NCBI GenBank assembly: GCA_964643135.1
Contig: CAZXPC010000004.1
Coordinates: forward strand, 4,716 to 68,715
Direction of reading: 5' to 3'
Length of the DNA: 64,000 bases
Source: an uncultured Candidatus Saccharibacteria bacterium
GTDB taxonomy: Bacteria; Patescibacteriota; Minisyncoccia; UBA6257; Colwellbacteraceae
Shown here: in pieces, positions 1 to 64,000 of the stretch
Position numbering within the stretch: the first letter of the stretch is position 1
Layout of the letters: each line of letters opens with the position of its first letter
Notes under the pieces: generated by a model
What the model was told of the DNA's origin: nothing
What the model saw: only the letters and a program-made list of their open reading frames with translations
Database searches by the model: none
Made by a program: the position numbers and the translations under genes

Positions 1-3
1 GTA

Positions 4-30
4 AAACGCCCCAGTTGTCGGGGCGTTTCT
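4..30 (-). terminator. Rho-independent terminator 3' of rplY
   Basis: Perfect hairpin aaaacgccccag-ttgt-cggggcgttt followed by a T-run on the minus strand directly after the L25 stop at 40. Confidence 0.6.
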
Positions 31-39
31 TGTCTGTTT

Positions 40-699
40 CTATTTTGCGGTCGCTTCGGCGGCGACCTTTTCAGCATCGCGCGCCGCTTTCTTCTCTTCG
101 CCTTCAACTTTGACTTCAGCGAGGTCCGGAGCAACAACCGGAGCGACTTCTTCTTCACGCTGTTCGGAGACGGTGACGATAACGTTACCTCCGTCCAGGA
201 GAATCTTGAACTTGTTATCAGTTGCCAAATCTTTAATGTAAACGCTCTGGTGGAGATTTTCGAGCTTCGAGAGGTCGATAGTGATTTCGGCCGGGATATT
301 CGCCGGCAAGGCCTTGATCTTAAGTTCGTTCAAAGATTTAACCAAGATGCCGCTGAAGTTCTTAACAGCCGGAGCTTCGCCCACAAATTTAACCGGCACG
401 GTGGTCGTGATTTCTTCGTTCATGTTGACCTGGTAAAAGTCGATCGATTGAATCTCGTCGGTTAGATTGTTCTTAGTCACATCGTGGATCAAAACCGGGC
501 GCGATTCGGTACCGATTTTAAGATTAACAATCTGGTTTTCACCGGCAGACTTGTAAGCGGTGCGGAAATCTTTCAGAGCCACTGCGAGGTGCAAGTTTTC
601 GATGTCGTGGCCATAAAGCTCAGCCGGAACAACGCCCTTCTTGCGAAGCGCCGCTGCCTGGCCGCCAAATTTATCTCGTTTCTCAACTTTTAAATCCAT
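40..699 (-). CDS. rplY: 50S ribosomal protein L25 / general stress protein Ctc (long form with acidic, Lys/Ala-rich C-terminus)
   Basis: 219-aa ORF; N-terminal L25/Ctc beta-barrel pattern (KRDKFGGQAAALRKKGVVPAELYG...IHDV...) plus C-terminal charged tail typical of Ctc-type L25. Confidence 0.8.
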   Translation of the reverse strand: MDLKVEKRDKFGGQAAALRKKGVVPAELYGHDIENLHLAVALKDFRTAYKSAGENQIVNLKIGTESRPVLIHDVTKNNLTDEIQSIDFYQVNMNEEITTTVPVKFVGEAPAVKNFSGILVKSLNELKIKALPANIPAEITIDLSKLENLHQSVYIKDLATDNKFKILLDGGNVIVTVSEQREEEVAPVVAPDLAEVKVEGEEKKAARDAEKVAAEATAK

Positions 700-761
700 G
701 TTTTTAGGTAGCCAATATACTATTATAAGCCCTTTAAAATGGCAAGGGCCTGGCGCGCTTA

Positions 762-2180
762 CTAGATCGACTTGATCGAGACATAGAACTGGCTGCCTTT
801 GCCTTCTCCAGCGCTTTCTGCCCAGACTTTTCCGCCGTGGTCTTCGATGATCTTCTTGGCGATGAAGAGGCCTAAGCCGGTGCCAAGTATCTTTTTGCCG
901 GTTTCGCCTTTGTCGCGGCTAAATTGCTGGAAAAGTTTCGGCAAAAGCTCGTCTGATATTCCTAGCCCGGAGTCAGTTACTGCAATCAGGATGTTGCCCG
1001 GAGTTTTAGCATCGTTATTAATCGTAACTTTAACCCATCCGGCGGGAGTGTATTTAATTGAGTTATCCACGAAGTTTAGAATAGTCTGCTTAAACTTCTG
1101 CGCATCAGCTTTGATCTTAGCGCTTTGAATCCGGACATCTAGTGATAGGTCGAGGCCTTTTTTAACGGCCAAACCATGCAGCTCGTCGACAATTTCTTTA
1201 GTCATCTTAATCAAATCAACATCTTCAAAAGTATAATTCATCTTCCCCTCTTCGGCTTTGCGCATGTCGAGCAGGTTATTAACCAAGTCAATCAGCCTGT
1301 TAGCTGAATTGATTATTTTCTCGGTCATTTCTTTAACTTTGTCCGGTATAGCACCCAACTGCCCGTCGCGGATAATTTCGGCGTAGCCTTTTACAACCGC
1401 CATCGGCGCTTTAACCTGGTGCGAGGCGAAAGAGAGGAATTCTGATTTCAATTTATCCAATTCTTTAAGTTTCTCATTGGCGACTTTGAGCTCCTGATAC
1501 AAGAAAGCCCGGTCGAGCGCCACGGCGACCACGTTTACAAAGCTCTCGATGGATTCTTTCTCAAATTTGCTCAAGGTCTCATACTCATGGTTCAGCGCCA
1601 TAATCAATACGCCAATTGTTTTCTTCTCGATCACGAGCGGGTAAATTATCGACGTTTTGATGTTCGCATCTGCCGAGACTTTCTTTAAAGTTTCTGTTGT
1701 AAAAACGTCTTGCCAAATCGGGGCCAGGCCGTTTACGACGCACATCGAGCGGTTCAGCATCACCGTTTCCAAGATCGGGTTCGGCAAAGGCCTCTGGATT
1801 TTCATCGCGTGGAAAGGAATGTCGGTTATCGCCTTTCTGGCCTCAGCCAGGCGTTCCGACCGCGCGAATTTGAGAGGCTTCAGCTCGTCGGTCGCCTCGT
1901 CAAAGGTGAGGATGCCGACCAGCTCGTAATTCAAATCATCGCGGATAGCCTGCGTAATATTGGTCGCGATCTGCTCGGGCTCAAAGTTCTGAATGCTGAA
2001 TTGGTAAAGTTTACGCAAAAGGGAGAGCGTTTTGTTGCGGTTCGCCAGCTCGGCATTCTGGCCATATAAAAGCTGGGCCACATCTTTCAGGTGCTTCTGC
2101 TCCTCGCTCATCGATTCCGCAGGTGGCGCAGCGGGCTGTTCTGTTTTCTCCAGTTTCTTTTTGCGACCCCAAATAGCCAT
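762..2180 (-). CDS. Sensor histidine kinase with GAF domain
   Basis: 472 aa; HisKA H-box (FLSFASHQVKAPMAVVKGYAEI) and HATPase_c G-boxes (GTGLGLFIAKKIIEDHGGKVW); central GAF-like region. Confidence 0.8.
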   Translation of the reverse strand: MAIWGRKKKLEKTEQPAAPPAESMSEEQKHLKDVAQLLYGQNAELANRNKTLSLLRKLYQFSIQNFEPEQIATNITQAIRDDLNYELVGILTFDEATDELKPLKFARSERLAEARKAITDIPFHAMKIQRPLPNPILETVMLNRSMCVVNGLAPIWQDVFTTETLKKVSADANIKTSIIYPLVIEKKTIGVLIMALNHEYETLSKFEKESIESFVNVVAVALDRAFLYQELKVANEKLKELDKLKSEFLSFASHQVKAPMAVVKGYAEIIRDGQLGAIPDKVKEMTEKIINSANRLIDLVNNLLDMRKAEEGKMNYTFEDVDLIKMTKEIVDELHGLAVKKGLDLSLDVRIQSAKIKADAQKFKQTILNFVDNSIKYTPAGWVKVTINNDAKTPGNILIAVTDSGLGISDELLPKLFQQFSRDKGETGKKILGTGLGLFIAKKIIEDHGGKVWAESAGEGKGSQFYVSIKSI

Positions 2181-2313
2181 GAGTTAATTATGGACTAATT
2201 GTAGCATGGGTTATATAATCAAATCACTTTCGGGATTATCCCGCGGCCCCGCTAGAAATAGCGGGGAATTCTCTTTATTTTTCCTTCATCTGCGAAGTTG
2301 TAGCATTGAAGTT

Positions 2314-2706
2314 ATGACTCATATAAAAGATTTTGATGGATGGAATGAGAATAAAAAGGAAATTCACAATCGCGTTGATGGGCCATTTTTCCATACTCGT
2401 GAAATATGGTGGTGCTCACTTGGTCTAAATATAGGCTTTGAGCAGGATGGATCAAGCGATGACTATTATCGCCCCGTACTCATATTGAAAGGCTTGGGAA
2501 GATGGACCTGTCTAGCTGTTCCACTGACTACTTCTGCAAGAGATCATAAGTTGCGCCCCTCCATCGGTGTTGTCGAAGGCAAGGAGGATCGTGCTCTTAT
2601 CTCGCAAATCAGAGTTATAGATGCGAAGCGTTTAGTAAGGAAAGTAGGCTATCTTGAAAGCAATATCTTTGAAATCATAAGAAAAACCGTCAAGGATATG
2701 ATCTGA
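2314..2706 (+). CDS. MazF/PemK-family endoribonuclease toxin with N-terminal extension
   Basis: REIWWCSLGLNIGFEQDG...RPVLILKG...QIRVIDAKRL aligns with B. subtilis EndoA/YdcE (GDVYFADLSPVVGSEQGG..RPVLVIQ..QIRTIDKQRL). Start taken at the internal Met at 2314; the ORF track extends to 2206 with no stop. Confidence 0.6.
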   Translation: MTHIKDFDGWNENKKEIHNRVDGPFFHTREIWWCSLGLNIGFEQDGSSDDYYRPVLILKGLGRWTCLAVPLTTSARDHKLRPSIGVVEGKEDRALISQIRVIDAKRLVRKVGYLESNIFEIIRKTVKDMI

Positions 2707-2718
2707 CGGTTTTTCTCG
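2684..2718 (+). terminator. Rho-independent terminator overlapping the MazF-like stop
   Basis: 11-bp perfect stem aaaaaccgtca/tgacggttttt with an 11-nt loop, followed by T-run. Confidence 0.65.
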
Positions 2719-2809
2719 ACTTACTTGATGTTTGCCTCTTGCGAGGCGAGGCCGAAGCCACTTGTACTTATATCTTATCACGACAAGATACTTAGTCAAA
2801 TGCTAATTG

Positions 2810-3091
2810 TTATCTCAGGCTTGCCGGCACTTCGGCGGCGGGCAGGTCGGCGATGAGGCTGATCGCGGCTTCGCGGCAGACTTCGTGGCTAGCGCGGCCG
2901 AACAACCGCTCATATTGAGCGACAAGCTTATCCAAAGTTTCTTTCGGGTCGCCGGCAATATCAACTTCCCCACTCTTTTGATCAGTGATCTTTAAGCCCT
3001 GCACTTTCCCCGCCTCATTCCAAGCTAAGGGGCCGATAACCAGCTCCTGCTCTTTAATGATTTTTGATGCAATTTGCGCGAAGATAGTCAT
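2810..3091 (-). CDS. Hypothetical small protein (93 aa)
   Basis: ORF with a coding-like amino-acid composition, immediately upstream of and co-directional with the 3095-3949 membrane protein gene; no recognisable motif. Confidence 0.4.
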   Translation of the reverse strand: MTIFAQIASKIIKEQELVIGPLAWNEAGKVQGLKITDQKSGEVDIAGDPKETLDKLVAQYERLFGRASHEVCREAAISLIADLPAAEVPASLR

Positions 3092-3094
3092 GGG

Positions 3095-3949
3095 CTAAGT
3101 ATTTGGATTTTTTTCTTCGGGCTGTCGTGGATCAAGCAAGACAATGCCCATGCTTAGCAAAGTCATTGTCATGGTAAACAACACATCGGCTAAGCTTCCG
3201 TTGTAGTAAGTTGTGAGCGTAGTGGTATATGAGAAAGTAAAATCAGCAAAATAGTTTGCTATGAAACCTGCCAAGACAATGTAAATAGCAGTCCTGTATA
3301 AACCTCCAAAATATTTAAACGACAAGCCGTAAATCAAAATTGATAAACTAAGAATCACTACATCGCCGATTGGATATGCGAGATCGAAGAATAATTTCAG
3401 CTGGTTCATAAACGGAGAAAGGGTGCTATCCGGCATAGTCAGAACTCCTCCCCTAGCCACAACGACGAGCAAATAATAAGATATCGCGATAATAACTGCA
3501 GGAATAACAAAAAGTAATATCTTGCCTTCCATTTTCCTAAGCTCAAACTTGGCGCCAGTCGCTCTAGATAGATTTATAATTCCTATCGCCCATAGGGGCC
3601 AGCTGATTACGAACGACGCATCAGCCCATGAAGGATACGGGACACTCACGCCTAAAATAATGTTGTAGTACAGCCAAATAACCATCCCGAAGCCCCAAGT
3701 TATCAGACCCAGAGATAGAAATGAGACTGCCCTGCCCACCGCGCTACTAAAACCGCCCCAACGCCTAGCCAATAGAAAACCGTAAATGCCTCCAATTAGT
3801 GGGATAATGCCGTACGTATTGCTATAAATGTTAGCCGGTCCGCCTGAGGTAGTTTGAGTAATGTAAAGATATAAAAACCAGCCCATATAAAAAACGAAAA
3901 GCGTCGCTAAGACAGTTAGGAATTTCTTTTGGATGCCTTTTGTGGACAT
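3095..3949 (-). CDS. Polytopic membrane protein, unknown function
   Basis: 284 aa with about 8 hydrophobic helices; no catalytic motif recognised. Confidence 0.5.
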   Translation of the reverse strand: MSTKGIQKKFLTVLATLFVFYMGWFLYLYITQTTSGGPANIYSNTYGIIPLIGGIYGFLLARRWGGFSSAVGRAVSFLSLGLITWGFGMVIWLYYNIILGVSVPYPSWADASFVISWPLWAIGIINLSRATGAKFELRKMEGKILLFVIPAVIIAISYYLLVVVARGGVLTMPDSTLSPFMNQLKLFFDLAYPIGDVVILSLSILIYGLSFKYFGGLYRTAIYIVLAGFIANYFADFTFSYTTTLTTYYNGSLADVLFTMTMTLLSMGIVLLDPRQPEEKNPNT

Positions 3950-3998
3950 ATTTATTGTCAGGTATATACTGAAAACAACTTAAATATTATACAAAAAT

Positions 3999-4385
3999 AT
4001 GGATAAAGACACAAAGCAGAAGTTTGGTTACAAAGGCGGTTACGGTTTGGAGTTAATATTAGATCTAAAGGGCTGTGATCTTTCAGACTTAACCCGCGAA
4101 AAGTTGAAGAGATTTTTTGTGGAATTATGCGATCGGATCAAGATGGTAAGGCATGGCGAACCTCTGTATTGGGAGGATACTTCCGATATTCCTCATCTCC
4201 GAGGCATTTCCGGATTTCAATTTATCGAAACAAGCAATGTTGTATGCCATCCAATCTCCATGCAAAATGCGGTATATCTCAACATATTCTCGTGTAAGGA
4301 ATTTGATACTGAAGATGCAGTAAAATACTGCGTCGAATTCTGGGGAGCAAAATCCGAGGTTCACACTGTTGTACCTCGCACATAA
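3999..4385 (+). CDS. S-adenosylmethionine decarboxylase-fold (SpeH-like, pyruvoyl-dependent) protein, possibly divergent
   Basis: GLELILDLKGCD and GISGFQFIETSNVVCHP...NIFSCK align with SpeH GRHLVAEFYECD and [20 protein letters not shown]...DLFTCG, including the E-S/T|S processing site; the H..WPE motif is altered. Confidence 0.55.
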   Translation: MDKDTKQKFGYKGGYGLELILDLKGCDLSDLTREKLKRFFVELCDRIKMVRHGEPLYWEDTSDIPHLRGISGFQFIETSNVVCHPISMQNAVYLNIFSCKEFDTEDAVKYCVEFWGAKSEVHTVVPRT

Positions 4386-4390
4386 AAACC

Positions 4391-4927
4391 ATGTCTTCTG
4401 ATAAGCAGGCGGCAAAGGAAACTATTCTGGAAACAGATAGTTTAGCGGTAACCTCTAGTAAATCGAAAGATCGCGGCTTAGGTGTTTTTGCAAAACATAG
4501 TTTCCGAGCTGGAGAGTTATTATTTGAAGTTAGAGGCCCAATAATGGCAAGAGGAACTAAATATTCATTATCTGTTGGCTTTGGCCAACACATTGAACCA
4601 AAAACAGAAGACGGCAAAGATGATTTCGGACATTACATGAACCACTCTTGTGATCCGAATGCATTTGTAAAAGTCGTAGCCTCATCTAAAACTCCCTACA
4701 TAGAGATCAGAGCGCGCAGGAATATCAAAAAGGGTGAAGAGTTAACATTTGATTACGCCTCATCAGAATATGAGGTAACAATAAATGGAGTTTCTTGCAG
4801 ATGCGACACAAAGCTGTGTAGGGGTAAAATTCATGGATTCAAAGATCTACCTAAAGATATTTTCGATCAGTATAAAAAAGAGGGAATAATTCCCGACCAC
4901 CTAACAAGTATTTCCAGTAATAATTAA
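4391..4927 (+). CDS. SET-domain protein (putative SAM-dependent lysine methyltransferase)
   Basis: NHSCDPN motif, ELTFDY motif and post-SET cysteine cluster CRCDTKLCRG; 5-bp gap to the upstream SpeH-like gene. Confidence 0.8.
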   Translation: MSSDKQAAKETILETDSLAVTSSKSKDRGLGVFAKHSFRAGELLFEVRGPIMARGTKYSLSVGFGQHIEPKTEDGKDDFGHYMNHSCDPNAFVKVVASSKTPYIEIRARRNIKKGEELTFDYASSEYEVTINGVSCRCDTKLCRGKIHGFKDLPKDIFDQYKKEGIIPDHLTSISSNN

Positions 4928-4947
4928 GGTAGCGCCTCTAGACGCGC

Positions 4948-5283
4948 TTATTTGCCTGGAGTAAAAACCATTAAAAAAATACCGATTAGAGCAAAGACTA
5001 TGCCAAGGTATTCCAAGCCGGTCATTTTGTCCCATTCATTAAACATAAACAAACCAACGGCTATCGTGCTCACGGTAAGAAGAGAATCCGCGATTCCCGA
5101 TCCAATCGCAACACCGACCTTGGAAGTGAGTAGCCCATAAGTTATGAACACAAAGGGAGAGACGAGGATGAGGGCGACAAGCCAAATAGAATAGCGGCTA
5201 TCCTGCCTAGCCCAAATCGCACCTATTGAGTTGGCCAGAAGAGCTACTCCAACAGCCATGACTATATAAAGAATATTTTTCAT
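4948..5283 (-). CDS. Small 4-TM membrane protein (SMR/DMT-like)
   Basis: 111 aa, four hydrophobic helices; size and topology of small multidrug-resistance-like proteins. Confidence 0.45.
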   Translation of the reverse strand: MKNILYIVMAVGVALLANSIGAIWARQDSRYSIWLVALILVSPFVFITYGLLTSKVGVAIGSGIADSLLTVSTIAVGLFMFNEWDKMTGLEYLGIVFALIGIFLMVFTPGK

Positions 5284-5413
5284 ATTGCTTAATTATAACA
5301 TTGCGGGCATTCCAGGAATGAAAAACAAAAAGAATAAATAAAAAAGCCGCATTGCCGAATGTGCATACATGGATAGTATGGATTCTAAGCAATGCGGACG
5401 TCGTCATGCGTGC

Positions 5414-6544
5414 TCACTCACCGAGGATCAGGGCGACGAGATCCGGGAAGACCTCGGTGAAGTCGCCGAAGATCTGGAAGTATGGGTCACCCGGCTCCAA
5501 CTTGTCCCAGGTGATCTTCTCCTTGCCTCCGGCTCCGGAGTAGGAACCCCCGCTCATGGGCGTGAGGTGGACCTCGACAAACCCAGCCCAGGCAGGCACG
5601 AGGGCTTCCTGGGTCTCCTGCGTCTCTTCCGCAAGGTAGTCCTTCTTCACATGCGGCACGCCGCAGATGACGAAGTCCGCCGCAATTCCGCCTCCGAGCT
5701 GGAGGAAGAAGATCCTCTTCTGCCTCGCTTCCTTCATGTAGAGCTCCGTGAAGCGGTGCATGTAGGCGTCAGGGGGCTGGATCACGGCGGGGTTGATGGG
5801 CTTCTCCTGCTTGTACTTCGCAAGGAACTCGTCGTTCCCGTTGTAGCAGTAGTAGCTGAAGATGTTCCCCATTGTGCTGTCTTCCCGGCCAGGGACGAAG
5901 ACCTGCACGCCGTGGATCATCGCCTGGTAGGCCCAACAGTCGTCGAGGTTCGCCGTGGGATCGAACGCGATCATCCCTCGGCGGACCGTCTCTTCGAAGT
6001 ACCAGTTCCAGAGATGGCTCTCGCCCTGCGCTTCGGCTTCGCGCCAGAGGCACTCCATCGGGCCGAGCATGACGCGGGTCGACTCGTCCTCCGGCATGGT
6101 CGTCGTAGTGATCCGCCGGTGGCCAGTCCGTCCGAGTTCCTTCTCCTGTGCGGGAGTGAGCTCCGGATACCTCGGGAGATAGGTGTAGTACGAGTGCGCG
6201 ATGGCTCGGTACCAGCTCTCCTCGTAGTTCGCGCCCGTACACGAGATCGCTGCGACCTTGCCCGCGCGGATCAGTCTCGAGAGCGCGATCCCGCCTTCGA
6301 ACGATGAGAAGGCGCCGGCTAGGGTGACAACGAATTTGCCGCCCTCTTCGCCGTGCCTCTTCATCGTCAGGCCGGCATCGACCATGGCGCCGCCGTTGCA
6401 GTGGCGCTTGTTCTTCACAAGATGGTTCGAAACGGGCGAGTTCGGGTTCGGCGTGTAGTCCCGGTCCACAGGCATGAAGAACGCCTGCAATTCGGGACTC
6501 AGCTGTGCCTTCTTCTCTTCGGGGCTGAGTATTTTTTGCGACAT
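5414..6544 (-). CDS. Deoxyhypusine synthase-like protein (DHS / homospermidine synthase family)
   Basis: Alignable along its length with human DHS: [40 protein letters not shown] vs [63 protein letters not shown] vs [33 protein letters not shown] vs IILGGGVVKHH. The gene is about 60% GC against a background of about 46%. Confidence 0.8.
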   Translation of the reverse strand: [376 protein letters not shown]

Positions 6545-6746
6545 CTGTAGACCTCCATCGATAGTGAGCTATGAAATTGTGAGAGAACTTATCCGCCAGA
6601 TCGGCGGATTTGTTCTATCTCGCCAACCATAGCGGTATCATCTAATCACGAGAGAGAGAGATGGTTGTCAATCTTCCGACAGCGTGGTCAAATCTAGCTG
6701 AGCACCGTTTTTAGCCTTATTTTGACTAATCCAATATAATTTAGGC

Positions 6747-7304
6747 ATGACCAAGACTGGAAAAGTAGTTTATCGTGGCATGGCGGCGGGCAAGCCGATT
6801 GTTATTCGCTATCCTAAAATGAGCGATGCGAAGGCGGCATTGGAATTTATCAATAAAATCTCTCGGGAAAAGAGCTTCCTTAACATACAAGGCAAGCAGT
6901 TGAACATGAAGGAAGAGCGAGCCTTCCTAAAAAAGAATATCTCTGGCATTAAGAAAAAAGTCTGCGTTCATCTCTTCGTCTTGGCTGGGGATCGAATTGT
7001 CGGTTCGGCAACTATGAATCGCGAGAGTATAGATGCTCAAAAACATAAAGCTGAGTTCGGTATAGTTATGGCCAAGGATATGAGAGGCTACGGGATCGGC
7101 AGACTTTTGATGTCGCTCGTTCTGAAAGAATCAGAGCGTAGTATGCAGGGCGTAAAAATGTTCACTCTGAAAGTTTTTGCTAATAACCCTCTCGCATTTA
7201 GAATGTACAGAAAGTTCGGCTTCAAACAGTTCGGCATCTTGCCCAAAGGAGTAACACACAAAGGCAAGCCCGTTGACGAAATATTCATGTATAAAGACCT
7301 ATAG
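6747..7304 (+). CDS. GNAT family N-acetyltransferase
   Basis: 185 aa; acetyl-CoA binding motif region RGYGIGRLLMSLVL and C-terminal FGF..G pattern. Confidence 0.7.
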   Translation: MTKTGKVVYRGMAAGKPIVIRYPKMSDAKAALEFINKISREKSFLNIQGKQLNMKEERAFLKKNISGIKKKVCVHLFVLAGDRIVGSATMNRESIDAQKHKAEFGIVMAKDMRGYGIGRLLMSLVLKESERSMQGVKMFTLKVFANNPLAFRMYRKFGFKQFGILPKGVTHKGKPVDEIFMYKDL

Positions 7305-7326
7305 AAAACAGGTTAACTTTTTAGAT

Positions 7327-7800
7327 ATGACGATAAAAATTAGAAAAGCTAAACGGGCGGATATTGATGCGATTGTTAAGCTTAATTCGGGGCTGACTGA
7401 CTATCACCACAAGATCGATCCGGACTATTGGAGCCCGAGCAGTAAAACGCGCGGACCTTTTAGGAAATTTATTAGCGGACAAATTGGGAAAAGAAACTCA
7501 CTAAGTCTGGTTGCGGAAGATGATGGCAAGGCTGTGGGATACTTTACGGGCAACATATTGGTACCTAAACCAGCAGTAAAGATTAGAAAGATCGGCCACC
7601 TGGGACATGGATTCTTACTGCCGGAGTATCGTAGCCAAGGTATCGCGAGAAAAGCCGGAGAAATGCTGGTTGAATGGTTTAAGAAAAAGGGCATCCGATT
7701 ACTAGAGCTTTCGGTTGACTCTAGGAATAATGTCGGCGTTCGAGCCTGGGAGGGATTGGGTTTTAAAGAGTTTATGAAAAAAATGAAATTGGAGATATAA
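7327..7800 (+). CDS. GNAT family N-acetyltransferase
   Basis: Internal Met start MTIKIRKAKRADIDAIVKLN; HGFLLPEYRSQGIARKAGEMLVEW motif A; GLGF C-terminal motif. Confidence 0.7.
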   Translation: MTIKIRKAKRADIDAIVKLNSGLTDYHHKIDPDYWSPSSKTRGPFRKFISGQIGKRNSLSLVAEDDGKAVGYFTGNILVPKPAVKIRKIGHLGHGFLLPEYRSQGIARKAGEMLVEWFKKKGIRLLELSVDSRNNVGVRAWEGLGFKEFMKKMKLEI

Positions 7801-7804
7801 AAAT

Positions 7805-7963
7805 ATGAAATCAAAATCAATTATTAAAAAGGTTGTTAAAGATAAAAATCAGGATCGCAGGATTTTTGATGCTTCGAGAGATAATAGAGGAGCTGGTGTA
7901 AGAACTCAGGATCTGATCAAAACTATTAAGAAAATCGAGGGAGACTTAACAAAGGATTTATGA
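7805..7963 (+). CDS. Possible small Lys-rich protein (52 aa)
   Basis: Short ORF (MKSKSIIKKVVKDKNQDRRIFDASRDNRGAGVRTQDLIKTIKKIEGDLTKDL) whose stop overlaps the ATG of the next gene (ATGA); below the 60-aa cut-off of the ORF track. Confidence 0.25.
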   Translation: MKSKSIIKKVVKDKNQDRRIFDASRDNRGAGVRTQDLIKTIKKIEGDLTKDL

Positions 7964-8517
7964 TTTACTATGTCACGGGAAGCGATATTAAATTTAAAAC
8001 CGCACAGGATTGTCTAAAAGAGCATGGCATTGATATTGTTCAGAAAACGCTGGATATTAAAGAAATCCAGAGCGAGTCGATCGAAGAGATAGCAATCGAT
8101 AAGGCTAAACGAGCTTTTGAGACAATCAAAGAACCCCTGTTCATTAATGATTCCGGCTGGTTTTTCGCAGGACTCAATGGCTTTCCCGGCGCCTATATGG
8201 CCTATATTAATAGATGGCTTACGGCTGACGATTTGATAAATCTCATGAAAGGAAAAGATAACCGGGAGGTAATTCTAAAACAAGTTGTCGTCTATATCGA
8301 TGAAAAAGGACATAAAATTTTAGAACATGATTCTATCGGCAAGATTTTAGAAAAACCAAGCATTAATATCGGACGACCGTCAGAAATGGTTTCGTCCTTC
8401 TCGGGTGATGATCTGGCCTTAACAGACCAAAGGGCTAAAGGAATTAAAAATATCGGGCCAGAGCAGGAACTCTGGAGTGAATTGGCAGATTGGCTAAGAG
8501 AAACTAAGAGACCCTAA
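7960..8517 (+). CDS. Ham1/ITPase-family non-canonical purine NTP pyrophosphatase paralog 1 (N-to-S variant in the TGN motif)
   Basis: YYVTGSDIKFKTA, LDIKEIQSESIEEIA and FINDSGWFFAGLNGFPGAYMAYI match ITPA motifs FVTGNAKK, IDLPEYQGEPDEIS and ALGGLPGPYIKWF. Confidence 0.7.
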   Translation: MIYYVTGSDIKFKTAQDCLKEHGIDIVQKTLDIKEIQSESIEEIAIDKAKRAFETIKEPLFINDSGWFFAGLNGFPGAYMAYINRWLTADDLINLMKGKDNREVILKQVVVYIDEKGHKILEHDSIGKILEKPSINIGRPSEMVSSFSGDDLALTDQRAKGIKNIGPEQELWSELADWLRETKRP

Positions 8518-8917
8518 CGCCTAAATCTTCGTAGAACCTCAAAAGATATCCATCGGGATCTTGGACAATGAATTGTCGGTTGCCGACCAATGAGTTGTCT
8601 TTGCGATACCACTTTTCATCGATGGGCAAGAAAACTTTGATGTTGTGCTTGCTAATTGTCGCGTAAAGGGCGTCGATCCTCTCAGTTTCGATCTGGAAAT
8701 TAACTCCCCGGCCGAAAGGTAGTTCGAGCTTACCGGTTTGCCACGCACTTTCCGAGGAGAGCTCTTCTAACATGATTTCGGCGTTGCCTTTTTTAATATA
8801 CGCGAACTGATCCTCAGGCCTCTGGTAGACAATAGTAAAGCCTAGTAACTCATAAAAATTGAGGCTTTGCTTGATATCAGAACAAAATAACTCCGGCACC
8901 AACCCGATCGGTTTCAT
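8504..8917 (-). CDS. VOC family protein (glyoxalase/bleomycin-resistance/dioxygenase superfamily)
   Basis: 137 aa; paired beta-alpha-beta-beta-beta module signature (LNFYELLGF..., ...DPDGYLLRFYE). Confidence 0.65.
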   Translation of the reverse strand: MKPIGLVPELFCSDIKQSLNFYELLGFTIVYQRPEDQFAYIKKGNAEIMLEELSSESAWQTGKLELPFGRGVNFQIETERIDALYATISKHNIKVFLPIDEKWYRKDNSLVGNRQFIVQDPDGYLLRFYEDLGVRVS

Positions 8918-8955
8918 GGCCTAAGAATACCATATTAAGATATAATGAATCGATC

Positions 8956-9522
8956 ATGAAAATATCTCAATTGACATATGTCACGGGGAATAATTTCAAA
9001 TTCGAAGTGGCGAAAAAGGCTTTTGCTGGCTCGGGTATTGAGATAACTCAAACCAAGATGGACTTGCCGGAAATACAAAGCGAGAGCGTGGAGGAAATAG
9101 CAGGTCACTCGGCCAAGATCGCAGCGCAAAAGTTGGGCATGCCGGTTTTGGTTGGTGACGTTGGCTATTCTGTTGAAGCGCTTAGTGGTTTTCCGGGACC
9201 GTTTATAAAATATATGAATAAATGGCTAACTGTGCAGGACTGGCTAAATTTAATGCAGGGAAAGGAAAATAGAAGCATGATAATTAAAGAAGCCCTCGCC
9301 TACTGCGAACCGAATTCTGAACCCACAGTTTTTACCGGATCTTTTAACGGACTGGTAGCGCTAAAAGCTGGTCCGCCGGGCAAAAACCCGGTCAACCAAG
9401 TTTGGATACCCGAGGGCTACAATAAAGTTGAAACTGAAATACCTGAAGGAGAGTTGGTTCAGGGCTGGATAAAAACTTCCGGCCATTGGGAGAAGTTAAT
9501 AAAATATTTGAAAACGAAATAA
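8956..9522 (+). CDS. Ham1/ITPase-family non-canonical purine NTP pyrophosphatase paralog 2
   Basis: LTYVTGNNFKFEVA, KMDLPEIQSESVEEIA and VLVGDVGYSVEALSGFPGPFIKYM closely match ITPA consensus motifs. Confidence 0.8.
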   Translation: MKISQLTYVTGNNFKFEVAKKAFAGSGIEITQTKMDLPEIQSESVEEIAGHSAKIAAQKLGMPVLVGDVGYSVEALSGFPGPFIKYMNKWLTVQDWLNLMQGKENRSMIIKEALAYCEPNSEPTVFTGSFNGLVALKAGPPGKNPVNQVWIPEGYNKVETEIPEGELVQGWIKTSGHWEKLIKYLKTK

Positions 9523-9525
9523 AGG

Positions 9526-10077
9526 TTATCTAGGGTTTTTATAGATCCTGTATTCGATAATTTTCCTGACTACTCCCCTAGAGTTAGCCTTGTCATATTC
9601 CTCATAAACTTTGGCCCCCATTGATTCTGGGATTTTTCGGCTCGCAATATTCTCAGGCATAACTGGATAGCGAAGATAATCATAATTTATGTTGGTATCC
9701 GCCCAATCTTTTAAGGCCGCCATCGTTTCCCGACCATATTTTTTACCGTGGGCTGATTTCTTGATCCAGATGCCGAGCTCCGGAGTTGGGGTATCAACAT
9801 CGTGCAACCCTCCGCAACCGATAAACTCACCCGTTTGTTTATCAGTGATAACTATTTGTAGGTCTTTGCCAGCCGCTAAATCTCTGAGGGAATTATTTAT
9901 AAAGTTATCAGTAACAGATATATCCCCTGAAGGCTGAGGGAACATGTGGGTTGCGATTTCCTCTGTAAATTCACGGAAAATATCCTCGCGATAGATCGGG
10001 GAAATCGGAGCCAAGAGCAAATTAGCGGTTTCGATCCTGGAATCTAATAAGTTGAGTTTTTCTTTCGGGGTTTCCAT
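9526..10077 (-). CDS. GNAT family N-acetyltransferase (RimJ/RimL-like)
   Basis: 183 aa; GNAT motif A region around GCGGLHDV...GIWIKKSAHGKKYGRETMAAL. Confidence 0.65.
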   Translation of the reverse strand: METPKEKLNLLDSRIETANLLLAPISPIYREDIFREFTEEIATHMFPQPSGDISVTDNFINNSLRDLAAGKDLQIVITDKQTGEFIGCGGLHDVDTPTPELGIWIKKSAHGKKYGRETMAALKDWADTNINYDYLRYPVMPENIASRKIPESMGAKVYEEYDKANSRGVVRKIIEYRIYKNPR

Positions 10078-10085
10078 ACATCAAC

Positions 10086-11387
10086 TTATCTTTTCAGAAT
10101 ACTCTTAGTTTCGCCTAATAAATCCTCTGCTGAGACTTCGATTTGGGTTTTGTGGACCATGTCTTTGATCTGAATTTTGCCGGATTTTATTTCTTTGGGG
10201 CCGATGATAACGACAACTGGGTATTCGTTTTTCACGGCATAAGCCAGCTGACCCTTAAAGGTATCTTCCTTGCCTAAATATATTTCGGTATTGATGTCTG
10301 CATTTCTTAATTGAGTCGCGGTTTGCTGCACAGTCGAAGCTGACGAGCCATCGAAATTCAAAATCAAAACATCGGCGATTTTGGCCTGCTTTTTCAGCTT
10401 GCCAAGCTTTTCCAGGGCCGCAAACAGCCGATCAACGCCGATTGAAGCGCCGACTGCCGGCAAATTTTCATTGCTAAACTTGCTGATTAGCCCATCGTAG
10501 CGGCCGCCGGAACAAATACTGCCAATCTCGGGGATGTCAGTTAAGATAGTTTCGAAAACCATACCGGTGTAGTACGCCAGCCCGCGGGCAATTGAGAGGT
10601 CGATCACATAATTTTCTTTCGGCACGCCAAGGTGCTCCAAGGCGTTCACGACTTGAAGCATTTCAGCTGAACTAGTCTCTGGGTCAGATATCAATTCTTT
10701 GATTTTGGCCGCTTGGGTTTTAGCCAGTCCTAGGCTTTCGAGGTCGGTAGTCACCTTAGCCCAGCCGAATTTGTCTAACTTGTCGATGACGCGAAAAATA
10801 TCGTCTAGGTCCGGGCTCTTAGCCTTTTCTGAACCGCTTTCAGCAATTAGTTTAGCTAAAACTCGGCGATCACCGATTCGGATCTTAAAATTATCAACGC
10901 CCAGGGCTTTGATGGCAGAATACATGAGCGCGATGATTTCGGCGTCGGCCATGAGACTCTCTGAGCCAACAATGTCGGCATCGCACTGGGTAAATTCTTT
11001 GTAGCGGCCCATCTGCGCGCGCTCGCCGCGGAAAACTTTGCCAATTTGATAACGCTTAAAGGGCCGGCCGAGGTCAGATAAGTTGGCGGCTACAACCCGG
11101 GCCAGGGGCACGGTTAAGTCGAACCGCAGGGCTAGGTCCGAGACATCGCCATCTTCCCCTCCTCCCCGCTTGGCCAACCTAAAAATCTGTTTATTAAATT
11201 CTGGGTCGCCGCCGGTTAGGATTTCTTCGCGTTCAACAATCGGCGTGTCGAGCGGCACAAAACCGAACCGCTCAAAAACTGCGCGAATCGTGTCGAGCAT
11301 CTTTTGCCGCGGAATCATTTCCCCGGGAAGATAGTCCCGGAAACCCGACGCTAAAACTGGTTCGATCCTTTTATTCTTATTGGCCAT
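10086..11387 (-). CDS. hisS: Histidine--tRNA ligase
   Basis: Class II aaRS motifs and HisRS-specific patterns (GFRDYLPGE, RYDGLISKF, GASIGVDRL); start placed at internal Met MANKNKR (11387), overlapping the upstream receiver gene stop by 11 nt. Confidence 0.9.
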   Translation of the reverse strand: MANKNKRIEPVLASGFRDYLPGEMIPRQKMLDTIRAVFERFGFVPLDTPIVEREEILTGGDPEFNKQIFRLAKRGGGEDGDVSDLALRFDLTVPLARVVAANLSDLGRPFKRYQIGKVFRGERAQMGRYKEFTQCDADIVGSESLMADAEIIALMYSAIKALGVDNFKIRIGDRRVLAKLIAESGSEKAKSPDLDDIFRVIDKLDKFGWAKVTTDLESLGLAKTQAAKIKELISDPETSSAEMLQVVNALEHLGVPKENYVIDLSIARGLAYYTGMVFETILTDIPEIGSICSGGRYDGLISKFSNENLPAVGASIGVDRLFAALEKLGKLKKQAKIADVLILNFDGSSASTVQQTATQLRNADINTEIYLGKEDTFKGQLAYAVKNEYPVVVIIGPKEIKSGKIQIKDMVHKTQIEVSAEDLLGETKSILKR

Positions 11388-11847
11388 TGCTTTCGTGATC
11401 TGGCTTGATCTTGCTGATCTCTGCGTTAATGCCGTCAATTAAGTCGCCCTTGTGGATTTCGGCTAGAATTTTCTTGGTTAATTCCGGCAAATTGTCCAGG
11501 TCTTTGGTCTTGTCTAGAAAAGTTACAGCGCCAAGCTCCTTCGCAAAACTTTCATTTTCGACCGAAACTCCCGGCCAGGGAATAGCGAGGCTTGTCAGAA
11601 ACGCGACGTGGATGTCTTTGAGATCGGGGTCGTTTTTATAATCGAGCAGGGCTTCGGTGCCGTTGATGCCGGGCATGCGGATATCCATCAAAACCAAATC
11701 CGGCTTTATTTTTCGAGCCTTGATAAAAGAAGTTTCGGCGTCGATTGCAGTTTCAACCTGAAAGCCGGCGGCCTCGAGGCGCATTTTGGAAATATCGAGC
11801 AAATCCGGCTCGTCATCAACGACGAGTATCAGCGGGGGCGTGTGCAT
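11377..11847 (-). CDS. Single-domain response regulator receiver (CheY-like)
   Basis: LILVVDDEPD...LVLMDIRMPGINGTE...K receiver signature; no output domain. Confidence 0.8.
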   Translation of the reverse strand: MHTPPLILVVDDEPDLLDISKMRLEAAGFQVETAIDAETSFIKARKIKPDLVLMDIRMPGINGTEALLDYKNDPDLKDIHVAFLTSLAIPWPGVSVENESFAKELGAVTFLDKTKDLDNLPELTKKILAEIHKGDLIDGINAEISKIKPDHESNGQ

Positions 11848-11870
11848 AAACTAATAATACCACAAGAAAC

Positions 11871-12272
11871 TTAGCTAAGCTCCTTCATCAGCCGGCCTAC
11901 GTGGTCGATAATTTTATCCATATCATCGGTTTTTCTAATGTAATCCACCGCGCCTATTTCTTCGGCAAATTTGTTGTCGAGCCAAGCTTGGTTTTCCTTA
12001 GCTTCTCCATAGCTGGTTAGGAAACAAACCTTAGTATCTTTGATATCCGGATCGGTTTTGATTGCGGTTACGGCTTCGACGCCGTTCATGCCCGGCATTT
12101 CCATATCTAAGAGCACCAGATCCGGTTTCTGGGATCTAATCATAGCAATGCCCTCTTCGCCGCCCGAAGCGGTGATAACTTTGTAGCCGGCCGCGCCGAG
12201 TTTCAAAGAAAAAATCTCCCGGAAATCGGCGGTGTCGTCTATGACTAAAATGGTTTTTTGTTGATCGGCCAT
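11871..12272 (-). CDS. Single-domain response regulator receiver (CheY-like)
   Basis: ILVIDDTADF...LVLLDMEMPGMNG...K; no output domain. Confidence 0.8.
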   Translation of the reverse strand: MADQQKTILVIDDTADFREIFSLKLGAAGYKVITASGGEEGIAMIRSQKPDLVLLDMEMPGMNGVEAVTAIKTDPDIKDTKVCFLTSYGEAKENQAWLDNKFAEEIGAVDYIRKTDDMDKIIDHVGRLMKELS

Positions 12273-12339
12273 AATGGAATTGAGTATACGATATATAGTA
12301 TATAGGAAAGTTTAATCAAAAAAAAGTGGAGCGGCGAGG

Positions 12340-12513
12340 GACCTGCTTCTCCCCGCCTCTCCCGCTCCCCGGCCCCTCTCCCTCAGGAACCAGGATAATC
12401 CCGCCTCCAAACTCTCTTCCGCCCCTCGGAACCAGGATATTTTTTCTACTGAAAAAATTCCCTACCGCTCGGCTACCCGCCTCCGCAGTTTCCTCAGAGC
12501 GAAACCGAGTTCT
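12340..12513. repeat. Dispersed intergenic repeat, module I (tandem partial copy plus a full 114-nt copy at 12400-12513)
   Basis: 12400-12513 is nearly identical to the reverse complement of 47757-47870 and related to 47572-47635; a shorter direct copy of the ggaaccaggata core lies at 12370-12399. Confidence 0.8.
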
Positions 12514-12569
12514 CGGCTCTGTAGAGGGAGCTTAGAGTAGTAGGAAGAACCTCCAAACTACTCTGAGGA

Positions 12570-12697
12570 GCCTCTCGGAGACGCGTAGGCGTCGAGAAGA
12601 AGAAAATCTAGCAAGATTTATCTGTGGTGACGAAGGGTAGTTTGGGGTTCTGACACGGGAGAGTGGCAAGAGGGATGATATAGCTGGGGGCGCAGAT
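12570..12697. repeat. Dispersed intergenic repeat, module IV
   Basis: Shares gcgtaggcg.cgag...gaagaaaat...gatgatatagctgggggcgc with 52250-52364; the 20-mer gatgatatagctgggggcgc is identical at 12674-12693 and 52345-52364. Confidence 0.65.
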
Positions 12698-14526
12698 CAG
12701 GCTAGCGGCAGAGAGAAGCTGAAGGTTGAGCCTTGGCCTTCAGCGGACTCCACGTAGATCGTGCCGTTCATTTTCTCGATGATTTGCTTCACGATAAAGA
12801 GGCCGAGGCCGGTGCCGCTGATATTGGCTGTGTCTTTGGTCGCGACTCGGTAGAATTTGGTGAAAAGCTTAGCCTGAGCATCCTTCGAGATTCCTAAGCC
12901 GTGATCTTTGATATGAGTCACGAGATTCTTTTCGGTCGTTTCGTGGCTAATCTCAATCGAACCATTACCGACCGTGTACTTAATAGCGTTGCCGATTAAA
13001 TTGACGAGCACTTCGCGGACGCGGCCATTGTCGGCCATGACAGCCGGGGTGGGCGTAAGCGGTGTGTAGACCATCTTGATCCCCTTCTCATCGGCCAAAG
13101 GTTTCAGCTCGCTCAATGTTTCATTTACAACCGGGACAATATCGGTTTTAACCACATCCACTTTGATTTTCCCGGCATCTGACCGGGCCACTTCGAGCAA
13201 ATCTTCAACAAGCCTGATGAGGCGCGCGTTGGCATTCAAAACTTTGGTGATGAATCCTTTGACTTGGTCGGAGACCGGTCCGGCCAGGCCGTCGTTGATG
13301 ATAGACAAGTAGCCCTTAATCGCCGCAACTGGAGTTTTAAGCTCGTGCGCAGCGATGAAAACGAATTCGTCTTTCAAGGCCTGCAATTGCTTGAGGCCCT
13401 CGGTCATTTTGTTGAAGGCGAGCCCCAAGTCTTCGATTTCGTCCCCGGTTTTGATAGTAACCGGCTCATCGAACTTGCCTTTAGCAACGGCTTCGGTGCC
13501 GGCTTCGAGCTGCTGGATCGGACCGACAATTTTATTGGTCAGTAAAACGCTTAAAAGCAAAACGAGAACAAAAACGATCAAAGAAAATATTATGATCTGC
13601 ACTTCCAGCGCAACCAACACTGAATCGGCGTCGGCGCTCGGCCATTCGGCCACTATGCCCCAACCCAAGCCGGTGATATTTGTGCCGGCGGCGATAACCG
13701 GGAGGCCGTTCAAGCTGACATATCTTTGAGTGCGCGCCGTCGAGAGGGATCCCCGGCCGGAGAGAATGTCTTGCGTGATCGGCGAACTACTCAAATTGTC
13801 CGGCAAGTCGCCGGCCCTCAGGCCTTTGCCGATCACGCGGCCGCTTTGATCAAAAATATAAACATAGCCTGTTTTGCCGAGGGCGGCGCTCTGCGCAATT
13901 CGATTCACGGCGGTTAAATTCAATTCAGCGCTCAAAATAGAAATGGCGCAATTGGCTGCGTTCCGGACCGGAGCCGCAATCGTGACCGCGGGGCCGCTGG
14001 CGTTAAAATAGACCGGCCCGATGTAGTCATAATTTTGATTGCCGGCTTCGCTCTTGCAGTTATCCGCACCTGCAAGCGCGGCGGAAACTTTTTTAAAACT
14101 TTCTAAGTTGCTTTCATCGCGCAACTCGGGAGTTTGGCCCAACTTTTGATAGGCCCGGCTGACTCGCGAGATTTCGCGGCCGGTATTAATGTCTATAAAA
14201 GAGGCTTCCTCGATGGCAGAATTGGCATCGATAAGTTGATTCAAGAGAATGCCTCTGGTTTCAGCGGTGAATTCTTTGTCCAGGTCGCTCACGGTCACGA
14301 CGAGTTCGAGATTGCGTTTGGTCTCATCGATGAACCGGTTCACCTCCTGTATTTTCTCGCTGATTAAGTTACTTTCGATCGAGGCGACGCTCTCGTTGTG
14401 CGACTGAGTCACAAAATAAAGGGCGAACAAGCCAGCCAAGATAACGGGCAAGACGCCTATGCCGAGCATCATTAAGAGGATTTTTTTGTGCAACCGGCCG
14501 CCTAACTTGAAAGACTTTTTATCCAT
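12697..14526 (-). CDS. Sensor histidine kinase with periplasmic sensor domain and HAMP
   Basis: 609 aa; N-terminal TM, large extracytoplasmic domain, second TM, HAMP (NKIVGPIQQLEAGTEAVAKGKFD), HisKA (AAHELKTPVAAIKGY), HATPase_c (GTGLGLFIVKQIIEKMNGTIYVES). Confidence 0.85.
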   Translation of the reverse strand: MDKKSFKLGGRLHKKILLMMLGIGVLPVILAGLFALYFVTQSHNESVASIESNLISEKIQEVNRFIDETKRNLELVVTVSDLDKEFTAETRGILLNQLIDANSAIEEASFIDINTGREISRVSRAYQKLGQTPELRDESNLESFKKVSAALAGADNCKSEAGNQNYDYIGPVYFNASGPAVTIAAPVRNAANCAISILSAELNLTAVNRIAQSAALGKTGYVYIFDQSGRVIGKGLRAGDLPDNLSSSPITQDILSGRGSLSTARTQRYVSLNGLPVIAAGTNITGLGWGIVAEWPSADADSVLVALEVQIIIFSLIVFVLVLLLSVLLTNKIVGPIQQLEAGTEAVAKGKFDEPVTIKTGDEIEDLGLAFNKMTEGLKQLQALKDEFVFIAAHELKTPVAAIKGYLSIINDGLAGPVSDQVKGFITKVLNANARLIRLVEDLLEVARSDAGKIKVDVVKTDIVPVVNETLSELKPLADEKGIKMVYTPLTPTPAVMADNGRVREVLVNLIGNAIKYTVGNGSIEISHETTEKNLVTHIKDHGLGISKDAQAKLFTKFYRVATKDTANISGTGLGLFIVKQIIEKMNGTIYVESAEGQGSTFSFSLPLA

Positions 14527-14533
14527 AGACTAA

Positions 14534-15274
14534 TTAAAAAACTCCCATTAGCTTCAGCGACTTCTGGTCGATATAGTTAGTACTAAGCGGTTCGCGGCGG
14601 CCCGAGCCCATGATGTCGTTAGTATAAGGAGCGTTGGTTAAGATGTCGTAACCCTCCGGCAGGCCCATCGAGTGGCCGAATTCGTGGTAAAAGAGCGCGG
14701 ACCGGTTGAGCGCATATTCATCGCGCGTAATAAAATCTCGCGAGAGCAGGAGGCTGCCTTCGGTACCCGCTGCGCCGACTCCCTCATAAATTATCGCGAT
14801 GTCGCGGAAGGCGGCCGGGCCGGTTGAAGCGGCGAAAGTTGGGTCGTAAAGATCGCCATCGGGGTTAAAAGCGCGAGATTCTAATTCCAAAGTGCCTGAA
14901 ACAAGCGCGTGCGGGTTGCCGCGGGCGGTGTCGGCGGTGTCATAAAATGAATCGGCTTCTCTAAGGATAACCGGACGGTCAAAAATTTTGGCGTGGATCA
15001 GCGACCGGCCCAGGAATTGAGTATTGTGAAAATCACTGACTTCTTGAAGCGTCTTTTCCAAGTTTGATTGAATAACCGCAAAATCTGACGGCGCCTGATT
15101 CTTGGGCACGGCATAAAAAACATAAAGATCGATGTCGGCGAGGCTGGTCTGGGGATTGTTATAGACATGCGCCGAGGCCGAAGTAACTTTCGGCGGCCAC
15201 AACAAAGTCGGCAAAATCAATATCACGGCCAGAGCGACGATCGCGGCAGCCAACCAAACATAGGTCTTATTCAT
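14534..15274 (-). CDS. Membrane-anchored zinc metalloprotease-like protein (HExxHxxGxxE)
   Basis: N-terminal TM helix; HEFGHSMGLPEGYD zinc-binding motif. Confidence 0.5.
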   Translation of the reverse strand: MNKTYVWLAAAIVALAVILILPTLLWPPKVTSASAHVYNNPQTSLADIDLYVFYAVPKNQAPSDFAVIQSNLEKTLQEVSDFHNTQFLGRSLIHAKIFDRPVILREADSFYDTADTARGNPHALVSGTLELESRAFNPDGDLYDPTFAASTGPAAFRDIAIIYEGVGAAGTEGSLLLSRDFITRDEYALNRSALFYHEFGHSMGLPEGYDILTNAPYTNDIMGSGRREPLSTNYIDQKSLKLMGVF

Positions 15275-15286
15275 AACCGGCCAAAT

Positions 15287-17902
15287 TTAGAGAGAATATT
15301 GGGCTTTGAGCTGGATCAGTTTGCGGCGGGTGTAGGAACCAATGAATCCGGAGCCTTGAGAAAGATTGGCCGGCGTCAAAACTTCGGCGCGGTATTTCTC
15401 TTGGAGCTTTATTGCGGCGGCTTGGGTCAGTCTGCCGAAATAGCCGCTCACCAAACCCTCGGGGTAATCACCATCTTTAATCAAGATCTGCTGGAGTAAT
15501 TTAACGTCTGACCCTGAGGCGCCGAGCGACAAGTTTCGGCCGAAAGTCCCGGCGATCGCGGCCGCGCTTCCGGAAGTTAGGCTGACTTGAGCGGTGTTAG
15601 TCGATTCATTACCGGCCGGGTCCACGGCGCGCACCAAGTAATAATAAACAGAACCTGGCGGGACAGCAGTGTCGGTCGCTGTGTTAACGGTAATTTGCGG
15701 GAAGATAACGCTGCCGGTCATGCCGGAAACGGAACTGCGGTAAACCTTGGCGTGCCTAAAATCATTTTTAGGATTAACCCAGGCGAGCAAGATGCTAGAG
15801 CCTACTCGGGTCGCGGTAACGGCGGTTGGCGCATCCGGCGGAGTAACGTCAGCCGCGCCGATTAAAGCAAACCTGGTCAAGTGATCGACGTGAGCAACAA
15901 TCTGCTTATTGGCCGTGTCCAGAGTGAAATTGGTAATCTTGACCCAGACGTTCGCTGTGTCGCTGAAATAGCTGGGGGTAAGATTCTGGGGAGTAAGATT
16001 GAGGCTCGCGAGGGTGGCATCGTCGTATGGGAAAGTGATGTCAATAGTTTTCGAAAGAGCATGAATTTCCGCGCCGGCCTGATCTTTAAGAGTCACGTCA
16101 TAAGCTAAACCGACAACTTGAGAAGTTGAGGTCTTCGGCGCTTCAACGGTTGGCTGGACATTCAGAGTAGCGCTGGCGGTCGAAGTAACAGCGGCCGGCG
16201 GAACATCAACTTTGGCGCCGTTCGATAAAGAAACATTGGTTTCCTGAGCGGCTGATGTTTGCACGCTCTTAGCTGCCGGGAGTTCGGCTGATATGCGCTG
16301 CAAGTCGAGCTCGATATTAGAGACTGTCGCGTTGCTCACCCTAACCTCGATCTCGTTTGAACGATAACCAATAAGATTCACAGTTTTGCCGGCGTTGAGG
16401 TGCCAGGTGGAGTTGCCGTGGATCTGGAAAGAGAAACTGCCGTCCGCGCCGGTTTGAGTTTTGCCCGCTGAATTATCCGATGACCAAATGTATATCAAGG
16501 CGAAGGGTGCGGGCGAACCATCGGGGTAGACAACTCGGCCCTGCAAAAGGACTTGAGTTGTTTCGGTCGGCTGAGTCGAAGGTTGAGTCGAGGGCTGAGT
16601 GCTTGGTTCGGTGCTTGGCTGGGTGCTCGGAGGCGGAGGCGGCGTGGTTGAGCTGGTAGAAATGGTGACGGTGAAATTTACTGTAGAGGTTTGAGAGGTG
16701 TTACCGGAGAAACTGACATTCTGGGCACCTGAAACATTAGATACTGACCAGGTGGCTGTAGAAATCGGACTGGCGCTAACTTGCCAGCTACCATTTGTAA
16801 CAGTTAATGAATAGCTTCCGTCTGCGCCAGTTCGCGCGGTTACTGCGCCGGAAGCGGAATTATAGGCTCGGACTTCGGCGTCTGTTACGGCGGCCCCGTT
16901 AGAGAAAGCTACCCGGCCGTAGATAGTGTTAGTGACTGCCGCCGCGTCGAGGGTGGTAGCGGAAGCTGAGACTGTTGATGATGTACCGGCGGAATTAGTC
17001 GCTGATACATAATATGCATAAGCTGTGCTCGCTTGTAAATTATTATCTGTGTAGTCAGTGCTCGTTATCGAATTAGAAAGTAATTGAGTACCTCGGTATA
17101 GGTTATATGTAACTGATGAACCTGACGAAGGAGGATTCCAGGATAAATGAATTGATGTGGAGGATGTAGCTCCTGCTGCAAAGTTTTGCGGTACCGACGG
17201 AACAGTCGGACTAGGATTCGTATTGGTGCCATTATTTATAGCATTGGAGACAGAAACATGCACTTCTGACGAGTTTGTATTCCCAGACGAATCTCTCGCA
17301 ACAGCAGTTACGGTATGAGATCCATTAATAGTTGTTGTAGTATCCCAGGAGGTTTGATAAGGAGAAGTAGTATCTTCTGCTCCGAAATTAATTCCATCGA
17401 TCTTAAACTGGACACCGGCCACGCCAGCATTGTCGCTAGCATTTGCTGATAAAGTCACTGTGCCTGAAATTGTACTGCTATCACTTGGAGAGGTAATAGA
17501 GATTGTCGGCGGCGTTGTATCAGCTTGACCGCCAGTACTTATGGTGCCACCTGTGTTAAAGTGATTGGACCCATAGCCAGTTTCGTTATTTGTGGCTGTA
17601 GATGAAGCCGTAAAATCGTATCTTGTCGACGCTGTTAAACCAGCCAGATCGATACAGTGTTGGAGAACATTTGTTTGCGTTCCAGTTATATCACAACGGA
17701 CGTTGGTGCCTTGTTGAGGGCTTAAAGTAATCGAAGAATTTGATGCCACATCGGTATCCCAAGTGACCCTAGCTGATGTACCAGTAATATTGGTGACTTG
17801 GATATTGCTGATGTTCGGTCCAGCCGCAAGCGCTTCCCTGATCAGAAAAAACACTGACAGCACTGTTAATAAAAACGCAAAAGGCTTTTTAATATAAGGC
17901 AT
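15287..17902 (-). CDS. Large secreted surface protein: Fn3/Ig-like repeats, carboxypeptidase-regulatory-like domains, Thr/Pro/Ser/Gln linker, C-terminal PG_binding_1 domain
   Basis: Signal peptide; TTPPPPPSTQPSTEPSTQPSTQPSTQPTETTQ linker; C-terminal GSDVKLLQQILIKDGDYPEGLVSGYFGRLTQAAAIKLQ, typical of putative peptidoglycan-binding domains. Confidence 0.7.
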   Translation of the reverse strand: MPYIKKPFAFLLTVLSVFFLIREALAAGPNISNIQVTNITGTSARVTWDTDVASNSSITLSPQQGTNVRCDITGTQTNVLQHCIDLAGLTASTRYDFTASSTATNNETGYGSNHFNTGGTISTGGQADTTPPTISITSPSDSSTISGTVTLSANASDNAGVAGVQFKIDGINFGAEDTTSPYQTSWDTTTTINGSHTVTAVARDSSGNTNSSEVHVSVSNAINNGTNTNPSPTVPSVPQNFAAGATSSTSIHLSWNPPSSGSSVTYNLYRGTQLLSNSITSTDYTDNNLQASTAYAYYVSATNSAGTSSTVSASATTLDAAAVTNTIYGRVAFSNGAAVTDAEVRAYNSASGAVTARTGADGSYSLTVTNGSWQVSASPISTATWSVSNVSGAQNVSFSGNTSQTSTVNFTVTISTSSTTPPPPPSTQPSTEPSTQPSTQPSTQPTETTQVLLQGRVVYPDGSPAPFALIYIWSSDNSAGKTQTGADGSFSFQIHGNSTWHLNAGKTVNLIGYRSNEIEVRVSNATVSNIELDLQRISAELPAAKSVQTSAAQETNVSLSNGAKVDVPPAAVTSTASATLNVQPTVEAPKTSTSQVVGLAYDVTLKDQAGAEIHALSKTIDITFPYDDATLASLNLTPQNLTPSYFSDTANVWVKITNFTLDTANKQIVAHVDHLTRFALIGAADVTPPDAPTAVTATRVGSSILLAWVNPKNDFRHAKVYRSSVSGMTGSVIFPQITVNTATDTAVPPGSVYYYLVRAVDPAGNESTNTAQVSLTSGSAAAIAGTFGRNLSLGASGSDVKLLQQILIKDGDYPEGLVSGYFGRLTQAAAIKLQEKYRAEVLTPANLSQGSGFIGSYTRRKLIQLKAQYSL

Positions 17903-17909
17903 GCTTATA

Positions 17910-19352
17910 TTATATACGAGGTGTAAGAGGAGGTATAGTCGGGTTAATCAACATGGTATAGATATCGAGCCTACCGCCGCTTAGAAACTTTCCCAAAAGA
18001 TTCTGATTTTTGTCAGAATAATTTAGTAGAACGTTTTTTACGTCGATAGCTGATTGATTGACGTAATTCGGCTGAGACCAATACAGTGATATCGCACCAG
18101 AAACGTACGCAGCCGAATAAGATGTGCCCGTTCCATTGTTTATATAGCACCCATTTAAAACATCAGAGCAGCTGCTCATAATGTTGGTTGTTTCAATTCC
18201 TATGCCTGCGGCACCTATATCAACCGAGGTCGGACCATAATTTGAAAACGCCGTTAATTGATCTCTCTGATCTGTCGCTGCCACAGAAATAATACTGTTT
18301 AAAGGATAAGATGCCGGATAAAAAGGGGTTAGGTCGTTATTATTATCGACTCCGTTGTTCACAATGCCGAATCCGTTACCTGCGGCTGCAATAAATAAAG
18401 TATTCGGATTAGCGATAAGAACAGCCTGCATCATCTGCAAAAGAGTATTGGAATAATCCCTGCTCCCCCAGCTTAAATTAACAACTTTGATATTCTTGTT
18501 CCCGGCATAGGCGATGGCCTCCGTTATATCAACAATGTTCCCACCATCTGGACCCGACCAGACATCATTACTTGAGAATGCCTTAATGGGAACAATCTTC
18601 GCCCTCCAATTCACGCCAGCAATTCCCTTTCCATTGTTAGCAAGTGCTCCGATTACTCCCGCCATTTGGGTGCCATGACCATTAACATCTGACGTATCAG
18701 TATTACCAGTCGCGAGGGTGTTGCTGCCGACAAGATTAATTCCTGAAAGCATGTTCCCCGCTAAATCAGGATGAGTCTTGTCTACACCCGAGTCTATCAA
18801 ACCGACCTCGATGCTGTTATAAGCATTGTTTGGACCAAATCCAGAATTCCACACATCCAGGAATCGGACATCTGGACTGTATCCAGTCTGGGTGACCTGT
18901 CCCCAATAGGTAACCCCACTCTTAAGCGCCCACTGATTACCCAATAAAGAATCGCTTGGGTCAGACTGCAAACGATAAATATAATTTGGTTCAGAATATT
19001 CTATATAAATTTCTGATTTAATGCTTTGAACAAGCGAAATTATATCAGCCGATGTGTTTTTTGTTAATAATACATAGGTTCGATCTAGGCCAATCGAAGT
19101 AATCGCTGATTGCAACTTAGAGTTAAATTTAAATTGACCCAAAATCTTATCCGCCGAGGCCAAACTATATTTCTTCAAAAAATCTGCAGTTGGAGAATAA
19201 CCCACCTTGAATTTTGCGATTACTTGGCCGGGCATGAAACTCGGCTGAGTTAGAGTTTGGGCCGAAGCTGTGGCAACCGGCGAAGCAACGGCCAAATTGC
19301 TGATATAAAACAACAAAGAAACTAAAGTTAGTATATTTAGTACTTTTTTCAT
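17910..19352 (-). CDS. Secreted S8 family serine peptidase (subtilisin-like)
   Basis: Catalytic triad contexts: GLIDSGVDKTHPDL (Asp), HGTQMAGVIGA (His), GTSYSAAYVSGA (Ser); N-terminal signal peptide. Confidence 0.85.
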   Translation of the reverse strand: MKKVLNILTLVSLLFYISNLAVASPVATASAQTLTQPSFMPGQVIAKFKVGYSPTADFLKKYSLASADKILGQFKFNSKLQSAITSIGLDRTYVLLTKNTSADIISLVQSIKSEIYIEYSEPNYIYRLQSDPSDSLLGNQWALKSGVTYWGQVTQTGYSPDVRFLDVWNSGFGPNNAYNSIEVGLIDSGVDKTHPDLAGNMLSGINLVGSNTLATGNTDTSDVNGHGTQMAGVIGALANNGKGIAGVNWRAKIVPIKAFSSNDVWSGPDGGNIVDITEAIAYAGNKNIKVVNLSWGSRDYSNTLLQMMQAVLIANPNTLFIAAAGNGFGIVNNGVDNNNDLTPFYPASYPLNSIISVAATDQRDQLTAFSNYGPTSVDIGAAGIGIETTNIMSSCSDVLNGCYINNGTGTSYSAAYVSGAISLYWSQPNYVNQSAIDVKNVLLNYSDKNQNLLGKFLSGGRLDIYTMLINPTIPPLTPRI

Positions 19353-19471
19353 GCGCTAGATTTATTAGTTACTAAAACTAGTGATCTCCTCTTGTCATAC
19401 TTCTATTGTATCACAAGTATTGCTTGGGTGCCACCTAAGGACTTCCTTTCTTGTATCCTTGGGCCTGGAGG

Positions 19472-20326
19472 CTAGAGCAGGTTAAAAATCTTCAGCTTTT
19501 CCAGGACTATTCGGTGGACTTCGGCTTCGGAACCGGCGAGGAGTTTATAAGGCGTCGTCTCGTCGGGGTTGTTCTTCAGTGCGTTTTCCATCCCCCTCTT
19601 CCAACCCAAACGGATTTCGGTATTGATATGGATCATGCTGATGCCGGCTTTAATTGCAGCCTGCAAATCTTCTTTGGTGTTGCCTGAGGCGCCGTGAAGA
19701 ACGAGCGGAATTTTGACGGCTTTTTTGATCGCAGTAATGCGGGCAATGTCTAAATTCGGTTCAGGCTGATTTTTGAGCATGCCGTGAATGTTGCCAACCG
19801 CAGGAGCAAATAGGTCGATTTTGGTTTCGGTTACAAACTGGAGCGCCTCTTCGGGAGTCGTCATATGCAAGCCGGCGCCTTCGGGGATGGCATCTAAAAC
19901 TTTCGAGGACTGGCCGATATAGCCGAGCTCGGCTTCGACCAATATAGATGGATCAATTGATTTAACATATTCGACGACTTCTTTGGTGCGGGCGACATTT
20001 TCTTCGAAGGGCAATTTGGCGCCGTCAAAAATAACTGAATCATAGCCGGCCGCGACAACTTCTTTTATCTTTTCCAAGGAATAGGTATGATCGGCGTTTA
20101 GGAAAATGGGATAATTAAATATTTCTCGCAGATTTTGCACGAGTGCTTTAGCCGTGTGGACGCCGATAAATTCTCGTTCGCCTTCTGAAACACCGATATA
20201 AATCGGCACAGCTAATTCTTGCGCGGCATTAAAGATGCCCTTGAGGCCGGCCAGGTCAGAAATATTAAAATGGCCGACTGCGACACCTTTCTCTCCAGCA
20301 GATTTTAGATAATCAATGGCTTTCAT
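19472..20326 (-). CDS. fba: Class II fructose-bisphosphate aldolase
   Basis: 284 aa; VAVGHFNISDL, LNADHTYS, HGASG zinc/phosphate-binding patterns of FBA class II / tagatose-bisphosphate aldolase family. Confidence 0.85.
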   Translation of the reverse strand: MKAIDYLKSAGEKGVAVGHFNISDLAGLKGIFNAAQELAVPIYIGVSEGEREFIGVHTAKALVQNLREIFNYPIFLNADHTYSLEKIKEVVAAGYDSVIFDGAKLPFEENVARTKEVVEYVKSIDPSILVEAELGYIGQSSKVLDAIPEGAGLHMTTPEEALQFVTETKIDLFAPAVGNIHGMLKNQPEPNLDIARITAIKKAVKIPLVLHGASGNTKEDLQAAIKAGISMIHINTEIRLGWKRGMENALKNNPDETTPYKLLAGSEAEVHRIVLEKLKIFNLL

Positions 20327-20358
20327 ATTAAGATATGGATTCCATTATACCAGAGATG

Positions 20359-21591
20359 CTACTTAGTAGCATTATAAATTGCCGCGATTTCGGACGCTAA
20401 CAAAGCGCGGCTGTAAATACGAACATCGTCGATACTTCCTTTGTAGAATCTTGGGCTTGGGTTCCCGCCAGTGCACCAACATCCGATTTGGAGATCTGAT
20501 GTGTTGGTATTGAGCGCCCCGCTCGCGTTAACCGAACTGTTGCTTGCTAGTCCGTTGATATATACTTGAGTTTTCGACCCATCATAAGTATAGACGACAT
20601 AAGTCCAAGTGTCGGCGCTGATAACGTTATTAGCAGACAAAGTGAGAACTCCTGAGACGCCGCCGATTGTATAGACAGCCTTAACATTATTGGGGCCTCC
20701 CTCATTAAGGATCATCCTCATAACATCCCAGCTTGTTTTCGCCATAAAATCTAAAAATGGAGTTTGCGGCTTAATCCAAGCCGATATAGTAATCGGTCCA
20801 GTAATATTTAGTTTTGTATTGTGCGGGATATCGACGTAATCATCTACTCCATCGAAACTGACACAAGCGCCGATCTTACAGTTGGCCCAAGCAGCTCCGC
20901 CGTTCAAAGTACCACCGATGGCGGTCGCATACCCACTTGTATCGCTAGTTGTCGTTCCACTGCCTTCGTCCATTGGCCAATAGCCAACTAGACCAGAGGC
21001 GGCGGCCCATAGTTTTTTGTCCGAACCTTGCTCATAGCGAGCGGGGTCGATGCCGCCGTCAGTTAAACCAGTGCTCTTGGTCAGCTTGGATGATTCGAGG
21101 TGGGCGGTCAGGTTCCAGGAGCCCTCGATGAATGTATAGTAGTTCTGATTAGCTGCTGAGTTAACCGGGTCAATAGGAAGAGCTGCCAAGGAAAGGCCGG
21201 CAGTTGCGCTAAAAGCGATCGGTATCCAGCCCGAACCGGTAGTCGATCTGAGGTTGGCCGAAAGGACACATTTGTACCTCCAGCCAGAGGGCAAAACCGG
21301 CAGGGCAAGTTCATCGCAATCATCGTTTATAAGATTGCCGTCGTCGTCTGTGCCGTTGTCCGGCAGAGAAATATAAACAGTATTAGAAGCAACAAGCAAT
21401 CCCGCTTGTGATTGGTAGAGATTAAGAGAGGCATTAAGAGTGTTGAGGTCGTTGATTCTTTTGGTATCTCGAGCCTGGGCAAGTAGTTCTGCGGGGTTGA
21501 GAACTAGGGCCGTGATAGTAGCAAGAACGGCAAGCATGCCTATTACGACTAGAATTTCGATTAGGGTGAAACCGCGTCTCAATCTATGCAT
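20359..21591 (-). CDS. Type IV pilin-like protein with C-terminal LamG/concanavalin-like domain
   Basis: Prepilin N-methylation/cleavage motif RRGFTLIEILVVIGMLAVLA; C-terminal LamG signature (GSIDDVRIYSRALLASEIAAIYN). Confidence 0.75.
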   Translation of the reverse strand: MHRLRRGFTLIEILVVIGMLAVLATITALVLNPAELLAQARDTKRINDLNTLNASLNLYQSQAGLLVASNTVYISLPDNGTDDDGNLINDDCDELALPVLPSGWRYKCVLSANLRSTTGSGWIPIAFSATAGLSLAALPIDPVNSAANQNYYTFIEGSWNLTAHLESSKLTKSTGLTDGGIDPARYEQGSDKKLWAAASGLVGYWPMDEGSGTTTSDTSGYATAIGGTLNGGAAWANCKIGACVSFDGVDDYVDIPHNTKLNITGPITISAWIKPQTPFLDFMAKTSWDVMRMILNEGGPNNVKAVYTIGGVSGVLTLSANNVISADTWTYVVYTYDGSKTQVYINGLASNSSVNASGALNTNTSDLQIGCWCTGGNPSPRFYKGSIDDVRIYSRALLASEIAAIYNATK

Positions 21592-21601
21592 ACCTAATAT
21601 T

Positions 21602-22873
21602 TTACACCTCGAACCAGCCTTTCACGATGTTCTCCTGAGTTAATTCGAGAAGTTTAGCTTCGCCGAAATAGGCTGAGAAAATTTTGTTCCACAGCGCCTC
21701 TTGGTGGTGGTAAAGATATTTAGTGGCTTGCATCTCATCGGCCAAGCTCATAATGGTGTCGACGAGGTTAAAACTAACTAACACATCAATAGAGCTGTCG
21801 GTATCGAAGTAATCGCCTACCCAATCCAAGCCGCTCCAGAAACTTAGGCTGCCCTTGAAATCAGGAAAGGCTTTGGAAATGCCCACAATGCCCTCTTCGG
21901 CCTTGGACCAATGGAGAGCTTCCGGGTTAACGTGCGGCACAAAGAGACGCCAGTCGTTTTCATCACCCTTAGCGAGATATCTTTGCACAACGAGGAATCG
22001 CGCGCTTTGGGTAACCGCGCCGGGCGTTAGAAGGGTCCTGTTCTCGGCCACATCCCCTCGCAAAAGTGAAATCAGATTCGTAGCGAAATATTTAGGGAAA
22101 GGTCTAAATTTCTCGAAGAGATTGGAATAATATTTAACTTCGTTTAAATAGTGCATAGTGAGACTGATCACGCGCAGAGTCTCGCCGGGGCGGTCCATAA
22201 AAATCGGAATCACAAAAACAAAACCGAGCTCCTTCAAGTGGCTTACCGTATGGTGTTTTTTATAGGCAAATTTTCTGGCGGCGTCGGCCCACTTTTGGCT
22301 AAGCGCCCGCACCTCAATCATCCTCTCTTCAAAATCATCAACGGTTAAGGCTTCGTACTGCTTAAAGAAAACATTATTGAGCCATTGGGCATCTTCCAAA
22401 AACCTGAGAGCGCTAAAAATCTCGAGCAGGTCTTCTTTCTGGAGCATGGCCTCGACAGAATCGTAGCCAAGATTGGCCATGATCTTTTGGGGCGGAACCT
22501 TGAGCAAGAATTCCTTGGCTTTCTCTTTCTTCAGGAACCAGCCCTTTTGCGGCGGCAGGGCTTTGACCGTAAAAGCGACTATTTTTTTAGCCGCGTCGGC
22601 CCCCATCGCTTTTTCGATGCCGATGTAATTAAAAAGCTTGGTGTCGTCTTCTTTAACCTTAGCGATCAACGAATCGAACATGGTCCGGGCAGAGCTTTTG
22701 ATGTTCAGGTTGAACTCTTTGAGTTTTTCGGTAATAACGTATTCGTTCTCCTCGCAAATTCCTTGCATTGTGCCCGCGCGGCCGACGCGCTTATCAAGAA
22801 CGGCTTCGAGATCAGCAAAAGTGGCCTTGTCGGTTCTTAAAATTCGGGCTAGTTTGTCGCTGTATTGGGACAT
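21602..22873 (-). CDS. Hypothetical protein (423 aa)
   Basis: Long ORF, 11 nt downstream of and co-directional with the pilin-like gene; no recognisable motif. Confidence 0.5.
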   Translation of the reverse strand: MSQYSDKLARILRTDKATFADLEAVLDKRVGRAGTMQGICEENEYVITEKLKEFNLNIKSSARTMFDSLIAKVKEDDTKLFNYIGIEKAMGADAAKKIVAFTVKALPPQKGWFLKKEKAKEFLLKVPPQKIMANLGYDSVEAMLQKEDLLEIFSALRFLEDAQWLNNVFFKQYEALTVDDFEERMIEVRALSQKWADAARKFAYKKHHTVSHLKELGFVFVIPIFMDRPGETLRVISLTMHYLNEVKYYSNLFEKFRPFPKYFATNLISLLRGDVAENRTLLTPGAVTQSARFLVVQRYLAKGDENDWRLFVPHVNPEALHWSKAEEGIVGISKAFPDFKGSLSFWSGLDWVGDYFDTDSSIDVLVSFNLVDTIMSLADEMQATKYLYHHQEALWNKIFSAYFGEAKLLELTQENIVKGWFEV

Positions 22874-22909
22874 GGTTTTAACTAATAACTTATAACAAAT
22901 AACTCATAA

Positions 22910-23923
22910 CTAAACTTCTTTGACCTTTATCTCGAAATCGCGCCAGCGCGGATCGGTTTCGAATTGTTTTTTTGAGAGCAATCCTTCAGTCGCGCCAATA
23001 TATTCTACATTAGAAGTGGCATTAGCTGAAGCCAGCCTAATAGCGTATCGGATTTTATCAGGGTTGCATTTGCCTTTGAGACACTCTTCCTTCTGACTGA
23101 CTAAGCCAGAGACGAAGCCGCTGCCGAAGGCATCCCCCGCCCCGGTCCGATCAACGATCTCTTTTTCTTTAAAGGTGCCTGCTTCGTAAATATGAGCTCC
23201 GTCAGAAACTTTAACGCCATTCGGCCCATCGGTTACGACCGCAATGCCAGGAGTCATCAGGTCGAGCTTGGCAAATACTTTCTCCGGCTCTTTGAAATCG
23301 ATACCGGTTAAAGTGGCTGCCTCGCTTTCGTTTAAAACCAGAACCGAAAGATCTTTGAGGTGCCTGATCAAGTCCTCCCGCCCTTCGGACAAGTGCTTGC
23401 CCCCGGGGTTTAACGCTACTTTGATTTTATTTTTTTTAGCATGTGCCAAGAGTTTATCGAAAAGTTTGTAGGAATTGCCGGGCAAAGAAACATAAAGCCA
23501 TTTTGATTTTAGCTTCTTCCAATCAATATCATCCAAGGAAAATTCGTTGACGGCGCCGCGATAGCTTAGAATTGTTCTCTCTCCTTCGCCGAGCAGGATA
23601 ATGCCGTGAGCGGTCAGAGATTTTGAGAGGTGAACAAAGTCAGTGTTAACTTTTTTGTTTCTTAACTTGGATATTATTTCATGTCCGGCCGCGTCGTGGC
23701 CGATCAGCGTAAAAACAGCGGTCTTGAGGTTCTGGTTGGCGAAAGTTACCGAGGCGTTGGCCGCATTGCCGCCCATAGTAAAATAGGCGTAATCAATCGG
23801 GAATTTTTCTCCCAGTGGAATGGCGTAAGCCTTCTTGGAAGGAGTGTCCCAATCGATGGTTTTAAAATTAACCTTCAAAAAAGAATCGTAAGTGGTGGAG
23901 CCGATTGTAATCACATCGAGCAT
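22910..23923 (-). CDS. PfkB-family carbohydrate kinase (ribokinase-like)
   Basis: PfkB signature 2 DRTGAGDAFGSGFVSGL and N-terminal GG motif (TMGGNAANAS). Confidence 0.8.
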   Translation of the reverse strand: MLDVITIGSTTYDSFLKVNFKTIDWDTPSKKAYAIPLGEKFPIDYAYFTMGGNAANASVTFANQNLKTAVFTLIGHDAAGHEIISKLRNKKVNTDFVHLSKSLTAHGIILLGEGERTILSYRGAVNEFSLDDIDWKKLKSKWLYVSLPGNSYKLFDKLLAHAKKNKIKVALNPGGKHLSEGREDLIRHLKDLSVLVLNESEAATLTGIDFKEPEKVFAKLDLMTPGIAVVTDGPNGVKVSDGAHIYEAGTFKEKEIVDRTGAGDAFGSGFVSGLVSQKEECLKGKCNPDKIRYAIRLASANATSNVEYIGATEGLLSKKQFETDPRWRDFEIKVKEV

Positions 23924-23927
23924 AGCT

Positions 23928-24920
23928 TTATTTCCTTTTAATTACTTTTTTCACAGCATCTTTAATACTTTCGACTCCCATGCCGTATTTCTCGATCAAT
24001 TGTTTGGGTTCGCCGGATTCGCCGAAAACATTTTGCATTCCTATAAATTCCTGCGGCACCGGATAATTGCGGGCCAGAACTTCGGCCACCGCGCCGCCCA
24101 GGCCGCCGGATACTTGATGTTCTTCAACTGTCACCACCGCGCCGCATTTCTTGGCTACTTCGATTATTTTTTTCTCATCCATCGGCTTAATAGTATGATT
24201 GTTGACCACAATTGTGCCGATGCCCTCTTTTTCAAGTTCGCGGGCGGCCAAAAGAGCATTATGCAAAAGCGCGCCGCAGCCGATAATAGCGCATTGAGGA
24301 TTCTTCTTGGACTCCCAAAATATTTTAGCTTTACCCGGAACAAATGGTGTTTCGTCGGTCGTAAAAACCGGGCTCTTTTCGCGGGCGAATCGTAGATAAA
24401 CCGGGCCCCAAACTTTGCCGGCGGCGATGGTAGCTTTGCGGGCTTCGATGGCATCACAGGGCACAATTACGCGCATATTAGCCATAACGCGCATGGTCGC
24501 GATATCCTCAACCGCCTGGTGAGTGGCGCCGTCCGGACCAACGGAGATGCCCGCGTGGTGGCCGGCGATCTTAACATTAGAATCGTTATAAGAAATGGTG
24601 GTTCTGATCTGTTCCCAATTACGGCCGGGCGAAAAGGTCGCGTAAGATGAAATGAAGGGAATCTTACCGGAAATGCCGAGGCCGGCGGCGACGGTCGCCA
24701 TATTTTGTTCGGCCACGCCCATCTCAAAAAACCGGTCGGGATATTTCTCGGCAAACTTGTCGGCGCGGGTCGATTCGGTGAGGTCGGCGGAGAGAGCCAC
24801 AACGTTGGGATCTTTAGCGCCCAAAATCAATAAGCCCTCGCCATAGCCGTCGCGGGTCGGCGCTTCCTTGATATCAACAGAAAATATTTTTGGATTTAAC
24901 TTGGCTGTCTTGCTGATCAT
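23928..24920 (-). CDS. Transketolase C-terminal subunit (pyrimidine-binding plus C-terminal domains)
   Basis: 330 aa; transketolase Pyr-domain patterns (FFEMGVAEQNM, ATFSPGRNWEQIR) and C-terminal domain. Confidence 0.85.
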   Translation of the reverse strand: MISKTAKLNPKIFSVDIKEAPTRDGYGEGLLILGAKDPNVVALSADLTESTRADKFAEKYPDRFFEMGVAEQNMATVAAGLGISGKIPFISSYATFSPGRNWEQIRTTISYNDSNVKIAGHHAGISVGPDGATHQAVEDIATMRVMANMRVIVPCDAIEARKATIAAGKVWGPVYLRFAREKSPVFTTDETPFVPGKAKIFWESKKNPQCAIIGCGALLHNALLAARELEKEGIGTIVVNNHTIKPMDEKKIIEVAKKCGAVVTVEEHQVSGGLGGAVAEVLARNYPVPQEFIGMQNVFGESGEPKQLIEKYGMGVESIKDAVKKVIKRK

Positions 24921-24926
24921 TTTGAT

Positions 24927-25211
24927 TTAAGCGTTGATATAGAACAATAATTTAAGAACTATGACGATGACGGGCAAAAGCGTGGTAACAGCGAGAAAGA
25001 GGCTCTTGCTGTCGGCAGGGTTATCGACATATTTAAAGACGTAATAAGAAAAAGCGAGAATCAGAAGGTAGTTTAAGGAAACAACTCCGATAAAAAGCAG
25101 GGCGTCATTGCCGGTTTTGCCAAGCGGAGAAGCCACCATCAATAAAGTATTAACAAAAACCATCACGAGCGTGAGTATCCCGACCATTATCCTCTTATTT
25201 TGTTTGACCAT
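24927..25211 (-). CDS. Small membrane protein between the transketolase halves
   Basis: 94 aa, three hydrophobic helices. Confidence 0.4.
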   Translation of the reverse strand: MVKQNKRIMVGILTLVMVFVNTLLMVASPLGKTGNDALLFIGVVSLNYLLILAFSYYVFKYVDNPADSKSLFLAVTTLLPVIVIVLKLLFYINA

Positions 25212-25224
25212 AATTGTTTATTTT

Positions 25225-26079
25225 TTATTGATGTTCGCTTCTAATCTGTCCGCCCAGAGTTCGCAGCTCATGGAGGGCTTTTTTAGCTTCGTCGGGTTTG
25301 GGGGGCTTGCCGTGCCAGAGGTAGTCGTTTTCCATAAAGCTGACTCCCTTGCCGGGAATGGTGTGAGCGATAATCATAGTCGGTTTCTCATAGATCGCCT
25401 TGGCTTCATTAACGGCATCGATAATTTCAGTAAAATTATGGCCGTCGATTTCCAAAACGTGCCAGCCGAAGGCTTCGTATTTATCTTTGATGGGTTCGAG
25501 CGGCATGATTTTTTCAGTTGGGCCGTCGATTTGGATATTATTGCGGTCCATCAGGGCTGTGACGTTGTTAAGCTTATTCTTGCCGGCAAACATCACCGCC
25601 TCCCAAATATTGCCCTCATCGTGTTCGCCGTCGGAAGTAAAGCAATAGACGCGGTACTTTTTATTATCAAGCTTGGCCGCTAAAGCCACTCCAATCGCCT
25701 GGCTGAGGCCGGATCCGAGCGGGCCGGAAGTGGTTTCAACGCCCGGCAAAGATGTGCGGTGCGGGTGTCCTTGCAAACGCGAGTTTAATTTTCTAAGCGT
25801 CATCAATTCCCTCTTTGGGAAATAGCCCGCTTCGGCCATAGTGACATAACGAACCGGGCAAATGTGGCCGTTTGATAAAATTAACCGGTCGCGATCTTCC
25901 CAGTTCGGCTTCTTAGGGTTGTGTTTCAAGATGTGGAAATAGAAGGCGGTAAAAACATCCGCCATGCCGAGCGGCCCGGCGGAGTGCCCACTCTTGGCCT
26001 CAACCAGAGTCGTAATAATATCCTCCCGGATAGTGTTGGCTTTTTCTTCCAGGAATTTTATCTTTTTGTCGTCGAGCAT
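25225..26079 (-). CDS. Transketolase N-terminal subunit (TPP-binding)
   Basis: GHSAGPLGMADV, LILSNGHICP, TSDGEHDEGN TPP-binding patterns; start at internal Met MLDDKKIKFLEEKANTIR (26079) rather than the ORF-track start 26178. Confidence 0.8.
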   Translation of the reverse strand: MLDDKKIKFLEEKANTIREDIITTLVEAKSGHSAGPLGMADVFTAFYFHILKHNPKKPNWEDRDRLILSNGHICPVRYVTMAEAGYFPKRELMTLRKLNSRLQGHPHRTSLPGVETTSGPLGSGLSQAIGVALAAKLDNKKYRVYCFTSDGEHDEGNIWEAVMFAGKNKLNNVTALMDRNNIQIDGPTEKIMPLEPIKDKYEAFGWHVLEIDGHNFTEIIDAVNEAKAIYEKPTMIIAHTIPGKGVSFMENDYLWHGKPPKPDEAKKALHELRTLGGQIRSEHQ

Positions 26080-26101
26080 TTTGTATTTCTTGCGGTCTTT
26101 T

Positions 26102-26755
26102 TTAAACTTGGGCCAACTCTTGATAGGCCTGAGACGGATTTTTGCTCCTAAAAATATATGAAGCGGACACAATGGCATCAGCGCCGGCCGATTTCACGAG
26201 CGTGGCGGTTTCAGGATTAATGCCGCCGTCTACCTCTATTCTAGCACTGGGATAAGCCGCCCGCAAAAATTTTATTTTCTCCAGGGCTTTCTCATTAAAA
26301 CCCTGGCCGGCAAAGCCAGGAGGGACGGCCAGAACCAAAAAGTAACTGAAGACCATACCGTGTTTTGTGATTTCGCTTTCCGGAGTGCTGACATCAACTC
26401 CGAGAACAACACTGCCTTTATATTTTTCAGCCAGATCAATAAGCCTTTGGCTGTCTTTAATTTTTTCGATATGTACTACCACTCTTTTGACCCCCGCCGC
26501 GAACCACGCTTCGACCGCTGGTTCGGGATCTTCAACCATAAGATGGACTTCGAAATCTACGTTTTGTCCTCGTCTCCAACTTTCAACGATGGGGTTTATT
26601 TTGCGGATATCGGCCGGCGTTCCCCAAGTTACCGCCTTGGTATATTTGCCGTCGCAGATATCTAAATGGATTGAGCCGCTAAATTCGGCCGCGATTTTCA
26701 TCTGATCTTCCGCCTCAGCATAATTTCGGGCGTTAATAGCCGGGATAACTATCAT
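26102..26755 (-). CDS. rpe: Ribulose-phosphate 3-epimerase
   Basis: HLDICDGKY, VHLMV, VDGGI catalytic and metal-binding patterns; start chosen at MIVIPAINAR (26755). An alternative start at 26782 is possible, and the ORF-track extension to 26971 lacks coding character. Confidence 0.75.
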   Translation of the reverse strand: MIVIPAINARNYAEAEDQMKIAAEFSGSIHLDICDGKYTKAVTWGTPADIRKINPIVESWRRGQNVDFEVHLMVEDPEPAVEAWFAAGVKRVVVHIEKIKDSQRLIDLAEKYKGSVVLGVDVSTPESEITKHGMVFSYFLVLAVPPGFAGQGFNEKALEKIKFLRAAYPSARIEVDGGINPETATLVKSAGADAIVSASYIFRSKNPSQAYQELAQV

Positions 26756-26784
26756 GTGAATATTATAACCGAATCCGCTCATAA

Positions 26785-27006
26785 TTAATAAAAAGAAAAA
26801 GGCCGCAGCAACTCTCGTGAGCTGCGCGGACCGTTGGCGGAAAACTTCATTTCCCCTTGTCCTTCTCTGCATGTTCGTAGGGCTGGTGGAGGCGCGGTCT
26901 TTTCCCATGCCGGGGCGGCAAGTTCTGGACCATTGACGTTTCCCATCCTGTCGCCTGATTTTGGCAACCACTAATAGATACTCCTCGGACCGGTTCTCGT
27001 CAAGGA
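26785..27006 (-). promoter_or_regulatory. GC-rich (about 58%) roughly 220-nt leader between rpiB and rpe ending in a terminator-like hairpin; candidate attenuator or cis-regulatory RNA
   Basis: Non-coding stretch in a compact operon; on the minus strand it ends with ccgcgcagc-tcacgagagtt-gctgcgg followed by tttttcttttt about 25 nt before the rpe start. Confidence 0.35.
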
Positions 27007-27474
27007 TTAGGAATTCTCTTCCTGATTCTTCGATTCGATCTCAGTGATTTCGGCAATTCTGCGTTTGTGTCGGCTTTCTTTCGAGAAACTGGTCTGGAGC
27101 CAAGCGCTGACGGTCTGCTTGGCGGTTCTTTCATCCATATAATCGGCGGCGATAGCGAGGACGTTGGTATCGTCATCGTTTTTAGAAGCCACCGCGTGGT
27201 CGGGCGAGATGGCGAGAACAGAACGGACATTTTTGAATTTGTTGGCCACGATGTCGACGCCGGCCCCCGAGCCGCAAATCAAAATCCCTCTAGCGCTTTC
27301 ATATTCCAAAGATATTTTTTGAGCCACGGCGGCGGCATAGACCGGATAGTCATCGGTTGGGTCGTATATTTCGGCCCCCAAGTCGACGATTTGATAGCCG
27401 CTATCTTTGACGAGATTTTTGATAACTTCCTTTAGCTTGAAGCCGCGATGATCGGCGGCAATGTAGATTAACAT
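27007..27474 (-). CDS. rpiB: Ribose-5-phosphate isomerase B
   Basis: 155 aa; RpiB/LacAB family pattern (IYIAADHRGFKLK, ILICGSGAGV). Confidence 0.85.
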   Translation of the reverse strand: MLIYIAADHRGFKLKEVIKNLVKDSGYQIVDLGAEIYDPTDDYPVYAAAVAQKISLEYESARGILICGSGAGVDIVANKFKNVRSVLAISPDHAVASKNDDDTNVLAIAADYMDERTAKQTVSAWLQTSFSKESRHKRRIAEITEIESKNQEENS

Positions 27475-27491
27475 TTGCTAATAGCCAAGAC

Positions 27492-28502
27492 TTAGGCGAG
27501 CTTTTCGATGTGTTTGATCAGGGTCGAAACGTAGCCGTATTCGTTGTCGTACCAGGAAAGGACGTTGACCAAATCGCCGTCGATAACTTTGGTCATCTTG
27601 AGATCAACGACCGCGCCGTAAGGCAAGCCAATCACGTCGGACGAGACGATTTGATCTTCGGTCACCATTAAGATCCCCTGCCAACGCGGTTCGAGGGCGG
27701 CTTTCTTTAAAATGTTATTAACTTCTTCGACAGTAGTTTTCCGTTTAGCGAGCAGAGTTATGTTAGCGGCGGAACCGGTGATGACCGGGTTTCTAAAAGC
27801 GATGCCGTCGAACTTGCCAGCGAGTTCCGGCAAGGCGCGAGTGACGGCGATGGCAGCTCCGGTCGTAGAGGGCGAAACGTTCTGCGCGCCGGCCCGGCCA
27901 CGGCGGTAGTCGGTGCCCTTCACGGGCCCATCAACCAGGTTTTGGGTGGCGGTGTAAGCGTGAACGGTGTTTAAGAGCGCTTTTTGGATGCCGATCGTCT
28001 CCGCGAGAATAGCCATGACGGGCGAAGCGGAGTTGGTGGTGCAAGATGCATTGGATGAGATTTTGCAGGTTTTGACGTCCTGGTCGTTCAAACCCATCAG
28101 CACAGTTTTGCCGTAGTCATTGTCCTCGTCTTTGGCCGGAGCGGTTAAGAGCACGTGCTTAGCGCCGGCGTCTAAATGCACCTTGGCTTTCTCATAACTT
28201 TCGAAAACGCCGGTTGATTCGACAACAACATCGATATCCATATCTTTCCAGGGCAAAGTGGGTGCGTCTTTGATCTGTAAAAACTTAATGGTTTGGCCGC
28301 CCACAACTAAGTTACCGTCTTTGACCTCGATCGGTTTATCGTAGCGACGGTAAACGGTATCATACTGCAATAGATAGGCGAGGTTGTTAACATCACCCAG
28401 GTCGTTCACAGCCACGACTTCAAAATTTTTATTATTGGTGGCTAAAAGCTGCCTCAAGAAAAGCCTGCCGATTCTGCCAAAACCATTAATTGCGATTTTC
28501 AT
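27492..28502 (-). CDS. gap: Glyceraldehyde-3-phosphate dehydrogenase
   Basis: NGFGRIGR Rossmann motif; SNASCTTNSASP active-site Cys region. Confidence 0.9.
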   Translation of the reverse strand: MKIAINGFGRIGRLFLRQLLATNNKNFEVVAVNDLGDVNNLAYLLQYDTVYRRYDKPIEVKDGNLVVGGQTIKFLQIKDAPTLPWKDMDIDVVVESTGVFESYEKAKVHLDAGAKHVLLTAPAKDEDNDYGKTVLMGLNDQDVKTCKISSNASCTTNSASPVMAILAETIGIQKALLNTVHAYTATQNLVDGPVKGTDYRRGRAGAQNVSPSTTGAAIAVTRALPELAGKFDGIAFRNPVITGSAANITLLAKRKTTVEEVNNILKKAALEPRWQGILMVTEDQIVSSDVIGLPYGAVVDLKMTKVIDGDLVNVLSWYDNEYGYVSTLIKHIEKLA

Positions 28503-28533
28503 GTTTTTATATGATCTTATACGGACTACAAGA

Positions 28534-29781
28534 TTATATTATATTCTTGTCAGGATGGCGATTCCAGAAACCGTTCCAGTAAAGAAAGAGGACGAGGCCA
28601 AAAATCATCATGACGGCTCCGTATGTAAAAGCGGCTGATTCACCGAACCACGTCCAGATACTTCCGCCAACGAGACCCGCCAAAAGGGAAGAAACTCCTA
28701 AAGCCGCGGAGAGAAAACCCTCGCCCTGAGCCAGGACCTCAGCATTCACGAGTTTGCTCGCCTTGGCGCGCAAGATGCCGTCTGTCATCGCTGAGTAAAT
28801 GCCAAATAGTATGAACCCGGCATAAACTGAGGCCAAACTGGAATAATTGGCGAGTATAAGATATGAGGATATAGCGACCAAAAATCCGCCGGCGATCACC
28901 TTGCGCTTGCCGACCAAGTCGGAAATCTTGCCGAAAGGAATTGCAAAAATGGCGAAAGAAAGATTGTAGACGAAATAAATTATCGGAACGTAGGCAGCGC
29001 CAAACGGCTTGACCTTGAGAAGCATCAGAAGTATCGGCATCGCGCCCAGCCCAAAGATGAAGACTGCTAATATGAACACTTTGAAATATTGGGGGAAACC
29101 CTTCACCGAGAAACTCAGGTGGTGCGGTATAGACTTACCCTCCAGGCCGCCCCTGATCTCCTTAACAAAGAGGAAGCTTAAAACCGCGAGAGTGCCGATC
29201 AAAAAAGATACGAAAAACAATCCGCGATAATTCTCCGAGGACCCGAATATGTAAATGGCAACGAGCGAACCGAAAACTCCGCCTAAGGTATCCATCGCCC
29301 GCTGATAACCGAAAGATTTGCCGACCTCATGATAGCTAACCGATTCGGCCAAAAGGGCGTCGCGCGCGCCCTCACGCGTTCCTTTGCCAATCCGGTCCAC
29401 CATTCTAATGGTAAAGACTTGCCAGACATTGGTTACAAAAAGCAAGAATAATCGGGCAGAGACCGAAAGCGAGTAACCGGAAACGGCAATGGGCTTGCGG
29501 CGGTGGATGCGGTCGGAAAACCAGCCGGAAATTATCTTCCAAAAACTCGCCAAGGCGTCGGCAAACCCATCCATCAGGCCCAAAAAGATGGGCGGCGCGC
29601 CGAGAACAGTTAGAAAAGCCGGCAAAACGGAGATAACCATTTCAGCCGAAAAATCGTTGAAAAGACTGACCAAGCCGAGGAAAAATATATTTTTGTTCAG
29701 TCCGAATATTTTTTTATCGTTTTCGATCATTCTATCTAGTATATCAGAGGCCAGAGGCCAGGGAATAGACTGCGATCCCAA
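28534..29781 (-). CDS. MFS transporter
   Basis: 415 aa, 12 predicted TM helices, MFS-like loop motif (GWFSDRIHRRKP). Confidence 0.7.
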   Translation of the reverse strand: MGSQSIPWPLASDILDRMIENDKKIFGLNKNIFFLGLVSLFNDFSAEMVISVLPAFLTVLGAPPIFLGLMDGFADALASFWKIISGWFSDRIHRRKPIAVSGYSLSVSARLFLLFVTNVWQVFTIRMVDRIGKGTREGARDALLAESVSYHEVGKSFGYQRAMDTLGGVFGSLVAIYIFGSSENYRGLFFVSFLIGTLAVLSFLFVKEIRGGLEGKSIPHHLSFSVKGFPQYFKVFILAVFIFGLGAMPILLMLLKVKPFGAAYVPIIYFVYNLSFAIFAIPFGKISDLVGKRKVIAGGFLVAISSYLILANYSSLASVYAGFILFGIYSAMTDGILRAKASKLVNAEVLAQGEGFLSAALGVSSLLAGLVGGSIWTWFGESAAFTYGAVMMIFGLVLFLYWNGFWNRHPDKNII

Positions 29782-30214
29782 AAGCCACCGAAACGTTAAG
29801 TGACTCTTTCTGGCCCAGCATCGGGATTTCTAAAATTTGGTCACACTTTTTTAGGACCGCCGGCGACAAACCCTTCACCTCGTTGCCTACTATTAGAGCT
29901 TTTAGCTTAGAGCGGTTAGCTTTGAGGGAGAAATATGGAACAGATCTTTTGTCTTGCTCGATAGCTAAAATTTGGTAGCCGTCTTTTTTCAGCCTCATAA
30001 TAACTTGACTGATGTCCTTGATCTTTTCCCATTCGACATAGTCCTCAGCGTCTAACGATACTTTGGCGAACTGAGTAATTTTTTCTCCAAATTTATCCAA
30101 AGGAGACGGCGTGTAGCCGGTTAAATAAATCTTTTTAACACCGGCGCCGTCGGCCGTGCGGAAAATCGAACCGACGTTATGAAGGCTCCTGACATTATGG
30201 ACTATGACAACCAT
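29744..30214 (-). CDS. SpoU/TrmH-family RNA 2'-O-methyltransferase
   Basis: VHNVRSLHNVGSIFRTADGAGV and LGNEVKGLS motifs of SPOUT MTases; overlaps the MFS gene by 38 nt. Confidence 0.7.
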   Translation of the reverse strand: MVVIVHNVRSLHNVGSIFRTADGAGVKKIYLTGYTPSPLDKFGEKITQFAKVSLDAEDYVEWEKIKDISQVIMRLKKDGYQILAIEQDKRSVPYFSLKANRSKLKALIVGNEVKGLSPAVLKKCDQILEIPMLGQKESLNVSVAFGIAVYSLASGL

Positions 30215-30218
30215 CTCC

Positions 30219-33200
30219 CTATTCTAGCAGAACCGAGAGAGTTATCGCAGGCGAACGGTTCCCCCAATCGTCAAAAGCGCGAAAGACCAGCTCGTGGGCG
30301 CCGGGCGGCGCGCCAAACCGGCCGTAGATCTTAGACTGGTCGGCGTTCTCGGCTCTGAGCAAATTGGCGAACGCTGAGCCATCGATGCTGTATTCGTAAC
30401 CTAGAGAGGCATCGAAGGTGTCGGGGTCAGTCGCGGGCTCTAAAGAGACCGTCGTAGCAGACGTAGCGGCGTCGTAAGAAACTAGAGCGGCATCGGTCGG
30501 AGCAGTCGGAGAAGATTGCGCCGGAGGTGCGTCCTGGAAGTAATATCTGGTTGCGTCAGCGGCGGCAAACTCGAACCGTGCCGGAAACCAGCCCAAAGAC
30601 AACAGATCGTAATATGCCACCGTCACATAATCGGCTGACGTAAATCCGGCGGGGTCTACTGAGAATGCTTTGGCCGAAAAATTGCCATCTTCCCAGTTCA
30701 TGCGGGCCGTACCGCCGTTGATGCTGCCGGGAACACACATTGAAGGCAGGGTGACCATCGAAAAAGAATATCTCTCGTCCGATCTGCCATCACAGCGATA
30801 ATAGTCAACTTTGAGGACTTTGTCTTTCACGAGCGGCTCCTCGCGATTGTCATCGGTGATTACATCTTCATGCTCCGCCGAAGCATCGCTATTAATATAA
30901 AAGATCATCAGCTGATAACTGTCGGGGCTAAAATAGTAAATCTGGGGAACAATCGGCTTACTCACATCAAAACGGCCCTCGATTGTAAATGCGCCGGCGG
31001 TTCGGGGGTCCCGGTAGAAATTAAAACTAGAGAGTAAGTTGGGGATAGAAATGGTTCGCTCGATTACTTCAGAACCCAGGCCGCCCGAGTCGAAAGCTTG
31101 GAATGAAAATTTATAATCCCGGCCGGTTTGGGTAATGGTTTGGGTGGCGCTGGTAGAGCTGGTTGAAATTAATGGCAAAGGCGCCGGGAAACCGTCCGAA
31201 ATATCTTTGATAACGTAGCTGACGCCGGCCGAACCGCCGGAATAATCGGCCGAGGGCGACCAGGCGAACGAGAGAGTTAACTTACCTCGGTCGTATGAAA
31301 TTAAATCGCCCCCGGGAAGCGGAGCGATAGAAGTCGGCGAGCTCCGCGGCTCCGGCAGATTCGCCGAGTTGCGCGGCGAAGGAGCTTCGTCAATTACAAA
31401 ATCGTCGGCATTATTATCGGTGTCGCAGCCGTTGCCTAGAAGCGAGCTCTCAACCGGTGAACCGCAATTTCCATCAGCCCAATATTTGCGCATCAAGCTC
31501 TGGTGGGCGCCGGGATTGGCACCCGACACCGCGGTTTCGACAAAAATATTTTGCGCGGTCCCCCAACCAACGCTATCAATAATGGCGCCGGTATCATTGG
31601 GGCCCTGCCTAATGGCTATGCCGTTATTGTCGGCGATGCTTTCGGAAGTTGCGACATCCGGTGCGGCGGAAATATCAGTAAAACCGCTATTAGCCCAAAG
31701 ATAATATCCGTGCGCAGGTATAAAAGCGTCTGCGCTCCAGGACTTTAGAAGGGTGTCGCTTGCTCCTGTCGCGGTACGCTTCACTAATCGATACCCCTTT
31801 AGATTTACTTGCGTTTCGGTCGGGTTATAGAGTTCGATAAAATCGTTAGTGGTTTTGCCGGCACCGCCGGTTGTTTGGACCTGGCTTATCAATATGTGCG
31901 TTGAGGCCGGAACGGCAGGTGGCGCAGGTGGAGGCGGGGGCGGAACCGGCTCGGGCGAAGGAGCGGGAGTGGGCGAGGGAGTTGGTTCGGGCGCCGGAGC
32001 GGGGCTTGGTGGCGGGGGTGGCGGGCTTGGGTCAGGGGCTGGCGAGGGTTCCGGAGATGGCAGTGGAGCGGGGCTGGGTGACGGCGCCGGGCTGGGCACG
32101 GAAGCGAGCTGGGTCGGATCGACAATGTTAATAGTGCCCGAAAACACCTGGTCGCTCGCGGTTCCGCCGCTTTTCCTTATTTTTATCAAAATATTCGCGC
32201 TGCCTCTGAAGTTTTGCTTGCTGTCCTGAATCATCAGGCGGAATTCTTTGGCCGAAACAGCCGGGCCGGTAATCGCGCTCGTTAAGTAAAAGTTTGATGA
32301 CCCCCAGTCACCGTTCGCATAGATGTTAGATAATACGCCTCCCGACTCGATTGAAATTTTGACGTCATAAGCGACAGCGTCTAGGTTAGCGGCTGAAAGA
32401 GAAACATTGATCTCTTGATTGACCGGGCTGGCCGAAGGAAATAGTAAACTAACATTTGGGGCTGGAGCTGGCGGCGGAGACGAAGACGAGGACGAAGGCG
32501 TTACTACGGGCGCGGGGGCGACATGAGTTGCTGGAACAGGCGCCGGTGCTGGCGGCGGAGACGATTTGGGCGAGGGCGACACATAATTTGAAGAGGAATT
32601 TGTCCTTGAATTGCTAGATTGTATCCGCGCAATTTCAGCCTGAACACTATTAATTTGGCTCCGGATGTCTATGGCCAAGGTGTCGGCATTGACCGGAGCT
32701 GGATCATTTGCGGCGTCATTGGAGATTTGAATAGAATCAGAAATTGAAGAAGCTGATGATTCGGCAACCTTAGATGGGCTCGTGGGTGTGGCGCCGGAGA
32801 GCGCGCTAAGGAAATCACCGATCGCGGCCACTATCGAAGAGCTGACAAAATAAGCGCTTTGGATAACTCCCCCAACGCCGTTGATCCCGGCGCTCACCAC
32901 AGGATCAGCTACCGAGAGAACTGCGCCTTCGGCCCGGTGAGCCAGGCTAGCCGGCGGAGCGATGAGGCAGGGCTTCTCCGGATCTTGAGTGCTGTTGGCT
33001 GAAAGGCCATCGAGAGATGACATAACGTCAGCCACAATTTTGTCGCCCTTATATTTCAGATAGACATCGGTAAAGCTGTGGCCCCAAAAATCATCACCGG
33101 TTTGTAAATCAATATGCGTGTTGGGTTGTAGTGTATTCATGAAAGGGACGCGGCTCACCACCCCAGCTATAACTTTATCGGTGTCGGAAGTGGTCCACTT

Positions 33201-33716
33201 GCCGCCGCCGGCAACGCGCGCCGAGGGGGTAGCAACGCTATACACGCCCAGTGACGCCGCCGGAACGCCGCCAGTTTTGCCGGCAATAGCATCGTAAAGA
33301 CTGTTGGTATAAAAATTGCCCTGCGAATAACCAACCAAAAGGACTTTCTGGGTGGCAATTTGCTCGCTCGCCGATCTCTGCATCTCGATTAAGTCATAAT
33401 CATCAACCTCTCCCGAATCGAGAGTTTTTTGAACAATCGAATCTGACAAGTCAGCCAACCCACCCCAGTGCGACGGGTTGAAGAGATATTGATAATCTAT
33501 TGCTTGATTGTCAAAGATGTCTCCAACTCGCGCCTCAAGCCATCGTTGATTTGTCTCAGCTCCTTTTCTGTCAGTAAAAATACCGTTTATGGCAGAAATA
33601 GTGTATCCGACCTGAGCACATCTTATTGGTGAGTTGGCAGCAAGAACTAATTTGGTTGAAAAAATAATCAGTACTACGATCCAAATAAAAACAATTTTTA
33701 ATTTATGTATAACCAT
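30219..33716 (-). CDS. Large secreted protein: alpha/beta-hydrolase (lipase-like GYSQG) domain, Pro-rich linkers, lamin-tail domain (LTD)
   Basis: Signal peptide; GxSxG motif LLVGYSQGNFY; long PAPAP/PSPEP linkers; LTD signature QVQTTGGAGKTTNDFIELYNPTETQVNLKGYRL. Confidence 0.7.
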   Translation of the reverse strand: MVIHKLKIVFIWIVVLIIFSTKLVLAANSPIRCAQVGYTISAINGIFTDRKGAETNQRWLEARVGDIFDNQAIDYQYLFNPSHWGGLADLSDSIVQKTLDSGEVDDYDLIEMQRSASEQIATQKVLLVGYSQGNFYTNSLYDAIAGKTGGVPAASLGVYSVATPSARVAGGGKWTTSDTDKVIAGVVSRVPFMNTLQPNTHIDLQTGDDFWGHSFTDVYLKYKGDKIVADVMSSLDGLSANSTQDPEKPCLIAPPASLAHRAEGAVLSVADPVVSAGINGVGGVIQSAYFVSSSIVAAIGDFLSALSGATPTSPSKVAESSASSISDSIQISNDAANDPAPVNADTLAIDIRSQINSVQAEIARIQSSNSRTNSSSNYVSPSPKSSPPPAPAPVPATHVAPAPVVTPSSSSSSPPPAPAPNVSLLFPSASPVNQEINVSLSAANLDAVAYDVKISIESGGVLSNIYANGDWGSSNFYLTSAITGPAVSAKEFRLMIQDSKQNFRGSANILIKIRKSGGTASDQVFSGTINIVDPTQLASVPSPAPSPSPAPLPSPEPSPAPDPSPPPPPPSPAPAPEPTPSPTPAPSPEPVPPPPPPAPPAVPASTHILISQVQTTGGAGKTTNDFIELYNPTETQVNLKGYRLVKRTATGASDTLLKSWSADAFIPAHGYYLWANSGFTDISAAPDVATSESIADNNGIAIRQGPNDTGAIIDSVGWGTAQNIFVETAVSGANPGAHQSLMRKYWADGNCGSPVESSLLGNGCDTDNNADDFVIDEAPSPRNSANLPEPRSSPTSIAPLPGGDLISYDRGKLTLSFAWSPSADYSGGSAGVSYVIKDISDGFPAPLPLISTSSTSATQTITQTGRDYKFSFQAFDSGGLGSEVIERTISIPNLLSSFNFYRDPRTAGAFTIEGRFDVSKPIVPQIYYFSPDSYQLMIFYINSDASAEHEDVITDDNREEPLVKDKVLKVDYYRCDGRSDERYSFSMVTLPSMCVPGSINGGTARMNWEDGNFSAKAFSVDPAGFTSADYVTVAYYDLLSLGWFPARFEFAAADATRYYFQDAPPAQSSPTAPTDAALVSYDAATSATTVSLEPATDPDTFDASLGYEYSIDGSAFANLLRAENADQSKIYGRFGAPPGAHELVFRAFDDWGNRSPAITLSVLLE

Positions 33717-34340
33717 TTAATTAGCAAATGAATTTAAATCGATATCACAGGATGTTTTGCCTATCGAACCGCTTTCAAGATGTTCATAGAAGTTATGACT
33801 TGTAGTTTTTCTCTCCTGTGTATTTGTTTGAAGATTTGCCAAGAACTTGTCATATTTATCAATCGCCGTTAGAGACGCGCTCTCGTCGACCCCCTTTGGA
33901 CCAGAGATAAGCCTGGCAACGCAAAAGAAAGCTGCATCTTCTTTGTTTGCAACGGCACCTACCGTCCCACTATTCACAATCGGCTGGGTGAATTCCATCT
34001 GAAGCGCCAGTGCGTATTGCAAAAGAGCGGCTCGGGTTTTGGCGGAGTTCGGGTATTTGTTAAAAATGGCCAGCTCAACATCGTCGCGGATGCCGTTTTG
34101 ATTGGCATCAACACCCTCAATGGTCTTATCAGCCTCCGCGCCTGGGTCCGGCGGCAGGTTTTTGCCCAGCACATCGTCCAGCGTTAACTTAGTGGCATGA
34201 ATTTTAGCCACCGCCTCGGCCGTCTTCTGGGCTTCAAGCACATAGGGCACGCGGGCGATAAGCAAAACCACAAATGCGGCGGCTAATATGCCCAAGCCCC
34301 ATAAAATTTTTCTGACCATAATGCCGGTTATCATAACCAA
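33717..34340 (-). CDS. Membrane-anchored hypothetical protein
   Basis: 207 aa, N-terminal TM; start abuts the stop of the upstream giant gene (translational coupling). Confidence 0.5.
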   Translation of the reverse strand: MVMITGIMVRKILWGLGILAAAFVVLLIARVPYVLEAQKTAEAVAKIHATKLTLDDVLGKNLPPDPGAEADKTIEGVDANQNGIRDDVELAIFNKYPNSAKTRAALLQYALALQMEFTQPIVNSGTVGAVANKEDAAFFCVARLISGPKGVDESASLTAIDKYDKFLANLQTNTQERKTTSHNFYEHLESGSIGKTSCDIDLNSFAN

Positions 34341-34406
34341 ACCGGCATGAAGAAAAACTAAAAAACTTCCAAAGAAATCTTCATGTCTAAATCCCCGCCC
34401 TCGATA

Positions 34407-35426
34407 CTATTTGCCGAAAGTCTGATCTATATAATCGTAAACTGCCTTAGAAATGTCTTTGATGCTTGAAGCCAGGCTATTATAATCTTGGCCCTTAGTC
34501 ATGACGCACAGTATGTAGCGGTTCTTGGGGAAATAAACCACGCCGCAATCGTGAAGTTCTTTTTCGCTATTCGGGTCATGCGCATCGCCGAAAGCCCTTT
34601 CCCCGAATTTATGAGCCACCACTATGCCGTTCGGCACGCCGGCCACAATGCCGTTCGTGAATGTCGTCTGGCTCAAGAGGCTCAGAGCTTTTTCGGACAT
34701 ATCGCGGCTCAAATACGTGGAATTATAGAGAATCCTAAAGAAATTGGCGTAGGTTTTGACGGAAACAAAGTCAGACTGGGAATCTTTTTGATCCGCCGGC
34801 GTCTTAACTCCGAAGTCAGCCGAAACCGAGCTAATGTCGGCTCCGGTTATGTTATTAGACAGCGGCAAAAGAGCGTTATTATCGGAATACTTGATCATTC
34901 TTCCGATCAAATCTTCGATGGTATAAACACTGCCGGGCACCAAGGCATTTTTAGTCTTGAAAAATTCATCTTGATTCAGGTCGGTTGTACCATTATATGA
35001 AACTTCTTTGCTCAGTAATGAGGGGTTGGTTTCCGCCGATTTCAAGAAAGAAACCATCAGGGGAACTTTCATCAGACTAGCCGGAGAATATGGCACTTCG
35101 TCGTTGATGCCGAACCATTTGCCATTGCGTCTATCAAAATAAATTGATATTTGCTCAGCCGACTTGCTCTTGATAGCCTGGTTAACCAGGCTTACCAGGT
35201 TATCCTTTAACGGTTTAAAGGTTGTTGTGTCTTCGGCGGTATCAACCAAGAGCAGCGGGTTGATAAATTGGTAAGTGTTGGTCGAGAGAGTCGATTGGCG
35301 AACTTGTTTGATGCTTTCTGTTGCGGGCGGTTGGTTACTGAACCGGCCGATGCCAAAACCGGCGGCAAAAATAAGCAGAGCAACAACTAATGGCAAGACA
35401 ACTTGCTTTCTGAGCTTCATTGGCAA
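34407..35426 (-). CDS. Class A beta-lactamase-like / PBP-like serine hydrolase
   Basis: SxxK (SLMK), SDN (YSDNNA) and KxG-like (HKFGE) motifs in correct order; N-terminal TM anchor. Confidence 0.6.
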   Translation of the reverse strand: MPMKLRKQVVLPLVVALLIFAAGFGIGRFSNQPPATESIKQVRQSTLSTNTYQFINPLLLVDTAEDTTTFKPLKDNLVSLVNQAIKSKSAEQISIYFDRRNGKWFGINDEVPYSPASLMKVPLMVSFLKSAETNPSLLSKEVSYNGTTDLNQDEFFKTKNALVPGSVYTIEDLIGRMIKYSDNNALLPLSNNITGADISSVSADFGVKTPADQKDSQSDFVSVKTYANFFRILYNSTYLSRDMSEKALSLLSQTTFTNGIVAGVPNGIVVAHKFGERAFGDAHDPNSEKELHDCGVVYFPKNRYILCVMTKGQDYNSLASSIKDISKAVYDYIDQTFGK

Positions 35427-35493
35427 AATTGTAATGGAAAAATCGCTATAAGTCCATGATATAGTAGATATAAAATTGATATACGGTTGATAA

Positions 35494-35862
35494 TTATTTG
35501 GTGCCGAGCTTTTTGGTTGAAGATATAAAATTGTTTAATTTAACTCCTAGGTTTTGCATCTCAAGATACAATTGCGAATAAGCTGGATCTTTTACGAAGC
35601 CACGGTCTTTGAGTGTCTCGAGCCAGTGCATAGCCTCGATCAATGAACCACGAGCATTGTAATTGAATTTATTGCGATCCAGATAATGAAAACGGCCGAA
35701 TCCTTCGGCTATGTTAGCCCCGACAGAATCGACGGATCTTATAAATTGATCACCTATTATGCTTTTCGTTTTATAGTCAAACACTGTATAGATCTTCCAG
35801 CTTTTTGCCGAAACACCGCAGGCTAGCTGATAAACCTCTAAATCTTTTAAATCCATAATCAT
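35494..35862 (-). CDS. Four-helix-bundle protein (TIGR02436; 23S rRNA intervening-sequence protein family)
   Basis: DLEVYQLA...DQFIRSVDSVGANIAEGFGRFHY...GSLIEAMHWLE matches the family consensus. Confidence 0.75.
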   Translation of the reverse strand: MIMDLKDLEVYQLACGVSAKSWKIYTVFDYKTKSIIGDQFIRSVDSVGANIAEGFGRFHYLDRNKFNYNARGSLIEAMHWLETLKDRGFVKDPAYSQLYLEMQNLGVKLNNFISSTKKLGTK

Positions 35863-35901
35863 ATTCTACACGTCGGACATGAAGAAAATATGAATATCAG
35901 A

Positions 35902-35927
35902 AAAACCAGCGTTAAGCTGGTTTTTCT
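35902..35927. terminator. Bidirectional intrinsic terminator
   Basis: aaaaaccagc-gttaa-gctggttttt perfect hairpin flanked by A/T runs, between convergent or tandem genes. Confidence 0.6.
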
Positions 35928-35962
35928 TAATATCAATAGTTATCTATTGGCTATCTCTTCTT

Positions 35963-37063
35963 CTACATCATTGAGTTAATCTTCGCGCGGGTCTTTGGGC
36001 CAACTACGCCGTAACCTGGAAGGCCTGGGCCAGAGATTCCCATTCTGACTTGGAAGTGCTTAACAGCGGCCAAAGTCAATTGACCGAAGAAACCGGTGAT
36101 TCCGTCAGTGAAATCGCCCTGGGCCTTGAGGAAGTTCTGAAGAACTATGACCTCGTTGCCCTTGGAACCGATATTCAAAGCCTTGGTCAAAATTCCCGGA
36201 GGAATGTGGCCAGAATTACCAACCGTCAATGCATTGATCTGCGCGATCAAAGCGTTAATTTGCGCCTGAAGGTTAGCGATTATTTCAGCCTGAGTCGGGG
36301 TTGTGGAAGGGGGTGGTGGTGGAACAACCGCAACAGTAGTGTCGAGAGTGATCGTGTCTGAGACAGCCGCCGAGACGTTACCTACCGTGTCCCTAAACTT
36401 CGCGTAAACGGTTTTGAGGCCGTTGCCGGAGGTTAGAGTCCAGTTTTTGGTAGTAGCGTAGTTTTCCCAGATAGCTCCGGTGAAATTTACATCGTTAGAT
36501 ACAGACATGTTCGATACTCCAGATGAATCAGCGGCACCCAAGCTCAAAGTAACACTGGTTGTGTTAGTAGTTGCCGCGCCGGCGTTAATGGTCACGAAAC
36601 CATTGATCGGAGCAGTCGTGTCGGACGGAGTGGAAGATCCTCCCCCGCCGCCACCGCCTGATCCGCCGCTACCGCCAGTAGGACACTGAGAACCGGTAGG
36701 CGTAAAAGTCATTGTTCCTGTATCATTGGTACCGCCTTCGGTAATAATCACAGTAGAAATTCCAGCACTGCAGCCGGCATTTGAAAGAGTGTTGCCGGTA
36801 CCGACAGTACCGGACACTGAAATAGTGCCGGTAGACGTGACAGTGAACGTAGCGTTCAAGCCATCAGCAGAAGACATAACTACATCCATGCTCGAAGCAT
36901 CAACGACCAGAGACTTAGCCACTGATCCTGACTTGATGGTCATGCCAGCAGTTATGTCTGTATCAGCGCTCCAAGATAAGTTGGAAGCTAAAGCCGCATT
37001 GACTCCGGCAATCAAAGCCATGAGTCCGATCGCTAAACCTAGTTTAAATTTATTTTTAATCAT
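35963..37063 (-). CDS. Secreted Gly/Thr-rich surface protein with C-terminal PG_binding_1 domain
   Basis: Signal peptide; GGSGGSGGGGGGGSS linker; C-terminal GSKGNEVIVLQNFLKAQGDFTDGITGFFGQLTLAAVKHFQ. Confidence 0.6.
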   Translation of the reverse strand: MIKNKFKLGLAIGLMALIAGVNAALASNLSWSADTDITAGMTIKSGSVAKSLVVDASSMDVVMSSADGLNATFTVTSTGTISVSGTVGTGNTLSNAGCSAGISTVIITEGGTNDTGTMTFTPTGSQCPTGGSGGSGGGGGGGSSTPSDTTAPINGFVTINAGAATTNTTSVTLSLGAADSSGVSNMSVSNDVNFTGAIWENYATTKNWTLTSGNGLKTVYAKFRDTVGNVSAAVSDTITLDTTVAVVPPPPPSTTPTQAEIIANLQAQINALIAQINALTVGNSGHIPPGILTKALNIGSKGNEVIVLQNFLKAQGDFTDGITGFFGQLTLAAVKHFQVRMGISGPGLPGYGVVGPKTRAKINSMM

Positions 37064-37136
37064 TATTGATGTGTGTTTAATCGCAGATTCGACCTTAAGG
37101 AGATTAAGACCTGCGACCTAGACAACTAGGTTTGTG

Positions 37137-38432
37137 TTAGATGTTGTGGATCATGCAACCAAGGATCGTCCCAGCACCCGGGTCGGCAGAGAAGGTAGCT
37201 GTTAAGGTGTCTGCAGTTGGTACAACCTTGTTCAAGCTGACAGAGTTAGCTGAGGCGTCTAGTGAACAGGCCACTACTGCCGTTGACCTTAAACCAGTCA
37301 TAGTGAACGCGTTTGAAGTGGCGCCACCGCCGTAAGTCGTGCTGCGGATCATTGCAAACTGGTTCTGAATCAATGAAGTGGTAGCTGGAGGGGAAGTCGG
37401 GGTAAGAACAAGGGCTCCTGTACCGTACTGGATTGTTGTTTTAGATGTAGTGTTAGATGAACCAAGAACGATTGTCTGAACAGCTGCGCCAGTACCGATC
37501 TGGATACCGTGGGCAGTTGCGCCGTTACCGATCAAGATAGCGCCAGCTGCAGTACCACCTTCTAAGGTAAGCGTTGAGCTTGCGTGAGCAGAACCAACGG
37601 CAACAAGGTCAGCGCCGGTTGCGTCAGCGCCAACGTTGATAGTTGTTGTTTTTGCAACAGCATCGTTACCAACGTTCAAGTTTCCTGTACCAGCGTTGAT
37701 GGTGGTAGCAGAAGTTGAATTGGTTGAGCCGAGAACAACAGTGTTTACGGCTGCGCCAGTACCGATCTGGATACCGTGGGCAGTTGCGCCGTTACCGATC
37801 AAGATAGCGCCAGCTGCAGTACCACCTTCTAAGGTAAGCGTTGAGCTTGCGTGAGCAGAACCAACGGCAACAAGGTCAGCGCCGGTTGCGTCAGCGCCAA
37901 CGTTGATAGTTGTTGTTTTTGCAACAGCATCGTTACCAACGTTCAAGTTTCCTGTACCAGCGTTGATGGTGGTAGCAGAAGTTGAATTGGTTGAGCCGAG
38001 AACAACAGTGTTTACGGCTGCGCCTGAACCAATGCTTATTGTTTTTGCAGTAGCACCGTTACCGATCGAGATACCGCCAGTGTTTGCGGCACCGATTGAA
38101 ATGGTTGATGATGTTGCGTTGTCGAACAATGTGTTAGCGCCCCCGGTGACTGCGCCGTTGTAGGTAGTGGCACCGGTTGCGGTAGCGTTACCAAGCGTTA
38201 ATGTGCCCGTGGTCAAAGCGCCGCCCATCAAGATGTTCGATGCGGCTGCGGCTTCGAGGGTTAAGGCTCCGCTGCTGGTTGCTGTTAATGCGCCAAAAGT
38301 CAAAGTTGCTGAAGCTCCGTTGACTCCGACTACTCCGACCATCAAGGACAGTACGCCCAAGATGAGTCCTAATTTTGTTAATTTGTTTTTAATCATTTTT
38401 GTAAAATTTGTAATTGTTTTTTGGGGAATCAA
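37137..38432 (-). CDS. Secreted Ala/Thr/Gly-rich repeat protein (adhesin-like) containing a perfect tandem duplication
   Basis: Signal peptide; an 89-aa unit (…GSTNSTSATTINAGTGNLNVGNDAVAKTTTINVGADATGADLVAVGSAHASSTLTLEGGTAAGAILIGNGATAHGIQIGTGAAV…) occurs twice identically, then a third diverged copy. Confidence 0.7.
   Translation of the reverse strand: MIPQKTITNFTKMIKNKLTKLGLILGVLSLMVGVVGVNGASATLTFGALTATSSGALTLEAAAASNILMGGALTTGTLTLGNATATGATTYNGAVTGGANTLFDNATSSTISIGAANTGGISIGNGATAKTISIGSGAAVNTVVLGSTNSTSATTINAGTGNLNVGNDAVAKTTTINVGADATGADLVAVGSAHASSTLTLEGGTAAGAILIGNGATAHGIQIGTGAAVNTVVLGSTNSTSATTINAGTGNLNVGNDAVAKTTTINVGADATGADLVAVGSAHASSTLTLEGGTAAGAILIGNGATAHGIQIGTGAAVQTIVLGSSNTTSKTTIQYGTGALVLTPTSPPATTSLIQNQFAMIRSTTYGGGATSNAFTMTGLRSTAVVACSLDASANSVSLNKVVPTADTLTATFSADPGAGTILGCMIHNI
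37483..38016. repeat. Perfect 267-bp direct tandem duplication (2 copies) inside the adhesin-like gene
   Basis: Identical antisense ORFs at 37636 and 37903 are offset by exactly 267 nt; the sequence is nucleotide-identical across both units. Confidence 0.85.
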
Positions 38433-38684
38433 ATTCTTATATCTTCGATTTTTGTTTTTTGGAGTAAACCGACCTTAAGATGTTTTACTCTAAAAAAACA
38501 AATGTTTAATCGAGTCTAAAAATTTGAGGTTTATAATTTTATACTTTTCCTTCTTATGATTATCACGAGCTTCTAGACGGCTCACGAGAATCTGCGACCT
38601 TTCCATAAACCGCATTTTGCGGATTGCAATTATTATAACATAGCAAGGCTTCGGGTGCTGAAAGATCAAACTGTGGATATCTTC

Positions 38685-38820
38685 CCGCCTCCGAAATCCG
38701 ATCTACCCTTCAGGGCACAGCATAAATCTCTGCTGAGATTTTGCTTTCCGCTCACCCGCCTACGCGGGCTTCCGCGAATCCCTTCAGAATAGATTCGGAT
38801 TTCTCGGCTATGCTAAGGAG
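38685..38820. repeat. Dispersed intergenic repeat, module II (hairpin/TIR element) containing module III
   Basis: Termini cccgcctccgaaatccgatctaccc ... agattcggatttctcggctatgctaaggag are mutually inverted and homologous to the termini of 52031-52223; interior 38731-38787 is homologous to 47668-47727. Confidence 0.75.
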
Positions 38821-38889
38821 TGTGTTGTGAAAATTGCAATCGACGCAAAGGGTCACAATATAAAACGTCTCTTCGGGTAGAAAATTACA

Positions 38890-38917
38890 AACGGCAACCG
38901 TGTGGTGTTGCCGTTTG
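38890..38917. terminator. Intrinsic terminator 3' of the 38941 gene
   Basis: aaacggcaac-cgtgtggt-gttgccgttt perfect 10-bp stem flanked by A/T. Confidence 0.6.
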
Positions 38918-38940
38918 AAGTTGCCGATTAAGATTGCTGT

Positions 38941-40011
38941 TTAAATCAGGTCGTTGACCTTGGCGCGGGTTAGCGGGCCAAAGTTGCCATAGCCCGGCGA
39001 ATTAATACTCGTAACAATGCCATACTTTATCTGGAACCGGCCGACGGCGGCTCTGGTACGGAGGCCGAAGTAGCCTGTAACCAAGCCTTCGGGGTAAATA
39101 TCTTTGCCCTGGTTCTTGAGGAACATTTGGAGCCGGCTGACCTCGATGCCGGTTGAACCGAGCGATAGTGACTTCAAGAAAAGGATGCCGACCATGATAT
39201 TGCCGCTTGGATTTCCACTCGTATCAATACTGCTACTCAACCCGGGCGGGATCGGCATAGGTGACGGCATTGACGTCGGAGCCGGGGTAGGGCTTGGAGC
39301 GGCTGGCGGAACATATGAATAGTCGAGCGTAACTGTCGCTGAAGCTAACGGGGAAAGATTGTGGGCGGCGTCCCTAAATTGAGCGTAGACAGTTTTCGAA
39401 CCGCTGCCGGAAGAAAGAACCCAATTTCTGGTCGAAGCGAAAGACTCCCAAGACATACCGTAGAAATCCGGAGCGGAGCCAATAATCATTTCGGTCGCGC
39501 CGGTTGCGGCAAGACCGAGAGTAACACTGGTAGAGTTTACCACTGTCGCTCCGTTATTAATCGAGACAGAAACATTGGTCGGGGCATATTGATCAACCGG
39601 ACTGGTACTGTAAGAAGTGCTTTTTATCGGCGCGGTATAAAAGCTCCATGAATAGGGCAGGCCGGAAAGGGCTACTCCTTCGGCGGAGTTCGCCGCAGAA
39701 ATGGTCGCCATATATTGGGCGCTCAGATGGCTGTAGCTACTATGAGCCAAGCTAACTGTTTTGGAATCGGTCCAAGTGGCGGTGTAATTTTCTGGAGGAT
39801 TGGTCGAGAAAACCAAGGAAGATGGATTCATAATCTCGGAAAAGGTTATGACGATCGGATCGAGAGTATTCTGATGAGTTGAATTATTGGCCGGGTAGAC
39901 GCTCACAACATATGGCGTGTTAGCTGCTTTGACCGACGAAGAGCCGATAACTAAAAAGGAGGCCACTGCAAACACTCCAGTGAAATGCTTTATAATATTA
40001 AGTTTTGTCAT
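38941..40011 (-). CDS. Secreted surface protein with C-terminal PG_binding_1 domain
   Basis: Signal peptide after MTKLNIIKHF (start chosen at 40011; ORF track extends to 40053); Pro-rich PAAPSPTPAPTSMPSPMP linker; C-terminal GSTGIEVSRLQMFLKNQGKDIYPEGLVTGYFGLRTRAAVGRFQ. Confidence 0.6.
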   Translation of the reverse strand: MTKLNIIKHFTGVFAVASFLVIGSSSVKAANTPYVVSVYPANNSTHQNTLDPIVITFSEIMNPSSLVFSTNPPENYTATWTDSKTVSLAHSSYSHLSAQYMATISAANSAEGVALSGLPYSWSFYTAPIKSTSYSTSPVDQYAPTNVSVSINNGATVVNSTSVTLGLAATGATEMIIGSAPDFYGMSWESFASTRNWVLSSGSGSKTVYAQFRDAAHNLSPLASATVTLDYSYVPPAAPSPTPAPTSMPSPMPIPPGLSSSIDTSGNPSGNIMVGILFLKSLSLGSTGIEVSRLQMFLKNQGKDIYPEGLVTGYFGLRTRAAVGRFQIKYGIVTSINSPGYGNFGPLTRAKVNDLI

Positions 40012-40119
40012 AATGTAGAAAATTATATCACATTCGCGCAAAACAAAAACCACCCGTTTTTAGGCGGGTGGAATTTGTTTGATTTAGAAAGTCTCAAGTC
40101 AATCTAAACCAGTATCTGC

Positions 40120-43100
40120 TTAGTGCTGGAGGTTCTCTGAGTCCAACGGCAAGTTCTTCACTAAGAAGTCGTTGTTCCAGTCAGTTGTGCCAACAGTGTG
40201 GCCGCTAGCTGAAACGTCGGACCAGATGAAGCTTGGGTAGGTTGAACCGCTGTTTGCGCCCTGGATAGTTAAGCCAGAGTCAGAGTCGGTCGTGGTGGCA
40301 GCAACAGTCGAACCGGCAGCATAGGTGCTGGTTACAAGAGTAATGGTTGTTACCTGTACGCCTGCGTTAGCAGAGACAGCGGTAACGTTCAATACTACCT
40401 GGTTGTCAGTACCGTTAGTACACTTGATCGACAAGATGCTTGCAACAGTGGTGGTAGTGTTACCAGTTCCGTTAATAGCATCGTAGGCGTTACAAGTGAA
40501 GCCATCGGTCGTAACCAAAGTACCGGTGATGTTGCCAATTGTGTTGGTGGCAGCGCCAGTTTCGGTCAAGATGATGGTTCGGCCAGTCGTAATGGTACCG
40601 AATGATCGGACCTCGTTGGTGCCGCTTCCTGATCCACCCAATTCTTCAACCTCTCCAGTGTTGGTTTGGCTGTAGGTGTCATCCGAAACAGAAGTCATGA
40701 TCGTGTAGCGCTTGTCGCTAGCAGTCACGGTACCTGAGTTATCAACATCCTGGTAAGCAAAACCAGTGGTCGGCGCGTTGTGAGCCGTGGTCGGCGCAGC
40801 AACTGAAGTCGAGATACTGCTGGTTGAGCCGTTGTCTGAAGCGATAGTTGCCTTAAGAGCGTAGTTAACCGAAGCGCCGCCGCTAACTTGCTGTTCCACG
40901 TTAAGTGTGCCAGCAGCGTTAGTCGGAACGAAGATGAATCGGCAAACCAAGGCAGTTGCATCACAGACCGCGTCAGAGTTAGTGACGTCGAGGATTGTGA
41001 AGACACCGGTGATCTGCTGGCTTGAATCAGAGTTCCAAAGAGCCGGAGCAGTAATAACTACTTCCGAAGTCTTGTTAACGGTGAAGACAAGCTTGTTCCA
41101 GCCGACAGTGCCGCCGTTGGCTGCGATGTTCAATTTGTCCAAAGTGATGCCGGTACCGTTCGAGATAACTGTGGAAGGTAGGGCAACGTTGGTAAGCATC
41201 GGGGTGGAAGCGTAAGCGTACATAGCGTTAGCTGGTGAGCTTACGGTCGTTGTAGCGTTAGTACCGGTTGAGCTGGTGGTCTTGTACTGGGTCAAGGTAG
41301 CTGTGATAGCTTCACCTGAAGTACCAGCGTTGAAACCAACTGTTCCCAAGACTGCGTCAACGTGAAGCACCTTGGTAACAGAGGTAACTGGGATAGACAA
41401 GCCGGTGAAGGCTACTGTGGTCGACCCTGGCATGGTGGCTAAGACGTTGTTAGACGAGTCCTTCAATTGAACTGACGAGACTGAAGTTGCCGCAGCAAGG
41501 GTTACAGTTACGTCGGTCAAAGTGTAGGTGTCGTTCGTCGCTGTCCACTTCCAGGCGCCGATCGTGTTCGTTGAATTGTCGAACAAGTTCTTAGCCAAAG
41601 GAGTAGAAGCGTCCAAACCGCTAGCAATCGTGCCGGTGGCGGCAGTAATGATCTGGCCCGAGAAGACTGCTAAGTCAGTGCTGGTGGAGCTGCTCGTACC
41701 GTCAGCTTTGGTGTACAAAGATGTCGATGAGGAAGCAGTCACGCCGACAACATCCATCTTAGTGATGATGGCATCGCCAGTTGTAATCGAAGTACCGATA
41801 TCTGCGTAGACATCAATCTGGGCTGTTCCGTTGATCGGAAGAGTGTGAGAGATGGACCAAGTGTTAGCGCCGGCGGTCGTGCTGACAGTCGGTTTAACAT
41901 TGGCTTCGGCAGTACCGTTGTAAACGATCTTGACGTTGGTCAAGTCATCAGCAGTGAAGGTCGTGCCAGTAGATGTAGCGAAGTCAACGCCAATTGTGTT
42001 GAGGTTGATTGCTTCGGTAGAGCTGCCAGTTAACTGGAACGAAGCCATCTTGTAGTTAGTCTGAGGAATAACCGTAGTCTGGTTCGTGTAGTTAGATGTC
42101 TTGGCGATAGTCAAAGTTCCGGCCTTAACGGTAACAGTGTTAGCTGAAACCGCGGCAGGAGGAACAGTTGAAAGCACGCCGGAGACTGAACCCTGCGCGT
42201 TGTTAGCCGTACCTGCGTTCAGCCTGGCCTGTAAGGTGTCGGTTGAAGCGAGGGTAGGAGTACCATCGGCGTCGTAGACGTCAGCCCGGATTTCAACAGT
42301 GTTAACACCGACTGGCAACGTTGTGTTGACAGTGTAGTTTGTCGAACCGCTGGTTGAAATGTTCTGAGTGCTGCCGTACTGAGCGCCGTTGATTACGATT
42401 CGGCCGTTGCGGAGTGAACCGACAGCTGAACCGCCAACTGCAGTGTAAACAACCTGGGCATTCAATGAGTCCAACTTAACTGGTTCGCCGTAAACGGTAA
42501 AGTTAAATTTACCAAGAGATACGTCCGAAGCGTTAAGAGTAACGTTGCCTGATGGAGAATCAGATGCCTTTTGGACAGTGATGCTGCCAGGGGTAACGGT
42601 TTGCGTGCCGCCGGTTGGCTTAGTACCAGTGATGGTAAGACCAACGCCGTACTGAACATCGATCAAACCGATGTCAGCCACAGAGCGCAAGTTGAAGGCG
42701 AAGGTTCGGTTAGAACCGCCGACAACGTCAGCTACAACTTTGAATGTCCTTGAACCAGCTAAAAGCTTAACTGGAGCAGCGGAAAGGTCAAAGGTAACGT
42801 AACCGTTAGAATCAAGCGATGGGACTGCTGAACCAACCAAAGCTCCATCTACGTAGAGACGGAAGTTTCGGATGTCAGAGTAAGCGATTGATCCAACTTC
42901 GTGAAGCGCTAACCATTTTAGCCAAACATCTTTGCTAACGCTCAAGGTGTAGGTACCCCATACGGTGATATCTACGCCAGGGTTAAGAGAAGTGTTGGTT
43001 GAAGGGTTGTTGCTTGCACCGTCGGTAAAGCTAACAGCTGAAAGGTTCGCTGAAGTTGCAACGGTCATCAAGTTGCCAGACAAGCTGGTTGGGGTGACGG

Positions 43101-43941
43101 TACCGTTTGCAGTGAATCCAGTCATTCTGATGCCGATCGTTGAACCGGCTGAAGCGTTGCCGATGTCGGCTTTAACAGAAATGACCTTTGAGCCATTAAC
43201 TGTGAACAAGCCGCCGGCGTTGGTGAAGTTGATAGCACCGCCGCTCGTTACTGAAGCGCCGTCGGTAAGACGCATTGCGCCATCGTAAAGATAGACGTTC
43301 GCTAAATCAGAGTCAGCAGAGATACCAAACCTCTGAAGGTTGACTGCTGTAACTACGCCAGAACCGGTAAAGGTGACGTGTAGGAAGTCAGCGCCTGCCT
43401 CTCCAAGGTTAGAAACCGTGCTAACTACAACAGTTCTAGAAGCTGGGGTGTCAGACGATAGGAATGCTGACACGCCTGAAGCTGGAACTGGAGTTGGGGT
43501 CGGAGTTGGGGTCGGAGTTGGGGTCACAACAACGCCACCGAGACTGGCGATCTTAGCCCTAGTGATAGGACCGAAGAAGCCGGTTGCTGGTACGCCGTGT
43601 AATTCCTGCCATCCCATTAAAGCTGCTTTGGTTTTTAAGCCAAAGTAGGTGGTCTCAAAACCAGGGCGTCCTGCGCCGTCCGATGAAGGAGCAACGAGTG
43701 AGCCGTGGGTGTTGAGGTAGATTTGCAATTGGCGAACATCTTCTCCGACAGATCCGACTGTGAGGTTTCGGGTCCATACGTAGGTAGATGAGGAGCCTTG
43801 CAAAGCTGCTAACTGAGCTTGTAAGGCTGCTAACTGAGCTTGCAAGTCAGAAACAGTAGCCGCGTGAGCAGCGCCTGAACCAACAAGAAGAGTTACAGCC
43901 AAAAGAGCGACAGTCGCAATCTTTTTAAATGCGATACTCAT
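40120..43941 (-). CDS. Giant (1273 aa) secreted surface protein with N-proximal PG_binding_1 domain and long beta-rich Thr/Ser/Gly/Ala-rich body (candidate S-layer/adhesin)
   Basis: Signal peptide; LQAQLAALQAQLAALQG heptad; VGEDVRQLQIYLNTHG...GFETTYFGLKTKAALMGWQ PG-binding motif; TPTPTPTPTPTPVP linker. Confidence 0.7.
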   Translation of the reverse strand: MSIAFKKIATVALLAVTLLVGSGAAHAATVSDLQAQLAALQAQLAALQGSSSTYVWTRNLTVGSVGEDVRQLQIYLNTHGSLVAPSSDGAGRPGFETTYFGLKTKAALMGWQELHGVPATGFFGPITRAKIASLGGVVVTPTPTPTPTPTPVPASGVSAFLSSDTPASRTVVVSTVSNLGEAGADFLHVTFTGSGVVTAVNLQRFGISADSDLANVYLYDGAMRLTDGASVTSGGAINFTNAGGLFTVNGSKVISVKADIGNASAGSTIGIRMTGFTANGTVTPTSLSGNLMTVATSANLSAVSFTDGASNNPSTNTSLNPGVDITVWGTYTLSVSKDVWLKWLALHEVGSIAYSDIRNFRLYVDGALVGSAVPSLDSNGYVTFDLSAAPVKLLAGSRTFKVVADVVGGSNRTFAFNLRSVADIGLIDVQYGVGLTITGTKPTGGTQTVTPGSITVQKASDSPSGNVTLNASDVSLGKFNFTVYGEPVKLDSLNAQVVYTAVGGSAVGSLRNGRIVINGAQYGSTQNISTSGSTNYTVNTTLPVGVNTVEIRADVYDADGTPTLASTDTLQARLNAGTANNAQGSVSGVLSTVPPAAVSANTVTVKAGTLTIAKTSNYTNQTTVIPQTNYKMASFQLTGSSTEAINLNTIGVDFATSTGTTFTADDLTNVKIVYNGTAEANVKPTVSTTAGANTWSISHTLPINGTAQIDVYADIGTSITTGDAIITKMDVVGVTASSSTSLYTKADGTSSSTSTDLAVFSGQIITAATGTIASGLDASTPLAKNLFDNSTNTIGAWKWTATNDTYTLTDVTVTLAAATSVSSVQLKDSSNNVLATMPGSTTVAFTGLSIPVTSVTKVLHVDAVLGTVGFNAGTSGEAITATLTQYKTTSSTGTNATTTVSSPANAMYAYASTPMLTNVALPSTVISNGTGITLDKLNIAANGGTVGWNKLVFTVNKTSEVVITAPALWNSDSSQQITGVFTILDVTNSDAVCDATALVCRFIFVPTNAAGTLNVEQQVSGGASVNYALKATIASDNGSTSSISTSVAAPTTAHNAPTTGFAYQDVDNSGTVTASDKRYTIMTSVSDDTYSQTNTGEVEELGGSGSGTNEVRSFGTITTGRTIILTETGAATNTIGNITGTLVTTDGFTCNAYDAINGTGNTTTTVASILSIKCTNGTDNQVVLNVTAVSANAGVQVTTITLVTSTYAAGSTVAATTTDSDSGLTIQGANSGSTYPSFIWSDVSASGHTVGTTDWNNDFLVKNLPLDSENLQH

Positions 43942-44370
43942 TTTGTAAATTAATTCGTAAAATCTTTTTGTATTATTTGGATGATACCTTGCAAGTTACC
44001 ATCATCGACCAGCTGCTCTACACATGTGAGGTTTGTGCCTTTCCCACCTCGGCCCCTCAGCCCACTTGTGAGGTGAGGGGCTAAGGCGAGGTATAAAGCG
44101 GCGAGCTGATGTTTGCAAAGATCCTAGTAACAATTTCGGACGGGGCAGATCTTAAAAAAGAAATGACCTCGAGTGAGGCGATGACGTGAACGAAACAGGT
44201 ACGAAGGATTCACCTCGGAAACGAGGAGACGCCTTGCGCCTGTAAAAATATTTGCTTAGGTAGGCCTCACTTCCTGCCTAAATCAATATTTACTTAATGC
44301 TAGCACGTGAGATCACATGCTTGCAATAGGGTAAAACGCGGCGTCAACCGCAACGTTACATGGCAGGTTC

Positions 44371-44392
44371 GACAGCTTGCGCGCCAACTCGG
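44371..44392. repeat. Dispersed intergenic repeat, module V (22-mer shared with 52146-52167)
   Basis: gacagcttgcgcgccaactcgg identical at both sites, within a 460-nt structured non-coding spacer. Confidence 0.6.
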
Positions 44393-44403
44393 ACAAGCTA
44401 AGT

Positions 44404-45090
44404 TTACCGGGTGATTGCCGTTTGGGTAGGAAGGGAGACTTCGAGGGACTCGAAGTAGCTGTTGGGGCCTCCCCCGCCGATACGCTTAACTAGCTGTTTT
44501 TCGATCAGGTTTTGGATGTCGTTCCGGATGGTTCTTTCGCTCACTTCAGGCATGGCTTCCAAGATGTTTCTTAAACGGCAAAATGGAATTTCCCGGACGT
44601 GGCGGAGAATTGATCTTTGGCGATCTGTTATCGAATCCCGCTCTGAAGATGCGCTGACAGACCTAAGCTTTATCTCTATTGGCGCGATAGATTTTTTGGA
44701 CTCGATCAGTTTATTCGGCAAAGTTGAAGCGGCAAACATTCCTGAGATATCGAGGTCGTTGCCGGTTGAAGCCAACTTGATGGAAGCCTGGTGCGCTTGA
44801 ATTGCCGTTTGGAGATTGCCCAGCTCCCGCCTCAAGACCATGGCATTCACAGTTTTCATCTCTTCCACAGACTCGGCAAGGGAGATCAGGCGTTCTAACT
44901 TATCCACAGGGCTCGCAAAAATATCTGACATTTGATCTTTAATATTTGACAGCGCCGGCAAATTGGCGAGGAAATCAACCGCGGCATTTTCAATTTCTTT
45001 CCGCAATTCGGCATTGGTCATAACGGCGGCGCAGCGAAAAACGGCATAAGAGATGTCGTGGCACTTTTGGCTGATCGGGCTGAGAGACAT
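44404..45090 (-). CDS. Hypothetical protein with C-terminal winged-helix DNA-binding domain (DeoR-like HTH)
   Basis: C-terminal RQRSILRHVRE...RLRNILEAMPEVSERTIRNDIQNLIEKQLVKRIG resembles a wHTH; true start possibly the internal Met at 45021. Confidence 0.4.
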   Translation of the reverse strand: MSLSPISQKCHDISYAVFRCAAVMTNAELRKEIENAAVDFLANLPALSNIKDQMSDIFASPVDKLERLISLAESVEEMKTVNAMVLRRELGNLQTAIQAHQASIKLASTGNDLDISGMFAASTLPNKLIESKKSIAPIEIKLRSVSASSERDSITDRQRSILRHVREIPFCRLRNILEAMPEVSERTIRNDIQNLIEKQLVKRIGGGGPNSYFESLEVSLPTQTAITR

Positions 45091-45174
45091 AATGTGGAAA
45101 ATTGTAATATGGAAACGGCAAGTTAGTCAAAGGACTCCTCGAAACAAATTGGTTTCTTCGCTATACTATTTATT

Positions 45175-46785
45175 ATGGCAAAGCGAACTGTGGTGATGGT
45201 GGTGATGGATGGATGGGGGGTCGGTAAAAGGGATGACACCAATCCGATTTATATTAAAAATCCTCCGACGATTAATTTTATTAAGCACAATTATAAGGCC
45301 GGGGTTTTGCAGGCTTCGGGCATTGCGGTCGGCTTGCCTTGGGATGAGGAAGGTAATTCGGAAGTTGGCCACTTAACGCTGGGGTCGGGGCGAGTTTTGT
45401 ACCAGCACTACCCGCGCATAACTTTGGCGATACGGAGCGGAGCTTTTTTCAGCAACGAAGTTTTGCTCGCGGCGATTAACAAGGCTAAGGCGGCGAAAAA
45501 GAATGTCAACATAATAGGCGTCTTGTCCGAGGGCAATGTCCACGCCTCGCTTGATCACCTGCATGCCCTAATCGAGCTGGCTAAAAGAGAAGCAGTAACG
45601 CAGATCAACCTGCATCTTTTTACAGACGGCAAAGACGGACCGTCGAAACACGGGGCGCAGCTTTTACGGGGCATCGGGAAAAAGGCTGAAGAGATAGCCG
45701 GACAGGGCCAAGGTGCTTTGCAAGTTAAACTGGGCAGCGTCGGCGGCCGGTACTATGGAATGGACCGTGATGGACATACGGACAGGACCGAGAAAGCGTA
45801 TATGGCGATATTTGGGCAAGGTGAAGGCGCCACCTCTGCTAACGCCGGGGAAACACCTCCAGGCGATTGGTTTGAGAAAGCGGCGGAGTATGTTGAGAGC
45901 CAATATAAAGCAGGTATTACTGATGAGTATATTACGCCAACGGCGGTTGACTCAACCGGTGCGGTTAAAGATGGCGACAGCGTTATATTTTTCGATTTCA
46001 GGGAAGACAGCATGAGGCAGATCACCGAAATGTTTCTAAATGACCCGAGGCAGAAGACGGAAGACCGGAAGCTAAATATTGTTACGTTTACAAATTACAA
46101 TGACAAATATGATTTGCCGGTGGCCTTTCCGCCTGAAGATGTAAAAAATCCCCTGGGGAAAGTTATATCGGACAGCGGCCGAACGCAATTAAGAATCGCC
46201 GAGTCGAATAAATACGCTCACGTAACCTATTTCTTCAACGGGTTTCAGGAGGTGCCGTTTAAGAATGAATATCGGGCGCTGGTCCCCTCTCAAAACGTGG
46301 CGCGGCACGACGAACACCCGGAAATGATGGCGCAGGAAATTACCGAACGGGCGCTGGCGGCTATTGCCGAAGGTATTTATGATTTTATTCTGATTAACTA
46401 TGCCAACGCCGATATTGTGGCTCATACCGGCAATTACAACGCGACTTTAAAGGCGGTCGAGGTAGTTGACGAACAGATTAAGAGGCTAACCGAAGCGGTG
46501 CTGAAGGCCGGCGGAGTGATGCTCATTACCGCAGACCACGGCAATGCCGAGAAGCTGATCGAACCGGATACGGGCCTGCCGGAGACTAAACACGATAAAT
46601 CGCCGGTACCGGTATATATCATCGGCCGGGAGTTTGCGGCGCCAAAGGACGACTTTGTGGTAGCCCAAACAGAAAACGAGAGCGCCGGGCTGATTTCGGA
46701 CGTGGCGCCGACAATCTTGGAAATAATGGGGCTGAAGGCGCCGGAAGAAATGACGGGGATATCGCTCCTGCGGATTTTGCAGTAG
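45175..46785 (+). CDS. gpmI: 2,3-bisphosphoglycerate-independent phosphoglycerate mutase
   Basis: VVMVVMDGWG, SEVGHLTLGSGR, ADHGNAE metal-binding motifs of iPGM. Confidence 0.9.
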   Translation: MAKRTVVMVVMDGWGVGKRDDTNPIYIKNPPTINFIKHNYKAGVLQASGIAVGLPWDEEGNSEVGHLTLGSGRVLYQHYPRITLAIRSGAFFSNEVLLAAINKAKAAKKNVNIIGVLSEGNVHASLDHLHALIELAKREAVTQINLHLFTDGKDGPSKHGAQLLRGIGKKAEEIAGQGQGALQVKLGSVGGRYYGMDRDGHTDRTEKAYMAIFGQGEGATSANAGETPPGDWFEKAAEYVESQYKAGITDEYITPTAVDSTGAVKDGDSVIFFDFREDSMRQITEMFLNDPRQKTEDRKLNIVTFTNYNDKYDLPVAFPPEDVKNPLGKVISDSGRTQLRIAESNKYAHVTYFFNGFQEVPFKNEYRALVPSQNVARHDEHPEMMAQEITERALAAIAEGIYDFILINYANADIVAHTGNYNATLKAVEVVDEQIKRLTEAVLKAGGVMLITADHGNAEKLIEPDTGLPETKHDKSPVPVYIIGREFAAPKDDFVVAQTENESAGLISDVAPTILEIMGLKAPEEMTGISLLRILQ

Positions 46786-46794
46786 AATGTAATT

Positions 46795-47163
46795 ATGAAA
46801 GGGATTCTAAATTTACTCGCGGCGTGGGTGGGAAACGGCATAGCTTTGTGGCTCGCCGGGCATTACATTCCGGGTATCAATGTTTCAACCGATATTAAGG
46901 AGATCGCCATCGCGGCGGGAATATTGGCCCTAATCAATCTTTTTATCAAACCTTTGTTGAAGCTGGTCTTAAGCCCGATTATCTTAATAACGCTGGGGCT
47001 GGCCGTGATCGCTATTAATGCCTTTACGATTTACGTTATGATCCAGTTGGTGCCTCAGATTGTGTCGATACCGGCCCTGGCTTCGGGCGCTGGACTTTTG
47101 ACGCTGCTTTACGTTACGATACTCGTCAGCGTAATTAACATTATTACGCGGAAGATTATCTAA
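46795..47163 (+). CDS. Phage-holin-4_2 / DUF360 family membrane protein
   Basis: LLAAWVGNGIALWLAGHYIPGINV...LINLFIKPLL... matches the DUF360 consensus (W..N..AL..A....PGI.V). Confidence 0.6.
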   Translation: MKGILNLLAAWVGNGIALWLAGHYIPGINVSTDIKEIAIAAGILALINLFIKPLLKLVLSPIILITLGLAVIAINAFTIYVMIQLVPQIVSIPALASGAGLLTLLYVTILVSVINIITRKII

Positions 47164-47178
47164 TAGCATCATATAAAA

Positions 47179-47568
47179 ATGAACTACATCAATATCGGTA
47201 TCCTTATTACAGCCATTTTGTCGACAGTTTTTGTGCTGATTCAGGACCGCGGTTCGGAAGGCGGGGCATTTACCTCCGGCGACATGGGCGGCTTTTACCA
47301 GAAAAGGCGCGGTATGGAAAAGACTATTTTCATTATGACCGTCTTATCGATTGCCTCTTTTGCCGGTTTCTCGCTTCTCAGAATCACTCACTTGGGCAAC
47401 GTTGCACCGGCGCCAATCAGCGCCAACCCGATCGAGATTAAGACTGATAACCCGAATGTTAAGGTCACGACGACTCCTGTTCCGCCCGGAACAACTGCGC
47501 CCGCCCCTGCGCCAACAACTCCAACACCAGCTCCGGCACCGGCCCCTGCTCCAGCGCCTGCTAAATAA
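47179..47568 (+). CDS. secG: Preprotein translocase subunit SecG with Pro/Ala/Thr-rich C-terminal tail
   Basis: VLIQDRGSEGGAFTSGDMGGFYQKRRGMEKTIFIMT matches the SecG core (LLQ.GKG....G.......RRG.E..L); second TM; tail APAPAPTTPTPAPAPAPAPAPAK. Confidence 0.65.
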   Translation: MNYINIGILITAILSTVFVLIQDRGSEGGAFTSGDMGGFYQKRRGMEKTIFIMTVLSIASFAGFSLLRITHLGNVAPAPISANPIEIKTDNPNVKVTTTPVPPGTTAPAPAPTTPTPAPAPAPAPAPAK

Positions 47569-47571
47569 ACC

Positions 47572-47870
47572 CCCGCCTCCGAATCTGCCTCTGCCCCTCG
47601 GAACCACAGGTGATCTCTACTGAAACTCGCCCTCCCTCATCCCACTCCGGGAAACACAATAATTTCTTGCTAGAAATTTTGTTTTTGCTCACCCGTCTTC
47701 ACGGGCTTGCGCAGATTCCCTTCATGGAACAAGGTCGGGCTAGTCTACATAGCCAAAGAACTCGGTTTCGCTCTGAGGAAACTGCGGAGGCGGGTAGCCG
47801 AGCGGTAGGGAATTTTTTCAGTAGAAAAAATATCCTGGTTCCGAGGGGCGGAAGCGAGTTCGGAGGCGGG
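47572..47870. repeat. MITE-like element: 37-nt terminal inverted repeats (module I) flanking an internal module III
   Basis: 47572-47608 (cccgcctccgaatctgcctctgcccctcggaacca) vs reverse complement of 47834-47870 (cccgcctccgaactcgcttccgcccctcggaaccagg); 47757-47870 is about 95% identical to reverse complement of 12400-12513; interior 47668-47727 homologous to 38731-38787. Confidence 0.8.
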
Positions 47871-47905
47871 TTCTCTAAATAAGAACTTTGAGATAAAATA
47901 CTATA

Positions 47906-49504
47906 ATGCGGATCAAAAAAATCTTTACTTCTCTAAACAAAACCGAGGCAATGGTCCTGATAGGAGCCTTCCTCATCTTTGTCCTCTCGGCATCTATTAA
48001 AGTGGCTTTATATGTTGAGTCGAATACCAGGATTGTTCCCGCTAAGGGCGGCGAGCTGAGGGAGGGAATGCTCGGCCAGCCGGTTTTTATCAGCCCGGTT
48101 ATCCCGACGACCAACACCGACCGGGAACTATCGAAGCTCGTTTTCGGAACGCTTGACGACATTGCTGACAGCATCACGCATTCCGGCGATGCGGCTGACG
48201 GAAAGACCTGGAACGTCAGAATTAAGCAGGGAGTTCTTTGGCAAGACGGCAAACCGGTAACTTCCGACGACGTGATTTTCACGCTCGGAGTAATCCAAGA
48301 CAAAGCCAACAACTCGCCTCTTTTTAGTTCGTTCCAGGGAATCACAGCAGAAAGGGTGAGTGAACTCGAGGTCAAGTTCACCCTACAGTCGGCCTACGCC
48401 CTTTTCGACGAGGAGAACCTGAAGAGCCTCGGCCTTATTCCCCAGCACCTCTTTTCCGACTCGGAGATCCAAAATGCGATTAAGCTTTCGGTCTATGGAC
48501 TGAAGCCGATCGGATTCGGACCATACCAGGTAGACTCGTATGACAAGGATGACCGCGGTTTTATCAGCGCTTTGTATTTGAGCTCAAACTCAACTTACTT
48601 TAGGGGCGAGCCGAATATTTCAAAATTTACAGTTAAATTTTATAAGAACGACGCCGATTTGATTAATGCTTATAAGAGAGCGCAGATCGATGCTTTCGGG
48701 TTGGGAAACGCTGCCCCGCTTTTGACGAACCGAGACGGCGGCCTTAAAGACAGCTTGGACATCAGGCATAATCTTTATAACTTAAAGTATTCTGGCTACT
48801 ATGCTCTCTTTATCAACCAAATTTACGACGATAAGAATATTCAGAACATTAAAGTGCGCGAGGCGCTGGCTAAGTCTTTGGACGTTAATAAGATTACGCG
48901 AGATATCTTGGGCGACTACGCGACTCCCCTCTATGGCCCGGTAAGCTCAACTCTGAAAGACCCGGCTACCTTCGACGCCAGCATATTGAGCGGCTTGAAA
49001 GTGACTATAACCTTGCCTGATCAGGACTTTTTGGTAAAAACGGCCGGTGAAATCAAAGCGGCCTGGGAAGCCGCCGGAGTTGAAGTTACTCTTAATACTC
49101 TGCCGCTCGATAAAATCCAAGACGCCATTAAGAAAACCGACTACGAAATAATTCTATTCGGCAACGTGACCGGCCCGTCCGGAGACTTGTTTTCGTTCTG
49201 GCATTCATCGCAAAGATTTTACCCGGGCAACAATTTATCTCTCTATCAAAATAAGAAAGTGGATAATTTGATCGAATCTTTCGGCAAGGATTTTGATGCC
49301 GATAGCCGGACCGCTGACTTGAAGCAAATAAGCGACATAATCGCGGCTGACTACCCGGCGATTTTCCTGTATTCTCCGCAATATATTTACGTGGCCGCGC
49401 CGAGCCTGCGCGGAATCGACCCGAACCTGACTGTCAGTAACTCATACGACCGTTTCCTTAATGTTGAGAAGTGGTACCTCAGGACGAGCCGGGTGTTTAG
49501 ATAG
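47906..49504 (+). CDS. ABC transporter substrate-binding protein (peptide/nickel family 5)
   Basis: 532 aa; N-terminal TM/signal anchor; size and motifs of the SBP_bac_5 family. Confidence 0.65.
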   Translation: MRIKKIFTSLNKTEAMVLIGAFLIFVLSASIKVALYVESNTRIVPAKGGELREGMLGQPVFISPVIPTTNTDRELSKLVFGTLDDIADSITHSGDAADGKTWNVRIKQGVLWQDGKPVTSDDVIFTLGVIQDKANNSPLFSSFQGITAERVSELEVKFTLQSAYALFDEENLKSLGLIPQHLFSDSEIQNAIKLSVYGLKPIGFGPYQVDSYDKDDRGFISALYLSSNSTYFRGEPNISKFTVKFYKNDADLINAYKRAQIDAFGLGNAAPLLTNRDGGLKDSLDIRHNLYNLKYSGYYALFINQIYDDKNIQNIKVREALAKSLDVNKITRDILGDYATPLYGPVSSTLKDPATFDASILSGLKVTITLPDQDFLVKTAGEIKAAWEAAGVEVTLNTLPLDKIQDAIKKTDYEIILFGNVTGPSGDLFSFWHSSQRFYPGNNLSLYQNKKVDNLIESFGKDFDADSRTADLKQISDIIAADYPAIFLYSPQYIYVAAPSLRGIDPNLTVSNSYDRFLNVEKWYLRTSRVFR

Positions 49505-49556
49505 AATTTGGGCGGGTGAAACCTTCTAGCCGCCGAAGTGTTATACATAATAGAGG

Positions 49557-49745
49557 ATGGTGCACCAAATGCCCGAAGACATCCACGTGACTGCGGAAGG
49601 CCACTGTGAGCAGTGCGGAGAGGAGAAGGAACTCCAGAATGGGCAGCTGGTCTGTCCGAGCCTCAACGACGGGAAGCATGCGATTTCTCTGGGGATCAAT
49701 TTCATCCACAACACCCTAGAGAAGGCCCGCAAACACCACCACTGA
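49557..49745 (+). CDS. Possible small zinc-ribbon protein (62 aa)
   Basis: CEQCG...18 aa...CPS Cys pairs; locally elevated GC (about 57%); ends in HHH. Confidence 0.3.
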   Translation: MVHQMPEDIHVTAEGHCEQCGEEKELQNGQLVCPSLNDGKHAISLGINFIHNTLEKARKHHH

Positions 49746-49959
49746 CTAGCACAAAAGTCGGGGGTGGCATTTTTCAAGCCAAAAATGCAAAATTGACATT
49801 AAAAGCCGTTGAGGCTAGAATATAATCAATTACTAAGCTTAAGTTTATAGATATTGTTGCCTCTCCCTAACCCCCTTCGTTACCACGTATTTGAATTTTT
49901 TTTGAATTTTAACGAATAGCTCGCCTCTCTTTATTAGTAATCAGGCCCATTTGCGATAA

Positions 49960-50041
49960 GGGCGGATGGTGGAACTGGCATACACCTGCGTCTCAGAAGC
50001 GCAGTCCGCAAGGATTGAGGGTTCAAATCCCTCTCCGCCCA
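49960..50041 (+). tRNA. tRNA-Leu (anticodon CAG), class II with long variable arm
   Basis: Manual fold: acceptor GGGCGGA/TCCGCCC; U8; 3-bp D-stem GTG/CAC with 11-nt D-loop GAACTGGCATA (compare E. coli tRNA-Leu GAAUUGGUAGA); anticodon stem TGCGT/GCGCA with loop CTCAGAA (U33, anticodon CAG); 13-nt variable arm; T-arm GAGGG-TTCAAAT-CCCTC; discriminator A73; CCA not encoded. Confidence 0.85.
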
Positions 50042-50086
50042 CAATAGTTATAAAAATAATTAGAAAAATAATATTAATTAATAGGT

Positions 50087-52027
50087 ATGTTAAATACTAA
50101 CACTGGTGCAGCAAGCGACCTTACAGCTAGCCCTTCCACGGCGGAAGGCCAAAAAGCCGAAATAAAAAGCAGCGAGACAAAAAGCAGAGAGTCGAGGCCA
50201 AGAACCGGCGGCCGAGGACCCGGACGATCGGGGGGGCACGGCGGACATAAGTCCGGCGGGCATTCCCATTCCGGCGGCGGACATTCTGGTGGACCTGGCC
50301 ATGTTTCCAAAATAACCTCACCCTTAAAGGCTAAGGTTATTAAAACTGTTAAGCATGAGGGAGCGGCTGATTCAACCCGGCTCGTCCCGCTTGGAGGCTT
50401 GGAAGAAATCGGCCGCAATATGTCTTATGTCGAACACAAGGACGAAATTGTGATTATCGACATGGGCATTCAATTCCCAGAGGAAGAAACGCCCGGCGTG
50501 GATTTTATTATCCCCAACATTGATTCATTGGTGCCGAAACGGGCCAATATCCGCGGCGTGGTTTTGACGCATGCTCACTTTGACCACATCGGCGCCGTCC
50601 CCTACCTAATCGGCCGCTTGGGCAACCCGACAATTTATACGACCAAGCTGACCAAGGCGATTATCGAAAAACGCCAGGAGGAGTTTGTAAACGCGCCGAA
50701 ATTGAACATTGTAGTCGTGGACAGCGGCGACAAGGTTAAGATCGGCAAACAGTTGGAGTTAGAATTCTTCGGCGTGGATCACACGATTCCCGACACGGTC
50801 GGTGTAGTCGTCAAAACGCCTCAGGCTAATATCGTCCACTTTGCCGATTTCAGGCTCGATTATAACGATGCCGACGAACCGCAGCGCTTGGATGAATTTA
50901 AACGGATCGGCGAGCTTGGCATCCACACCTTTATGGTGGACTCGACTAACGCCGACAAGGCCGGACACTCGCTGTCTGAAAAGGTGGTGAAGAAAAACTT
51001 GGAAATCATTATCAATAAGGCGGGCGGGCGCATCATTCTCTCGACCTTCTCATCGATGTTGACGCGTATCGCCGAAATTATTGCGATCTGCGAGAAATCG
51101 AAGCGGAAGGTTTTCTTAAACGGCCGCTCGATGAAAGATGTGGTGCAGATCGCGCAGACTTTGGGCTATGTTAAGTTCGGCAAAGATTCGGTTCTGCCGA
51201 TGGAAGAAATGCACAAGTACAAAGATCATGAGATTATGATCATTACAACCGGCGCGCAGGGCCAAGAAAACGCCGGCCTCATGAAAATTGTGAACGGCGA
51301 GCACAAACACGTAACAATTAAGCAGGGAGATACGATGATCTTCTCATCGTCGGTTATTCCGGGCAACGAGCGGTCAGTGCAGAACCTTAAGGACAACCTC
51401 TGCCGCCAGGGCGCCAAGGTTTACAACACTGATATTATCGACATCCATGCCTCCGGCCACGCGCCCAAGGAAGACTTGGAAATAGTGATCAAGCTGATTA
51501 AGCCTAAATTCCTGATGCCGGTTCACGGCCACTACTTTAAGCGCCACGCGAATGGCGAAAACGGCGTGGAGGCGGGCATGAAGAAAGAAAACATTAAGCT
51601 GTTAGACAACGGCCGAGTTGCACTCTTAACCAACAGCACATTCACAGTTACTGAAGAGGAGGTGCCAGCGCACTACGTGATGGTGGACGGCCTAGGCGTC
51701 GGTGACGTCGGCGAAGTTGTCTTGCGCGACCGGAAGATACTCTCGCAGGAAGGCATGGTGGTCATTATTACGACAATCGACCGCAAGACCGGCAAGGTTT
51801 TAAAGAACCCTGACATAATTTCGCGTGGATTTATCTACCTTAAGGAAAATCAGGAGATCTTGAACGATATTCGAAAGAAAATTCGCATCATTACGGGTAA
51901 GATTCGCGTGGGCGATGCGCTGGACGCAGACTACTTGAAAAACATGATGCGCGACCAGATTGGGCAATACCTCTACAACAAGACTTATCGCCGACCGATG
52001 GTGCTGCCGGTTATTATTGAGATTTAG
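50087..52027 (+). CDS. rnj: Ribonuclease J (metallo-beta-lactamase/beta-CASP) with Gly/His/Arg-rich N-terminal extension
   Basis: HAHFDHIGAVPYL (HxHxDH), beta-CASP motifs and C-terminal domain; first roughly 80 aa low-complexity (GGRGPGRSGGHGGHKSGGHSHSGGGHSGGPGH). Confidence 0.85.
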   Translation: MLNTNTGAASDLTASPSTAEGQKAEIKSSETKSRESRPRTGGRGPGRSGGHGGHKSGGHSHSGGGHSGGPGHVSKITSPLKAKVIKTVKHEGAADSTRLVPLGGLEEIGRNMSYVEHKDEIVIIDMGIQFPEEETPGVDFIIPNIDSLVPKRANIRGVVLTHAHFDHIGAVPYLIGRLGNPTIYTTKLTKAIIEKRQEEFVNAPKLNIVVVDSGDKVKIGKQLELEFFGVDHTIPDTVGVVVKTPQANIVHFADFRLDYNDADEPQRLDEFKRIGELGIHTFMVDSTNADKAGHSLSEKVVKKNLEIIINKAGGRIILSTFSSMLTRIAEIIAICEKSKRKVFLNGRSMKDVVQIAQTLGYVKFGKDSVLPMEEMHKYKDHEIMIITTGAQGQENAGLMKIVNGEHKHVTIKQGDTMIFSSSVIPGNERSVQNLKDNLCRQGAKVYNTDIIDIHASGHAPKEDLEIVIKLIKPKFLMPVHGHYFKRHANGENGVEAGMKKENIKLLDNGRVALLTNSTFTVTEEEVPAHYVMVDGLGVGDVGEVVLRDRKILSQEGMVVIITTIDRKTGKVLKNPDIISRGFIYLKENQEILNDIRKKIRIITGKIRVGDALDADYLKNMMRDQIGQYLYNKTYRRPMVLPVIIEI

Positions 52028-52030
52028 TCA

Positions 52031-52223
52031 TCCGCCTTCGAAATCCGAATCTACCTTTCGCTTAGCTCTCTCCTCGTCGAGGTGCTTCCAAGCTGTCTCG
52101 GGAGACCGCTCACGGCCGCTTGGCCTAGGGGTTTAGTCTCCCTGCGACAGCTTGCGCGCCAACTCGGGGGAGCTAGAGCTCAGGATAGATTTCGGATTTC
52201 TCTCGGCTATGTAGAGCTAAGAG
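52031..52223. repeat. Dispersed intergenic repeat, module II (hairpin/TIR element) containing module V
   Basis: Termini tccgccttcgaaatccgaatctacc ... gatagatttcggatttctctcggctatgtagagctaagag are mutually inverted and homologous to 38685-38820; contains the 22-mer at 52146-52167 shared with 44371-44392. Confidence 0.75.
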
Positions 52224-52249
52224 CCGTAAACCATAGCCCCGCAGGGAAC

Positions 52250-52364
52250 ATCGCGCAGGAGCGTAGGCGACGAGCGCGAAGAAAATTTTGAGCACAAAAT
52301 TATTCTGTTTCCCGAGGAGGCTGTGGTTGGAGGCTCGGGGTGGAGATGATATAGCTGGGGGCGC
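52250..52364. repeat. Dispersed intergenic repeat, module IV
   Basis: Homologous to 12570-12697 including the identical 20-mer gatgatatagctgggggcgc. Confidence 0.65.
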
Positions 52365-52431
52365 GGAGCTCATCACCCGAAAAAGAAAAAGGCCCGCTGA
52401 GAGATGTGAATCTATCGTCGGGTTTTGTCGT

Positions 52432-52653
52432 TTAGAGCCACCAGGCTGGCCAGTCGTCTTTGAAATAGAGCAGTGAGCCCATCATGAATTCGAAGATTGC
52501 CACACTCATGACGCTGAGCCATTCGTCGGCCCAGACTGGGTGAAAAACGACCTGCTCGACGGTTCCGATGAGGAACACGACCATGATGAAGACGATCACG
52601 CCGACGAGCATCCGGATAGAAAGCCGAGTACTCCAGTGCAGATTACTATCCAT
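52432..52653 (-). CDS. Possible small membrane protein (73 aa)
   Basis: Two hydrophobic helices; GC somewhat above background; weak support. Confidence 0.3.
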   Translation of the reverse strand: MDSNLHWSTRLSIRMLVGVIVFIMVVFLIGTVEQVVFHPVWADEWLSVMSVAIFEFMMGSLLYFKDDWPAWWL

Positions 52654-52699
52654 CCCATCACTACATCTTAGTTATAGCCCTCAGAATTGATCCGGTCAA

Positions 52700-53683
52700 T
52701 TAAATCAACCCAACCTTTTCGCGGACTTCGGCCATGGTTTTTTGGGCGATCTTTTGGGCGGTTTTAGCGCCGGCGGCTAGAACTTTGTTAACCTTGGATT
52801 TGTTCTTGAGGATTTTGGCGCGGTTTTGCTGAATCGGTTTCAGTGCTTTAATAATCAAGTCGGCTAATTCTGACTTAAACTCGGAATATTTTTTATTAGC
52901 TGAGCGCAAGACAATATCTTCCACCGGTAGGCCGGAAAATTCGCTATAGAGCATTACGAGATTCGAAATGCCGGGGCGGTTGACGGGGTCGTAGTCGACG
53001 TTGGACATGGAGTCGGTCACAGCCGACATAACTTTCTTTTTGATAACTTCCGGCGAATCGTGCACAAAGATACAACCCAGCGGCTGAGACTTGGACATTT
53101 TTTTCGACGGATCTTGCAGGCTCATCACGCGCGGCGTTTTGGTCACAACTGCTTTGGGATCTTTAAATGTTTGTCCGAAGCGCGTATTGAAAGATCGGGC
53201 GATGTCGCGAGTAAGTTCGATGTGCTGGCGCTGATCGTCCCCTACTGGAATAGCTTCGGCGTGGTAGAGCAAAATGTCGGCGGCCATTAAAACCGGGTAC
53301 TCAAAGAGGCCGACGTTGGGCACTTGGCCCTCGGCGACTTTTTCTTTGTATTCCACCATGCGTTCCAGCTGGGAAACGGTGATGACGGTGTTAAAAATCC
53401 ACTGTAAATTGGCGTGCTCGGGAACGTCAGACTGAACGAAAAGGACAGACTTTTTTGGATCCAATCCGGCGGCTAGAAGATCAACAGCCAGATCGAAAAC
53501 CCGAGTTTTCATTTCTTCGCGGGTAAACTTCTGGGTCATGGCGTGCAAATCAGCAATGAAGTAAAAACAGCGATATTGGTTCGAGTTCTGCAGATCAACG
53601 GCTTGGCGGAGCATGCCGAGATAGTTGCCGATGTGGAGGTCGCCGGTCGGCTTCACACCGCTTACGATTATGGGTTTGGTCAT
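52700..53683 (-). CDS. trpS: Tryptophan--tRNA ligase
   Basis: TGDLHIGNYLG (HIGH-type) and KMSKS motifs, TrpRS-like overall; start at internal Met MTKPIIVSG (53683), 7 nt after the ileS stop. Confidence 0.85.
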   Translation of the reverse strand: MTKPIIVSGVKPTGDLHIGNYLGMLRQAVDLQNSNQYRCFYFIADLHAMTQKFTREEMKTRVFDLAVDLLAAGLDPKKSVLFVQSDVPEHANLQWIFNTVITVSQLERMVEYKEKVAEGQVPNVGLFEYPVLMAADILLYHAEAIPVGDDQRQHIELTRDIARSFNTRFGQTFKDPKAVVTKTPRVMSLQDPSKKMSKSQPLGCIFVHDSPEVIKKKVMSAVTDSMSNVDYDPVNRPGISNLVMLYSEFSGLPVEDIVLRSANKKYSEFKSELADLIIKALKPIQQNRAKILKNKSKVNKVLAAGAKTAQKIAQKTMAEVREKVGLI

Positions 53684-53690
53684 ATTTAAA

Positions 53691-56600
53691 TTATAGCTTT
53701 TTGAGGCCGATCCAAACGTCTTCGCCGCTGATTTTGGTTTCGGAAAGGGCGGTGAATTTGTCGGTTTTCTTGTAATGGATGGCAGCGGTGCCGGTGTTGC
53801 TCTTAAGAGCATCGAGGTGGGCTTCGATCGCGGCTTGGATATTTTCGGAAGCCTCGATATAAAGCTCGATCTTGTCGCTCGGCTTCAGATCGGCATCTTG
53901 GCGGAGGGCTTGGACGGCGCGGTTAAGTTCGCGCATGGCGCCTTCGCGTTTTAGATCTTCGGTCAGGTTGGTGTCTAAAATAATTTCTTCCTTAGCGCCT
54001 TTGTCGAAGATCACTTTCTTAACATTAATCTCATCGGACAAGACTTCCAGCAGTTCGCCATCAAGGTTTAGGGGGTTATTTCTAATGGTGAGGCTGGCTA
54101 ACGGCTGACGAACTTTGATATTAGCTTCGGCCCGCTTGGCCAAACCGGCGGCGGCCAGGCGGCGAACTTCTTCCATCTTTTTATTTAGATCTTTGTCGAT
54201 AAATTTGGCGTGAACTTCGGGCCAATTGTCGAGGTGGACGGATTTATCGCCCGCGGCCATGGATTTGTAGAGCGCATCGGCAAAAAAGGGCGCGAAGGGA
54301 GCAATCATTTTCGAGATTTCGAAAATCACAAAAAGCAGAGTTTTAACCATGTCGTTGCGATCGCGGCTGCGGCGGATATACCAGCGCGAGAGGTCGTCGA
54401 CCAGGCTTTCCAGCGAGCGGGCGGCGAGGCCGATTTCATACTTATCCAGGCTATCGGTAGCAAATTGGACGGTTTCGCTGAGGCGGGACAAAATCCACTT
54501 ATCTAAAACGTGGTTAGGGTGCGGGTGCTCGGGCACGGGGTTGGGCGTGTGTTCAAGCGTTTCGGAAAAGAGATATGAGTTGTAGAGAATGCCGAAAAAC
54601 CTACGTGAAACTTTGCCGAGATCGGCTTCGTCAAAATCTTTATTCTCACCGGGCGGATTAACAGTATAGAAATACCAGCGGATGACGTCGGCGCCGTATT
54701 TATTGATCATTTCCCACGGATCGACGATATTGCCCTTTGATTTAGACATTTTTTGGCCGAATTTATCGTGGATTAGGCCAAGCGAGATCACGTTTTTGTA
54801 AACTTCTTTCCGGCCGAGAATGACACCCACCGCGAGCAGAGTGTAGAACCAGCCGCGGGTTTGATCCATGCCTTCGCTGATATAATCCGCCGGGAAACCG
54901 ACGCCGATCTTGTCGATCAGATCTTTATTTTCGAACGGATAGTGGACCGAGGCAAAAGGCATGGCGCCGGAATCAAACCAGACATCAGCCACGTCGGGGA
55001 TGCGCTCCATGCGTACCATTTTCCTAGAGTTCTTTTTGCCTTTATTCTTTGGTATACATTTCTCGCACTTCAAATGGACCCGGTCAATATAGGGGCGGTG
55101 AAGGTCAACTTTGCCGACCTTGTTGTATGAAATATTTTTGAAAATGATCTCGCGCCACTCGCCCGGCTGGAGCGGAACCACTGCCATGGAATCTTCGTTA
55201 GAAAGATTCTTCACGGCGGCCTCGAGCATCCAGAGAGGATCGCCGTGGCTTACAATCAAAATAGTTTTGCCTTCATGGGCTGAATCTACTTCATCCAAGA
55301 ATTGGAAAACCCTCTCTTTTACTTGGGTCAGAGTTTCCCCGCCTGAAGGGGCCTTAAGGAATTTCTCGGTAACGTTGTCGAAAAAGCTGTTATATTCTTT
55401 GGAAGTTTTCCAGTTGAAAATACCGGCATTGATTTCGCCCAAACGCTTGTCCTCGATAACCTTGGCGCTGATAGTTTTGCTCAATATTTTGACCGTCTCT
55501 TTAGCGCGAGCGAAAGGCGAAACGTAGATGAGGTCGATTTTTTCTTTTTTGAGGGCTTTCGCGGCAGCATCGGCGGCAGCCTTGCCTTCTTTGGTTAAGT
55601 GAGAAATTTTGCCCTTGGTTTCGGGGCCGGAAGCCATAACATCTTTAACATTATGTTCGGCTCCGCCGTGGCGCATCAGAATAAAGCGGTTGTTTTGAAC
55701 GGCGCTGGACTCAAGGTCGGCCAGGCTTTCTACAACCTTCACGTGGCCTTCTTTACACTGCCAGATCGGCAGAGGGGTGGCCCAATATCTTTCGCGCGAG
55801 ATAGCCCAATCTTTAGCTTCTTTGATCCATTCGCCGAACCGGCCGGTTTTGATTGAAGCGGGAATCCAGTTGACCTTATTATTAGCGGCCATCAATTTGT
55901 CACGCAAAGTCGACATAGCGATAAACCACGAATCCATGGCGTAATAAAGAAGCGGGGTCGAACAGCGCCAGCAAAAAGGATATTCGTGGGTATAAGGTTC
56001 GGTTTTGACTAGGAAATTTTCTTTGTCGAGATGATCGAAGATGCGCGATTCGGTGTCTTTCGCTTTGGCGTAAAAACCGCCGAGCTTGGGCACGTCTTTA
56101 ATGAAGAGGCCGGACTTCTCAACGGTGTGATGCTGAGGAAGCCCTAGCTTTTTGCCTAAGTTGTAGTCGTCTTCACCATACATGACGGCCGTGTGGACCA
56201 CTCCGGTGCCGTCGGTTGTCGTTACAAAATCAGCCGGGTAGACATGATAAGCTTTTTTGGCTGTTTGGCTTTTTTGCTGGAAGGGCTTAATGTCCCAAAG
56301 CGGCTCGTAAGCCAGGCCAACCAAATCTTTGCCTGTTAAAACGCCTATTTCTTTGCCTTTGGTGGTCTTAGCAAGAGGCATGTCGTGGAAATAGACGCCC
56401 TCTTTGTCGTGGATATCCTTGGCGATAATCCAATATTCCGGCTCGCCCGACCGACTGGCACCGCCGACTTTGTGTTCGATCGTGACATATTTGATCTTCT
56501 CCCCAACCGCCAAAGCCACGTTGCCCGGCAAGGTCCAAGGAGTTGTAGTCCACGAGAGAATATAAACATTACCGTTGGCTTTTAAATCTTTAGAAATTTT

Positions 56601-57263
56601 CTGACCTTTTTTGACGCGAAATTTGATATAGACCGAGGCGTCGGTTGTCTCTTTATAACCCTGGGCGATTTCGTGAGAAGAAAGCGCGGTACCGCAGCGC
56701 GTACACCAAGGCACAATTTTGTGGCCTTTATAGAGCAGTTTCTTTTGCCAAGCCTGGGCTAAGATCCACCAAAGCGATTCGATATATGTTTTTTTATAAG
56801 TAACGTAAGGATTTTTAAGATCAACCCAGTAGCCGGTGCGCTCGGTCATCCGCTCCCACTCGTCTTTATACTGCCAAACCGATTCTTTGCAGCGCTGATT
56901 GAATTCGGCAATGCCGTATTTTTCGATATCTTTTTTAGACTTGAAGCCGAGCGCTTTTTCAACTGCTATTTCCACCGGCAGGCCGTGAGTATCCCAGCCG
57001 GCTTTGCGGGGCACGTAATAACCCTTCATCGATTTATAACGGGGAATGATGTCTTTATAGCTTCGGGAGAGCATGTGGTGAAGGCCAGGCGAACCGTTGG
57101 CAGTCGGCGGGCCTTCCCAAAAGTTAAATATCTTAGGCGCTTCCTCCCCCTTCATCTGCCTTCGTTGGGCGAGAGATTTTTCGAAAATATTATATTTTTT
57201 CCAAAAGTCGAGAACTTTTTCTTCGAGATTGGGGAGATTGAATTCTTTTATGTTCTTCAGCAT
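53691..57263 (-). CDS. ileS: Isoleucine--tRNA ligase carrying an inserted histidine-phosphatase (PGAM-like) domain
   Basis: Class I motifs PPTANGSPGLHHMLS (HIGH) and KMSKSKGN; editing domain; zinc-knuckle CWRC/CEKC. Residues about 526-700 (nt about 55164-55688) contain RHGGAEHN ... LIVSHGDPLWML, the two catalytic-His motifs of the phosphoglycerate-mutase / histidine-phosphatase superfamily, inserted between IWQCKEGH and DLHRPYID. Confidence 0.85.
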   Translation of the reverse strand: MLKNIKEFNLPNLEEKVLDFWKKYNIFEKSLAQRRQMKGEEAPKIFNFWEGPPTANGSPGLHHMLSRSYKDIIPRYKSMKGYYVPRKAGWDTHGLPVEIAVEKALGFKSKKDIEKYGIAEFNQRCKESVWQYKDEWERMTERTGYWVDLKNPYVTYKKTYIESLWWILAQAWQKKLLYKGHKIVPWCTRCGTALSSHEIAQGYKETTDASVYIKFRVKKGQKISKDLKANGNVYILSWTTTPWTLPGNVALAVGEKIKYVTIEHKVGGASRSGEPEYWIIAKDIHDKEGVYFHDMPLAKTTKGKEIGVLTGKDLVGLAYEPLWDIKPFQQKSQTAKKAYHVYPADFVTTTDGTGVVHTAVMYGEDDYNLGKKLGLPQHHTVEKSGLFIKDVPKLGGFYAKAKDTESRIFDHLDKENFLVKTEPYTHEYPFCWRCSTPLLYYAMDSWFIAMSTLRDKLMAANNKVNWIPASIKTGRFGEWIKEAKDWAISRERYWATPLPIWQCKEGHVKVVESLADLESSAVQNNRFILMRHGGAEHNVKDVMASGPETKGKISHLTKEGKAAADAAAKALKKEKIDLIYVSPFARAKETVKILSKTISAKVIEDKRLGEINAGIFNWKTSKEYNSFFDNVTEKFLKAPSGGETLTQVKERVFQFLDEVDSAHEGKTILIVSHGDPLWMLEAAVKNLSNEDSMAVVPLQPGEWREIIFKNISYNKVGKVDLHRPYIDRVHLKCEKCIPKNKGKKNSRKMVRMERIPDVADVWFDSGAMPFASVHYPFENKDLIDKIGVGFPADYISEGMDQTRGWFYTLLAVGVILGRKEVYKNVISLGLIHDKFGQKMSKSKGNIVDPWEMINKYGADVIRWYFYTVNPPGENKDFDEADLGKVSRRFFGILYNSYLFSETLEHTPNPVPEHPHPNHVLDKWILSRLSETVQFATDSLDKYEIGLAARSLESLVDDLSRWYIRRSRDRNDMVKTLLFVIFEISKMIAPFAPFFADALYKSMAAGDKSVHLDNWPEVHAKFIDKDLNKKMEEVRRLAAAGLAKRAEANIKVRQPLASLTIRNNPLNLDGELLEVLSDEINVKKVIFDKGAKEEIILDTNLTEDLKREGAMRELNRAVQALRQDADLKPSDKIELYIEASENIQAAIEAHLDALKSNTGTAAIHYKKTDKFTALSETKISGEDVWIGLKKL

Positions 57264-57334
57264 GAGCTAAATTCTATCAAAATCAGCCTAGTTTTACTAG
57301 AATTTGACACGATTTTGGCGAGTGTCAAAGGCTC

Positions 57335-57476
57335 ACAAACCCTCCCCTCAGGAACCGGGATAAATCTCTTCCAGCGAGAGATTTTCCCTCAGCGCTCAGC
57401 CAGTGGTCGCCGTAATATAAAACGGCGCACCTAGCTCCACTGGCTTCCGCGATGTTCCTTCAGAAAGGGTTTGTTC
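57335..57476. repeat. Dispersed intergenic repeat (related to module I core ggaacc.ggata) with inverted termini, in the ileS 5' leader
   Basis: cacaaaccctcccctcaggaaccgggataaatc ... gaaagggtttgttcg; termini acaaaccct / agggtttgt inverted; several internal hairpins (gccagtgg...ccactggc). Confidence 0.55.
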
Positions 57477-57490
57477 GTTATGGAAACCAC

Positions 57491-57523
57491 AAAAAAGCCC
57501 CCGGCTAAGAAAATGCGGGGGCG
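57491..57523 (-). terminator. Intrinsic terminator 3' of the 57530 gene
   Basis: Minus strand: cgcccccgcattttcttagccgggggc followed by tttttt. Confidence 0.6.
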
Positions 57524-57529
57524 ATCGGC

Positions 57530-58537
57530 TTAACCGAGCCTGTTACGGACGGCGACGCAGACGAAGTCGCCCGAGACAAACTCTTCGACGGTGATCGTAT
57601 CGAGGTGGAGAACCTCGCCGTGGAAGGTTGCCTTGACTAGGGAGTCTCGGCCGTTCGCGCGGACTTCTTCGATCGCGCTTACGTAGGGCTTGCCTTCTTC
57701 AACCAGGCCGGCTTGCTTGGCCTCTCGGAGGATCACTCCAAAGGCCACGATGCGGGCCGGCTTCTGCTTCAAGAGCTCCATTCTCTTCATCACATCTCCG
57801 GGCAATTGCCCCTTGGAAGAGAGAGTGATGTTGCCCACGATGTCCGTTTTCAACGGGCCGCCGAGCCGGTCGAGGAGGTGGCGCACGATCGGCTCTGCGG
57901 TAACTAGGCCGCCGAACATTTCGCCGAGCTTGAGGCTCCCGCCGGGAATGGTGACCAAGATCTCGGTCGGAACCTGGACCCGGTTCGGGTTGGCGTGATG
58001 CTCCACCATCTTCGGCGCGTTGCCGTTCGGCTCGTTCCGCTTGTTCCAATCCAGCCAGTTGCCATGCTGACGTCCGGTTCCGATACCAACAGCCGGATCG
58101 TCTGAGATGGGCGGAACTTTCGGACCGGTCTTCTTCACAGGCGGGAAAGATGCGATCCTCCTGCCCCTCGGAGGAGGTGGCGGGGGCCTGAGAGATCTCG
58201 CGTCGACGTGGCTCTCATCCCAGAGACGCTCCGATACGATGGGCGATAGCCCAGGATCAGGCGGCTTAGGCTCCACGACCGGCGCGGACTCAGGTTCCGG
58301 AGCCGGCGGCAGAGGGGGCGGTTCCGCCTCCACTGCGACAGCTTTCGGTTCTGGCGGGATCGCGGCCGGCTTCGGGACAACGGGCTTCAGAGGAGACGGC
58401 TTCGCGAGGCCCTTCTCGATCAATGCATCGAGGGCCTTGTTCACTTCGGGACATGAGATCCTCTCTTCGCTCATCAAGCGGCCGAGTGTGTACATCTTGT
58501 CGAAGTATTCTCGTTGCTTAACTATGTCGAACGTCAA
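57530..58537 (-). CDS. Pro-rich hypothetical protein, GC-rich (about 60%)
   Basis: 335 aa; central PPxP-rich region; strong third-position G/C bias unlike its neighbours. Confidence 0.5.
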   Translation of the reverse strand: MTFDIVKQREYFDKMYTLGRLMSEERISCPEVNKALDALIEKGLAKPSPLKPVVPKPAAIPPEPKAVAVEAEPPPLPPAPEPESAPVVEPKPPDPGLSPIVSERLWDESHVDARSLRPPPPPPRGRRIASFPPVKKTGPKVPPISDDPAVGIGTGRQHGNWLDWNKRNEPNGNAPKMVEHHANPNRVQVPTEILVTIPGGSLKLGEMFGGLVTAEPIVRHLLDRLGGPLKTDIVGNITLSSKGQLPGDVMKRMELLKQKPARIVAFGVILREAKQAGLVEEGKPYVSAIEEVRANGRDSLVKATFHGEVLHLDTITVEEFVSGDFVCVAVRNRLG

Positions 58538-58559
58538 GGTAATTCCCTAACTGATCGTC

Positions 58560-60296
58560 CTACATTTTCTCAAGAGTGTCAACGCCAAGAAGGTTGAGGC
58601 CGGTTTTGAGGATTTTGGCGGCGGTGGAGATGAGGGCGAGGCGGGCGTTTTTGGTTGGAGCATCAGCCTTCAAAACCGGCTCGACTTGGTAGAAATGATT
58701 GATTGATTTCGCTAGATCATATAAGTAGTTGGCTAACTCATTCGGGTAGTATTCCTTAGCGACTCGCTCCAAGACCTCGGGGAAACGGTCGAGTTTTTGG
58801 ATAATTTCCAGCTCAAGTTCAGTGCTCAAGTATTTAACTTCTATTTTGCTGGTTGCTTTGCTTTTTCGCAAAATACTTTTAAGTCGAGCGTATGAATACT
58901 GCAAGTACGGACCGGAGTCTCCTTCAAATGAGAGCATCTTATCCCAATCAAAGGTGATGTTGGATAGCCGGTTTTGTGAAAGGTCGTTATATTTCAAGGC
59001 ACCGATCGCCACAACTTTGGCGATTTTATCATTTTCGCCTGCTGAGAGACCACGGTCCTTTTCGGCGATGATCTTCGATGTCTTTTCGATGGCCTCAGCA
59101 ATGACGTCTTCCATGAAAATGGTTTTACCGGCTCGGGTGGAGAGCTTTTTGCCGTCTTCTCCCAAAACAAGGCCGTGGGCAACGTGGACCAATTCGGTTT
59201 CTTTGGCTTTTGTTAGTTCCGGCAGAAAATCATTTTTAGCAATTGCGAAAAGTTGTTTAAAGTGAAGTTCTTGTTCGTTACCGATCTCATAAATAATCTT
59301 GGCCGGGTGGTATTTTTTAATTCGATAAATAATATTGGCGATATCGCGGGTTAAGTAAAGCGTTGCGCCGTCAGATTTTTCGATCATGGCCGGGGGCAAA
59401 CCCAAATCGTCTAGCGGGATTATCAACGCACCTTCGCTGCGAACCGCGATTTCTTCGTGAACCAGATATTCGATGATTTTCTTTAAATCTTTTTCATAAA
59501 AACTTTCGCCGATTTCCAGCTCAAACTTAACGCCGAGTGTTTTGTACATCTTATTGAATTCCCTAACCGCTTCGGCGCGGAAATTTTGCCACAGCTTGCG
59601 GTTGGCTTCGTCCCCTGCCTCGAGTTTCCTAAATTCTTCTTGGCCTTTTTTCTCCAACTCGGGATTGGTTTTGGCTTCAGCCGTGAAACGGACATAAAGC
59701 TCGAGCAAGTGCTTGATTGGTTCGGTTTTGAGCTTCTTTTCATCGCCCCACATATTGTAAGCCGCCGTTAGCTTGCCGAACTGCACTCCCCAATCACCCA
59801 GATAATTCCAGCGAATTGTTTTATAGCCTAAGAATTGATGAATATTAGCGATGGCGTCACCAATAATGGTCGAGCGGAAGTGGCCAACATGCATGGGTTT
59901 GCCTATATTGGGCGAGGAATACTCGACGATGACCTTGGTATTCTTGCCCACATTAACTTTTCCCCAATTTTTTGTTCGGGAGATGTTTAGAAATTCTTTT
60001 TGGATGGCTGCTCTGGTAAACCAGATATTAATAAACCCCGGTGCGGCGATATCGATTTTTTCGATCAAGTTTTTTGGCGCGGCGTGGACTAGAAATTCCT
60101 TAACATAATTAGCGGCCTGCATCGGACTCATTTTCTTTTGCTGATTCTCCTTGGCCACCACAAAAGCGATATTGGTCGCCAAGTGGCCGTGAGTTTTTAT
60201 TTCCGGCGGGGCCAATTTATACGAAAGATTAGGAAACCCGCTATTTAAAAGTTTTTTTATCCGGGCGCCAAGCATGATACAATTCAAGAATAACAT
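58560..60296 (-). CDS. argS: Arginine--tRNA ligase
   Basis: SSPNIGKPMHVGHFRSTIIGDAIANI (HIGH region), ArgRS N-terminal and DALR anticodon-binding domains; start could alternatively be the Met at 60275. Confidence 0.9.
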   Translation of the reverse strand: MLFLNCIMLGARIKKLLNSGFPNLSYKLAPPEIKTHGHLATNIAFVVAKENQQKKMSPMQAANYVKEFLVHAAPKNLIEKIDIAAPGFINIWFTRAAIQKEFLNISRTKNWGKVNVGKNTKVIVEYSSPNIGKPMHVGHFRSTIIGDAIANIHQFLGYKTIRWNYLGDWGVQFGKLTAAYNMWGDEKKLKTEPIKHLLELYVRFTAEAKTNPELEKKGQEEFRKLEAGDEANRKLWQNFRAEAVREFNKMYKTLGVKFELEIGESFYEKDLKKIIEYLVHEEIAVRSEGALIIPLDDLGLPPAMIEKSDGATLYLTRDIANIIYRIKKYHPAKIIYEIGNEQELHFKQLFAIAKNDFLPELTKAKETELVHVAHGLVLGEDGKKLSTRAGKTIFMEDVIAEAIEKTSKIIAEKDRGLSAGENDKIAKVVAIGALKYNDLSQNRLSNITFDWDKMLSFEGDSGPYLQYSYARLKSILRKSKATSKIEVKYLSTELELEIIQKLDRFPEVLERVAKEYYPNELANYLYDLAKSINHFYQVEPVLKADAPTKNARLALISTAAKILKTGLNLLGVDTLEKM

Positions 60297-60309
60297 AAAT
60301 TCACAACAA

Positions 60310-61425
60310 ATGGTCGTCTACAACCAAATCAATCTGCCGTTGGAGCGCAAGAAGATCTTGAAAAAGACAGTGGTTATGCTTTTGTCATTGAAGGGGGTGA
60401 CCAGCATTCTTTTCTATACTGTAATGATTTATTTCCTGGCTTTCATGACAGGCTCATTTTGGTTCTCTTATTTTGAAAAATCCGGTCAATCAAGCTCATC
60501 TATTTGGGAGCACCTTTCGATCTACATTATAGTAATTGGATTGGTAACCGTAACTTTGATCCGCGGAATTATTGCTTATATCTATCAATCTTATTATTAC
60601 AAATCCTATAAATACGAGTTCCGGGATGACGGCGCCTCAATAACCAAGGGGGTTGTCTCTCGGTCAACAGGAAATGTGCGCTACGAAAAACTCCAGAATG
60701 TTTATGTCGACCAGGATATTCTTGATCGGGTCTTCGGGCTTTATGACGTCCACTACGAAACTGCCGGCGAAATTTCCGAACCCTATTATCACGTCGATGG
60801 TTTAAATCAAGAAAATGCGGGTAAGTTGATAGCGTTTCTAAATGCCGAGTCGAAAGGCCATTCTAATATAACGGCGCCCGCGGCGGTAGAGATTCAGCAA
60901 TCAGCATTTGTCCCAGAAGATAGAACCGCGCTTTTGAGCTCGGAGAATATCAAACCAACCAATCCGATTTTAGCGCGCGCGCTAATCTTGACCATGGTCA
61001 TGATGATAATCATGCCAGTCGTCTTTTTCATTTTATCTATCCCCCTTTCTAAAGTTCTTGTGCAGATAATGAGCCTGAAACAGTTCCTTGTTTTGTCAGA
61101 GGTAGCGGCCATAGCGTTTAGCATATACGCGATTATTTATAGCTATTTCTACTATAAGAATTATTATTTCGACTTCGGTCCAGAAAAAGGGGAAATAATT
61201 ACGAGGGTTATCGGAACGAGAACTACTTATATTTATTATGACCGCATTCAGGATATAAACATTATTCAAAGCGCCGTTGACAGATTGCTCGGCTTATACA
61301 ATATCTACATATCAACGGCATCAGGCGAAACTATTAGGATGTTGAGCTTCCATAAAGATGAGGCTGGAAAAATAAGAGACTTCTTGCTCAAAAAGGCTAA
61401 AACTTATCGCGGGGGCGGATTGTAG
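60310..61425 (+). CDS. Membrane protein with two bacterial PH (bPH_2 / YdbT-like) domains
   Basis: Two TM hairpins each followed by a bPH_2-like segment (YEFRDDGASITKGVVSRSTGNVRYEKLQNVYVDQDILDRVFGLYDVHYETAG; YYFDFGPEKGEIITRVIGTRTTYIYYDRIQDINIIQSAVDRLLGLYNIYISTASG). Start uncertain (ORF-track start 60274 would overlap the argS start). Confidence 0.6.
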   Translation: MVVYNQINLPLERKKILKKTVVMLLSLKGVTSILFYTVMIYFLAFMTGSFWFSYFEKSGQSSSSIWEHLSIYIIVIGLVTVTLIRGIIAYIYQSYYYKSYKYEFRDDGASITKGVVSRSTGNVRYEKLQNVYVDQDILDRVFGLYDVHYETAGEISEPYYHVDGLNQENAGKLIAFLNAESKGHSNITAPAAVEIQQSAFVPEDRTALLSSENIKPTNPILARALILTMVMMIIMPVVFFILSIPLSKVLVQIMSLKQFLVLSEVAAIAFSIYAIIYSYFYYKNYYFDFGPEKGEIITRVIGTRTTYIYYDRIQDINIIQSAVDRLLGLYNIYISTASGETIRMLSFHKDEAGKIRDFLLKKAKTYRGGGL

Positions 61426-61497
61426 CCACGCCGAAGATTAAAGCCATTTTATAAAAATTGATTTTGAATCGGAGCGGGGGTAGGCTGAAATTAGCAT

Positions 61498-62136
61498 ATG
61501 AAGGCGGTTATATTCGATATTGATGGTACGCTCACGCCGGAAATCTCGTGGCTATTTTTGACCGAAGCTCTGGGCGCGTCTAAAAGCGAGCATTTAGAGA
61601 TATTTAACAGCATGAAAGCCGGTGAAATTGACCTGCCCCTGGCAACCAGCCAGTTACTTCGACTATGGCAAGCGAGCGGACAGGCTAATTTGGGAAAACT
61701 TAGAGAAATTTTTGACAAAGTAAGTCTGCGTGAAGGAGCGCTCGAAATCGTGAATTACCTGCGAAGCGAAAATTATAAACTCTGCCTCATCTCCGGTTCG
61801 ATGGGCTTATACGCCGAGACGATTGCTAAAAAGTTAGGGGTTGAAGCGTATTTCAGCAACACCGAGCTGATTTTTGATAAGGCCGGCCAATTAATCAATT
61901 TTAAATATCAGCCGGACCAGGGCGCGATCAAACTAAAACAGCTTATGGAATTTTGCGCGCGCGAAAATATAACGCTCAAGGATTGCGCGGTGATCGGCGA
62001 CAGCGGAAACGATTTGGAAATTTTTAAAGCAACCGGACACGGCATTATTTTGAAGGGCGGCACACCGGAGCCCACCCTCGGGGACGCTGCTTGGAAAAAA
62101 ATAGAGGATTTGGGGGAAATTAAAGCCATTTTATAA
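61498..62136 (+). CDS. HAD-superfamily hydrolase (phosphoserine-phosphatase-like)
   Basis: Motif I FDIDGTLT, motif II ISGS, C-terminal GDSGNDLE. Confidence 0.75.
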   Translation: MKAVIFDIDGTLTPEISWLFLTEALGASKSEHLEIFNSMKAGEIDLPLATSQLLRLWQASGQANLGKLREIFDKVSLREGALEIVNYLRSENYKLCLISGSMGLYAETIAKKLGVEAYFSNTELIFDKAGQLINFKYQPDQGAIKLKQLMEFCARENITLKDCAVIGDSGNDLEIFKATGHGIILKGGTPEPTLGDAAWKKIEDLGEIKAIL

Positions 62137-62192
62137 AAATTGATTTTGGTTCTGCCCGGTAGTACGCTGAAATTAGGATTCGAGGGTTTGAC

Positions 62193-62762
62193 ATGGAAAT
62201 CATCAAGCCGATTGAAGAAGAGCAAGCGAAGCGGCCCACGCCCGAGCAATTGGGAGAGCTCGTTTCGAACCTTGAGGAACTACTCAAGACCGAACCGGTC
62301 ATCCACTACGCGGAACCGGTTCCGCTTGATACAATCGCCGAGGCTTTCCGCGTTCCACCATCAAGGCTGAACAGAAAAAACCTCGGCAAAAGTTCGCCGT
62401 ACCCGATCTCCAAGCCTGGAAGGATCCCGCCAGAACTCTTGGGAGAGACGCTCGCCGAGATCGAATTCTATAAGTACGACGAGTCTGAGTTCGAAGGGGA
62501 GATCCAGGTCTTCGAGTCGACCATGCTCATCGACCCGGATGGCATGACCTTCGTTTGGGACAACGAGTGCCACGGCGAAGAGTGCCACCAAGCTAACGCC
62601 AAAGCCCGGGGACTTCTCCTCGAAGCCGGCTTCCGAGAAGTCTCAACGGATGACTACGGCGAAAAGCCGAAGTCTGTGGAGATCAAACTCGAACCGACCG
62701 GAACAACCGTGGAGGCTCCCGACGGCGAAGACAAAGGCCAGGACCCAACGGCGATCGAATAA
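62193..62762 (+). CDS. Acidic hypothetical protein, GC-rich (about 60%)
   Basis: 189 aa; CHGEECH pair; strong third-position G/C bias. Confidence 0.45.
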   Translation: MEIIKPIEEEQAKRPTPEQLGELVSNLEELLKTEPVIHYAEPVPLDTIAEAFRVPPSRLNRKNLGKSSPYPISKPGRIPPELLGETLAEIEFYKYDESEFEGEIQVFESTMLIDPDGMTFVWDNECHGEECHQANAKARGLLLEAGFREVSTDDYGEKPKSVEIKLEPTGTTVEAPDGEDKGQDPTAIE

Positions 62763-62871
62763 CTCCTGGCTCTCACAACGCACCACACCGGCAAAGTGGT
62801 GCTGTTTTTTAATGATTTTGTTGCTTGACACAATTGGCTTAATATTCTAAACTCGCCCCGAGGCTGTTTGC

Positions 62872-63627
62872 TTGTTCTACTGGAAAAATCTGACTCAGGC
62901 GAAGCGAAACGTGAATTACCTCACGCTCGCGGCGATCGGGTTCATCTTCATTCTGGCTACGAAAGTGTTCATCCCTGGGGCAATCCCATTCGACACTTTC
63001 CAAGTCTGGGAGGCGAAAGGAACCTTCTGGGAAGTCTTCCAGACGTCTTGGTTCGCCTTCGCATGGGCTGGCGCCGTCACAACCTTCGTGTGCGCTGTCA
63101 CCCGAAACGACTGGTTCAAGAATCTCAATGCAGAGGCGTATCTAGAACGAGGCCTCTTGATCAGCATCATCGCAGGAGTTACGGAGGAGATCTCCTTCAG
63201 GTGGATCTTCTTCTACTCATCGATCGCGCTGGTCCAGGGGCTCAACTGGATTCTCTTCGGATGGACGGGCCACGGGCTTCTGGAGTGGCTCTTCGTCAAT
63301 GTACTGGGACGGGGGGCAAACGTTCTCACTTTCCATGGTCTATCCTTCTATCTGGTAGGCGGAGCGGCGTGGTCGGTGGGAGCTGGAATCCTGGCTGCGA
63401 ACGGATTCTTCCAGAACGGCCACCGCTATCTCGGCACATTCGGCTACGTCAATTCCTGGTTCGTCGGCATGCTCTTCTTTAGAATCATGCTGCTGCACGG
63501 AATTGTGGCCGCGATCGCAGTCCATTTCCTCTACGACATGCTCATCTTTGTTATCCAATACATCGATGCGCGGATCGAGAGGCGGCAAGGCTACGCAATA
63601 CCGAGTCGCTCTTTGTTCCTACGATAG
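62872..63627 (+). CDS. CPBP-family intramembrane metalloprotease (CAAX protease / Abi family), GC-rich
   Basis: Motif 1 GVTEEISFRW (EExxxR), motif 2 FHGLSFY, motif 3 HFLYDM, in multi-TM context. Confidence 0.7.
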   Translation: MFYWKNLTQAKRNVNYLTLAAIGFIFILATKVFIPGAIPFDTFQVWEAKGTFWEVFQTSWFAFAWAGAVTTFVCAVTRNDWFKNLNAEAYLERGLLISIIAGVTEEISFRWIFFYSSIALVQGLNWILFGWTGHGLLEWLFVNVLGRGANVLTFHGLSFYLVGGAAWSVGAGILAANGFFQNGHRYLGTFGYVNSWFVGMLFFRIMLLHGIVAAIAVHFLYDMLIFVIQYIDARIERRQGYAIPSRSLFLR

Positions 63628-63632
63628 AACCA

Positions 63633-63670
63633 GCTCGCACGAGGACTCGGTCCAAAGGCGAGCGTTTTTT
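63633..63670 (+). terminator. Putative terminator after the CPBP gene
   Basis: gctcgc...gcgagc stem followed by tttttt; loop is long, so tentative. Confidence 0.35.
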
Positions 63671-63700
63671 ATTTATCCTTAGCCGCTATATACTAAACTC

Positions 63701-64000
63701 ATGGCAGACTTAGCGGTAAATAAACGTGCGCGGTTTGATTATGAAATACTCGAAACCTTTGAAGCAGGCATCGAGCTATTTGGGTTTGAAGTAAAGGCGA
63801 TCCGCGCCGGGCGGCTAAATTTAAGCGGCAGCTATGTTATTATCCGCGGCGAGGAAGCGTATTTAATTAATGCCGATCTGCCGGCATATCAACCGCTCAA
63901 CACACCAGCCGATTATGACCCGAAGCGCTCGCGGCGGCTGTTGCTTCGCAAAAACGAAATAAAAGAACTGATGGGTCGAGTTAAAGAATCCGGCTTGACA
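63701..64000 (+). CDS. smpB: SsrA-binding protein SmpB (5' part; runs off the window)
   Basis: MADLAVNKRARFDYEILETFEAGIELFGFEVKAIRAGRLNLSGSYV matches the SmpB N-terminus (NKKARHDY.I.E..EAGI.L.G.EVKS.R.G...L). Confidence 0.85.
   Translation, partial: MADLAVNKRARFDYEILETFEAGIELFGFEVKAIRAGRLNLSGSYVIIRGEEAYLINADLPAYQPLNTPADYDPKRSRRLLLRKNEIKELMGRVKESGLT

Follow-up and report, generated by a model that had tools for sequence, protein, structure and literature searches.

Two short, nearly identical sequences lie in inverted orientation on either side of a 35-kb block of genes, and the question is what they are and whether they act on the block that they enclose. The window (the whole stretch of DNA that was analysed, 64,000 nt) contains only one inverted repeat of 40 nt or more. 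In a repeat search of the window, its arms fell at 12400-12513 and 47757-47870, with 35,243 nt between them; once the second arm is reverse-complemented, 112 of the 114 bases agree (98% complementary). The first-pass annotation had described an inverted 114-nt pair of about 95% identity that differs around 'aaactctc' versus 'gaactcgc', and the alignment agrees: the quoted motifs hold exactly the two mismatches, an a/g difference at 12409 and a t/g difference at 12415. From 12416 to 12513, 98 nt are identical between the arms without interruption. With blastn the match widens to 127 nt at 96% identity (12400-12525 vs. 47870-47744, E = 1.7e-54), and past it the similarity drops to the level of the repeat family described below. 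An exact 33-mer of the arm had no match in the genome_contigs or metagenome_contigs collections. We consider it probable that the arms are two copies of one unit, of the kind we call type 1, from a dispersed, lineage-specific family of structured, non-coding intergenic repeats, REP/BIME-like or MITE-like, in a host from the Patescibacteria (Paceibacteria/Minisyncoccia-like).

Arm A lies between the genes for a Cache/HAMP histidine kinase (HK, 12697-14526, minus strand) and a response regulator (RR, 11871-12272, minus strand), and arm B has SecG (47179-47568, plus strand) on one side and the gene for an SBP_bac_5 solute-binding protein (SBP, 47906-49504, plus strand) on the other. Each arm points the same way with respect to the genes around it (HK>RR and SecG>SBP), and these two gene pairs are themselves on opposite strands, so the arms are mutually inverted because the same local orientation occurs in oppositely stranded operons. 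By itself, such a pair is ordinary: repeat copies that happen to fall in oppositely oriented operons. Neither arm contains a credible or conserved ORF, and ARAGORN reported no tRNA in them. Rfam 15 gave no matches in the whole window at the gathering threshold, and a permissive Rfam search (E up to 10) around A and C returned only noise. (We considered whether the stretch GCCGAGCGGU is tRNA-like and dropped this idea given the ARAGORN result and the lack of any Rfam tRNA match even at E = 10.)

As type-1 units, A and B belong to a family with nine units at five intergenic sites in the window (Table 1). Searches with nhmmer and with a covariance model (CM) built from 18 units gave seven matches, and beyond these and unit D no further units were found in the window. 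Self-comparison and a profile search showed that weaker, inverted second units adjoin A, B, and D. In general, units sit in short spacers just after stop codons, either solo or as head-to-head pairs. For example, the HK stop codon is directly followed by A2 and A, which occupy the HK-RR spacer; unit C comes about 120 nt past the stop codon of the gene at 38941-40053 (minus strand); and unit E lies between the gene at 57530-58537 (minus strand) and the start of IleRS at 57263. An identical 20-mer, GATGATATAGCTGGGGGCGC, follows the type-2 units A2 (12673-12692) and D2 (52347-52366). It has no convincing fold, and it may be a further module of the repeat family.

Table 1. Repeat units, unit fragments, and associated features in the window
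Feature	Position	Strand (sense)	Basis or remark
GC-rich hairpin + U8	12318-12367	-	Fold; downstream of A, upstream of RR promoter region
Partial unit fragment (AUUAUCCUGGUUCCUGAGGGAGAGGGG) after A, same orientation	12355-12399	-	Read from sequence
Unit A (type 1), arm 1	12400-12525	-	CM match 12405-12516 (-), 89.7 bits
Unit A2 (type 2), head-to-head with A	12545-12653	+	nhmmer; CM, 70.1 bits
Unit C, solo type 2	38683-38824	-	CM match 38690-38805 (-), 87.7 bits
CTAAATAA, left 8-bp direct repeat, overlaps SecG stop codon	47561-47568	+	Flanks 306-nt composite 47569-47874
Partial copy, 3' half of type-1 unit	47572-47625	-	blastn self-match
Unit B2 (type 2), head-to-head with B	47627-47742	-	nhmmer; CM, 75.7 bits
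Unit B (type 1), arm 2	47744-47870	+	CM match 47754-47865 (+), 94.1 bits
CTAAATAA, right 8-bp direct repeat	47875-47882	+	Flanks composite 47569-47874
Unit D	52028-52223	-	Starts 1 nt past RNase J stop codon
Unit D2 (type 2), head-to-head with D	52219-52335	+	CM, 68.3 bits
Unit E, solo type 2, extended P2	57328-57482	-	CM, 48.8 bits

The units are about 110-150 nt long, and each folds best on one specific strand. A long stem, P1, is locus-specific in sequence and often has symmetric tandem G.A internal loops (CUGARGG opposite CCYUGARGG), and the three-way junction of the unit bears two conserved hairpins, P2 and P3. In type-1 units P2, which we term hairpin H, is UGC-GGA-GGC-GGGUA-GCC-GA-GCA; in type-2 units it is CGC-GGA-(5-7 bp stem, GNAG loop)-GA-GCG. 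P3 is a 7-bp AU-rich stem with a bulge and a loop that is most often AGCA. In unit A, the order is thus a 5' leader (..CUACAGAGCCGAG), P1, hairpin H at 12484-12468 (GGAGGCGGGUAGCCGAG), P3, which is AU-rich, and GGAGGCGGG as the 3' tail (12408-12400).

This fold is conserved with compensatory changes. In a model-based alignment of 20 units, 86% of the cells are paired, as compared to 41-53% if the partners are slid by 1-3 columns; changes occur on both sides in 32 of 35 pairs; and the covariation score is 0.678, which none of 500 shuffles reached, versus at most 0.21 in controls. (The alignment was fitted to the model and so leans to the modelled structure; the margin on these figures is nevertheless large.) The fold is also strand-asymmetric through G.U pairs. 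Of 19 regions that were folded, 18 had the lower energy on the sense strand (−52.8 vs. −30.8 kcal/mol antisense for unit A, and −64.5 vs. −47.5 for unit C), the sense folds contain 91 G.U pairs as compared to 37 for the antisense folds, and the model alignment has 65 G.U cells vs. 28 A.C cells (p = 1.6e-4).

Because the fold is strand-specific and G.U pairs are in excess, we think that selection acts on the single-stranded form of the units. The simplest reading is that this form is RNA, and single-stranded DNA is another. Most likely, the units would be co-transcribed in 3' UTRs or intercistronic regions and act there as stable RNA hairpins, which by analogy to REP, ERIC, and Correia elements might be barriers to exonucleases or sites for processing by RNases. 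As to orientation, solo units between co-directional genes were co-oriented with the genes in three of the informative cases and anti-oriented in two (not significant). The lack of a clear rule weakens the case for a simple role as a 3'-UTR RNA and leaves room for a role as single-stranded DNA. At three syntenic loci the solo units are all on one strand, but this sample is small and its members are not independent.

At the HK-RR site, A2 and A are placed between the HK stop codon (12697-12699) and a GC-rich hairpin with U8, which from its predicted fold would be a terminator-like site. Since a unit fragment and then this hairpin come after A on the transcribed strand, A2 and A probably belong to the 3' UTR of HK and not to the leader of RR. 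A consensus terminator scan listed nothing in the HK-RR or SecG-SBP spacers (nor did it list the GC-rich hairpin), and the consensus promoter scan gave a single weak match, on the plus strand in the HK-RR spacer (12650-12679, 9/12).

The family is also present in related genomes. Among species-representative genomes, the closest relatives of the RNase J are in Minisyncoccia and Saccharibacteria MAGs (59-61% identity), and the named homologs of SBP and HK are from Parcubacteria, Paceibacterota, Colwellbacteria, and similar groups, which places the window in a Patescibacteria (CPR) genome. Two contigs, L004 and L017, come from one syntenic relative (GCA_040384205.1; SBP 56% and HK 58% identical). 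L004 has seven units in 14 kb, including units in the SecG-SBP, RNase J-TrpRS, and upstream-of-IleRS spacers, and L017 has a unit immediately after the HK stop codon, inside which the contig ends. Another relative, L015 (SBP 52% identical), has one unit, in the RNase J-TrpRS spacer. Units occupy corresponding sites even between genomes with proteins that are just 52-58% identical. A fourth contig, L021 (HK 56% identical), ends in sequence that closely resembles the 5' part of unit E; the CM did not report it, and from reading it by eye we take it to be where a unit starts. Units are absent from more distant relatives (L002, L003, L013, L014, L016, and L019).

We also scanned metagenomes with a 21-mer from the family. 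Of seven matches, four were real units, with one type-1 unit on each of the contigs L006, L007, L008, and L011. The other three were GC-rich, lacked the fold of the units, and gave only short, low-scoring matches to the model, so we rejected them. A separate scan of viral contigs for hairpin H gave one match, which is apparently in coding sequence and scores only 19 bits; we judged it to be due to chance, and hence the family is not evidently phage-borne.

Some relatives have short spacers without units at the sites of A and B. The SecG-SBP spacer is 337 nt in the window vs. 38 nt in L005 and 20 nt in L014, and in L015 the two genes overlap; at the same site L004 has only a solo type-2 unit, which is 41% identical to B2. 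The HK-RR spacer of L019 is 93 nt and has no unit. Other sequences are found in these spacers as well. In L016 (2700-3340) and L021 (3960-4540), the HK-RR spacer has a non-coding insert of ~550-600 nt. In L016, the insert contains a good promoter of the sigma-70-like kind (TTGACA...TATAGT), ends in a hairpin with a T-run, and matches nothing in Rfam; these inserts may be an undescribed large RNA. L013 has another family of intergenic repeats (9790-10000, 11590-11720, and 12400-12480), in which a G/T-rich part ('GTAGTTCGGGG...') is followed by an AT-rich part ('AATTTCAAATTTT'). Spacer repeats specific to a lineage thus seem to be common in such genomes.

The units have a mosaic arrangement. All five composites (A2/A, B2/B, D/D2, and, in L004, L4_a/a2 and L4_d/d2) are head-to-head and lie after stop codons. 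Four of the five consist of one type-2 and one type-1 unit; the exception is D/D2, in which D2 (type 2) is paired with D, a unit with a replaced core. (The leader, P1, and tail of D are ~90% like those of C, and its interior is an unrelated GC-rich long hairpin of ~130 nt, at 52060-52190, which makes it an example of cargo exchange within the family.) A head-to-head pair resembles an element of ~300 nt, with imperfect terminal inverted repeats that come from the outward 3' ends of the units. At SecG-SBP, the 306-nt composite starts 1 nt past the SecG stop codon, and its 55-nt ends (47572-47625 and 47816-47870) form an imperfect terminal inverted repeat (78% alike) that derives from inverted whole or partial units. 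Solo units do not have terminal repeats. The direct repeat CTAAATAA that flanks this composite would have a chance frequency of 0.0018 in the window for an 8-mer flanking of this kind, although it was noticed post hoc and at 1 of ~5 sites; by inspection, no flanking direct repeat was found at C, D, or A. As a MITE, the family is an ambiguous fit.

The ends of the units are also unusual. In the window, an intact type-1 P2 (GGAGGCGGG-U-AGCCGAG), if divided in two, gives exactly the 5' leader (A)UAGCCGAG and the 3' tail CGGAGGCGGG. The tail GGAGGCGGG is found at 12400-08, 38684-92, 47572-80, and 47862-70, the leader UAGCCGAG at 12512-18, 38803-09, and 52202-08, and the intact hairpin H within the type-1 units at 12468-12484 and 47786-47802. 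Overall, GGAGGCGGG occurs 8 times in the window (0.5 expected), and six of the eight are at the tails of units or in hairpin H. Given these ends, the units resemble segments that run from loop to loop of hairpin H.

Cores and stems also have different histories. Within L004, the cores are 91-95% identical and the P1 stems 44-55% identical; between genomes the cores are only 70-79% identical (79% for D2 and L4_a2, which lie at the same RNase J-TrpRS site). Conversely, A2 and the L004 unit L4_a have a common P1 (75% identical) and different types of core, and the arrangement of a unit followed by a fragment, as for A, recurs after L4_a. Thus, either the cores evolve in concert within a genome or they are the mobile part, while the stems are bound to their loci.

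Putting these features together, we tentatively suggest that the Patescibacteria family is a new structured class, a reading for which we claim no great confidence. The class would be a Y-shaped RNA or single-stranded DNA module in which a core of ~56 nt evolves in concert on locus-specific stems. The ends would be hairpin halves (GGAGGCGGG and UAGCCGAG) that result from loop-to-loop cutting and joining or from copying via a circular intermediate, the module would serve a conserved function, for example in the processing or stability of intercistronic RNA, in genomes that have hardly any non-coding DNA to spare, and A and B would be a fresh product of the process.

A more specific possibility is that the units are cassettes of a mobile system that works at the DNA level with a site-specific recombinase or HUH nuclease. 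Their ends would be the halves of hairpin H cut in its loop, between GGAGGCGGG and UAGCCGAG, and the units would move from loop to loop, possibly as a circular single-stranded intermediate, with cores pasted into locus-specific hairpins. The exact match of tails and leaders to the intact hairpin in the window, the excess of GGAGGCGGG, and the discordant histories of cores and P1 (as for C and D, which share P1 but not their interiors) are all as expected for such cassettes, and a strand asymmetry that tolerates G.T pairs would fit single-stranded DNA. This seems unlikely because neither the window nor the relatives' loci have a gene for an HUH/Y1 transposase or a recombinase, because the match of leader and tail to hairpin H is exact only in this genome and degenerate in L004, and because the metagenomic type-1 units (L006-L008 and L011) do not have half-site ends.

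How did the near-identical pair arise? In the model-based alignment, A and B are 96% identical (93% in P1 and 100% in the core), and they are the only pair of units in which both P1 and the core are near-identical. The next-best pair anywhere is 87% identical, and involves a partial unit, and the best other pair in the window is 58% identical. So, as the first-pass annotation stated, the identity of the pair is far above that of other family members, and recent transposition or gene conversion, which it proposed, is the right kind of explanation for copies that are real, inverted, and far more alike than their kin. We infer that A and B come from one recent, non-reciprocal copying event, in which either a composite (306 nt, with the 8-bp direct repeat) was inserted between SecG and SBP or a whole unit was converted. 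The empty sites in the closest relatives and the CTAAATAA-flanked 306-nt block lean toward a transposition-like insertion at SecG-SBP, but they do not separate it from gene conversion at the level of the unit, which the mosaicism of the family makes possible. As A2 and B2 resemble each other no more than units do in general, either one unit was copied or the composite had another half of different origin. Finally, P1 is perfectly paired in B, while two private changes in A give a G.U pair and a G.A mismatch; this suggests that A has since acquired two substitutions, in the 3' arm of its P1.

The family has features in common with several known systems. Enterobacteria have REP sequences and their mosaic arrays (BIMEs), and REPINs are doublets of REP sequences that are mobilised by RAYT transposases. 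Like these, our units are extragenic, lie mostly just after stop codons, form imperfect hairpins, and have a mosaic arrangement, with two types of unit paired in inverted orientation across short linkers (the five composites). They also seem to act, or to be selected, as single strands, as is the case for REP and BIME, and REPs have been proposed to stabilise the upstream mRNA. However, our units depart from what defines a REP: they are Y-shaped and 110-150 nt long, while REPs are simple palindromes of 20-40 nt. It is also the apical core that is conserved and the stem that is locus-specific, while the stem of a REPIN consists of the conserved REP sequences. The units have no GTAG-type 5' signature and no sequence similarity to REP, and no gene for a RAYT (Y1 transposase) was found in the 64-kb window or in the relatives' loci.

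Like the Correia elements of Neisseria, ERIC/IRU of enterobacteria, and RUP and BOX of pneumococcus, the family consists of non-coding elements of 100-300 nt that are dispersed between genes, with composites that have terminal inverted repeats and, at one site, a flanking direct repeat. Both form long hairpins in transcripts (predicted, in our case) and both break short-read assemblies. In contrast to those families, which have many near-identical copies, most copies here are old and divergent (at most 60% identical in the window); the ends are not the best-conserved part, and it is the cores that evolve in concert and not the stems; and just one site shows a flanking duplication, with no parent insertion sequence known for the family. 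The attC sites of integrons are similar in that structure is conserved more than sequence, in that their function is specific to one single strand, and in that the ends are halves of a hairpin site that joining rebuilds. But our family has no integrase, no cassette ORFs, and no arrays, and its conserved boxes are unrelated to those of attC. What sets it apart from all of these systems is a conserved apical three-way core on variable stems, together with termini that are hairpin halves. We searched the literature and found no description of such elements in Patescibacteria.

We now return to the 35-kb segment. RecA-mediated exchange between the arms might flip it in part of the population, which would re-pair HK with SBP and SecG with RR and change the expression of the enclosed secreted or surface proteins. 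Inverted identity of 98 nt without interruption is in principle enough for occasional RecA-mediated inversion, and because the arms share their orientation relative to local transcription, the inversion would leave every gene co-directional with its new neighbor. To this extent the first-pass annotation, which noted that recombination would invert the segment, is correct, but we see no sign that this occurs or that it serves a purpose. Its statement that the segment carries most of the surface-protein genes is overstated: Pfam does identify several secreted-type proteins (Big_7/fn3, a subtilase, a pilin-like LamG protein, LTD, and three with PG_binding), but the segment also contains genes of core glycolysis and the pentose phosphate pathway (FBA, PfkB, transketolase N and C, RPE, RpiB, and GAPDH), as well as MFS, SpoU, and others.

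The gene order of relatives also argues against a switch. HK>RR is found in L016 (RR 77% and HK 65% identical) and L019, SecG>SBP is found in L004, L005, L013, L014, and L015, and the PG_binding-DeoR block to the left of SecG-SBP is syntenic in L013. As judged by these comparisons, both junctions are ancestral, so that the assembled orientation represents the ancestral gene order. GC skew is positive across both arms, with no break. A programmed invertible segment should have a site-specific recombinase next to it or inside it, and Pfam scans of essentially all ORFs in the window found no recombinase, invertase, or transposase. Also, the arms are ordinary members of their family, whose other members are not placed around blocks of genes. 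An inversion that alters expression therefore seems quite improbable, and any inversion of the 35 kb would be an occasional by-product of homologous recombination instead of a designed switch.

Even less likely is a role of A and B as a common 5' regulatory RNA, such as a riboswitch or leader, for the downstream genes RR and SBP. Both arms are upstream of a gene and in the same orientation, and B ends 36 nt before the first possible start codon of SBP. But A is 128 nt from the start of RR, with the GC hairpin and its U8 in between, members of the family follow many unrelated genes in both orientations, the same genes in relatives have empty spacers, and there is no matching family in Rfam.

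Finally, two readings seem extremely improbable, namely a 35-kb mobile island or composite transposon with the arms as its terminal inverted repeats, and a mis-join of one copy (which the first-pass annotation had named as grounds for rejecting the pair): inverted, near-identical ends do bracket a block that includes secreted proteins, but the gene order is syntenic (FBA...S8-fn3-250aa-HK-unit in L017, fn3-249aa-HK-RR-RR in L019, and PG_binding-DeoR...SecG-SBP in L013), GC content is uniform, there is no transposase in the window, and an independently assembled Logan contig (L001, from SRR8931234) does not differ from the window along the RR gene and the spacer upstream of it, and so reproduces the RR-side junction into the repeat, inside which it stops, as short-read assemblers usually do at repeats.

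Overall, there is no sign that the arms act as an inversion switch, recent copying stands, and the family is a more interesting result than the pair. Genomes of Patescibacteria are ~1 Mb, with very short spacers, and yet this lineage keeps structured repeats of 110-300 nt after several housekeeping genes. If these are elements for RNA processing or stability, they would be relevant to the punctuation of operons in reduced genomes; if the units move, they would represent a rare active non-autonomous element in CPR bacteria. They also have a practical consequence, as they break short-read MAG assemblies: L001, L017, and probably L021 end inside units.

Some other features of the window deserve mention. 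Near unit C, the ORF at 37137-38432 (minus strand; 431 amino acids, no Pfam match) contains two tandem 267-nt copies that are 91% identical (37416-37949), and would encode a protein with internal repeats and unknown function. A direct repeat of 68 nt (82% identical; 61437-61504 and 62119-62186) lies just upstream of two adjacent genes on the plus strand, a HAD hydrolase (61498-62136) and a gene with no Pfam match (62193-62762), and looks like a duplicated promoter or leader region. The gene at 35494-35862 (minus strand), which is among genes for PG_binding and secreted proteins, matches 23S_rRNA_IVP, and its counterpart in L013 has a weak match to the Pfam family bAvd, which we take to be a DGR accessory protein; there is no reverse transcriptase in the window. 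(We considered whether the repeat pair itself could be the TR/VR pair of a DGR and rejected this, as the copies are intergenic, they differ by a/g and t/g, and the window lacks a reverse transcriptase.) In IleRS (53691-57263, minus strand), a His_Phos_1 domain is inserted in the catalytic domain, as is also the case in L004, L013, and L014. Lastly, the ORF at 2206-2706 (plus strand) encodes a PemK/MazF-like toxin domain and, at 166 amino acids, is longer than is typical.

Follow-up and report, generated by a model that had tools for sequence, protein, structure and literature searches.

ERIC (IRU) sequences of Enterobacteria and Correia (NEMIS) elements of Neisseria are imperfect palindromes of about 100-160 bp, which are co-transcribed with genes and act as RNA hairpins. 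The Correia elements carry 26-bp terminal inverted repeats and a TA duplication. The BOX elements of Streptococcus pneumoniae are built from modules in the order boxA-boxB(n)-boxC, in which the outer modules pair as a stem and the interior modules vary. For the BIMEs, roles in nucleoid organisation and in the binding of gyrase or IHF have been proposed. REPINs are doublets of REP sequences that form hairpins and are mobilised by RAYT transposases (PMC3116915).

In this study two hairpins, element 1 (38685-38820) and element 2 (52031-52223), were followed up in the window, the whole 64-kb stretch of DNA that was analysed. The window has a G+C content of 48.5% and carries ordinary housekeeping and cell-surface genes, and the nearest named relatives of its RNase J are Candidatus Colwellbacteria at 66-77% identity, with Paceibacterota also among them. 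Both hairpins are probably members of a lineage-specific, non-coding, interspersed family of structured repeats, analogous to REPIN, BIME, ERIC and BOX, in a Colwellbacteria-like Patescibacteria genome. The family itself is new, as a further example of interspersed repeat elements already described in other bacteria; it is no novel type of system. A literature search on the candidate phyla radiation together with REP, MITE, REPIN and RAYT returned no description of interspersed repeats there.

Like REP, BIME and REPIN sequences of Proteobacteria, the units described here are extragenic and multi-copy, pair up head-to-head as inverted doublets with a hairpin fold in mRNA or single-stranded DNA, and lie in mosaic clusters with alternating orientations and linker motifs; no target-site duplication is seen and the fold is strand-specific. 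Unlike REP, which is a simple palindrome of 20-40 nt, the unit here is branched, about 110-150 nt long and built around a three-way junction, and a GTAG stands next to the basal stem in only three of 16 units (B, A2 and unit E1 of the related contig L004). It also differs from REPINs in its host, one of the Patescibacteria, and in that neither the window nor the called genes of the related contigs L004-L009 yielded a RAYT or Y1 transposase. With the ERIC and Correia elements the units share a similar size, a long imperfect hairpin, intergenic placement in either orientation and variants with internal insertions or replacements, and by analogy a hairpin at the RNA level would be expected to influence mRNA fate. 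The sequences are unrelated, however, no duplication of the Correia kind is seen, and the interior is a conserved branched core with covariation instead of a simple stem. The modular build, with the same arms around different interiors in elements 1 and 2, recalls BOX, but there is no sequence similarity to BOX, the core has a three-way junction, and the units stand in head-to-head pairs and not in a linear A-B-C order. Integron attC sites bound gene cassettes beside an integron integrase gene and have conserved R/L boxes; the units here have housekeeping genes as neighbours (RNase J, TrpRS, IleRS, SecG), and no integrase is among the ORFs of the window.

The first-pass annotation had likened the two elements to a MITE or BIME or to a large structured RNA. 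The core of this proposal is supported: a hairpin-forming repeat family, MITE- or BIME-like or a structured RNA, with modular shuffling. Terminal inverted repeats of the MITE type are there, with the leader and tail outside them, but neither a target-site duplication nor a matching transposase was found in the window, and the repeated unit, of about 110-190 nt over the family, is not large. Pfam domains of transposase, integrase or reverse transcriptase are missing from all 49 ORFs of the window, which is part of the genome. A link to a diversity-generating retroelement was considered and dropped: the Avd-like gene at 35494-35862 on the minus strand has no reverse transcriptase nearby. This gene is a stand-alone gene of the 23S_rRNA_IVP/Avd-like four-helix-bundle type with a homologue at the syntenic place in the relative L007. 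Near the left end of the window, an ORF at 2206-2706 (+) carries a PemK/MazF-type toxin domain.

Two hairpins with shared ends and different interiors

Local alignment of the two intergenic regions holding elements 1 and 2 gave two collinear blocks, one for each element end. The first (38685-38711 against 52032-52059) reads CCGCCT[C/T]CGAAATCCG[-/A]ATCTACC[C/T]TTC, with 25 matches, 2 mismatches and 1 gap (score 39), and the second (38784-38812 against 52180-52211) reads TCAG[A/G]ATAGA[-/T]TTCGGATT[--/TC]TCTCGGCTATG, with 28 matches, 1 mismatch and 3 gap columns (score 41). None of 300 dinucleotide-preserving shuffles reached either score, the shuffle maxima being 29 for the top and 23 for the second block, and the common termini proposed in the first-pass annotation are thereby borne out. 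Since the termini align, the leader and tail recur on two more units and seven canonical units are present in the window, neither of the two outcomes named there as refuting, termini that cannot be aligned and a lack of further copies, was observed.

The long stem that had been predicted for each element was recovered as well. Element 1 folds at -50.8 kcal/mol on the plus strand (z -3.9) and at -66.3 kcal/mol on the minus strand (z -6.4), and element 2 at -92.9 kcal/mol (+, z -4.8) and -91.1 kcal/mol (-, z -4.9); for both elements and both strands the fold beats each of 200 shuffles. The arms are paired in these folds over about 17-19 bp with one bulge. They lie internal to the leader and tail and are thus not strictly terminal. 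Read from the folds, the arms of the two elements differ by a matched A/U insertion on both sides.

The natural polarity of the arms is that of the minus strand. What had been taken as the start (ccgcctcc) is therefore the 3' tail GGAGGCGG, and the supposed end (ggctatg..taaggag) is the 5' leader, so the end sequences hold and their assignment is reversed. Read in this direction, element 1 is a complete canonical unit (unit B, 38683-38825, minus strand) with the leader CTCCTTAGCATAGCC, the stems P0 (GCC/GGC) and P1, a GA/GA loop and the tail GGAGGCGGG. Its P1 corresponds to the arms that were named module II (38685-38711 and 38784-38812), and its core spans 38706-38789. Folded as a unit, B reaches -64.5 kcal/mol on the minus strand and -47.5 kcal/mol on the plus strand. 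The covariance model gives it 85.3 bits (E 1e-19), a score to be read with the membership of this sequence in the training set.

Element 2 (E1, 52031-52223) is a chimera. At 52031-52059 and 52180-52223 it carries homologues of the arms, leader and tail of unit B, assigned to the minus strand by the arms, which fold at -26.9 kcal/mol there against -21.6 kcal/mol on the plus strand. Its interior (52060-52183) is a 124-nt rod-like structure that folds better on the plus strand (-66.4 kcal/mol with 5 G-U pairs against -58.9 kcal/mol with 1 G-U pair on the minus strand), and it is not detected by the core covariance model. Because arms and interior favour opposite strands, element 2 has, within a leader, basal stem and tail like those of element 1, a foreign rod of opposite polarity in place of the canonical core that element 1 contains. 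The claims of differing interiors and of modular shuffling were thus right: the interior called module III is found in element 1 (38731-38786, 81% identical to 47668-47724) and that called module V in element 2 (52145-52175, 90% identical to 44370-44400), with arms of the element 1 type set around an interior of the other polarity.

Minus-strand genes flank element 1 on both sides, and the strong intrinsic terminator at 38917-38888 ends 68 nt before it. Only 4 nt separate the RNase J stop codon from element 2, and no terminator lies between the two. The check for target-site duplications that the first-pass annotation had suggested gave no sign of one, as the flanks of element 1 (..atcttc / tgtgtt..) and element 2 (..agtcat / ccgtaa..) share no direct repeat. 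The TAAGGAG at the end of element 1 was rejected as a Shine-Dalgarno sequence, because all that follows it is an ORF of 17 codons, and this ORF is missing at element 2. Adjoining element 1 is a 431-aa ORF (37137-38432) without Pfam match, a repeat-built protein of surface type, within which two tandem 267-nt copies (37416-37949, 91% identical) and a partial third (37950-38080) are found.

A branched unit, its copies and its relatives

The canonical unit, of about 110-150 nt, consists of a 5' leader, a long basal stem (P0/P1), a GA/GA internal loop, the stem P2 of 4-6 bp, a three-way junction with the hairpins P3 and P4, and a 3' tail. P3 has an internal loop (CGCGGAAG..UGAGCG), and P4 has a bulged A and usually an AGCA loop. 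The element family that had been named module II is indeed multi-copy, but module II itself is no independent element: in the minus-strand reading it is the leader (CTCTTAGC..TACATAGCCGAGA), basal stem and tail of one subfamily, placed around the conserved core that had been called module III. The leader and tail of element 1 are also found around unit A1 (-) and unit D1 (+), where the sequence called module I forms the basal stem, and homology to the module II arms can be recognised in several further basal stems. Between the basal stems of units B and A2 four compensatory double changes that keep the pairing were read from the folds.

In the model-fitted alignment 84.5% of the proposed-pair cells are paired, compared with 64.8% after shuffling, and 0 of 500 shuffles reached the observed value; 23 of 28 pairs changed on both sides, while controls with slid partners were only 37-62% paired. 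An independent MAFFT alignment gave 82.5% standard pairs against 66.5% when shuffled, with both-side changes in 19 of 30 pairs. These covariation counts are biased toward the structure, since it was derived from one member. In the P4 helix 10 of 11 pairs covary, and it is because of the effect size and this helix that the conservation of the fold through compensatory changes is convincing despite the bias. The core sequence, the loops (AGCA; GUAG/GAAG) and the GA loops are kept between species that share only 79-86% identity in RNase J. A hammerhead was dismissed by eye, since the junction leaves hardly any conserved residue unpaired and CUGAUGA/GAAA is absent, and so was a K-turn, since the 3-nt bulge is missing from the GA loops. 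An Rfam scan of the window gave no family at the gathering threshold, and at E <= 10 the sole match was a tRNA-Leu. This tRNA-Leu(CAG), at 49960-50042, scored 48.7 bits in the Rfam E-value scan, for a gathering score of 29, and ARAGORN calls it too; that the gathering-threshold scan of the window did not list it reflects a filter quirk of the software.

The core strand gives the better fold in all 16 units, by 5-25 kcal/mol with RNA parameters. Summed over these units, 77 G-U pairs are formed on the core strand and 21 on the other, and among the modelled pairs there are 46 GU/UG cells against 16 AC/CA cells. With DNA parameters the advantage of the core strand is only 2-4 kcal/mol, and each strand, taken as single-stranded DNA, has a significant fold (z -2.7 to -9.8). 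A folded single strand, RNA or DNA, is implied behind the bias, and RNA fits better. The plus-strand GC skew is positive in every 8-kb bin (0.02-0.10) of the window (1-64000), and most genes from 9.5 to 44 kb lie on the minus strand despite it. In the single units B and F the folding strand is the minus strand.

Self-comparison of the window showed six intergenic regions, A to F, that share pieces in varied combinations: region A at 12340-12660, region B as element 1, region C as a fragment, region D at 47572-47870, region E at 52031-52345 and region F at 57335-57480. The census is seven canonical units, element 2 and three fragments. Region A begins with a truncated unit fragment (12340-12399, minus, ..TATCCTGGTTCCTGAGGGA..; 12378-12399 is a weak nhmmer match) that abuts unit A1 (12400-12515, core 12421-12500, minus), which combines a leader and tail like those of element 1 with module I arms; unit A2 (12545-12650, core 12561-12638, plus, 50.9 bits) follows, with a basal stem homologous to the module II arms. 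A 31-nt fragment at 44370-44400 (+), directly downstream of the stop codon of a DeoR-HTH gene, matches the right half of the element 2 interior in 28 of 31 bases. Region D opens 3 nt after the SecG stop codon with a solo tail-plus-arm fragment (CCCGCCTCCGAATCTGCC..GGAACCA, 47572-47626, minus), followed by unit D (47630-47745, core 47643-47726, minus, 85.0 bits) and unit D1 (47757-47870, core 47770-47849, plus). Unit E (52226-52345, core 52239-52319, plus, 71.6 bits, E 4.5e-16) stands head-to-head with element 2 and has the basal stem AACCAUAGCC/GGCUGUGGUU. Unit F (57335-57480, core 57344-57464, minus), which was outside the training set, scores 35.7 bits (E 1.5e-6); it has a long insertion in P3, lacks a leader and lies between an intrinsic terminator and the promoter region of IleRS.

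Units A1 and D1 (12400-12525 and 47744-47870) are inverted copies 96-98% identical and 35 kb apart, whereas the other copies appear to have diverged much further. Their near-identity points to recent transposition or gene conversion, and the two copies are a possible substrate for inversion of the 35-kb segment. All 16 units are intergenic, the one at 4786-4864 of L004 overlapping the start of an uncharacterised called gene (4264..4800). Adjacent units stand head-to-head in five of five pairs, with a linker of about 35-55 nt between the 5' ends, and the orientation of units relative to neighbouring genes is mixed. Co-transcription with the adjacent genes is probable for the units of the RNase J 3' UTR, the SecG-SBP spacer and the histidine kinase-response regulator (HK-RR) spacer.

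Three other sets of repeats or conserved blocks were noted in the window. A 20-mer, GATGATATAGCTGGGGGCGC, is shared by 12677-12696 and 52348-52367, about 20-30 nt downstream of the plus-strand units A2 and E; the copy in region A abuts, on the upstream side, the histidine-kinase stop codon (12697-12699). A 462-nt spacer (43942-44403) upstream of a 1273-aa PG_binding surface-protein gene has blocks 75-96% conserved at the same position in L006 (2696-2776) and L007 (2767-3086), and it may be a 5' UTR or a regulatory RNA unrelated to the repeat family. A 68-nt direct repeat (61437-61504 and 62119-62186, 82% identical) precedes two consecutive plus-strand genes, which encode a HAD hydrolase and an ORF without Pfam match, and looks like a duplicated upstream region.

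A first nhmmer profile was built from nine units and was followed by the covariance model R1. In L004 (GCA_040384205.1), a contig syntenic to the window, three units outside the training set (4785-4866, 1490-1566 and 1363-1446) matched the first profile with E values of 1e-15 to 1e-11. With R1, seven canonical units were found in the 64 kb of the window, seven in the 17 kb of L004 (RNase J 86% identical), and one each in L008 and L009 (RNase J 79% in both), the unit of L009 being untrained (E 5e-5). The count was zero in L013 (RNase J 88%), L005 (83%), L006 and L007 (77%), also when the searches of these four were repeated with filters off, and zero in L010-L012 (about 60%, 59-61%), the only three relatives recovered by an RNase J-anchored metagenome search. 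Weak matches in L010 and L012 (E 4.1) were noise-like on inspection. The two conserved core 19-20-mers had no match in IMG/VR, so there is no sign of a phage origin.

At syntenic sites, units are gained or lost between close relatives. Downstream of RNase J the window has the chimera and a unit, L004 two units and a fragment, and L008 and L009 one F-type unit in place of an E-type one; L005 has nothing and L013 another gene at this site. The iPGM-holin spacer holds a head-to-head pair of units in L004 and 10 nt in the window, the filled and empty sites being too diverged to define junctions. The L004 unit at 4786, upstream of a tRNA-Leu, has no counterpart in the window. For site A the histidine-kinase homologues, at most 65% identical, are too distant for a comparison with relatives. 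Exact look-ups of the proteins on either side of element 1 and of the 100%-identical histidine kinase gave no record. Truncated and nested fragments are present, and the truncated ones abut complete units. Two independent Logan assemblies of the same organism stop at the identical base within the 5' arm of element 2, which suggests a repeat-induced branch in the assembly graph.

Competing explanations and what the family means

That the units are in the first place selected cis-acting RNA elements, serving mRNA 3'-end protection, processing by RNase III, J or Y, or insulation of cistrons, with repeat-like spread as a secondary matter, is an unlikely alternative, which overlaps with the repeat-family reading and is compatible with it. 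It draws on the size of the strand asymmetry with RNA parameters (10-20 kcal/mol, against the small effect with DNA parameters), on the roughly 3 to 1 excess of G-U over A-C, on the loops and GA internal loops kept across species, and on the at least one sense-oriented unit in each transcribed spacer (HK-RR, SecG-SBP, RNase J 3' UTR), as well as on the start of element 2 so close behind RNase J. Conservation of the core, loops and GA loops at this distance is more than would be expected of a neutrally decaying, purely selfish repeat and favours a selected RNA function. Yet the orientation is mixed, the lone SecG-SBP unit of L004 is antisense, units B and F lie between strong intrinsic terminators and the next promoter region and may be barely transcribed, and the same sites are free of units in close relatives. 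A step further, and improbable in our estimation, would be stand-alone sRNA genes, multi-copy, trans-acting and protein-binding with tandem G-A motifs, with a promoter in the leader and a bidirectional promoter shared by head-to-head pairs. The conserved leader 15-25 nt upstream of the basal stem, the defined tail, the strong structural covariation and a layout that places both 5' ends on one common linker all suit such genes, and by eye unit B has a possible TTGCAA-N18-TAGCAT promoter. In a consensus promoter scan, however, none of the units had a sigma-70-like site, two full promoters would not fit into the linker, no terminator follows the units, unit F has no leader at all, and truncated and nested copies are typical of repeats and not of genes.

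The strand bias speaks against sites that act at the DNA level, as cruciforms or protein-binding sites for nucleoid organisation, gyrase or IHF, with the hairpin a mere reflection of double-stranded symmetry. Significant folding of both strands as single-stranded DNA and the BIME-like mosaic of alternating orientations would fit them, but a purely symmetric function is not expected to produce any bias, while 16 of 16 units favour the core strand and G-U exceeds A-C by 46 to 16; we regard this explanation as very unlikely. Chance similarity or ordinary intrinsic terminators would agree with the intergenic position of both elements near gene ends, and can scarcely be credited. The terminus similarity is out of reach of the shuffles, the terminator scan calls the true terminator at 38917-38888 (-) and neither element, no T-run (U-tract) follows either hairpin, and covariance-model matches place the family in other genomes, so this reading is refuted. 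Against the repeat family itself count the lack of a visible target-site duplication at either element, the lack of a transposase, integrase or reverse transcriptase among the 49 ORFs, and the conservation of core and loops. A further point against it is that the window has just two copies of the exact module II arms and that none was recovered elsewhere: the exact 3' arm pattern had a single match among GTDB representative genomes, by chance, in an Acidobacteriota coding region, and the 5' arm pattern none in JGI metagenomes.

Under the favoured interpretation as interspersed repeats, the units would multiply and swap parts within the genome by transposition, by gene conversion between copies, or by both, and would spread by way of an intermediate, RNA or single-stranded DNA, formed by the folding of one specific strand. 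A unit that comes to lie inside a transcript, with the SecG-SBP spacer, the HK-RR spacer and the 3' UTR of RNase J as examples, would form a very stable RNA hairpin, which would probably alter the stability or processing of the mRNA 3' end as a side effect. A bolder and rather doubtful version takes the units as copies of a new, strand-specific RNA domain, a three-way junction that a long stem with tandem G-A internal loops closes, on which purifying selection would act in all Colwellbacteria species. Its role would be that of a signal for protein binding or processing, or else of the folded intermediate by which a mobile element spreads. The mobile variant, equally tentative, would involve an as yet unknown enzyme and leave no target-site duplication, in genomes otherwise with almost no mobile DNA.

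The genomes of Patescibacteria (the candidate phyla radiation) are small and streamlined, yet these repeats make up about 2% of the 64-kb window and about 5% of the 17-kb stretch of L004, and they separate genes that are adjacent in sister genomes. Their coincidence with assembly breaks matters for the quality of metagenome-assembled genomes. The covariance model is a direct tool for surveying the repeat family across genomes of the candidate phyla radiation, and because of its conserved branched fold with RNA-type covariation the family is well suited to testing whether such repeats are purely selfish or serve as recruited RNA signals.

What the first reader, a model, noticed from the sequence alone, without database searches (positions are those of the whole stretch)
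38731..38787. Compensatory base change in a conserved hairpin shared by two repeat copies (38731-38787 and 47668-47727)
The motif gctcaccc-G-C-cta-C-G-cgggctt in copy 1 corresponds to gctcaccc-G-T-ctt-C-A-cgggctt in copy 2. The stem cccgc/gcggg becomes cccgt/acggg, a C-G to U-A double change that preserves pairing. Flanking primary sequence (…attttg.ttt..ctcacccg… …cgggctt.cgc..a.tccctTCA) is also conserved. Covariation argues that selection acts on an RNA structure. The family may therefore encode small structured RNAs rather than being merely selfish DNA.
Basis: seen in the sequence. Interest (0 to 1): 0.6.

Follow-up and report, generated by a model that had tools for sequence, protein, structure and literature searches.

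The report
Structured palindromic repeat family in Patescibacteria
The small hairpin with a compensatory base change is real and is one stem of a 110-190-base fold-back repeat that occurs seven times in this window and in many uncultured ultra-small (Patescibacteria) bacteria. The repeat matches no catalogued RNA family and behaves like a dispensable REP/MITE-type intergenic element, not a small-RNA gene.

Summary
The hairpins are CCCGC-CTAC-GCGGG at 38755-38768 and CCCGT-CTTC-ACGGG at 47692-47705, and they differ by a C:G to T:A double change.

The hairpin ('hpB') is the variable peripheral stem of a larger element:
- a long outer stem (P0);
- a three-way junction;
- a second hairpin (hpA, loop TGCT);
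- a short helix (P1) that carries hpB.

The window holds seven copies. A stem-blind pattern scan of metagenomes returned about 68 true members. A covariation model built only from those finds all seven window copies (E = 4e-19 to 2e-4).

Over 81 distinct copies, 92% of pair cells are paired against 62% in shuffles, and 31 of 32 pairs show two-sided changes. Rfam has no match.

The RNA-gene reading is only partly supported:
- copies lie in either orientation;
- they usually start about 15 nt after a stop codon;
- they lack promoters and U-tracts;
- they are absent from the same sites in relatives;
- G·U pairs are no commoner than A·C.

Best reading: a new REP/BIME/MITE-like structured palindromic repeat of Parcubacteria. 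Whether its structure matters as RNA or as single-stranded DNA is unresolved.

The parts
38699..38809 (+). Copy c1 of the repeat (model hit). The full fold-back extends to about 38684-38825 through the arms GAAATCCGATCTA / TAGATTCGGATTTC.
   Evidence: Model R1, 51.6 bits, E = 1.9e-11; fold.
38719..38746 (+). c1 hairpin hpA: AGCATA-AATCTC-TGCT-GAGATT-TTGCT, with a bulged T. The stem covaries between copies.
   Evidence: In this hairpin 10 of 11 pairs show two-sided changes and 99% of cells are paired.
38755..38768 (+). c1 hairpin hpB (the finding): CCCGC-CTAC-GCGGG. It is closed by helix P1, CGC 38749-38751 with GCG 38774-38776.
47636..47746 (+). Copy c2. hpA is 47661-47678 (AATTTCT-TGCT-AGAAATT). 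hpB is 47692-47705 (CCCGT-CTTC-ACGGG).
   Evidence: Model R1, 45.3 bits, E = 1e-9.
47750..47856 (-). Copy c6 ('type C' cap, hpB GGC-TACCC-GCC), tail-to-tail with c2. Over the module 47757-47870 it is 98% identical to c5.
   Evidence: Model R1, 26.3 bits, E = 1.4e-4; inverted repeat I1.
12414..12520 (+). Copy c5 (type C cap), tail-to-tail with c4.
   Evidence: Model R1, 25.9 bits; (I1).
12538..12647 (-). Copy c4. hpA is AAATCT-TGCT-AGATTT. hpB is GACGC-CTAC-GCGTC, two more two-sided changes relative to c1.
   Evidence: Model R1, 26.7 bits, E = 1.1e-4; fold.
52218..52326 (-). Copy c7, the copy closest to the metagenome consensus. It lies downstream of the RNase J gene (50087-52027).
   Evidence: Model R1, 80 bits, E = 3.7e-19.
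57337..57485 (+). Copy c3. Its hpB is replaced by the longer stem GCCAGTGG/CCACTGGC, with a nested hairpin inside an enlarged loop.
   Evidence: Model R1, 25.9-38.3 bits; fold z = -4.1.
52031..52200 (.). Long fold-back with c1-like arms (TCCGCCTTCGAAATCCGAATCTACC / GGATAGATTTCGGATTTC) but an unrelated centre. It is a related arm module, not a cap copy.
   Evidence: Fold; motif hits.

Best explanation
The hairpin is the variable peripheral stem (hpB) of a modular, imperfectly palindromic intergenic repeat about 110-190 nt long.

Anatomy (shown):
- A long outer stem, P0, of 15-45 bp, with conserved internal loops.
- P0 closes a three-way junction 'cap'.
- The cap reads: GGAA-ACAGAAUA-[6 bp]-UGCU-[6 bp]-UUUCUUC-NNNC-UC-[hpB, 4-8 bp, loop mostly CNNC]-UGC-GNNN-RWG-UUCC.
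- Unpaired nucleotides are conserved and every helix covaries.

Also shown:
- The family is abundant: 7 copies in this 64-kb window and up to 4 per 10-15 kb elsewhere.
- It is spread through Parcubacteria-type Patescibacteria.
- It is absent from Rfam.
- It is intergenic and typically starts about 15 nt after a stop codon, in either orientation.
- It is present or absent at orthologous sites.

Inferred: it works like the REP/BIME, ERIC and MITE class of elements.
- It is a dispensable, non-autonomous DNA repeat.
- Its conserved cap is the unit that spreads or is homogenised.
- The cap is probably recognised in folded single-stranded form by a trans-acting protein that is not encoded in this window.
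- The arms are built from local flanking sequence by fold-back or template-switch copying. This keeps them perfectly complementary without needing RNA-level selection.
- Because it sits in 3' UTRs and between cistrons, it is probably co-transcribed. Its rod would then act as a 3'-end barrier or processing structure for the upstream mRNA. That would be a side effect or co-opted role, not a small-RNA gene.
For: - Structure and covariation. RNAalifold on 56 stem-blind metagenome copies gives 32 pairs, 26 of them with two-sided changes. On 81 distinct copies, 92.2% of cells are paired against 62.3% in shuffles, 31 of 32 pairs have two-sided changes, and the slid controls score at most 0.151 against 0.725.
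- Family membership of the window copies. Model R1, built without any window sequence, finds all seven.
- Stem-blind recovery. About 68 of 86 pattern hits have fully complementary N6/N6 stems with many different sequences. The rest lack both pairing and the downstream motif.
- Not catalogued. Rfam gives no match at gathering thresholds on the window and none at E <= 1 on 14 loci.
- Context. 68 of 79 copies are intergenic with mixed orientation. For 51 of 84 copies a stop codon lies within 60 nt, with a median gap of 15-17 nt: 30 sense, 16 antisense, 5 both. Flanking genes are housekeeping.
- Dispensable or mobile. The SecG-SBP gap is 337 nt with c2+c6 in the window, 38 nt in L002 and 3 nt in Ca. 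Colwellbacteria L096. L093 carries a pair between iPGM and the holin gene, where the window has a 9-nt gap. The syntenic 21.5 kb of GCA_016176525.1 has no copy.
- Cap versus arms. Their arms are 52-53% identical, against 50% for shuffled sequence. Each copy's own two arms are 73-90% complementary.
- Arm copied from coding sequence. L090 7295-7305 encodes the last codons of RNase J, and its reverse complement lies at 7436-7446.
- No wobble excess. G·U 43 against A·C 74 in 2548 cells. In the arms, 99 against 117.
- BIME-like tail-to-tail pairs: c2/c6, c4/c5 and L093.
Against: - No transposase, RAYT, reverse transcriptase or integrase is encoded in the window. No partner protein was identified anywhere.
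- No clean target-site duplication was found.
- Unpaired cap nucleotides stay conserved in genomes where the element's G+C ranges from 31% to 58% and in at least two candidate orders. That looks more like a functional RNA or a conserved protein-binding site than a typical short-lived MITE.
- MITEs and REPs conserve their arms or termini, whereas here the centre is conserved and the arms are not.
- There is a weak excess of the sense orientation (30:16, p = 0.054).
- The proposed fold-back copying of arms rests on one clear case plus statistics. It is not a reconstructed insertion event.
- No expression data were available.
Confidence: 0.55

Rival explanations
1. A genuine, uncatalogued class of structured RNA. 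The three-way-junction cap on a long rod is transcribed, alone or as a 3' UTR or intercistronic segment. A conserved Patescibacterial RNA-binding protein or RNase binds it, and selection on RNA folding produces the covariation.
For: - Strong covariation in all helices with conserved unpaired nucleotides, a bulged U and conserved loops.
- hpB tolerates large insertions, as peripheral RNA stems do (c3, L008, L011).
- Conserved across Colwellbacteria-like and Zambryskibacteria-like hosts and across a wide G+C range.
- Weak sense-orientation bias relative to the upstream gene (30:16).
- The position right after stop codons implies co-transcription.
Against: - About a third of the gene-adjacent copies are antisense to the adjacent gene.
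- No promoter or terminator in c1 or c2, and no U-tract after the rods.
- G·U is not enriched over A·C.
- Copies are dispensable at orthologous sites.
- Identical caps carry unrelated arms, and one arm copies coding DNA. Both point to DNA-level processes.
Confidence: 0.3
2. The elements are the intrinsic, possibly bidirectional, transcription terminators of these genomes. The conserved cap would be incidental.
For: - Located a median of 15-17 nt after stop codons, in both orientations.
- Very stable long hairpins.
- Some copies are flanked by A and T runs, for example L019 and L016.
Against: - Only 11 of 61 rods are followed by a run of four or more T, no more than the control sides.
- c1 and c3 sit beside separate canonical terminators at 38888-38917 and about 57490-57525.
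- Many copies lie between tightly spaced co-directional genes, with 12-20 nt on each side.
- Relatives lack them at the same gene ends.
- A terminator role does not explain the conserved cap nucleotides.
Confidence: 0.1
3. The structure is not selected at all. The paired changes are a mutational by-product: quasi-palindrome template switching copies one arm onto the other, acting on recently spread selfish DNA.
For: - G·U and A·C mismatches are equally rare.
- Arms are near-perfect and locus-specific.
- An arm is copied from coding sequence.
Against: - The non-palindromic features are kept across distant hosts and across co-existing old sub-families. These are the junction strands, the bulge, the TGCT loop and the asymmetric internal loops.
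- That needs purifying selection or a sequence-specific partner.
- Template switching alone would erode bulges and asymmetric loops towards perfect palindromes.
Confidence: 0.1

Closest known systems
REP / BIME elements and REPINs of Proteobacteria (mobilised by RAYT transposases), including the GTAG- and CGTC-tagged REP super-families (PMC3733652)
   Same: - High-copy extragenic palindromes, mostly just downstream of coding regions, between co-directional or convergent genes, in either orientation.
- Units often paired in opposite orientation, as in c2/c6, c4/c5 and L093.
- Stems preserved by paired changes.
- Plausibly co-transcribed.
- Dispensable at individual loci.
- The tetranucleotides CGTC and CTAC (the complement of GTAG) recur here.
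   Different: - REPs are simple hairpins of 20-40 nt whose stem sequence is conserved, with the tag unpaired at one end.
- Here the unit is 110-190 nt with a three-way junction.
- The conserved part is the centre and the arms are locus-specific.
- CGTC and CTAC sit in the hpB loop.
- No RAYT was found in the window.
ERIC/IRU, Correia, RUP/BOX and Rickettsia palindromic elements (bacterial MITE-like structured repeats)
   Same: - Imperfect palindromes of 100-200 nt in intergenic, transcribed positions, in both orientations.
- Modular sub-types.
- Presence or absence polymorphism between relatives.
- RNA-foldable.
   Different: - Those families keep conserved terminal inverted repeats and usually target-site duplications.
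- Here arms of the same sub-family are no more alike than shuffled sequence.
- No clear duplication was seen.
- The cap is conserved across candidate orders, not across species.
Integron attC sites
   Same: - Palindromes conserved in structure but variable in sequence, placed directly after a stop codon.
- Extrahelical bases and a variable, sometimes branched, terminal structure.
- attC sites function as folded single-stranded DNA.
   Different: - attC conserves the outer R/L boxes and varies the centre, the reverse of this element.
- attC sites sit in co-oriented cassette arrays next to an integrase.
- Here copies flank housekeeping genes in both orientations and no integrase is present.
Curated structured RNA families (Rfam 15)
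   Same: Covariation strength and architecture (junction, conserved loops, variable peripheral stem) resemble a bona fide RNA family.
   Different: No family matches at gathering thresholds or at E <= 1. The copy number, mixed orientation and dispensability are unlike riboswitches, ribozymes or housekeeping RNAs.

Membership tests
REP/BIME (RAYT-associated) | Short (20-40 nt) simple imperfect palindrome with a conserved stem sequence | tested here: not met
   The element is 110-190 nt with a three-way junction. Its stems vary while its loops are conserved.
REP/BIME (RAYT-associated) | High-copy, extragenic, mostly 3' of genes, in either orientation, often in inverted pairs | tested here: met
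   Seven copies in 64 kb; 68 of 79 intergenic; median 15-17 nt from a stop codon; tail-to-tail pairs.
REP/BIME (RAYT-associated) | Unpaired GTAG or CGTC tag at one end of the palindrome | tested here: not met
   CGTC (25 copies), CTAC and CGAC occur, but as the hpB loop, not as a terminal tag. Definition taken from PMC3733652.
REP/BIME (RAYT-associated) | A cognate RAYT (Y1 transposase) gene in the genome, flanked by the repeats | not testable with these tools
   None among the 50 window ORFs scanned with Pfam. The rest of the genome could not be retrieved.
MITE | Conserved terminal inverted repeats shared by copies | tested here: not met
   Arms of nine same-sub-family copies are 52-53% identical, against 50% for shuffled sequence. 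Only the window genome shows a partly shared CCCGCCTCCGAA head.
MITE | Target-site duplication | tested here: inconclusive
   Only an ambiguous A/T-rich repeat (CTAAATAA) near the ends of the c2/c6 composite. Nothing consistent elsewhere.
MITE | Presence or absence polymorphism at orthologous sites | tested here: met
   SecG-SBP, iPGM-holin and the syntenic block L096.
Independent small-RNA gene | Own promoter and terminator in conserved positions, giving a discrete transcript | tested here: not met
   No sigma-70-type promoter in c1 or c2. Flanks are unique, so no conserved upstream promoter exists. No U-tract. Expression itself could not be tested.
Intrinsic terminator | G+C-rich stem followed by a U-tract | tested here: not met
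   11 of 61 rods are followed by a run of four or more T, the same as the control sides. Separate canonical terminators lie next to c1 and c3.
Any Rfam 15 family | Covariance-model match | tested here: not met
   No hit on the window at gathering thresholds. No hit on the elements at E <= 1 in 14 loci.
Integron attC | Conserved R''/L''-L'/R' boxes at the outer ends, cassette array, nearby integrase | tested here: not met
   The outer arms are unique and the centre is conserved. Neighbours are dispersed housekeeping genes and there is no integrase.
Cis-regulatory leader or riboswitch | Fixed sense orientation upstream of a consistent gene class | tested here: not met
   Mixed orientation, 3' of unrelated genes.

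The most novel reading that the evidence does not exclude
A previously undescribed, Parcubacteria-wide element in which a conserved 60-90-nt three-way-junction 'cap' spreads or is homogenised among loci. At each locus the cap seeds a long inverted duplication of the adjacent DNA, including gene ends. This yields hundreds of locus-specific perfect rods per small genome. The rods could be bound as RNA by a conserved host factor that controls operon mRNA fate, or they could form by a hairpin-primed or template-switch DNA mechanism not described for bacterial repeats.
Probability: 0.25. Interest if true: 0.8.

Novelty: new variant of a known kind. Interest (0 to 1): 0.6.

Why it matters
Patescibacteria have very small, streamlined genomes, so an element that fills many intergenic gaps (about 1 per 3-10 kb in some genomes) is unexpected.

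It offers three things:
- a ready-made covariance model for annotating these genomes;
- a marker of insertion and deletion dynamics in organisms that cannot be cultured;
- a clean natural test of whether covariation implies RNA function.

On the third point, all helices covary, yet orientation, dispensability, the lack of a G·U excess and the locally templated arms point at least partly to DNA-level processes.

If a protein partner exists, it would be a new nucleic-acid recognition system of a major uncultured lineage.

Tried and rejected
- Source genome. Exact-protein look-ups for window proteins found nothing. The single genome-collection scan, with a 20-mer of the c5 module, gave one chance hit in a Polyangiaceae MAG, so the remaining copies of this genome could not be collected.
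- tRNA origin. The c5/c6 module looked faintly tRNA-like by eye, but ARAGORN finds only tRNA-Leu at 49960-50042. Rejected.
- Phage origin. A viral-contig scan with the family pattern gave one chance hit.
- TIGR-Tas arrays, which are CPR-associated. They are tandem 36-nt box C/D units, unlike these dispersed rods. Rejected.
- Strand assignment by wobble pairs. Inconclusive. Cap helices have G·U 13 against A·C 7 once three chance hits are removed. The arms have 99 against 117.
- Strand assignment by folding energy. Energies favour the reverse complement by 6 kcal/mol overall and by 1.6 kcal/mol for the cap. That conflicts with the wobble count in the cap, so I draw no conclusion from it.
- Sigma-54, ECF or sigma-70 promoter readings of the GGAACC...GATAAT head. 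They did not fit by eye, and the scans found none.
- T-box upstream of IleRS for c3. Wrong strand, and no Rfam hit.
- Literature. Four searches found no description of this family.

Full report
**1. The observation**

- Copy 1 reads GCTCA-CCCGC-CTAC-GCGGG-CTT, with the stem at 38755-38759 and 38764-38768.
- Copy 2 reads GCTCA-CCCGT-CTTC-ACGGG-CTT, with the stem at 47692-47696 and 47701-47705.

Two copies cannot show significance, so I looked for more.

**2. More copies in the window, and a larger structure**

Reading, nhmmer and later a covariance model gave seven copies:

| Copy | Coordinates | Strand |
|---|---|---|
| c1 | 38699-38809 | + |
| c2 | 47636-47746 | + |
| c3 | 57337-57485 | + |
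| c4 | 12538-12647 | - |
| c5 | 12414-12520 | + |
| c6 | 47750-47856 | - |
| c7 | 52218-52326 | - |

The hairpin of the finding, which I call hpB, has other stem sequences in other copies.
- In c4 it is GACGC/GCGTC.
- In c3 it is GCCAGTGG/CCACTGGC, with an enlarged loop.
- The D6 alignment of c3 from the repeat finder was out of register.

A second hairpin, hpA, lies upstream in every copy. Six of the seven have the loop TGCT or TACT (c3 has a 7-nt loop, TCCAGCG), and the stems differ: AAATCTC/GAGATTT, AATTTCT/AGAAATT, AATTTTG/CAAAATT and AAATCT/AGATTT.

The 'terminal inverted repeat' seen around c2 (I1 and I2) is really two copies lying tail to tail, c2 with c6. The same holds for c4 with c5.

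**3. Source and relatives**

The window is ordinary chromosome of a Parcubacteria-type Patescibacterium.
- Its genes are housekeeping: aminoacyl-tRNA synthetases, glycolysis and pentose-phosphate enzymes, RNase J and SecG.
- There is no transposase, reverse transcriptase or integrase.
- The best named homologues are Ca. Colwellbacteria.

The genome itself could not be retrieved. The nearest syntenic contig, L002 (69% identical iPGM), has one copy at 8388-8498. Its hpA stem is ATCCGCC/GGCGGAT, with the same TGCT loop.

**4. The family at large**

I scanned metagenome contigs with a pattern that leaves both stems free: ACAGAATA-N6-TGCT-N6-TTTCTTC. The window's c7 and the L002 copy share this pattern.
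- The scan returned 86 stretches.
- About 68 have fully complementary N6/N6 segments with many different sequences. They also carry the conserved downstream GCGCTC-[hairpin]-TGCGCGATGTTCC and flanks that pair with each other.
- The remainder have at most 4 of 6 pairs and no downstream motif, so they are chance hits.

RNAalifold on 56 of the true copies gives the following architecture:
- a long outer stem, P0;
- hpA, whose stem extends through AGAAUA/UUUCU with a bulged U;
- a helix P1 (NNNC/GNNN);
- an internal loop (UC / UGC);
- hpB.

Of its 32 pairs, 26 have two-sided changes.

Model R1, built only from these metagenome copies, finds all seven window copies, with E from 3.7e-19 (c7) to 1.9e-4. 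It also finds extra copies in the loci that do not fit the seed pattern.

On 81 distinct sequences:
- 92.2% of cells are paired, against 62.3% in shuffles (0 of 500 shuffles reach it);
- 31 of 32 pairs have two-sided changes;
- the covariation score is 0.725, against at most 0.151 for slid partners.

Even the positions fixed by my pattern covary in the non-seed copies. hpB has at least a dozen stem sequences, and its loop is mostly CGTC, CTTC, CGAC or CTAC.

Rfam has no match at gathering thresholds on the window, and none at E <= 1 on 14 loci.

Hosts include:
- Colwellbacteria-like organisms and Zambryskibacteria-like organisms;
- the named genomes GCA_016176525.1 and GCA_001824295.1, each with a copy.

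The G+C content of the element ranges from 31% to 58%.

**5. Where copies sit**

- 68 of 79 copies are intergenic, and the remaining overlaps are with doubtful ORFs.
- Neighbour arrangements are mixed: 21 co-directional with the element sense, 14 co-directional with it antisense, 9 divergent and 8 convergent.
- For 51 of 84 copies, an ORF of at least 100 aa ends within 60 nt of the model hit, with a median gap of 15-17 nt. Of these, 30 are sense, 16 antisense and 5 both (p = 0.054).
- The rods often begin within a few nucleotides of the stop codon and sometimes overlap the coding sequence.
- Many copies fill the whole gap between tightly spaced co-directional genes.
- Rods are not followed by T-runs (11 of 61, as on the control sides).
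- c1 and c3 lie next to separate canonical terminators.
- No sigma-70-type promoter lies in c1 or c2.

**6. Dispensability**

- The SecG-SBP gap is 337 nt in the window (holding c2 and c6), 38 nt in L002 and 3 nt in Ca. Colwellbacteria L096.
- L093 has a tail-to-tail pair between iPGM and the holin gene, where the window has 9 nt.
- The 21.5-kb block of GCA_016176525.1 that is syntenic with the window has no copy, and another 22 kb of that genome has one.
- A copy follows RNase J both in the window (c7, minus strand, 191 nt after the stop) and in L090 (plus strand, 17 nt after the stop). The two are in opposite orientation.

**7. Cap versus arms**

Within one lake metagenome, nine copies of one sub-family were compared.
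- Their caps are 91% identical.
- Their 30-nt arms are 52-53% identical, against 50% for shuffled arms.
- Each copy's own two arms are 73-90% complementary.

In L090 the outer arm ATTATTGAGAT (7295-7305) is the end of the RNase J reading frame (VIIEI*, the same in the window). Its reverse complement lies at 7436-7446, just beyond the element. The arms therefore appear to be built from local sequence.

Distinct cap sub-families coexist on single contigs such as L014, L061, L058 and L069. The 'type C' cap (GGCTACCCGCC) recurs in the window, L093 and the lake contigs, and in the window and L093 it is the minus-strand member of a tail-to-tail pair.

**8. RNA or DNA?**

- G·U pairs number 43 and A·C 74 among 2548 cells.
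- After removing three chance hits, the cap helices have 13 G·U against 7 A·C.
- In the arms, wobble-type mismatches favour neither strand, 99 against 117.
- Folding energies favour the reverse complement by 6 kcal/mol with flanks and by 1.6 kcal/mol for the cap alone. This could reflect loop and stacking parameters, so I draw nothing from it.

From general knowledge, RNA families under structural selection usually show clearly more G·U than A·C on the transcribed strand. That signature is absent here.

Taken together, four observations fit DNA-level maintenance of complementarity (single-strand hairpins, or template-switch correction) at least as well as RNA-level selection: mixed orientation, dispensability, locally templated arms and the missing wobble excess.

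On the other hand, the conserved non-palindromic features need purifying selection or a sequence-specific partner. These features are the junction strands, the bulged U, the TGCT loop and the asymmetric internal loops.

**9. Conclusion**

They generalise to a widespread and apparently uncatalogued family.

The family works most like REP/BIME, ERIC or MITE elements: dispensable, high-copy, post-stop-codon palindromes in either orientation and often paired. It fails the defining features of each of these. It has no short simple palindrome with a terminal tag, no conserved terminal repeats and no identified transposase. I therefore file it as a new variant of that kind, not as a member.

An independent small-RNA gene is unlikely. 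A protein-bound RNA role as a 3' UTR or intercistronic element remains a serious rival.

The mechanism that spreads the cap and builds the arms is inferred, not shown.

Noticed in passing
window 43942-44360 (and L002:7817-8330, L091:1985-2630, L092:4515-5078): A noncoding block upstream of the 1273-aa PG_binding gene has long invariant stretches across four relatives whose iPGM proteins are only about 66-69% identical to the window's. Examples are GGATGAT..TTGCAA.TTACCATCATCGACCAGCTGC, AGCTGATGTTTGCAAAGATCCTAGT and CTTGGGTAGGCCTCACTTCCTGCCCAAAT. There is no Rfam hit at E <= 1. It is a candidate unknown structured RNA or leader.
   Followed up: partly
window 53691-57263 (-): The isoleucyl-tRNA synthetase carries an inserted histidine-phosphatase (His_Phos_1) domain at residues 528-691. 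The same architecture is present in Ca. Colwellbacteria loci L096 and L097, so it is a lineage feature and not an assembly artefact.
   Followed up: partly
window 52031-52200 and 44370-44400: A long fold-back has arms like those of c1 (TCCGCCTTCGAAATCCGAATCTACC / GGATAGATTTCGGATTTC) but an unrelated centre. A 31-nt piece of it (52145-52175) recurs at 44370-44400. This suggests that arm modules can combine with different centres in this genome.
   Followed up: partly
window 37416-37949: A 267-nt tandem duplication (91% identical) lies inside ORF 37137-38432, which has no Pfam match. A related 34-nt sub-repeat is also present.
   Followed up: no
window 61437-61504 and 62119-62186: A 68-nt direct repeat (82% identical, ATTAAAGCCATTTTATAAAAATTGATTTTG...) lies immediately in front of two consecutive plus-strand genes. 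It may be a duplicated promoter or leader.
   Followed up: no
L092:157-207, 998-1048, 5059-5109: A separate repeated hairpin family in a relative (…CUCCUCGGGUAC(U)CUCGAGG…) lies at gene ends. It looks like a simple terminator-type repeat without the cap.
   Followed up: no
window 3999-6544: Adjacent genes encode an AdoMet-decarboxylase-like protein, a SET-domain protein and a deoxyhypusine-synthase-like protein. This is an unusual combination for a bacterium with a reduced genome.
   Followed up: no
L042:172-280 and 309-705: One family member lies about 30 nt from a tmRNA gene (Rfam RF00023, 105.9 bits).
   Followed up: no

Follow-up and report, generated by a model that had tools for sequence, protein, structure and literature searches.

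The region examined here, positions 47572-47870 of the window (the whole stretch of DNA that was analysed, 64,000 nt long), lies between secG and a gene that Pfam places among the family-5 solute-binding proteins (SBP), homologues of which put the window in the Parcubacteria/Patescibacteria. The SecG ORF (47179-47568), whose match to the Pfam SecG family is weak only, encodes a Pro/Ala-rich C-terminal tail, and this tail does run up to the repeat, as the earlier note on this DNA had stated, its stop codon TAA (47566-47568) standing 3 nt ahead of the left arm. In the same note the region was described as a single 300-bp MITE bounded by terminal inverted repeats (TIRs). We find instead that 47572-47870 is a cluster of three copies of one unit, two full and one truncated, which contains no gene and is not one transposon, and that it is the core of the unit and not the termini that is conserved. 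The sole ORF within the region (47610-47882) is without a Pfam match.

The unit is about 100-125 nt long and folds into a long helix, P1, which ends in a three-way junction carrying two hairpins, hp1 and hp2; copies were scored with a covariance model, R1, built from 33 of them. Read from the secG side, the cluster begins with a 5'-truncated unit on the minus strand (47572-47632), which retains only its 3' half, starting at the hp2 loop and ending with the 3' terminus ...TTCGGAGGCGGG. Next comes a complete unit, U4 (47633-47737, minus strand; R1 70.9 bits, E = 1e-19), with hp2 at 47656-47682 (loop AGCA on the minus strand, bulged A) and hp1 at 47687-47714, where the internal loop is GCA/GA in place of GGA/GA; its minimum free energy (MFE) fold recovers P1 and the three-way junction at -58.1 kcal/mol, compared with -38.7 kcal/mol for the complement. 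The second complete unit, U5 (47744-47870, plus strand; R1 66.3 bits, E = 3e-18; covariance-model core 47759-47858), has a full P1, formed by 47758-47780 paired with 47839-47861, and a 3' tail, with hp1 at 47781-47806 and hp2 at 47807-47836 (loop AGTA, bulged A at 47832), and folds at -58.4 against -36.9 kcal/mol for its complement. The 5' leaders of the two units (GGCTAGTCT meeting ACATAGCC) join in a central hairpin, GGCTA-gtctaca-TAGCC (47738-47754), within which position 47744 is the boundary of identity with a partner copy at 12.4 kb. The entire 316-nt region folds far below shuffled sequences on both strands (z = -9 and -10).

U4 and U5 thus stand 5'-to-5' with their 3' ends pointing outward, and therefore the apparent TIRs are the 3' P1 strands and tails of opposed units. 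The inverted termini themselves are real and their alignment holds up, although at an ungapped length of 35 nt and not the 37 nt first given: the left arm (47572-47606) and the right arm (47836-47870) are complementary at 30 of 35 positions (86%), and a gapped alignment lengthens the match to 55 nt (47572-47625 against 47870-47816; 78%, BLAST E = 5e-6). This alignment, together with direct reading of the sequence, makes the truncated unit homologous to 47816-47870, so that the left arm is the same segment of the truncated copy as the right arm is of U5. The right arm, being the 3' strand of U5 P1 plus the 3' tail, has two alternative partners, the 5' strand of U5 itself and the left arm. A degenerate form of the arm pattern was matched three times in the window and not once in 100 shuffled sequences. 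The internal module that had been noticed as shared with other sites was likewise recovered, 47668-47724 matching 38731-38786 at 81% and 47648-47683 matching 52279-52314, on the opposite strand, at 83%. Pieces in common with this region were seen in the long intergenic gaps at 12.3-12.7 kb, 38.7 kb and 52.0-52.4 kb, the common piece being two adjoining hairpins.

The spacing of secG and the SBP gene differs widely among relatives. It is 337 nt in the window, with 2.5 units, 149 nt with one unit in L003 (SBP 56% identical to that of the window), 138 nt with a different hairpin in L096, 38 nt in L004 (SBP 64% identical) and 20 nt in L098, and there is none in L097, where the genes overlap. Compared with at least one relative, L004, the cluster is therefore an insertion; L004 is the nearest relative with an empty site, at an SBP identity of only 64%. 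A scan of 47100-48100 gave no sigma-70-like promoter and no intrinsic terminator; TATAAT is present at 47902-47907 in the window, and a -10-like TGTAGAAT stands directly ahead of the SBP start codon in L003 and L096. It follows that the cluster fills the stretch from the secG stop codon to the probable SBP promoter, and we infer that secG and the SBP gene are bystanders.

Such an insertion could in principle be that of a classical non-autonomous DDE-type MITE, for which a transposase from elsewhere would bind the ~35-bp TIRs (CCCGCCTCCGAA...) as double-stranded DNA and produce an 8-bp duplication of CTAAATAA. An 8-nt direct repeat CTAAATAA does flank the arms (47561-47568, which includes the secG stop codon, and 47875-47882, both read on the plus strand), and removal of the element with one repeat brings the secG stop codon and the SBP promoter back into a compact junction, the predicted empty site being CTAAATAA joined straight to GAACTTTGAG; this flanking repeat better suits a cut-and-paste DDE mechanism than the mobile reading that we prefer below. 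In addition, two units arranged with their 3' ends outward have the geometry of a minimal two-ended element. However, the termini are not conserved in the family, and the left arm, which belongs to a truncated unit and is not a designed end, occurs in no other window copy. For one element the CTAAATAA pair has P ~0.003-0.011, but no flanking repeat of at least 8 nt was found at the 24 other family elements, and one match in 25 elements at that probability each is unremarkable; the target-site duplication looked for on the strength of the earlier note is thus seen at this locus and at none of the others. The exact and degenerate TIR patterns had no match in 185,579 species-representative genomes or in the JGI metagenomes, from which it also follows that the source genome is absent from those collections, and the piece that was recently copied is a single 127-nt unit and not the 300-bp composite. 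By the features that define MITEs, the family is small, non-coding and multi-copy, and it lacks conserved TIRs and a fixed-length duplication at most copies. Taken as a whole, we regard a DDE-type MITE as an improbable description of this region.

Fold and covariation of the unit

In hairpin hp1 a short outer stem leads to a conserved internal loop, 5'-GGA/GA-3', which is followed by an inner stem and a loop of variable sequence. In hp2 the lower stem has 2-9 bp and the A/T-rich upper stem 6-8 bp; an A is invariably bulged on the 3' side, and the loop of 4 nt has A as its last base, AGCA being the usual sequence. The hp2 stems vary in sequence yet pair (AATTTTG/CAAAATT, AATTTCT/AGAAATT, AAATCTC/GAGATTT, ATCCGCC/GGCGGAT), and P1 is wholly different among lineages and still paired (TTTTTTCTAGT with ACTAGAAAAAA, GGGCACTATGGGAAC with GTTCCCATAGTGCCC). 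Over the 23-45 copies that were aligned, it is the internal core with its three-way junction that is conserved, while the outer arms vary and covary.

This structure was recovered by RNAalifold alone from a plain MAFFT alignment of 23 units to which no structure had been fitted: it returned P1, the inner stem of hp1 and hp2, with compensatory changes in 24 of its 25 pairs. When the full structure was scored on the same alignment, 81.3% of cells were paired compared with 61.5% in shuffled alignments, changes on both sides were seen in 30 of 34 pairs, and covariation was 0.569 against 0.234 for shuffles, none of 500 of which reached it, these being counts that are inflated by the kinship of the sequences and are not probabilities; controls in which the pairing partners were slid gave at most 0.238. 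The 45-sequence model alignment gave a similar picture of pairing and covariation, and from this gappy alignment RNAalifold recovered hp2 alone. We take the fold signal to be real because the slid controls are low and the stem sequences are varied. In single-sequence MFE folds the junction was recovered in nearly all units, and in each of the 30 units compared the modelled strand gave a more stable fold than its reverse complement. The outer stem of hp1 has 23 G-U pairs and only 4 A-C pairs. Strand asymmetry and G-U excess together lead to the conclusion that one particular strand folds, be it as RNA or as single-stranded DNA.

This last result weighs on the idea that the units act as DNA, that is, as cruciform or hairpin sites for host proteins in nucleoid organisation, replication restart, recombination or the termination of replication or transcription, with spread being secondary. 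The strictly intergenic position of the units, often between a terminator and a promoter, would fit such a role, as would an orientation that is independent of transcription and the head-to-head pairing of adjacent units described below. However, the stem sequences covary freely, so that the sequence of the duplex is not what is read, and the G-U over A-C bias and the strand asymmetry indicate one folded strand; moreover, we know of no candidate protein. We give little credence to a DNA-site function.

A search of Rfam 15 at gathering thresholds gave no match in the window and only tRNA and tmRNA in 15 related loci, and a permissive search (E up to 10) with three units yielded nothing meaningful. 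Hammerhead, twister, K-turn, group II intron D5/D6, SRP, retron and tRNA-like structures were considered and rejected, either for a misfit with their conserved nucleotides or for want of an Rfam match. In the literature on repeats and RNA motifs of CPR/Patescibacteria we found no description of the unit, and the repeat family appears to be undescribed.

Copies in the window and in other genomes

A search of the window with R1 returned seven significant units (E from 1e-7 to 1e-19), every one of them intergenic, which amounts to about one per 9 kb. The description of this DNA as repeated, non-coding and non-autonomous was accordingly borne out, as was the lack of a transposase: Pfam scans of the ~58 window ORFs showed no transposase, integrase, reverse transcriptase or HUH/Y1 domain. 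Besides U4 and U5, the copies are U1 (12412-12511, minus strand, 65.8 bits) and its head-to-head partner U2 (12550-12647, plus strand, 42.0 bits, E = 1e-10); the solo unit U3 (38696-38800, minus strand, 70.9 bits); U6 in the gap between the RNase J and TrpRS genes (52227-52329, plus strand, 58.3 bits); and U7 (57334-57477, minus strand, 32.7 bits, E = 1e-7), which has a 41-nt insertion in hp1. U7 and its counterpart in L003 both lie between an intrinsic terminator, which at U7 is that of the upstream gene, and the -10 box of the IleRS gene.

U1 is a near-identical copy of U5. The right arm had been presented as the 95%-identical partner of 12400-12513, and this partner is real, with 98% identity over 114 nt (47757-47870); the shared piece, however, is not an arm but a complete 127-nt unit (12400-12525 against 47744-47870, inverted, 96%). 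Over model positions U5 and U1 are 99% identical, and the other window units are 40-62% alike. The sequences thus indicate that one whole unit was recently copied between 12.4 kb and 47.8 kb. This near-identity could also come from gene conversion between resident units and not from transposition. Fragments comprising the 3' half of a unit were found just 3' of complete units in three cases, namely 47572-47632 and 12330-12399 in the window, the latter beyond U1, and 7095-7140 in L003; both fragments and nested insertions are common in the family.

Several other features of the window were recorded beside the units. To the left of U6, 52030-52215 (minus strand) shares with U3 the 5' leader, the P1 arms and the 3' terminus (38685-38711 against 52032-52059, 89%), and differs in a core of ~110 nt; it was missed by the covariance model, and a 31-nt piece of its core recurs at 44370-44400 (90%), adjoining the 3' end of a DeoR-like gene. 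That piece falls in a 462-nt intergenic gap (43942-44403) that has no repeat unit and holds a 30-nt palindrome (44052-44081). A 23-nt motif, GATGATATAGCTGGGGGCGC(N)GA, stands at the right-hand edges of two composites (12674-12696 and 52345-52367, 95% identical) and is missing from all 99 comparison loci; its opposite strand reads like the 5' beginning of a tRNA, but ARAGORN finds no tRNA there. The gap between the SBP and RNase J genes contains a Cys-rich, zinc-ribbon-like ORF of 62 aa (49557-49745) and the only tRNA of the window, Leu-CAG (49960-50042), to which, unlike the tRNAs of other lineages described below, no repeat unit is attached. The IleRS gene (53691-57263) encodes a histidine-phosphatase domain (PF00300) within the catalytic domain, which is seen also in L003, L098 and L099. 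At 35494-35862 lies a gene of the 23S-rRNA-intervening-sequence protein family (PF05635), the counterpart of which in L099 is also weakly flagged as bAvd, and no reverse transcriptase was seen in the window; bAvd is the accessory protein of diversity-generating retroelements. A 267-nt tandem duplication (37416-37949, 91%) with 34-nt sub-repeats is found inside a 431-aa gene without a Pfam match (37137-38432), and a 68-nt direct repeat (61437-61504 and 62119-62186, 82%) upstream of two successive plus-strand genes may be a duplicated promoter or leader region.

Among relatives, L003, a 14-kb locus, contains seven units by R1 search, which form subfamilies of its own at 72-77% identity; such genome-specific subfamilies look like amplification bursts. 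Orthologous gaps may be filled or empty: the gap between the iPGM and holin genes is 9 nt long and empty in the window and is filled in L003 and L096, and 13 kb of L098 are free of units. The window and L003 have three occupied gaps in common, and by our own count the sharing of 3 of 8 gaps has P ~0.18. Positional orthology of these units was rejected as unproven, syntenic copies being no more alike than non-syntenic ones, and the shared occupancy could reflect long retention, a point against the mobile reading.

In four genomes, all six adjacent pairs of units are head-to-head (minus, plus), for which the chance expectation is (1/4)^6. An overall TIR is missing from most copies, which stand alone as single hairpins or form simple head-to-head pairs (e.g. 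L003 1354-1573). Solo units between co-directional genes are antisense in seven cases and sense in four, which argues against a cis-acting leader or riboswitch of the sense strand.

Farther afield, R1 found copies in metagenome-assembled genomes (MAGs) labelled Zambryskibacteria, Taylorbacteria, Parcubacteria and Saccharibacteria and in low-GC metagenome contigs. An exact 19-mer of hp2 was matched in MAGs labelled Zambryskibacteria (two genomes), Taylorbacteria, Parcubacteria group and Saccharibacteria, and also in two MAGs labelled "Nitrospira" and "Gammaproteobacteria", the binning of these two being taken as given. A 20-mer of hp1 had 63 matching loci in metagenomes, 59 of which are chance matches in high-GC DNA and four of which are on low-GC contigs, and neither oligomer had a match in viral contigs. 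Three units from loci labelled Zambryskibacteria or Saccharibacteria (L010 4521-4698, L024 6681-6857 and L030 4475-4647) share an insertion of ~75 nt between hp1 and hp2 that has the look of another small element lodged within the first.

Units in two MAGs, one of Taylorbacteria and one labelled Saccharibacteria, follow tRNA genes at a distance of 8-40 nt and share their strand (L006 1515-1750; L014 16-207 and 2411-2789; L009 4182-4417). Here the 3' P1 strand exactly duplicates 18 nt from the 3' end of the neighbouring tRNA (CGAATCCCTCCCTTTCCG in L006, CGAATCCTGCCCTACGCA in L014), the 5' P1 strand is likewise complementary to the duplicated tRNA segment, and several small elements can follow one tRNA in tandem, each ending in a copy of the tRNA 3' end. 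Copies of this kind are a hallmark of site-specific insertion at the 3' ends of tRNA genes. Ahead of the unit stands a short, conserved hairpin (AATGGC...GCCATT). The genes beside these units are housekeeping genes only, with no RAYT/Y1, integrase, reverse transcriptase or transposase among them.

A rival view is that the units are functional structured RNAs maintained by the host, either sRNA genes or cis elements for processing, stability, termination or protein binding, which multiply occasionally by duplication or recombination; under this view the secG-SBP cluster would be two RNA modules in opposite orientation. Strong covariation and conserved junction nucleotides across distant Patescibacteria lineages, as well as helices that are rich in G-U pairs and fold on one strand in every unit tested, are what an RNA should show, and the three gaps occupied alike in the window and L003 point the same way. 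Transcription is also plausible: the tRNA-linked copies are probably co-transcribed with the tRNA since they are on the same strand and so close downstream, and the cluster is probably transcribed since no terminator separates it from secG. Nevertheless, the units have no uniform orientation with respect to the genes beside them, U7 and the matching unit of L003 sit between an intrinsic terminator and the next promoter, and promoter-like sites were not found around the cluster. The patchy occurrence among close relatives, with L098 as an example, the frequency of fragments and nested insertions, and subfamilies that resemble amplification bursts speak against host maintenance as well, and we consider a host-maintained RNA rather unlikely, though it ranks next after the reading preferred below.

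Likeness to known repeats and a possible mode of spread

The account that we prefer, with a confidence that is about evenly balanced, is that the unit is a non-autonomous repeat which is recognised by its structure and spreads via a single-stranded intermediate, according to a logic like that of REPINs or attC sites. The units would spread or be homogenised through an intermediate of RNA or single-stranded DNA, and a putative protein encoded elsewhere in the genome would recognise this intermediate by its shape, that is, by the junction, the bulged A and the loop, much as REP/REPIN sequences are recognised by RAYT and integron attC sites by IntI. In its favour are the wide occurrence of the unit, its covariation and its strand polarity, the signs of copying and turnover in U1 and U5 and in gaps that are filled in one genome and empty in another, the uniform head-to-head pairing, the tRNA 3'-end copies of other lineages and the lack of a transposase in the window.

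REP/BIME elements and REPINs are reportedly mobilised by RAYT (Y1/HUH) transposases. Like them, the units are extragenic, of high copy number and without an ORF, and are imperfect palindromes that are apparently read as folded single strands; they occur as solo copies and as inverted doublets (the six head-to-head pairs) without target-site duplication, compensatory changes keep the hairpin, sequence populations are genome-specific, and residence in intergenic regions is long. However, REPs are simple hairpins of ~20-40 nt with a conserved 5' GTAG, whereas the unit has 100-125 nt and a three-way junction, and GTAG is found in it only as a variable hp1 loop or a subfamily-specific leader. REP sequences are genome- or genus-specific, whereas the core of the unit is kept across class-level lineages, and the single-copy RAYT gene that accompanies REPs in a genome has no counterpart within the 64-kb window.

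Correia/NEMIS, ERIC, BOX, RUP and bcr1 are MITE-like structured repeats of bacteria. The units resemble them in being non-coding, intergenic and multi-copy, in a modular or mosaic build within the 100-300 bp range, in forming stable RNA hairpins if co-transcribed, and in breaking short-read assemblies. The latter elements are defined by conserved TIRs and usually a fixed short duplication (TA for Correia), whereas in the unit conservation lies in the internal junction, the termini being variable and covarying, and there is no consistent duplication.

With integron attC sites, which are 57-141 nt long, the units have in common that structure and not sequence is kept, that extrahelical bases mark the strand and that one strand folds productively. 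In contrast to attC sites, no RYYYAAC/GTTRRRY core sites were seen at the base of P1 (by eye only), and the units form no cassette arrays, lie in both orientations between housekeeping genes and are accompanied by no intI. CIME-like elements are att-flanked elements without an integrase at tRNA 3' ends. In L006 and L014 a unit is similarly bracketed by a tRNA 3' end and the exact 18-nt copy of it, and elements follow the tRNA in tandem. However, these elements measure only ~130-150 nt, no integrase is nearby, the window copies are not beside a tRNA gene, and the complementarity of the 5' P1 strand to the tRNA segment is not explained by a simple att duplication.

Certain points also stand against spread by structure recognition. 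No mobilising enzyme was found in the window or beside the tRNA-linked copies, and no polymorphism between empty and filled sites was seen within a single population. In addition, the conservation of junction and helices across class-level lineages exceeds that of usual selfish repeats and suits a host-useful RNA equally. A further variant would be that the family is an undescribed, Patescibacteria-wide structured RNA that is mobile via an RNA or single-stranded intermediate, in the manner of a SINE or guide RNA, and that its insertion sites are chosen by pairing of P1 with the target. This is hinted at by P1 being a copy of a tRNA 3' end plus its complement in other lineages, by the recurrence of copies that are 5'-truncated and retain the 3' end, and by joins that are always head-to-head; as a whole, we hold this variant to be unlikely.

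Short-read (Logan) contigs end inside units at several places. Contigs L001 and L002, which encode the identical SecG, both stop inside U4 (at 8498-8540 in L001 and at the end of L002), and L096 has such an end at 2996-3042; the family thus appears to break assemblies of these genomes. In practical terms, the units would be a cause of assembly breaks in CPR MAGs.

Although the genomes of Patescibacteria are tiny and streamlined, this one carries about one unit per 9 kb, with a core that is conserved between class-level lineages and has no counterpart in Rfam. Should the units be functional RNAs, they would constitute a large unrecognised class of ncRNA; should they be selfish, they would represent, in reduced genomes, a new type of mobile element that is recognised by its structure. 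The covariance model provides a handle for a census of the family and then for phylogenetic profiling toward the partner protein.
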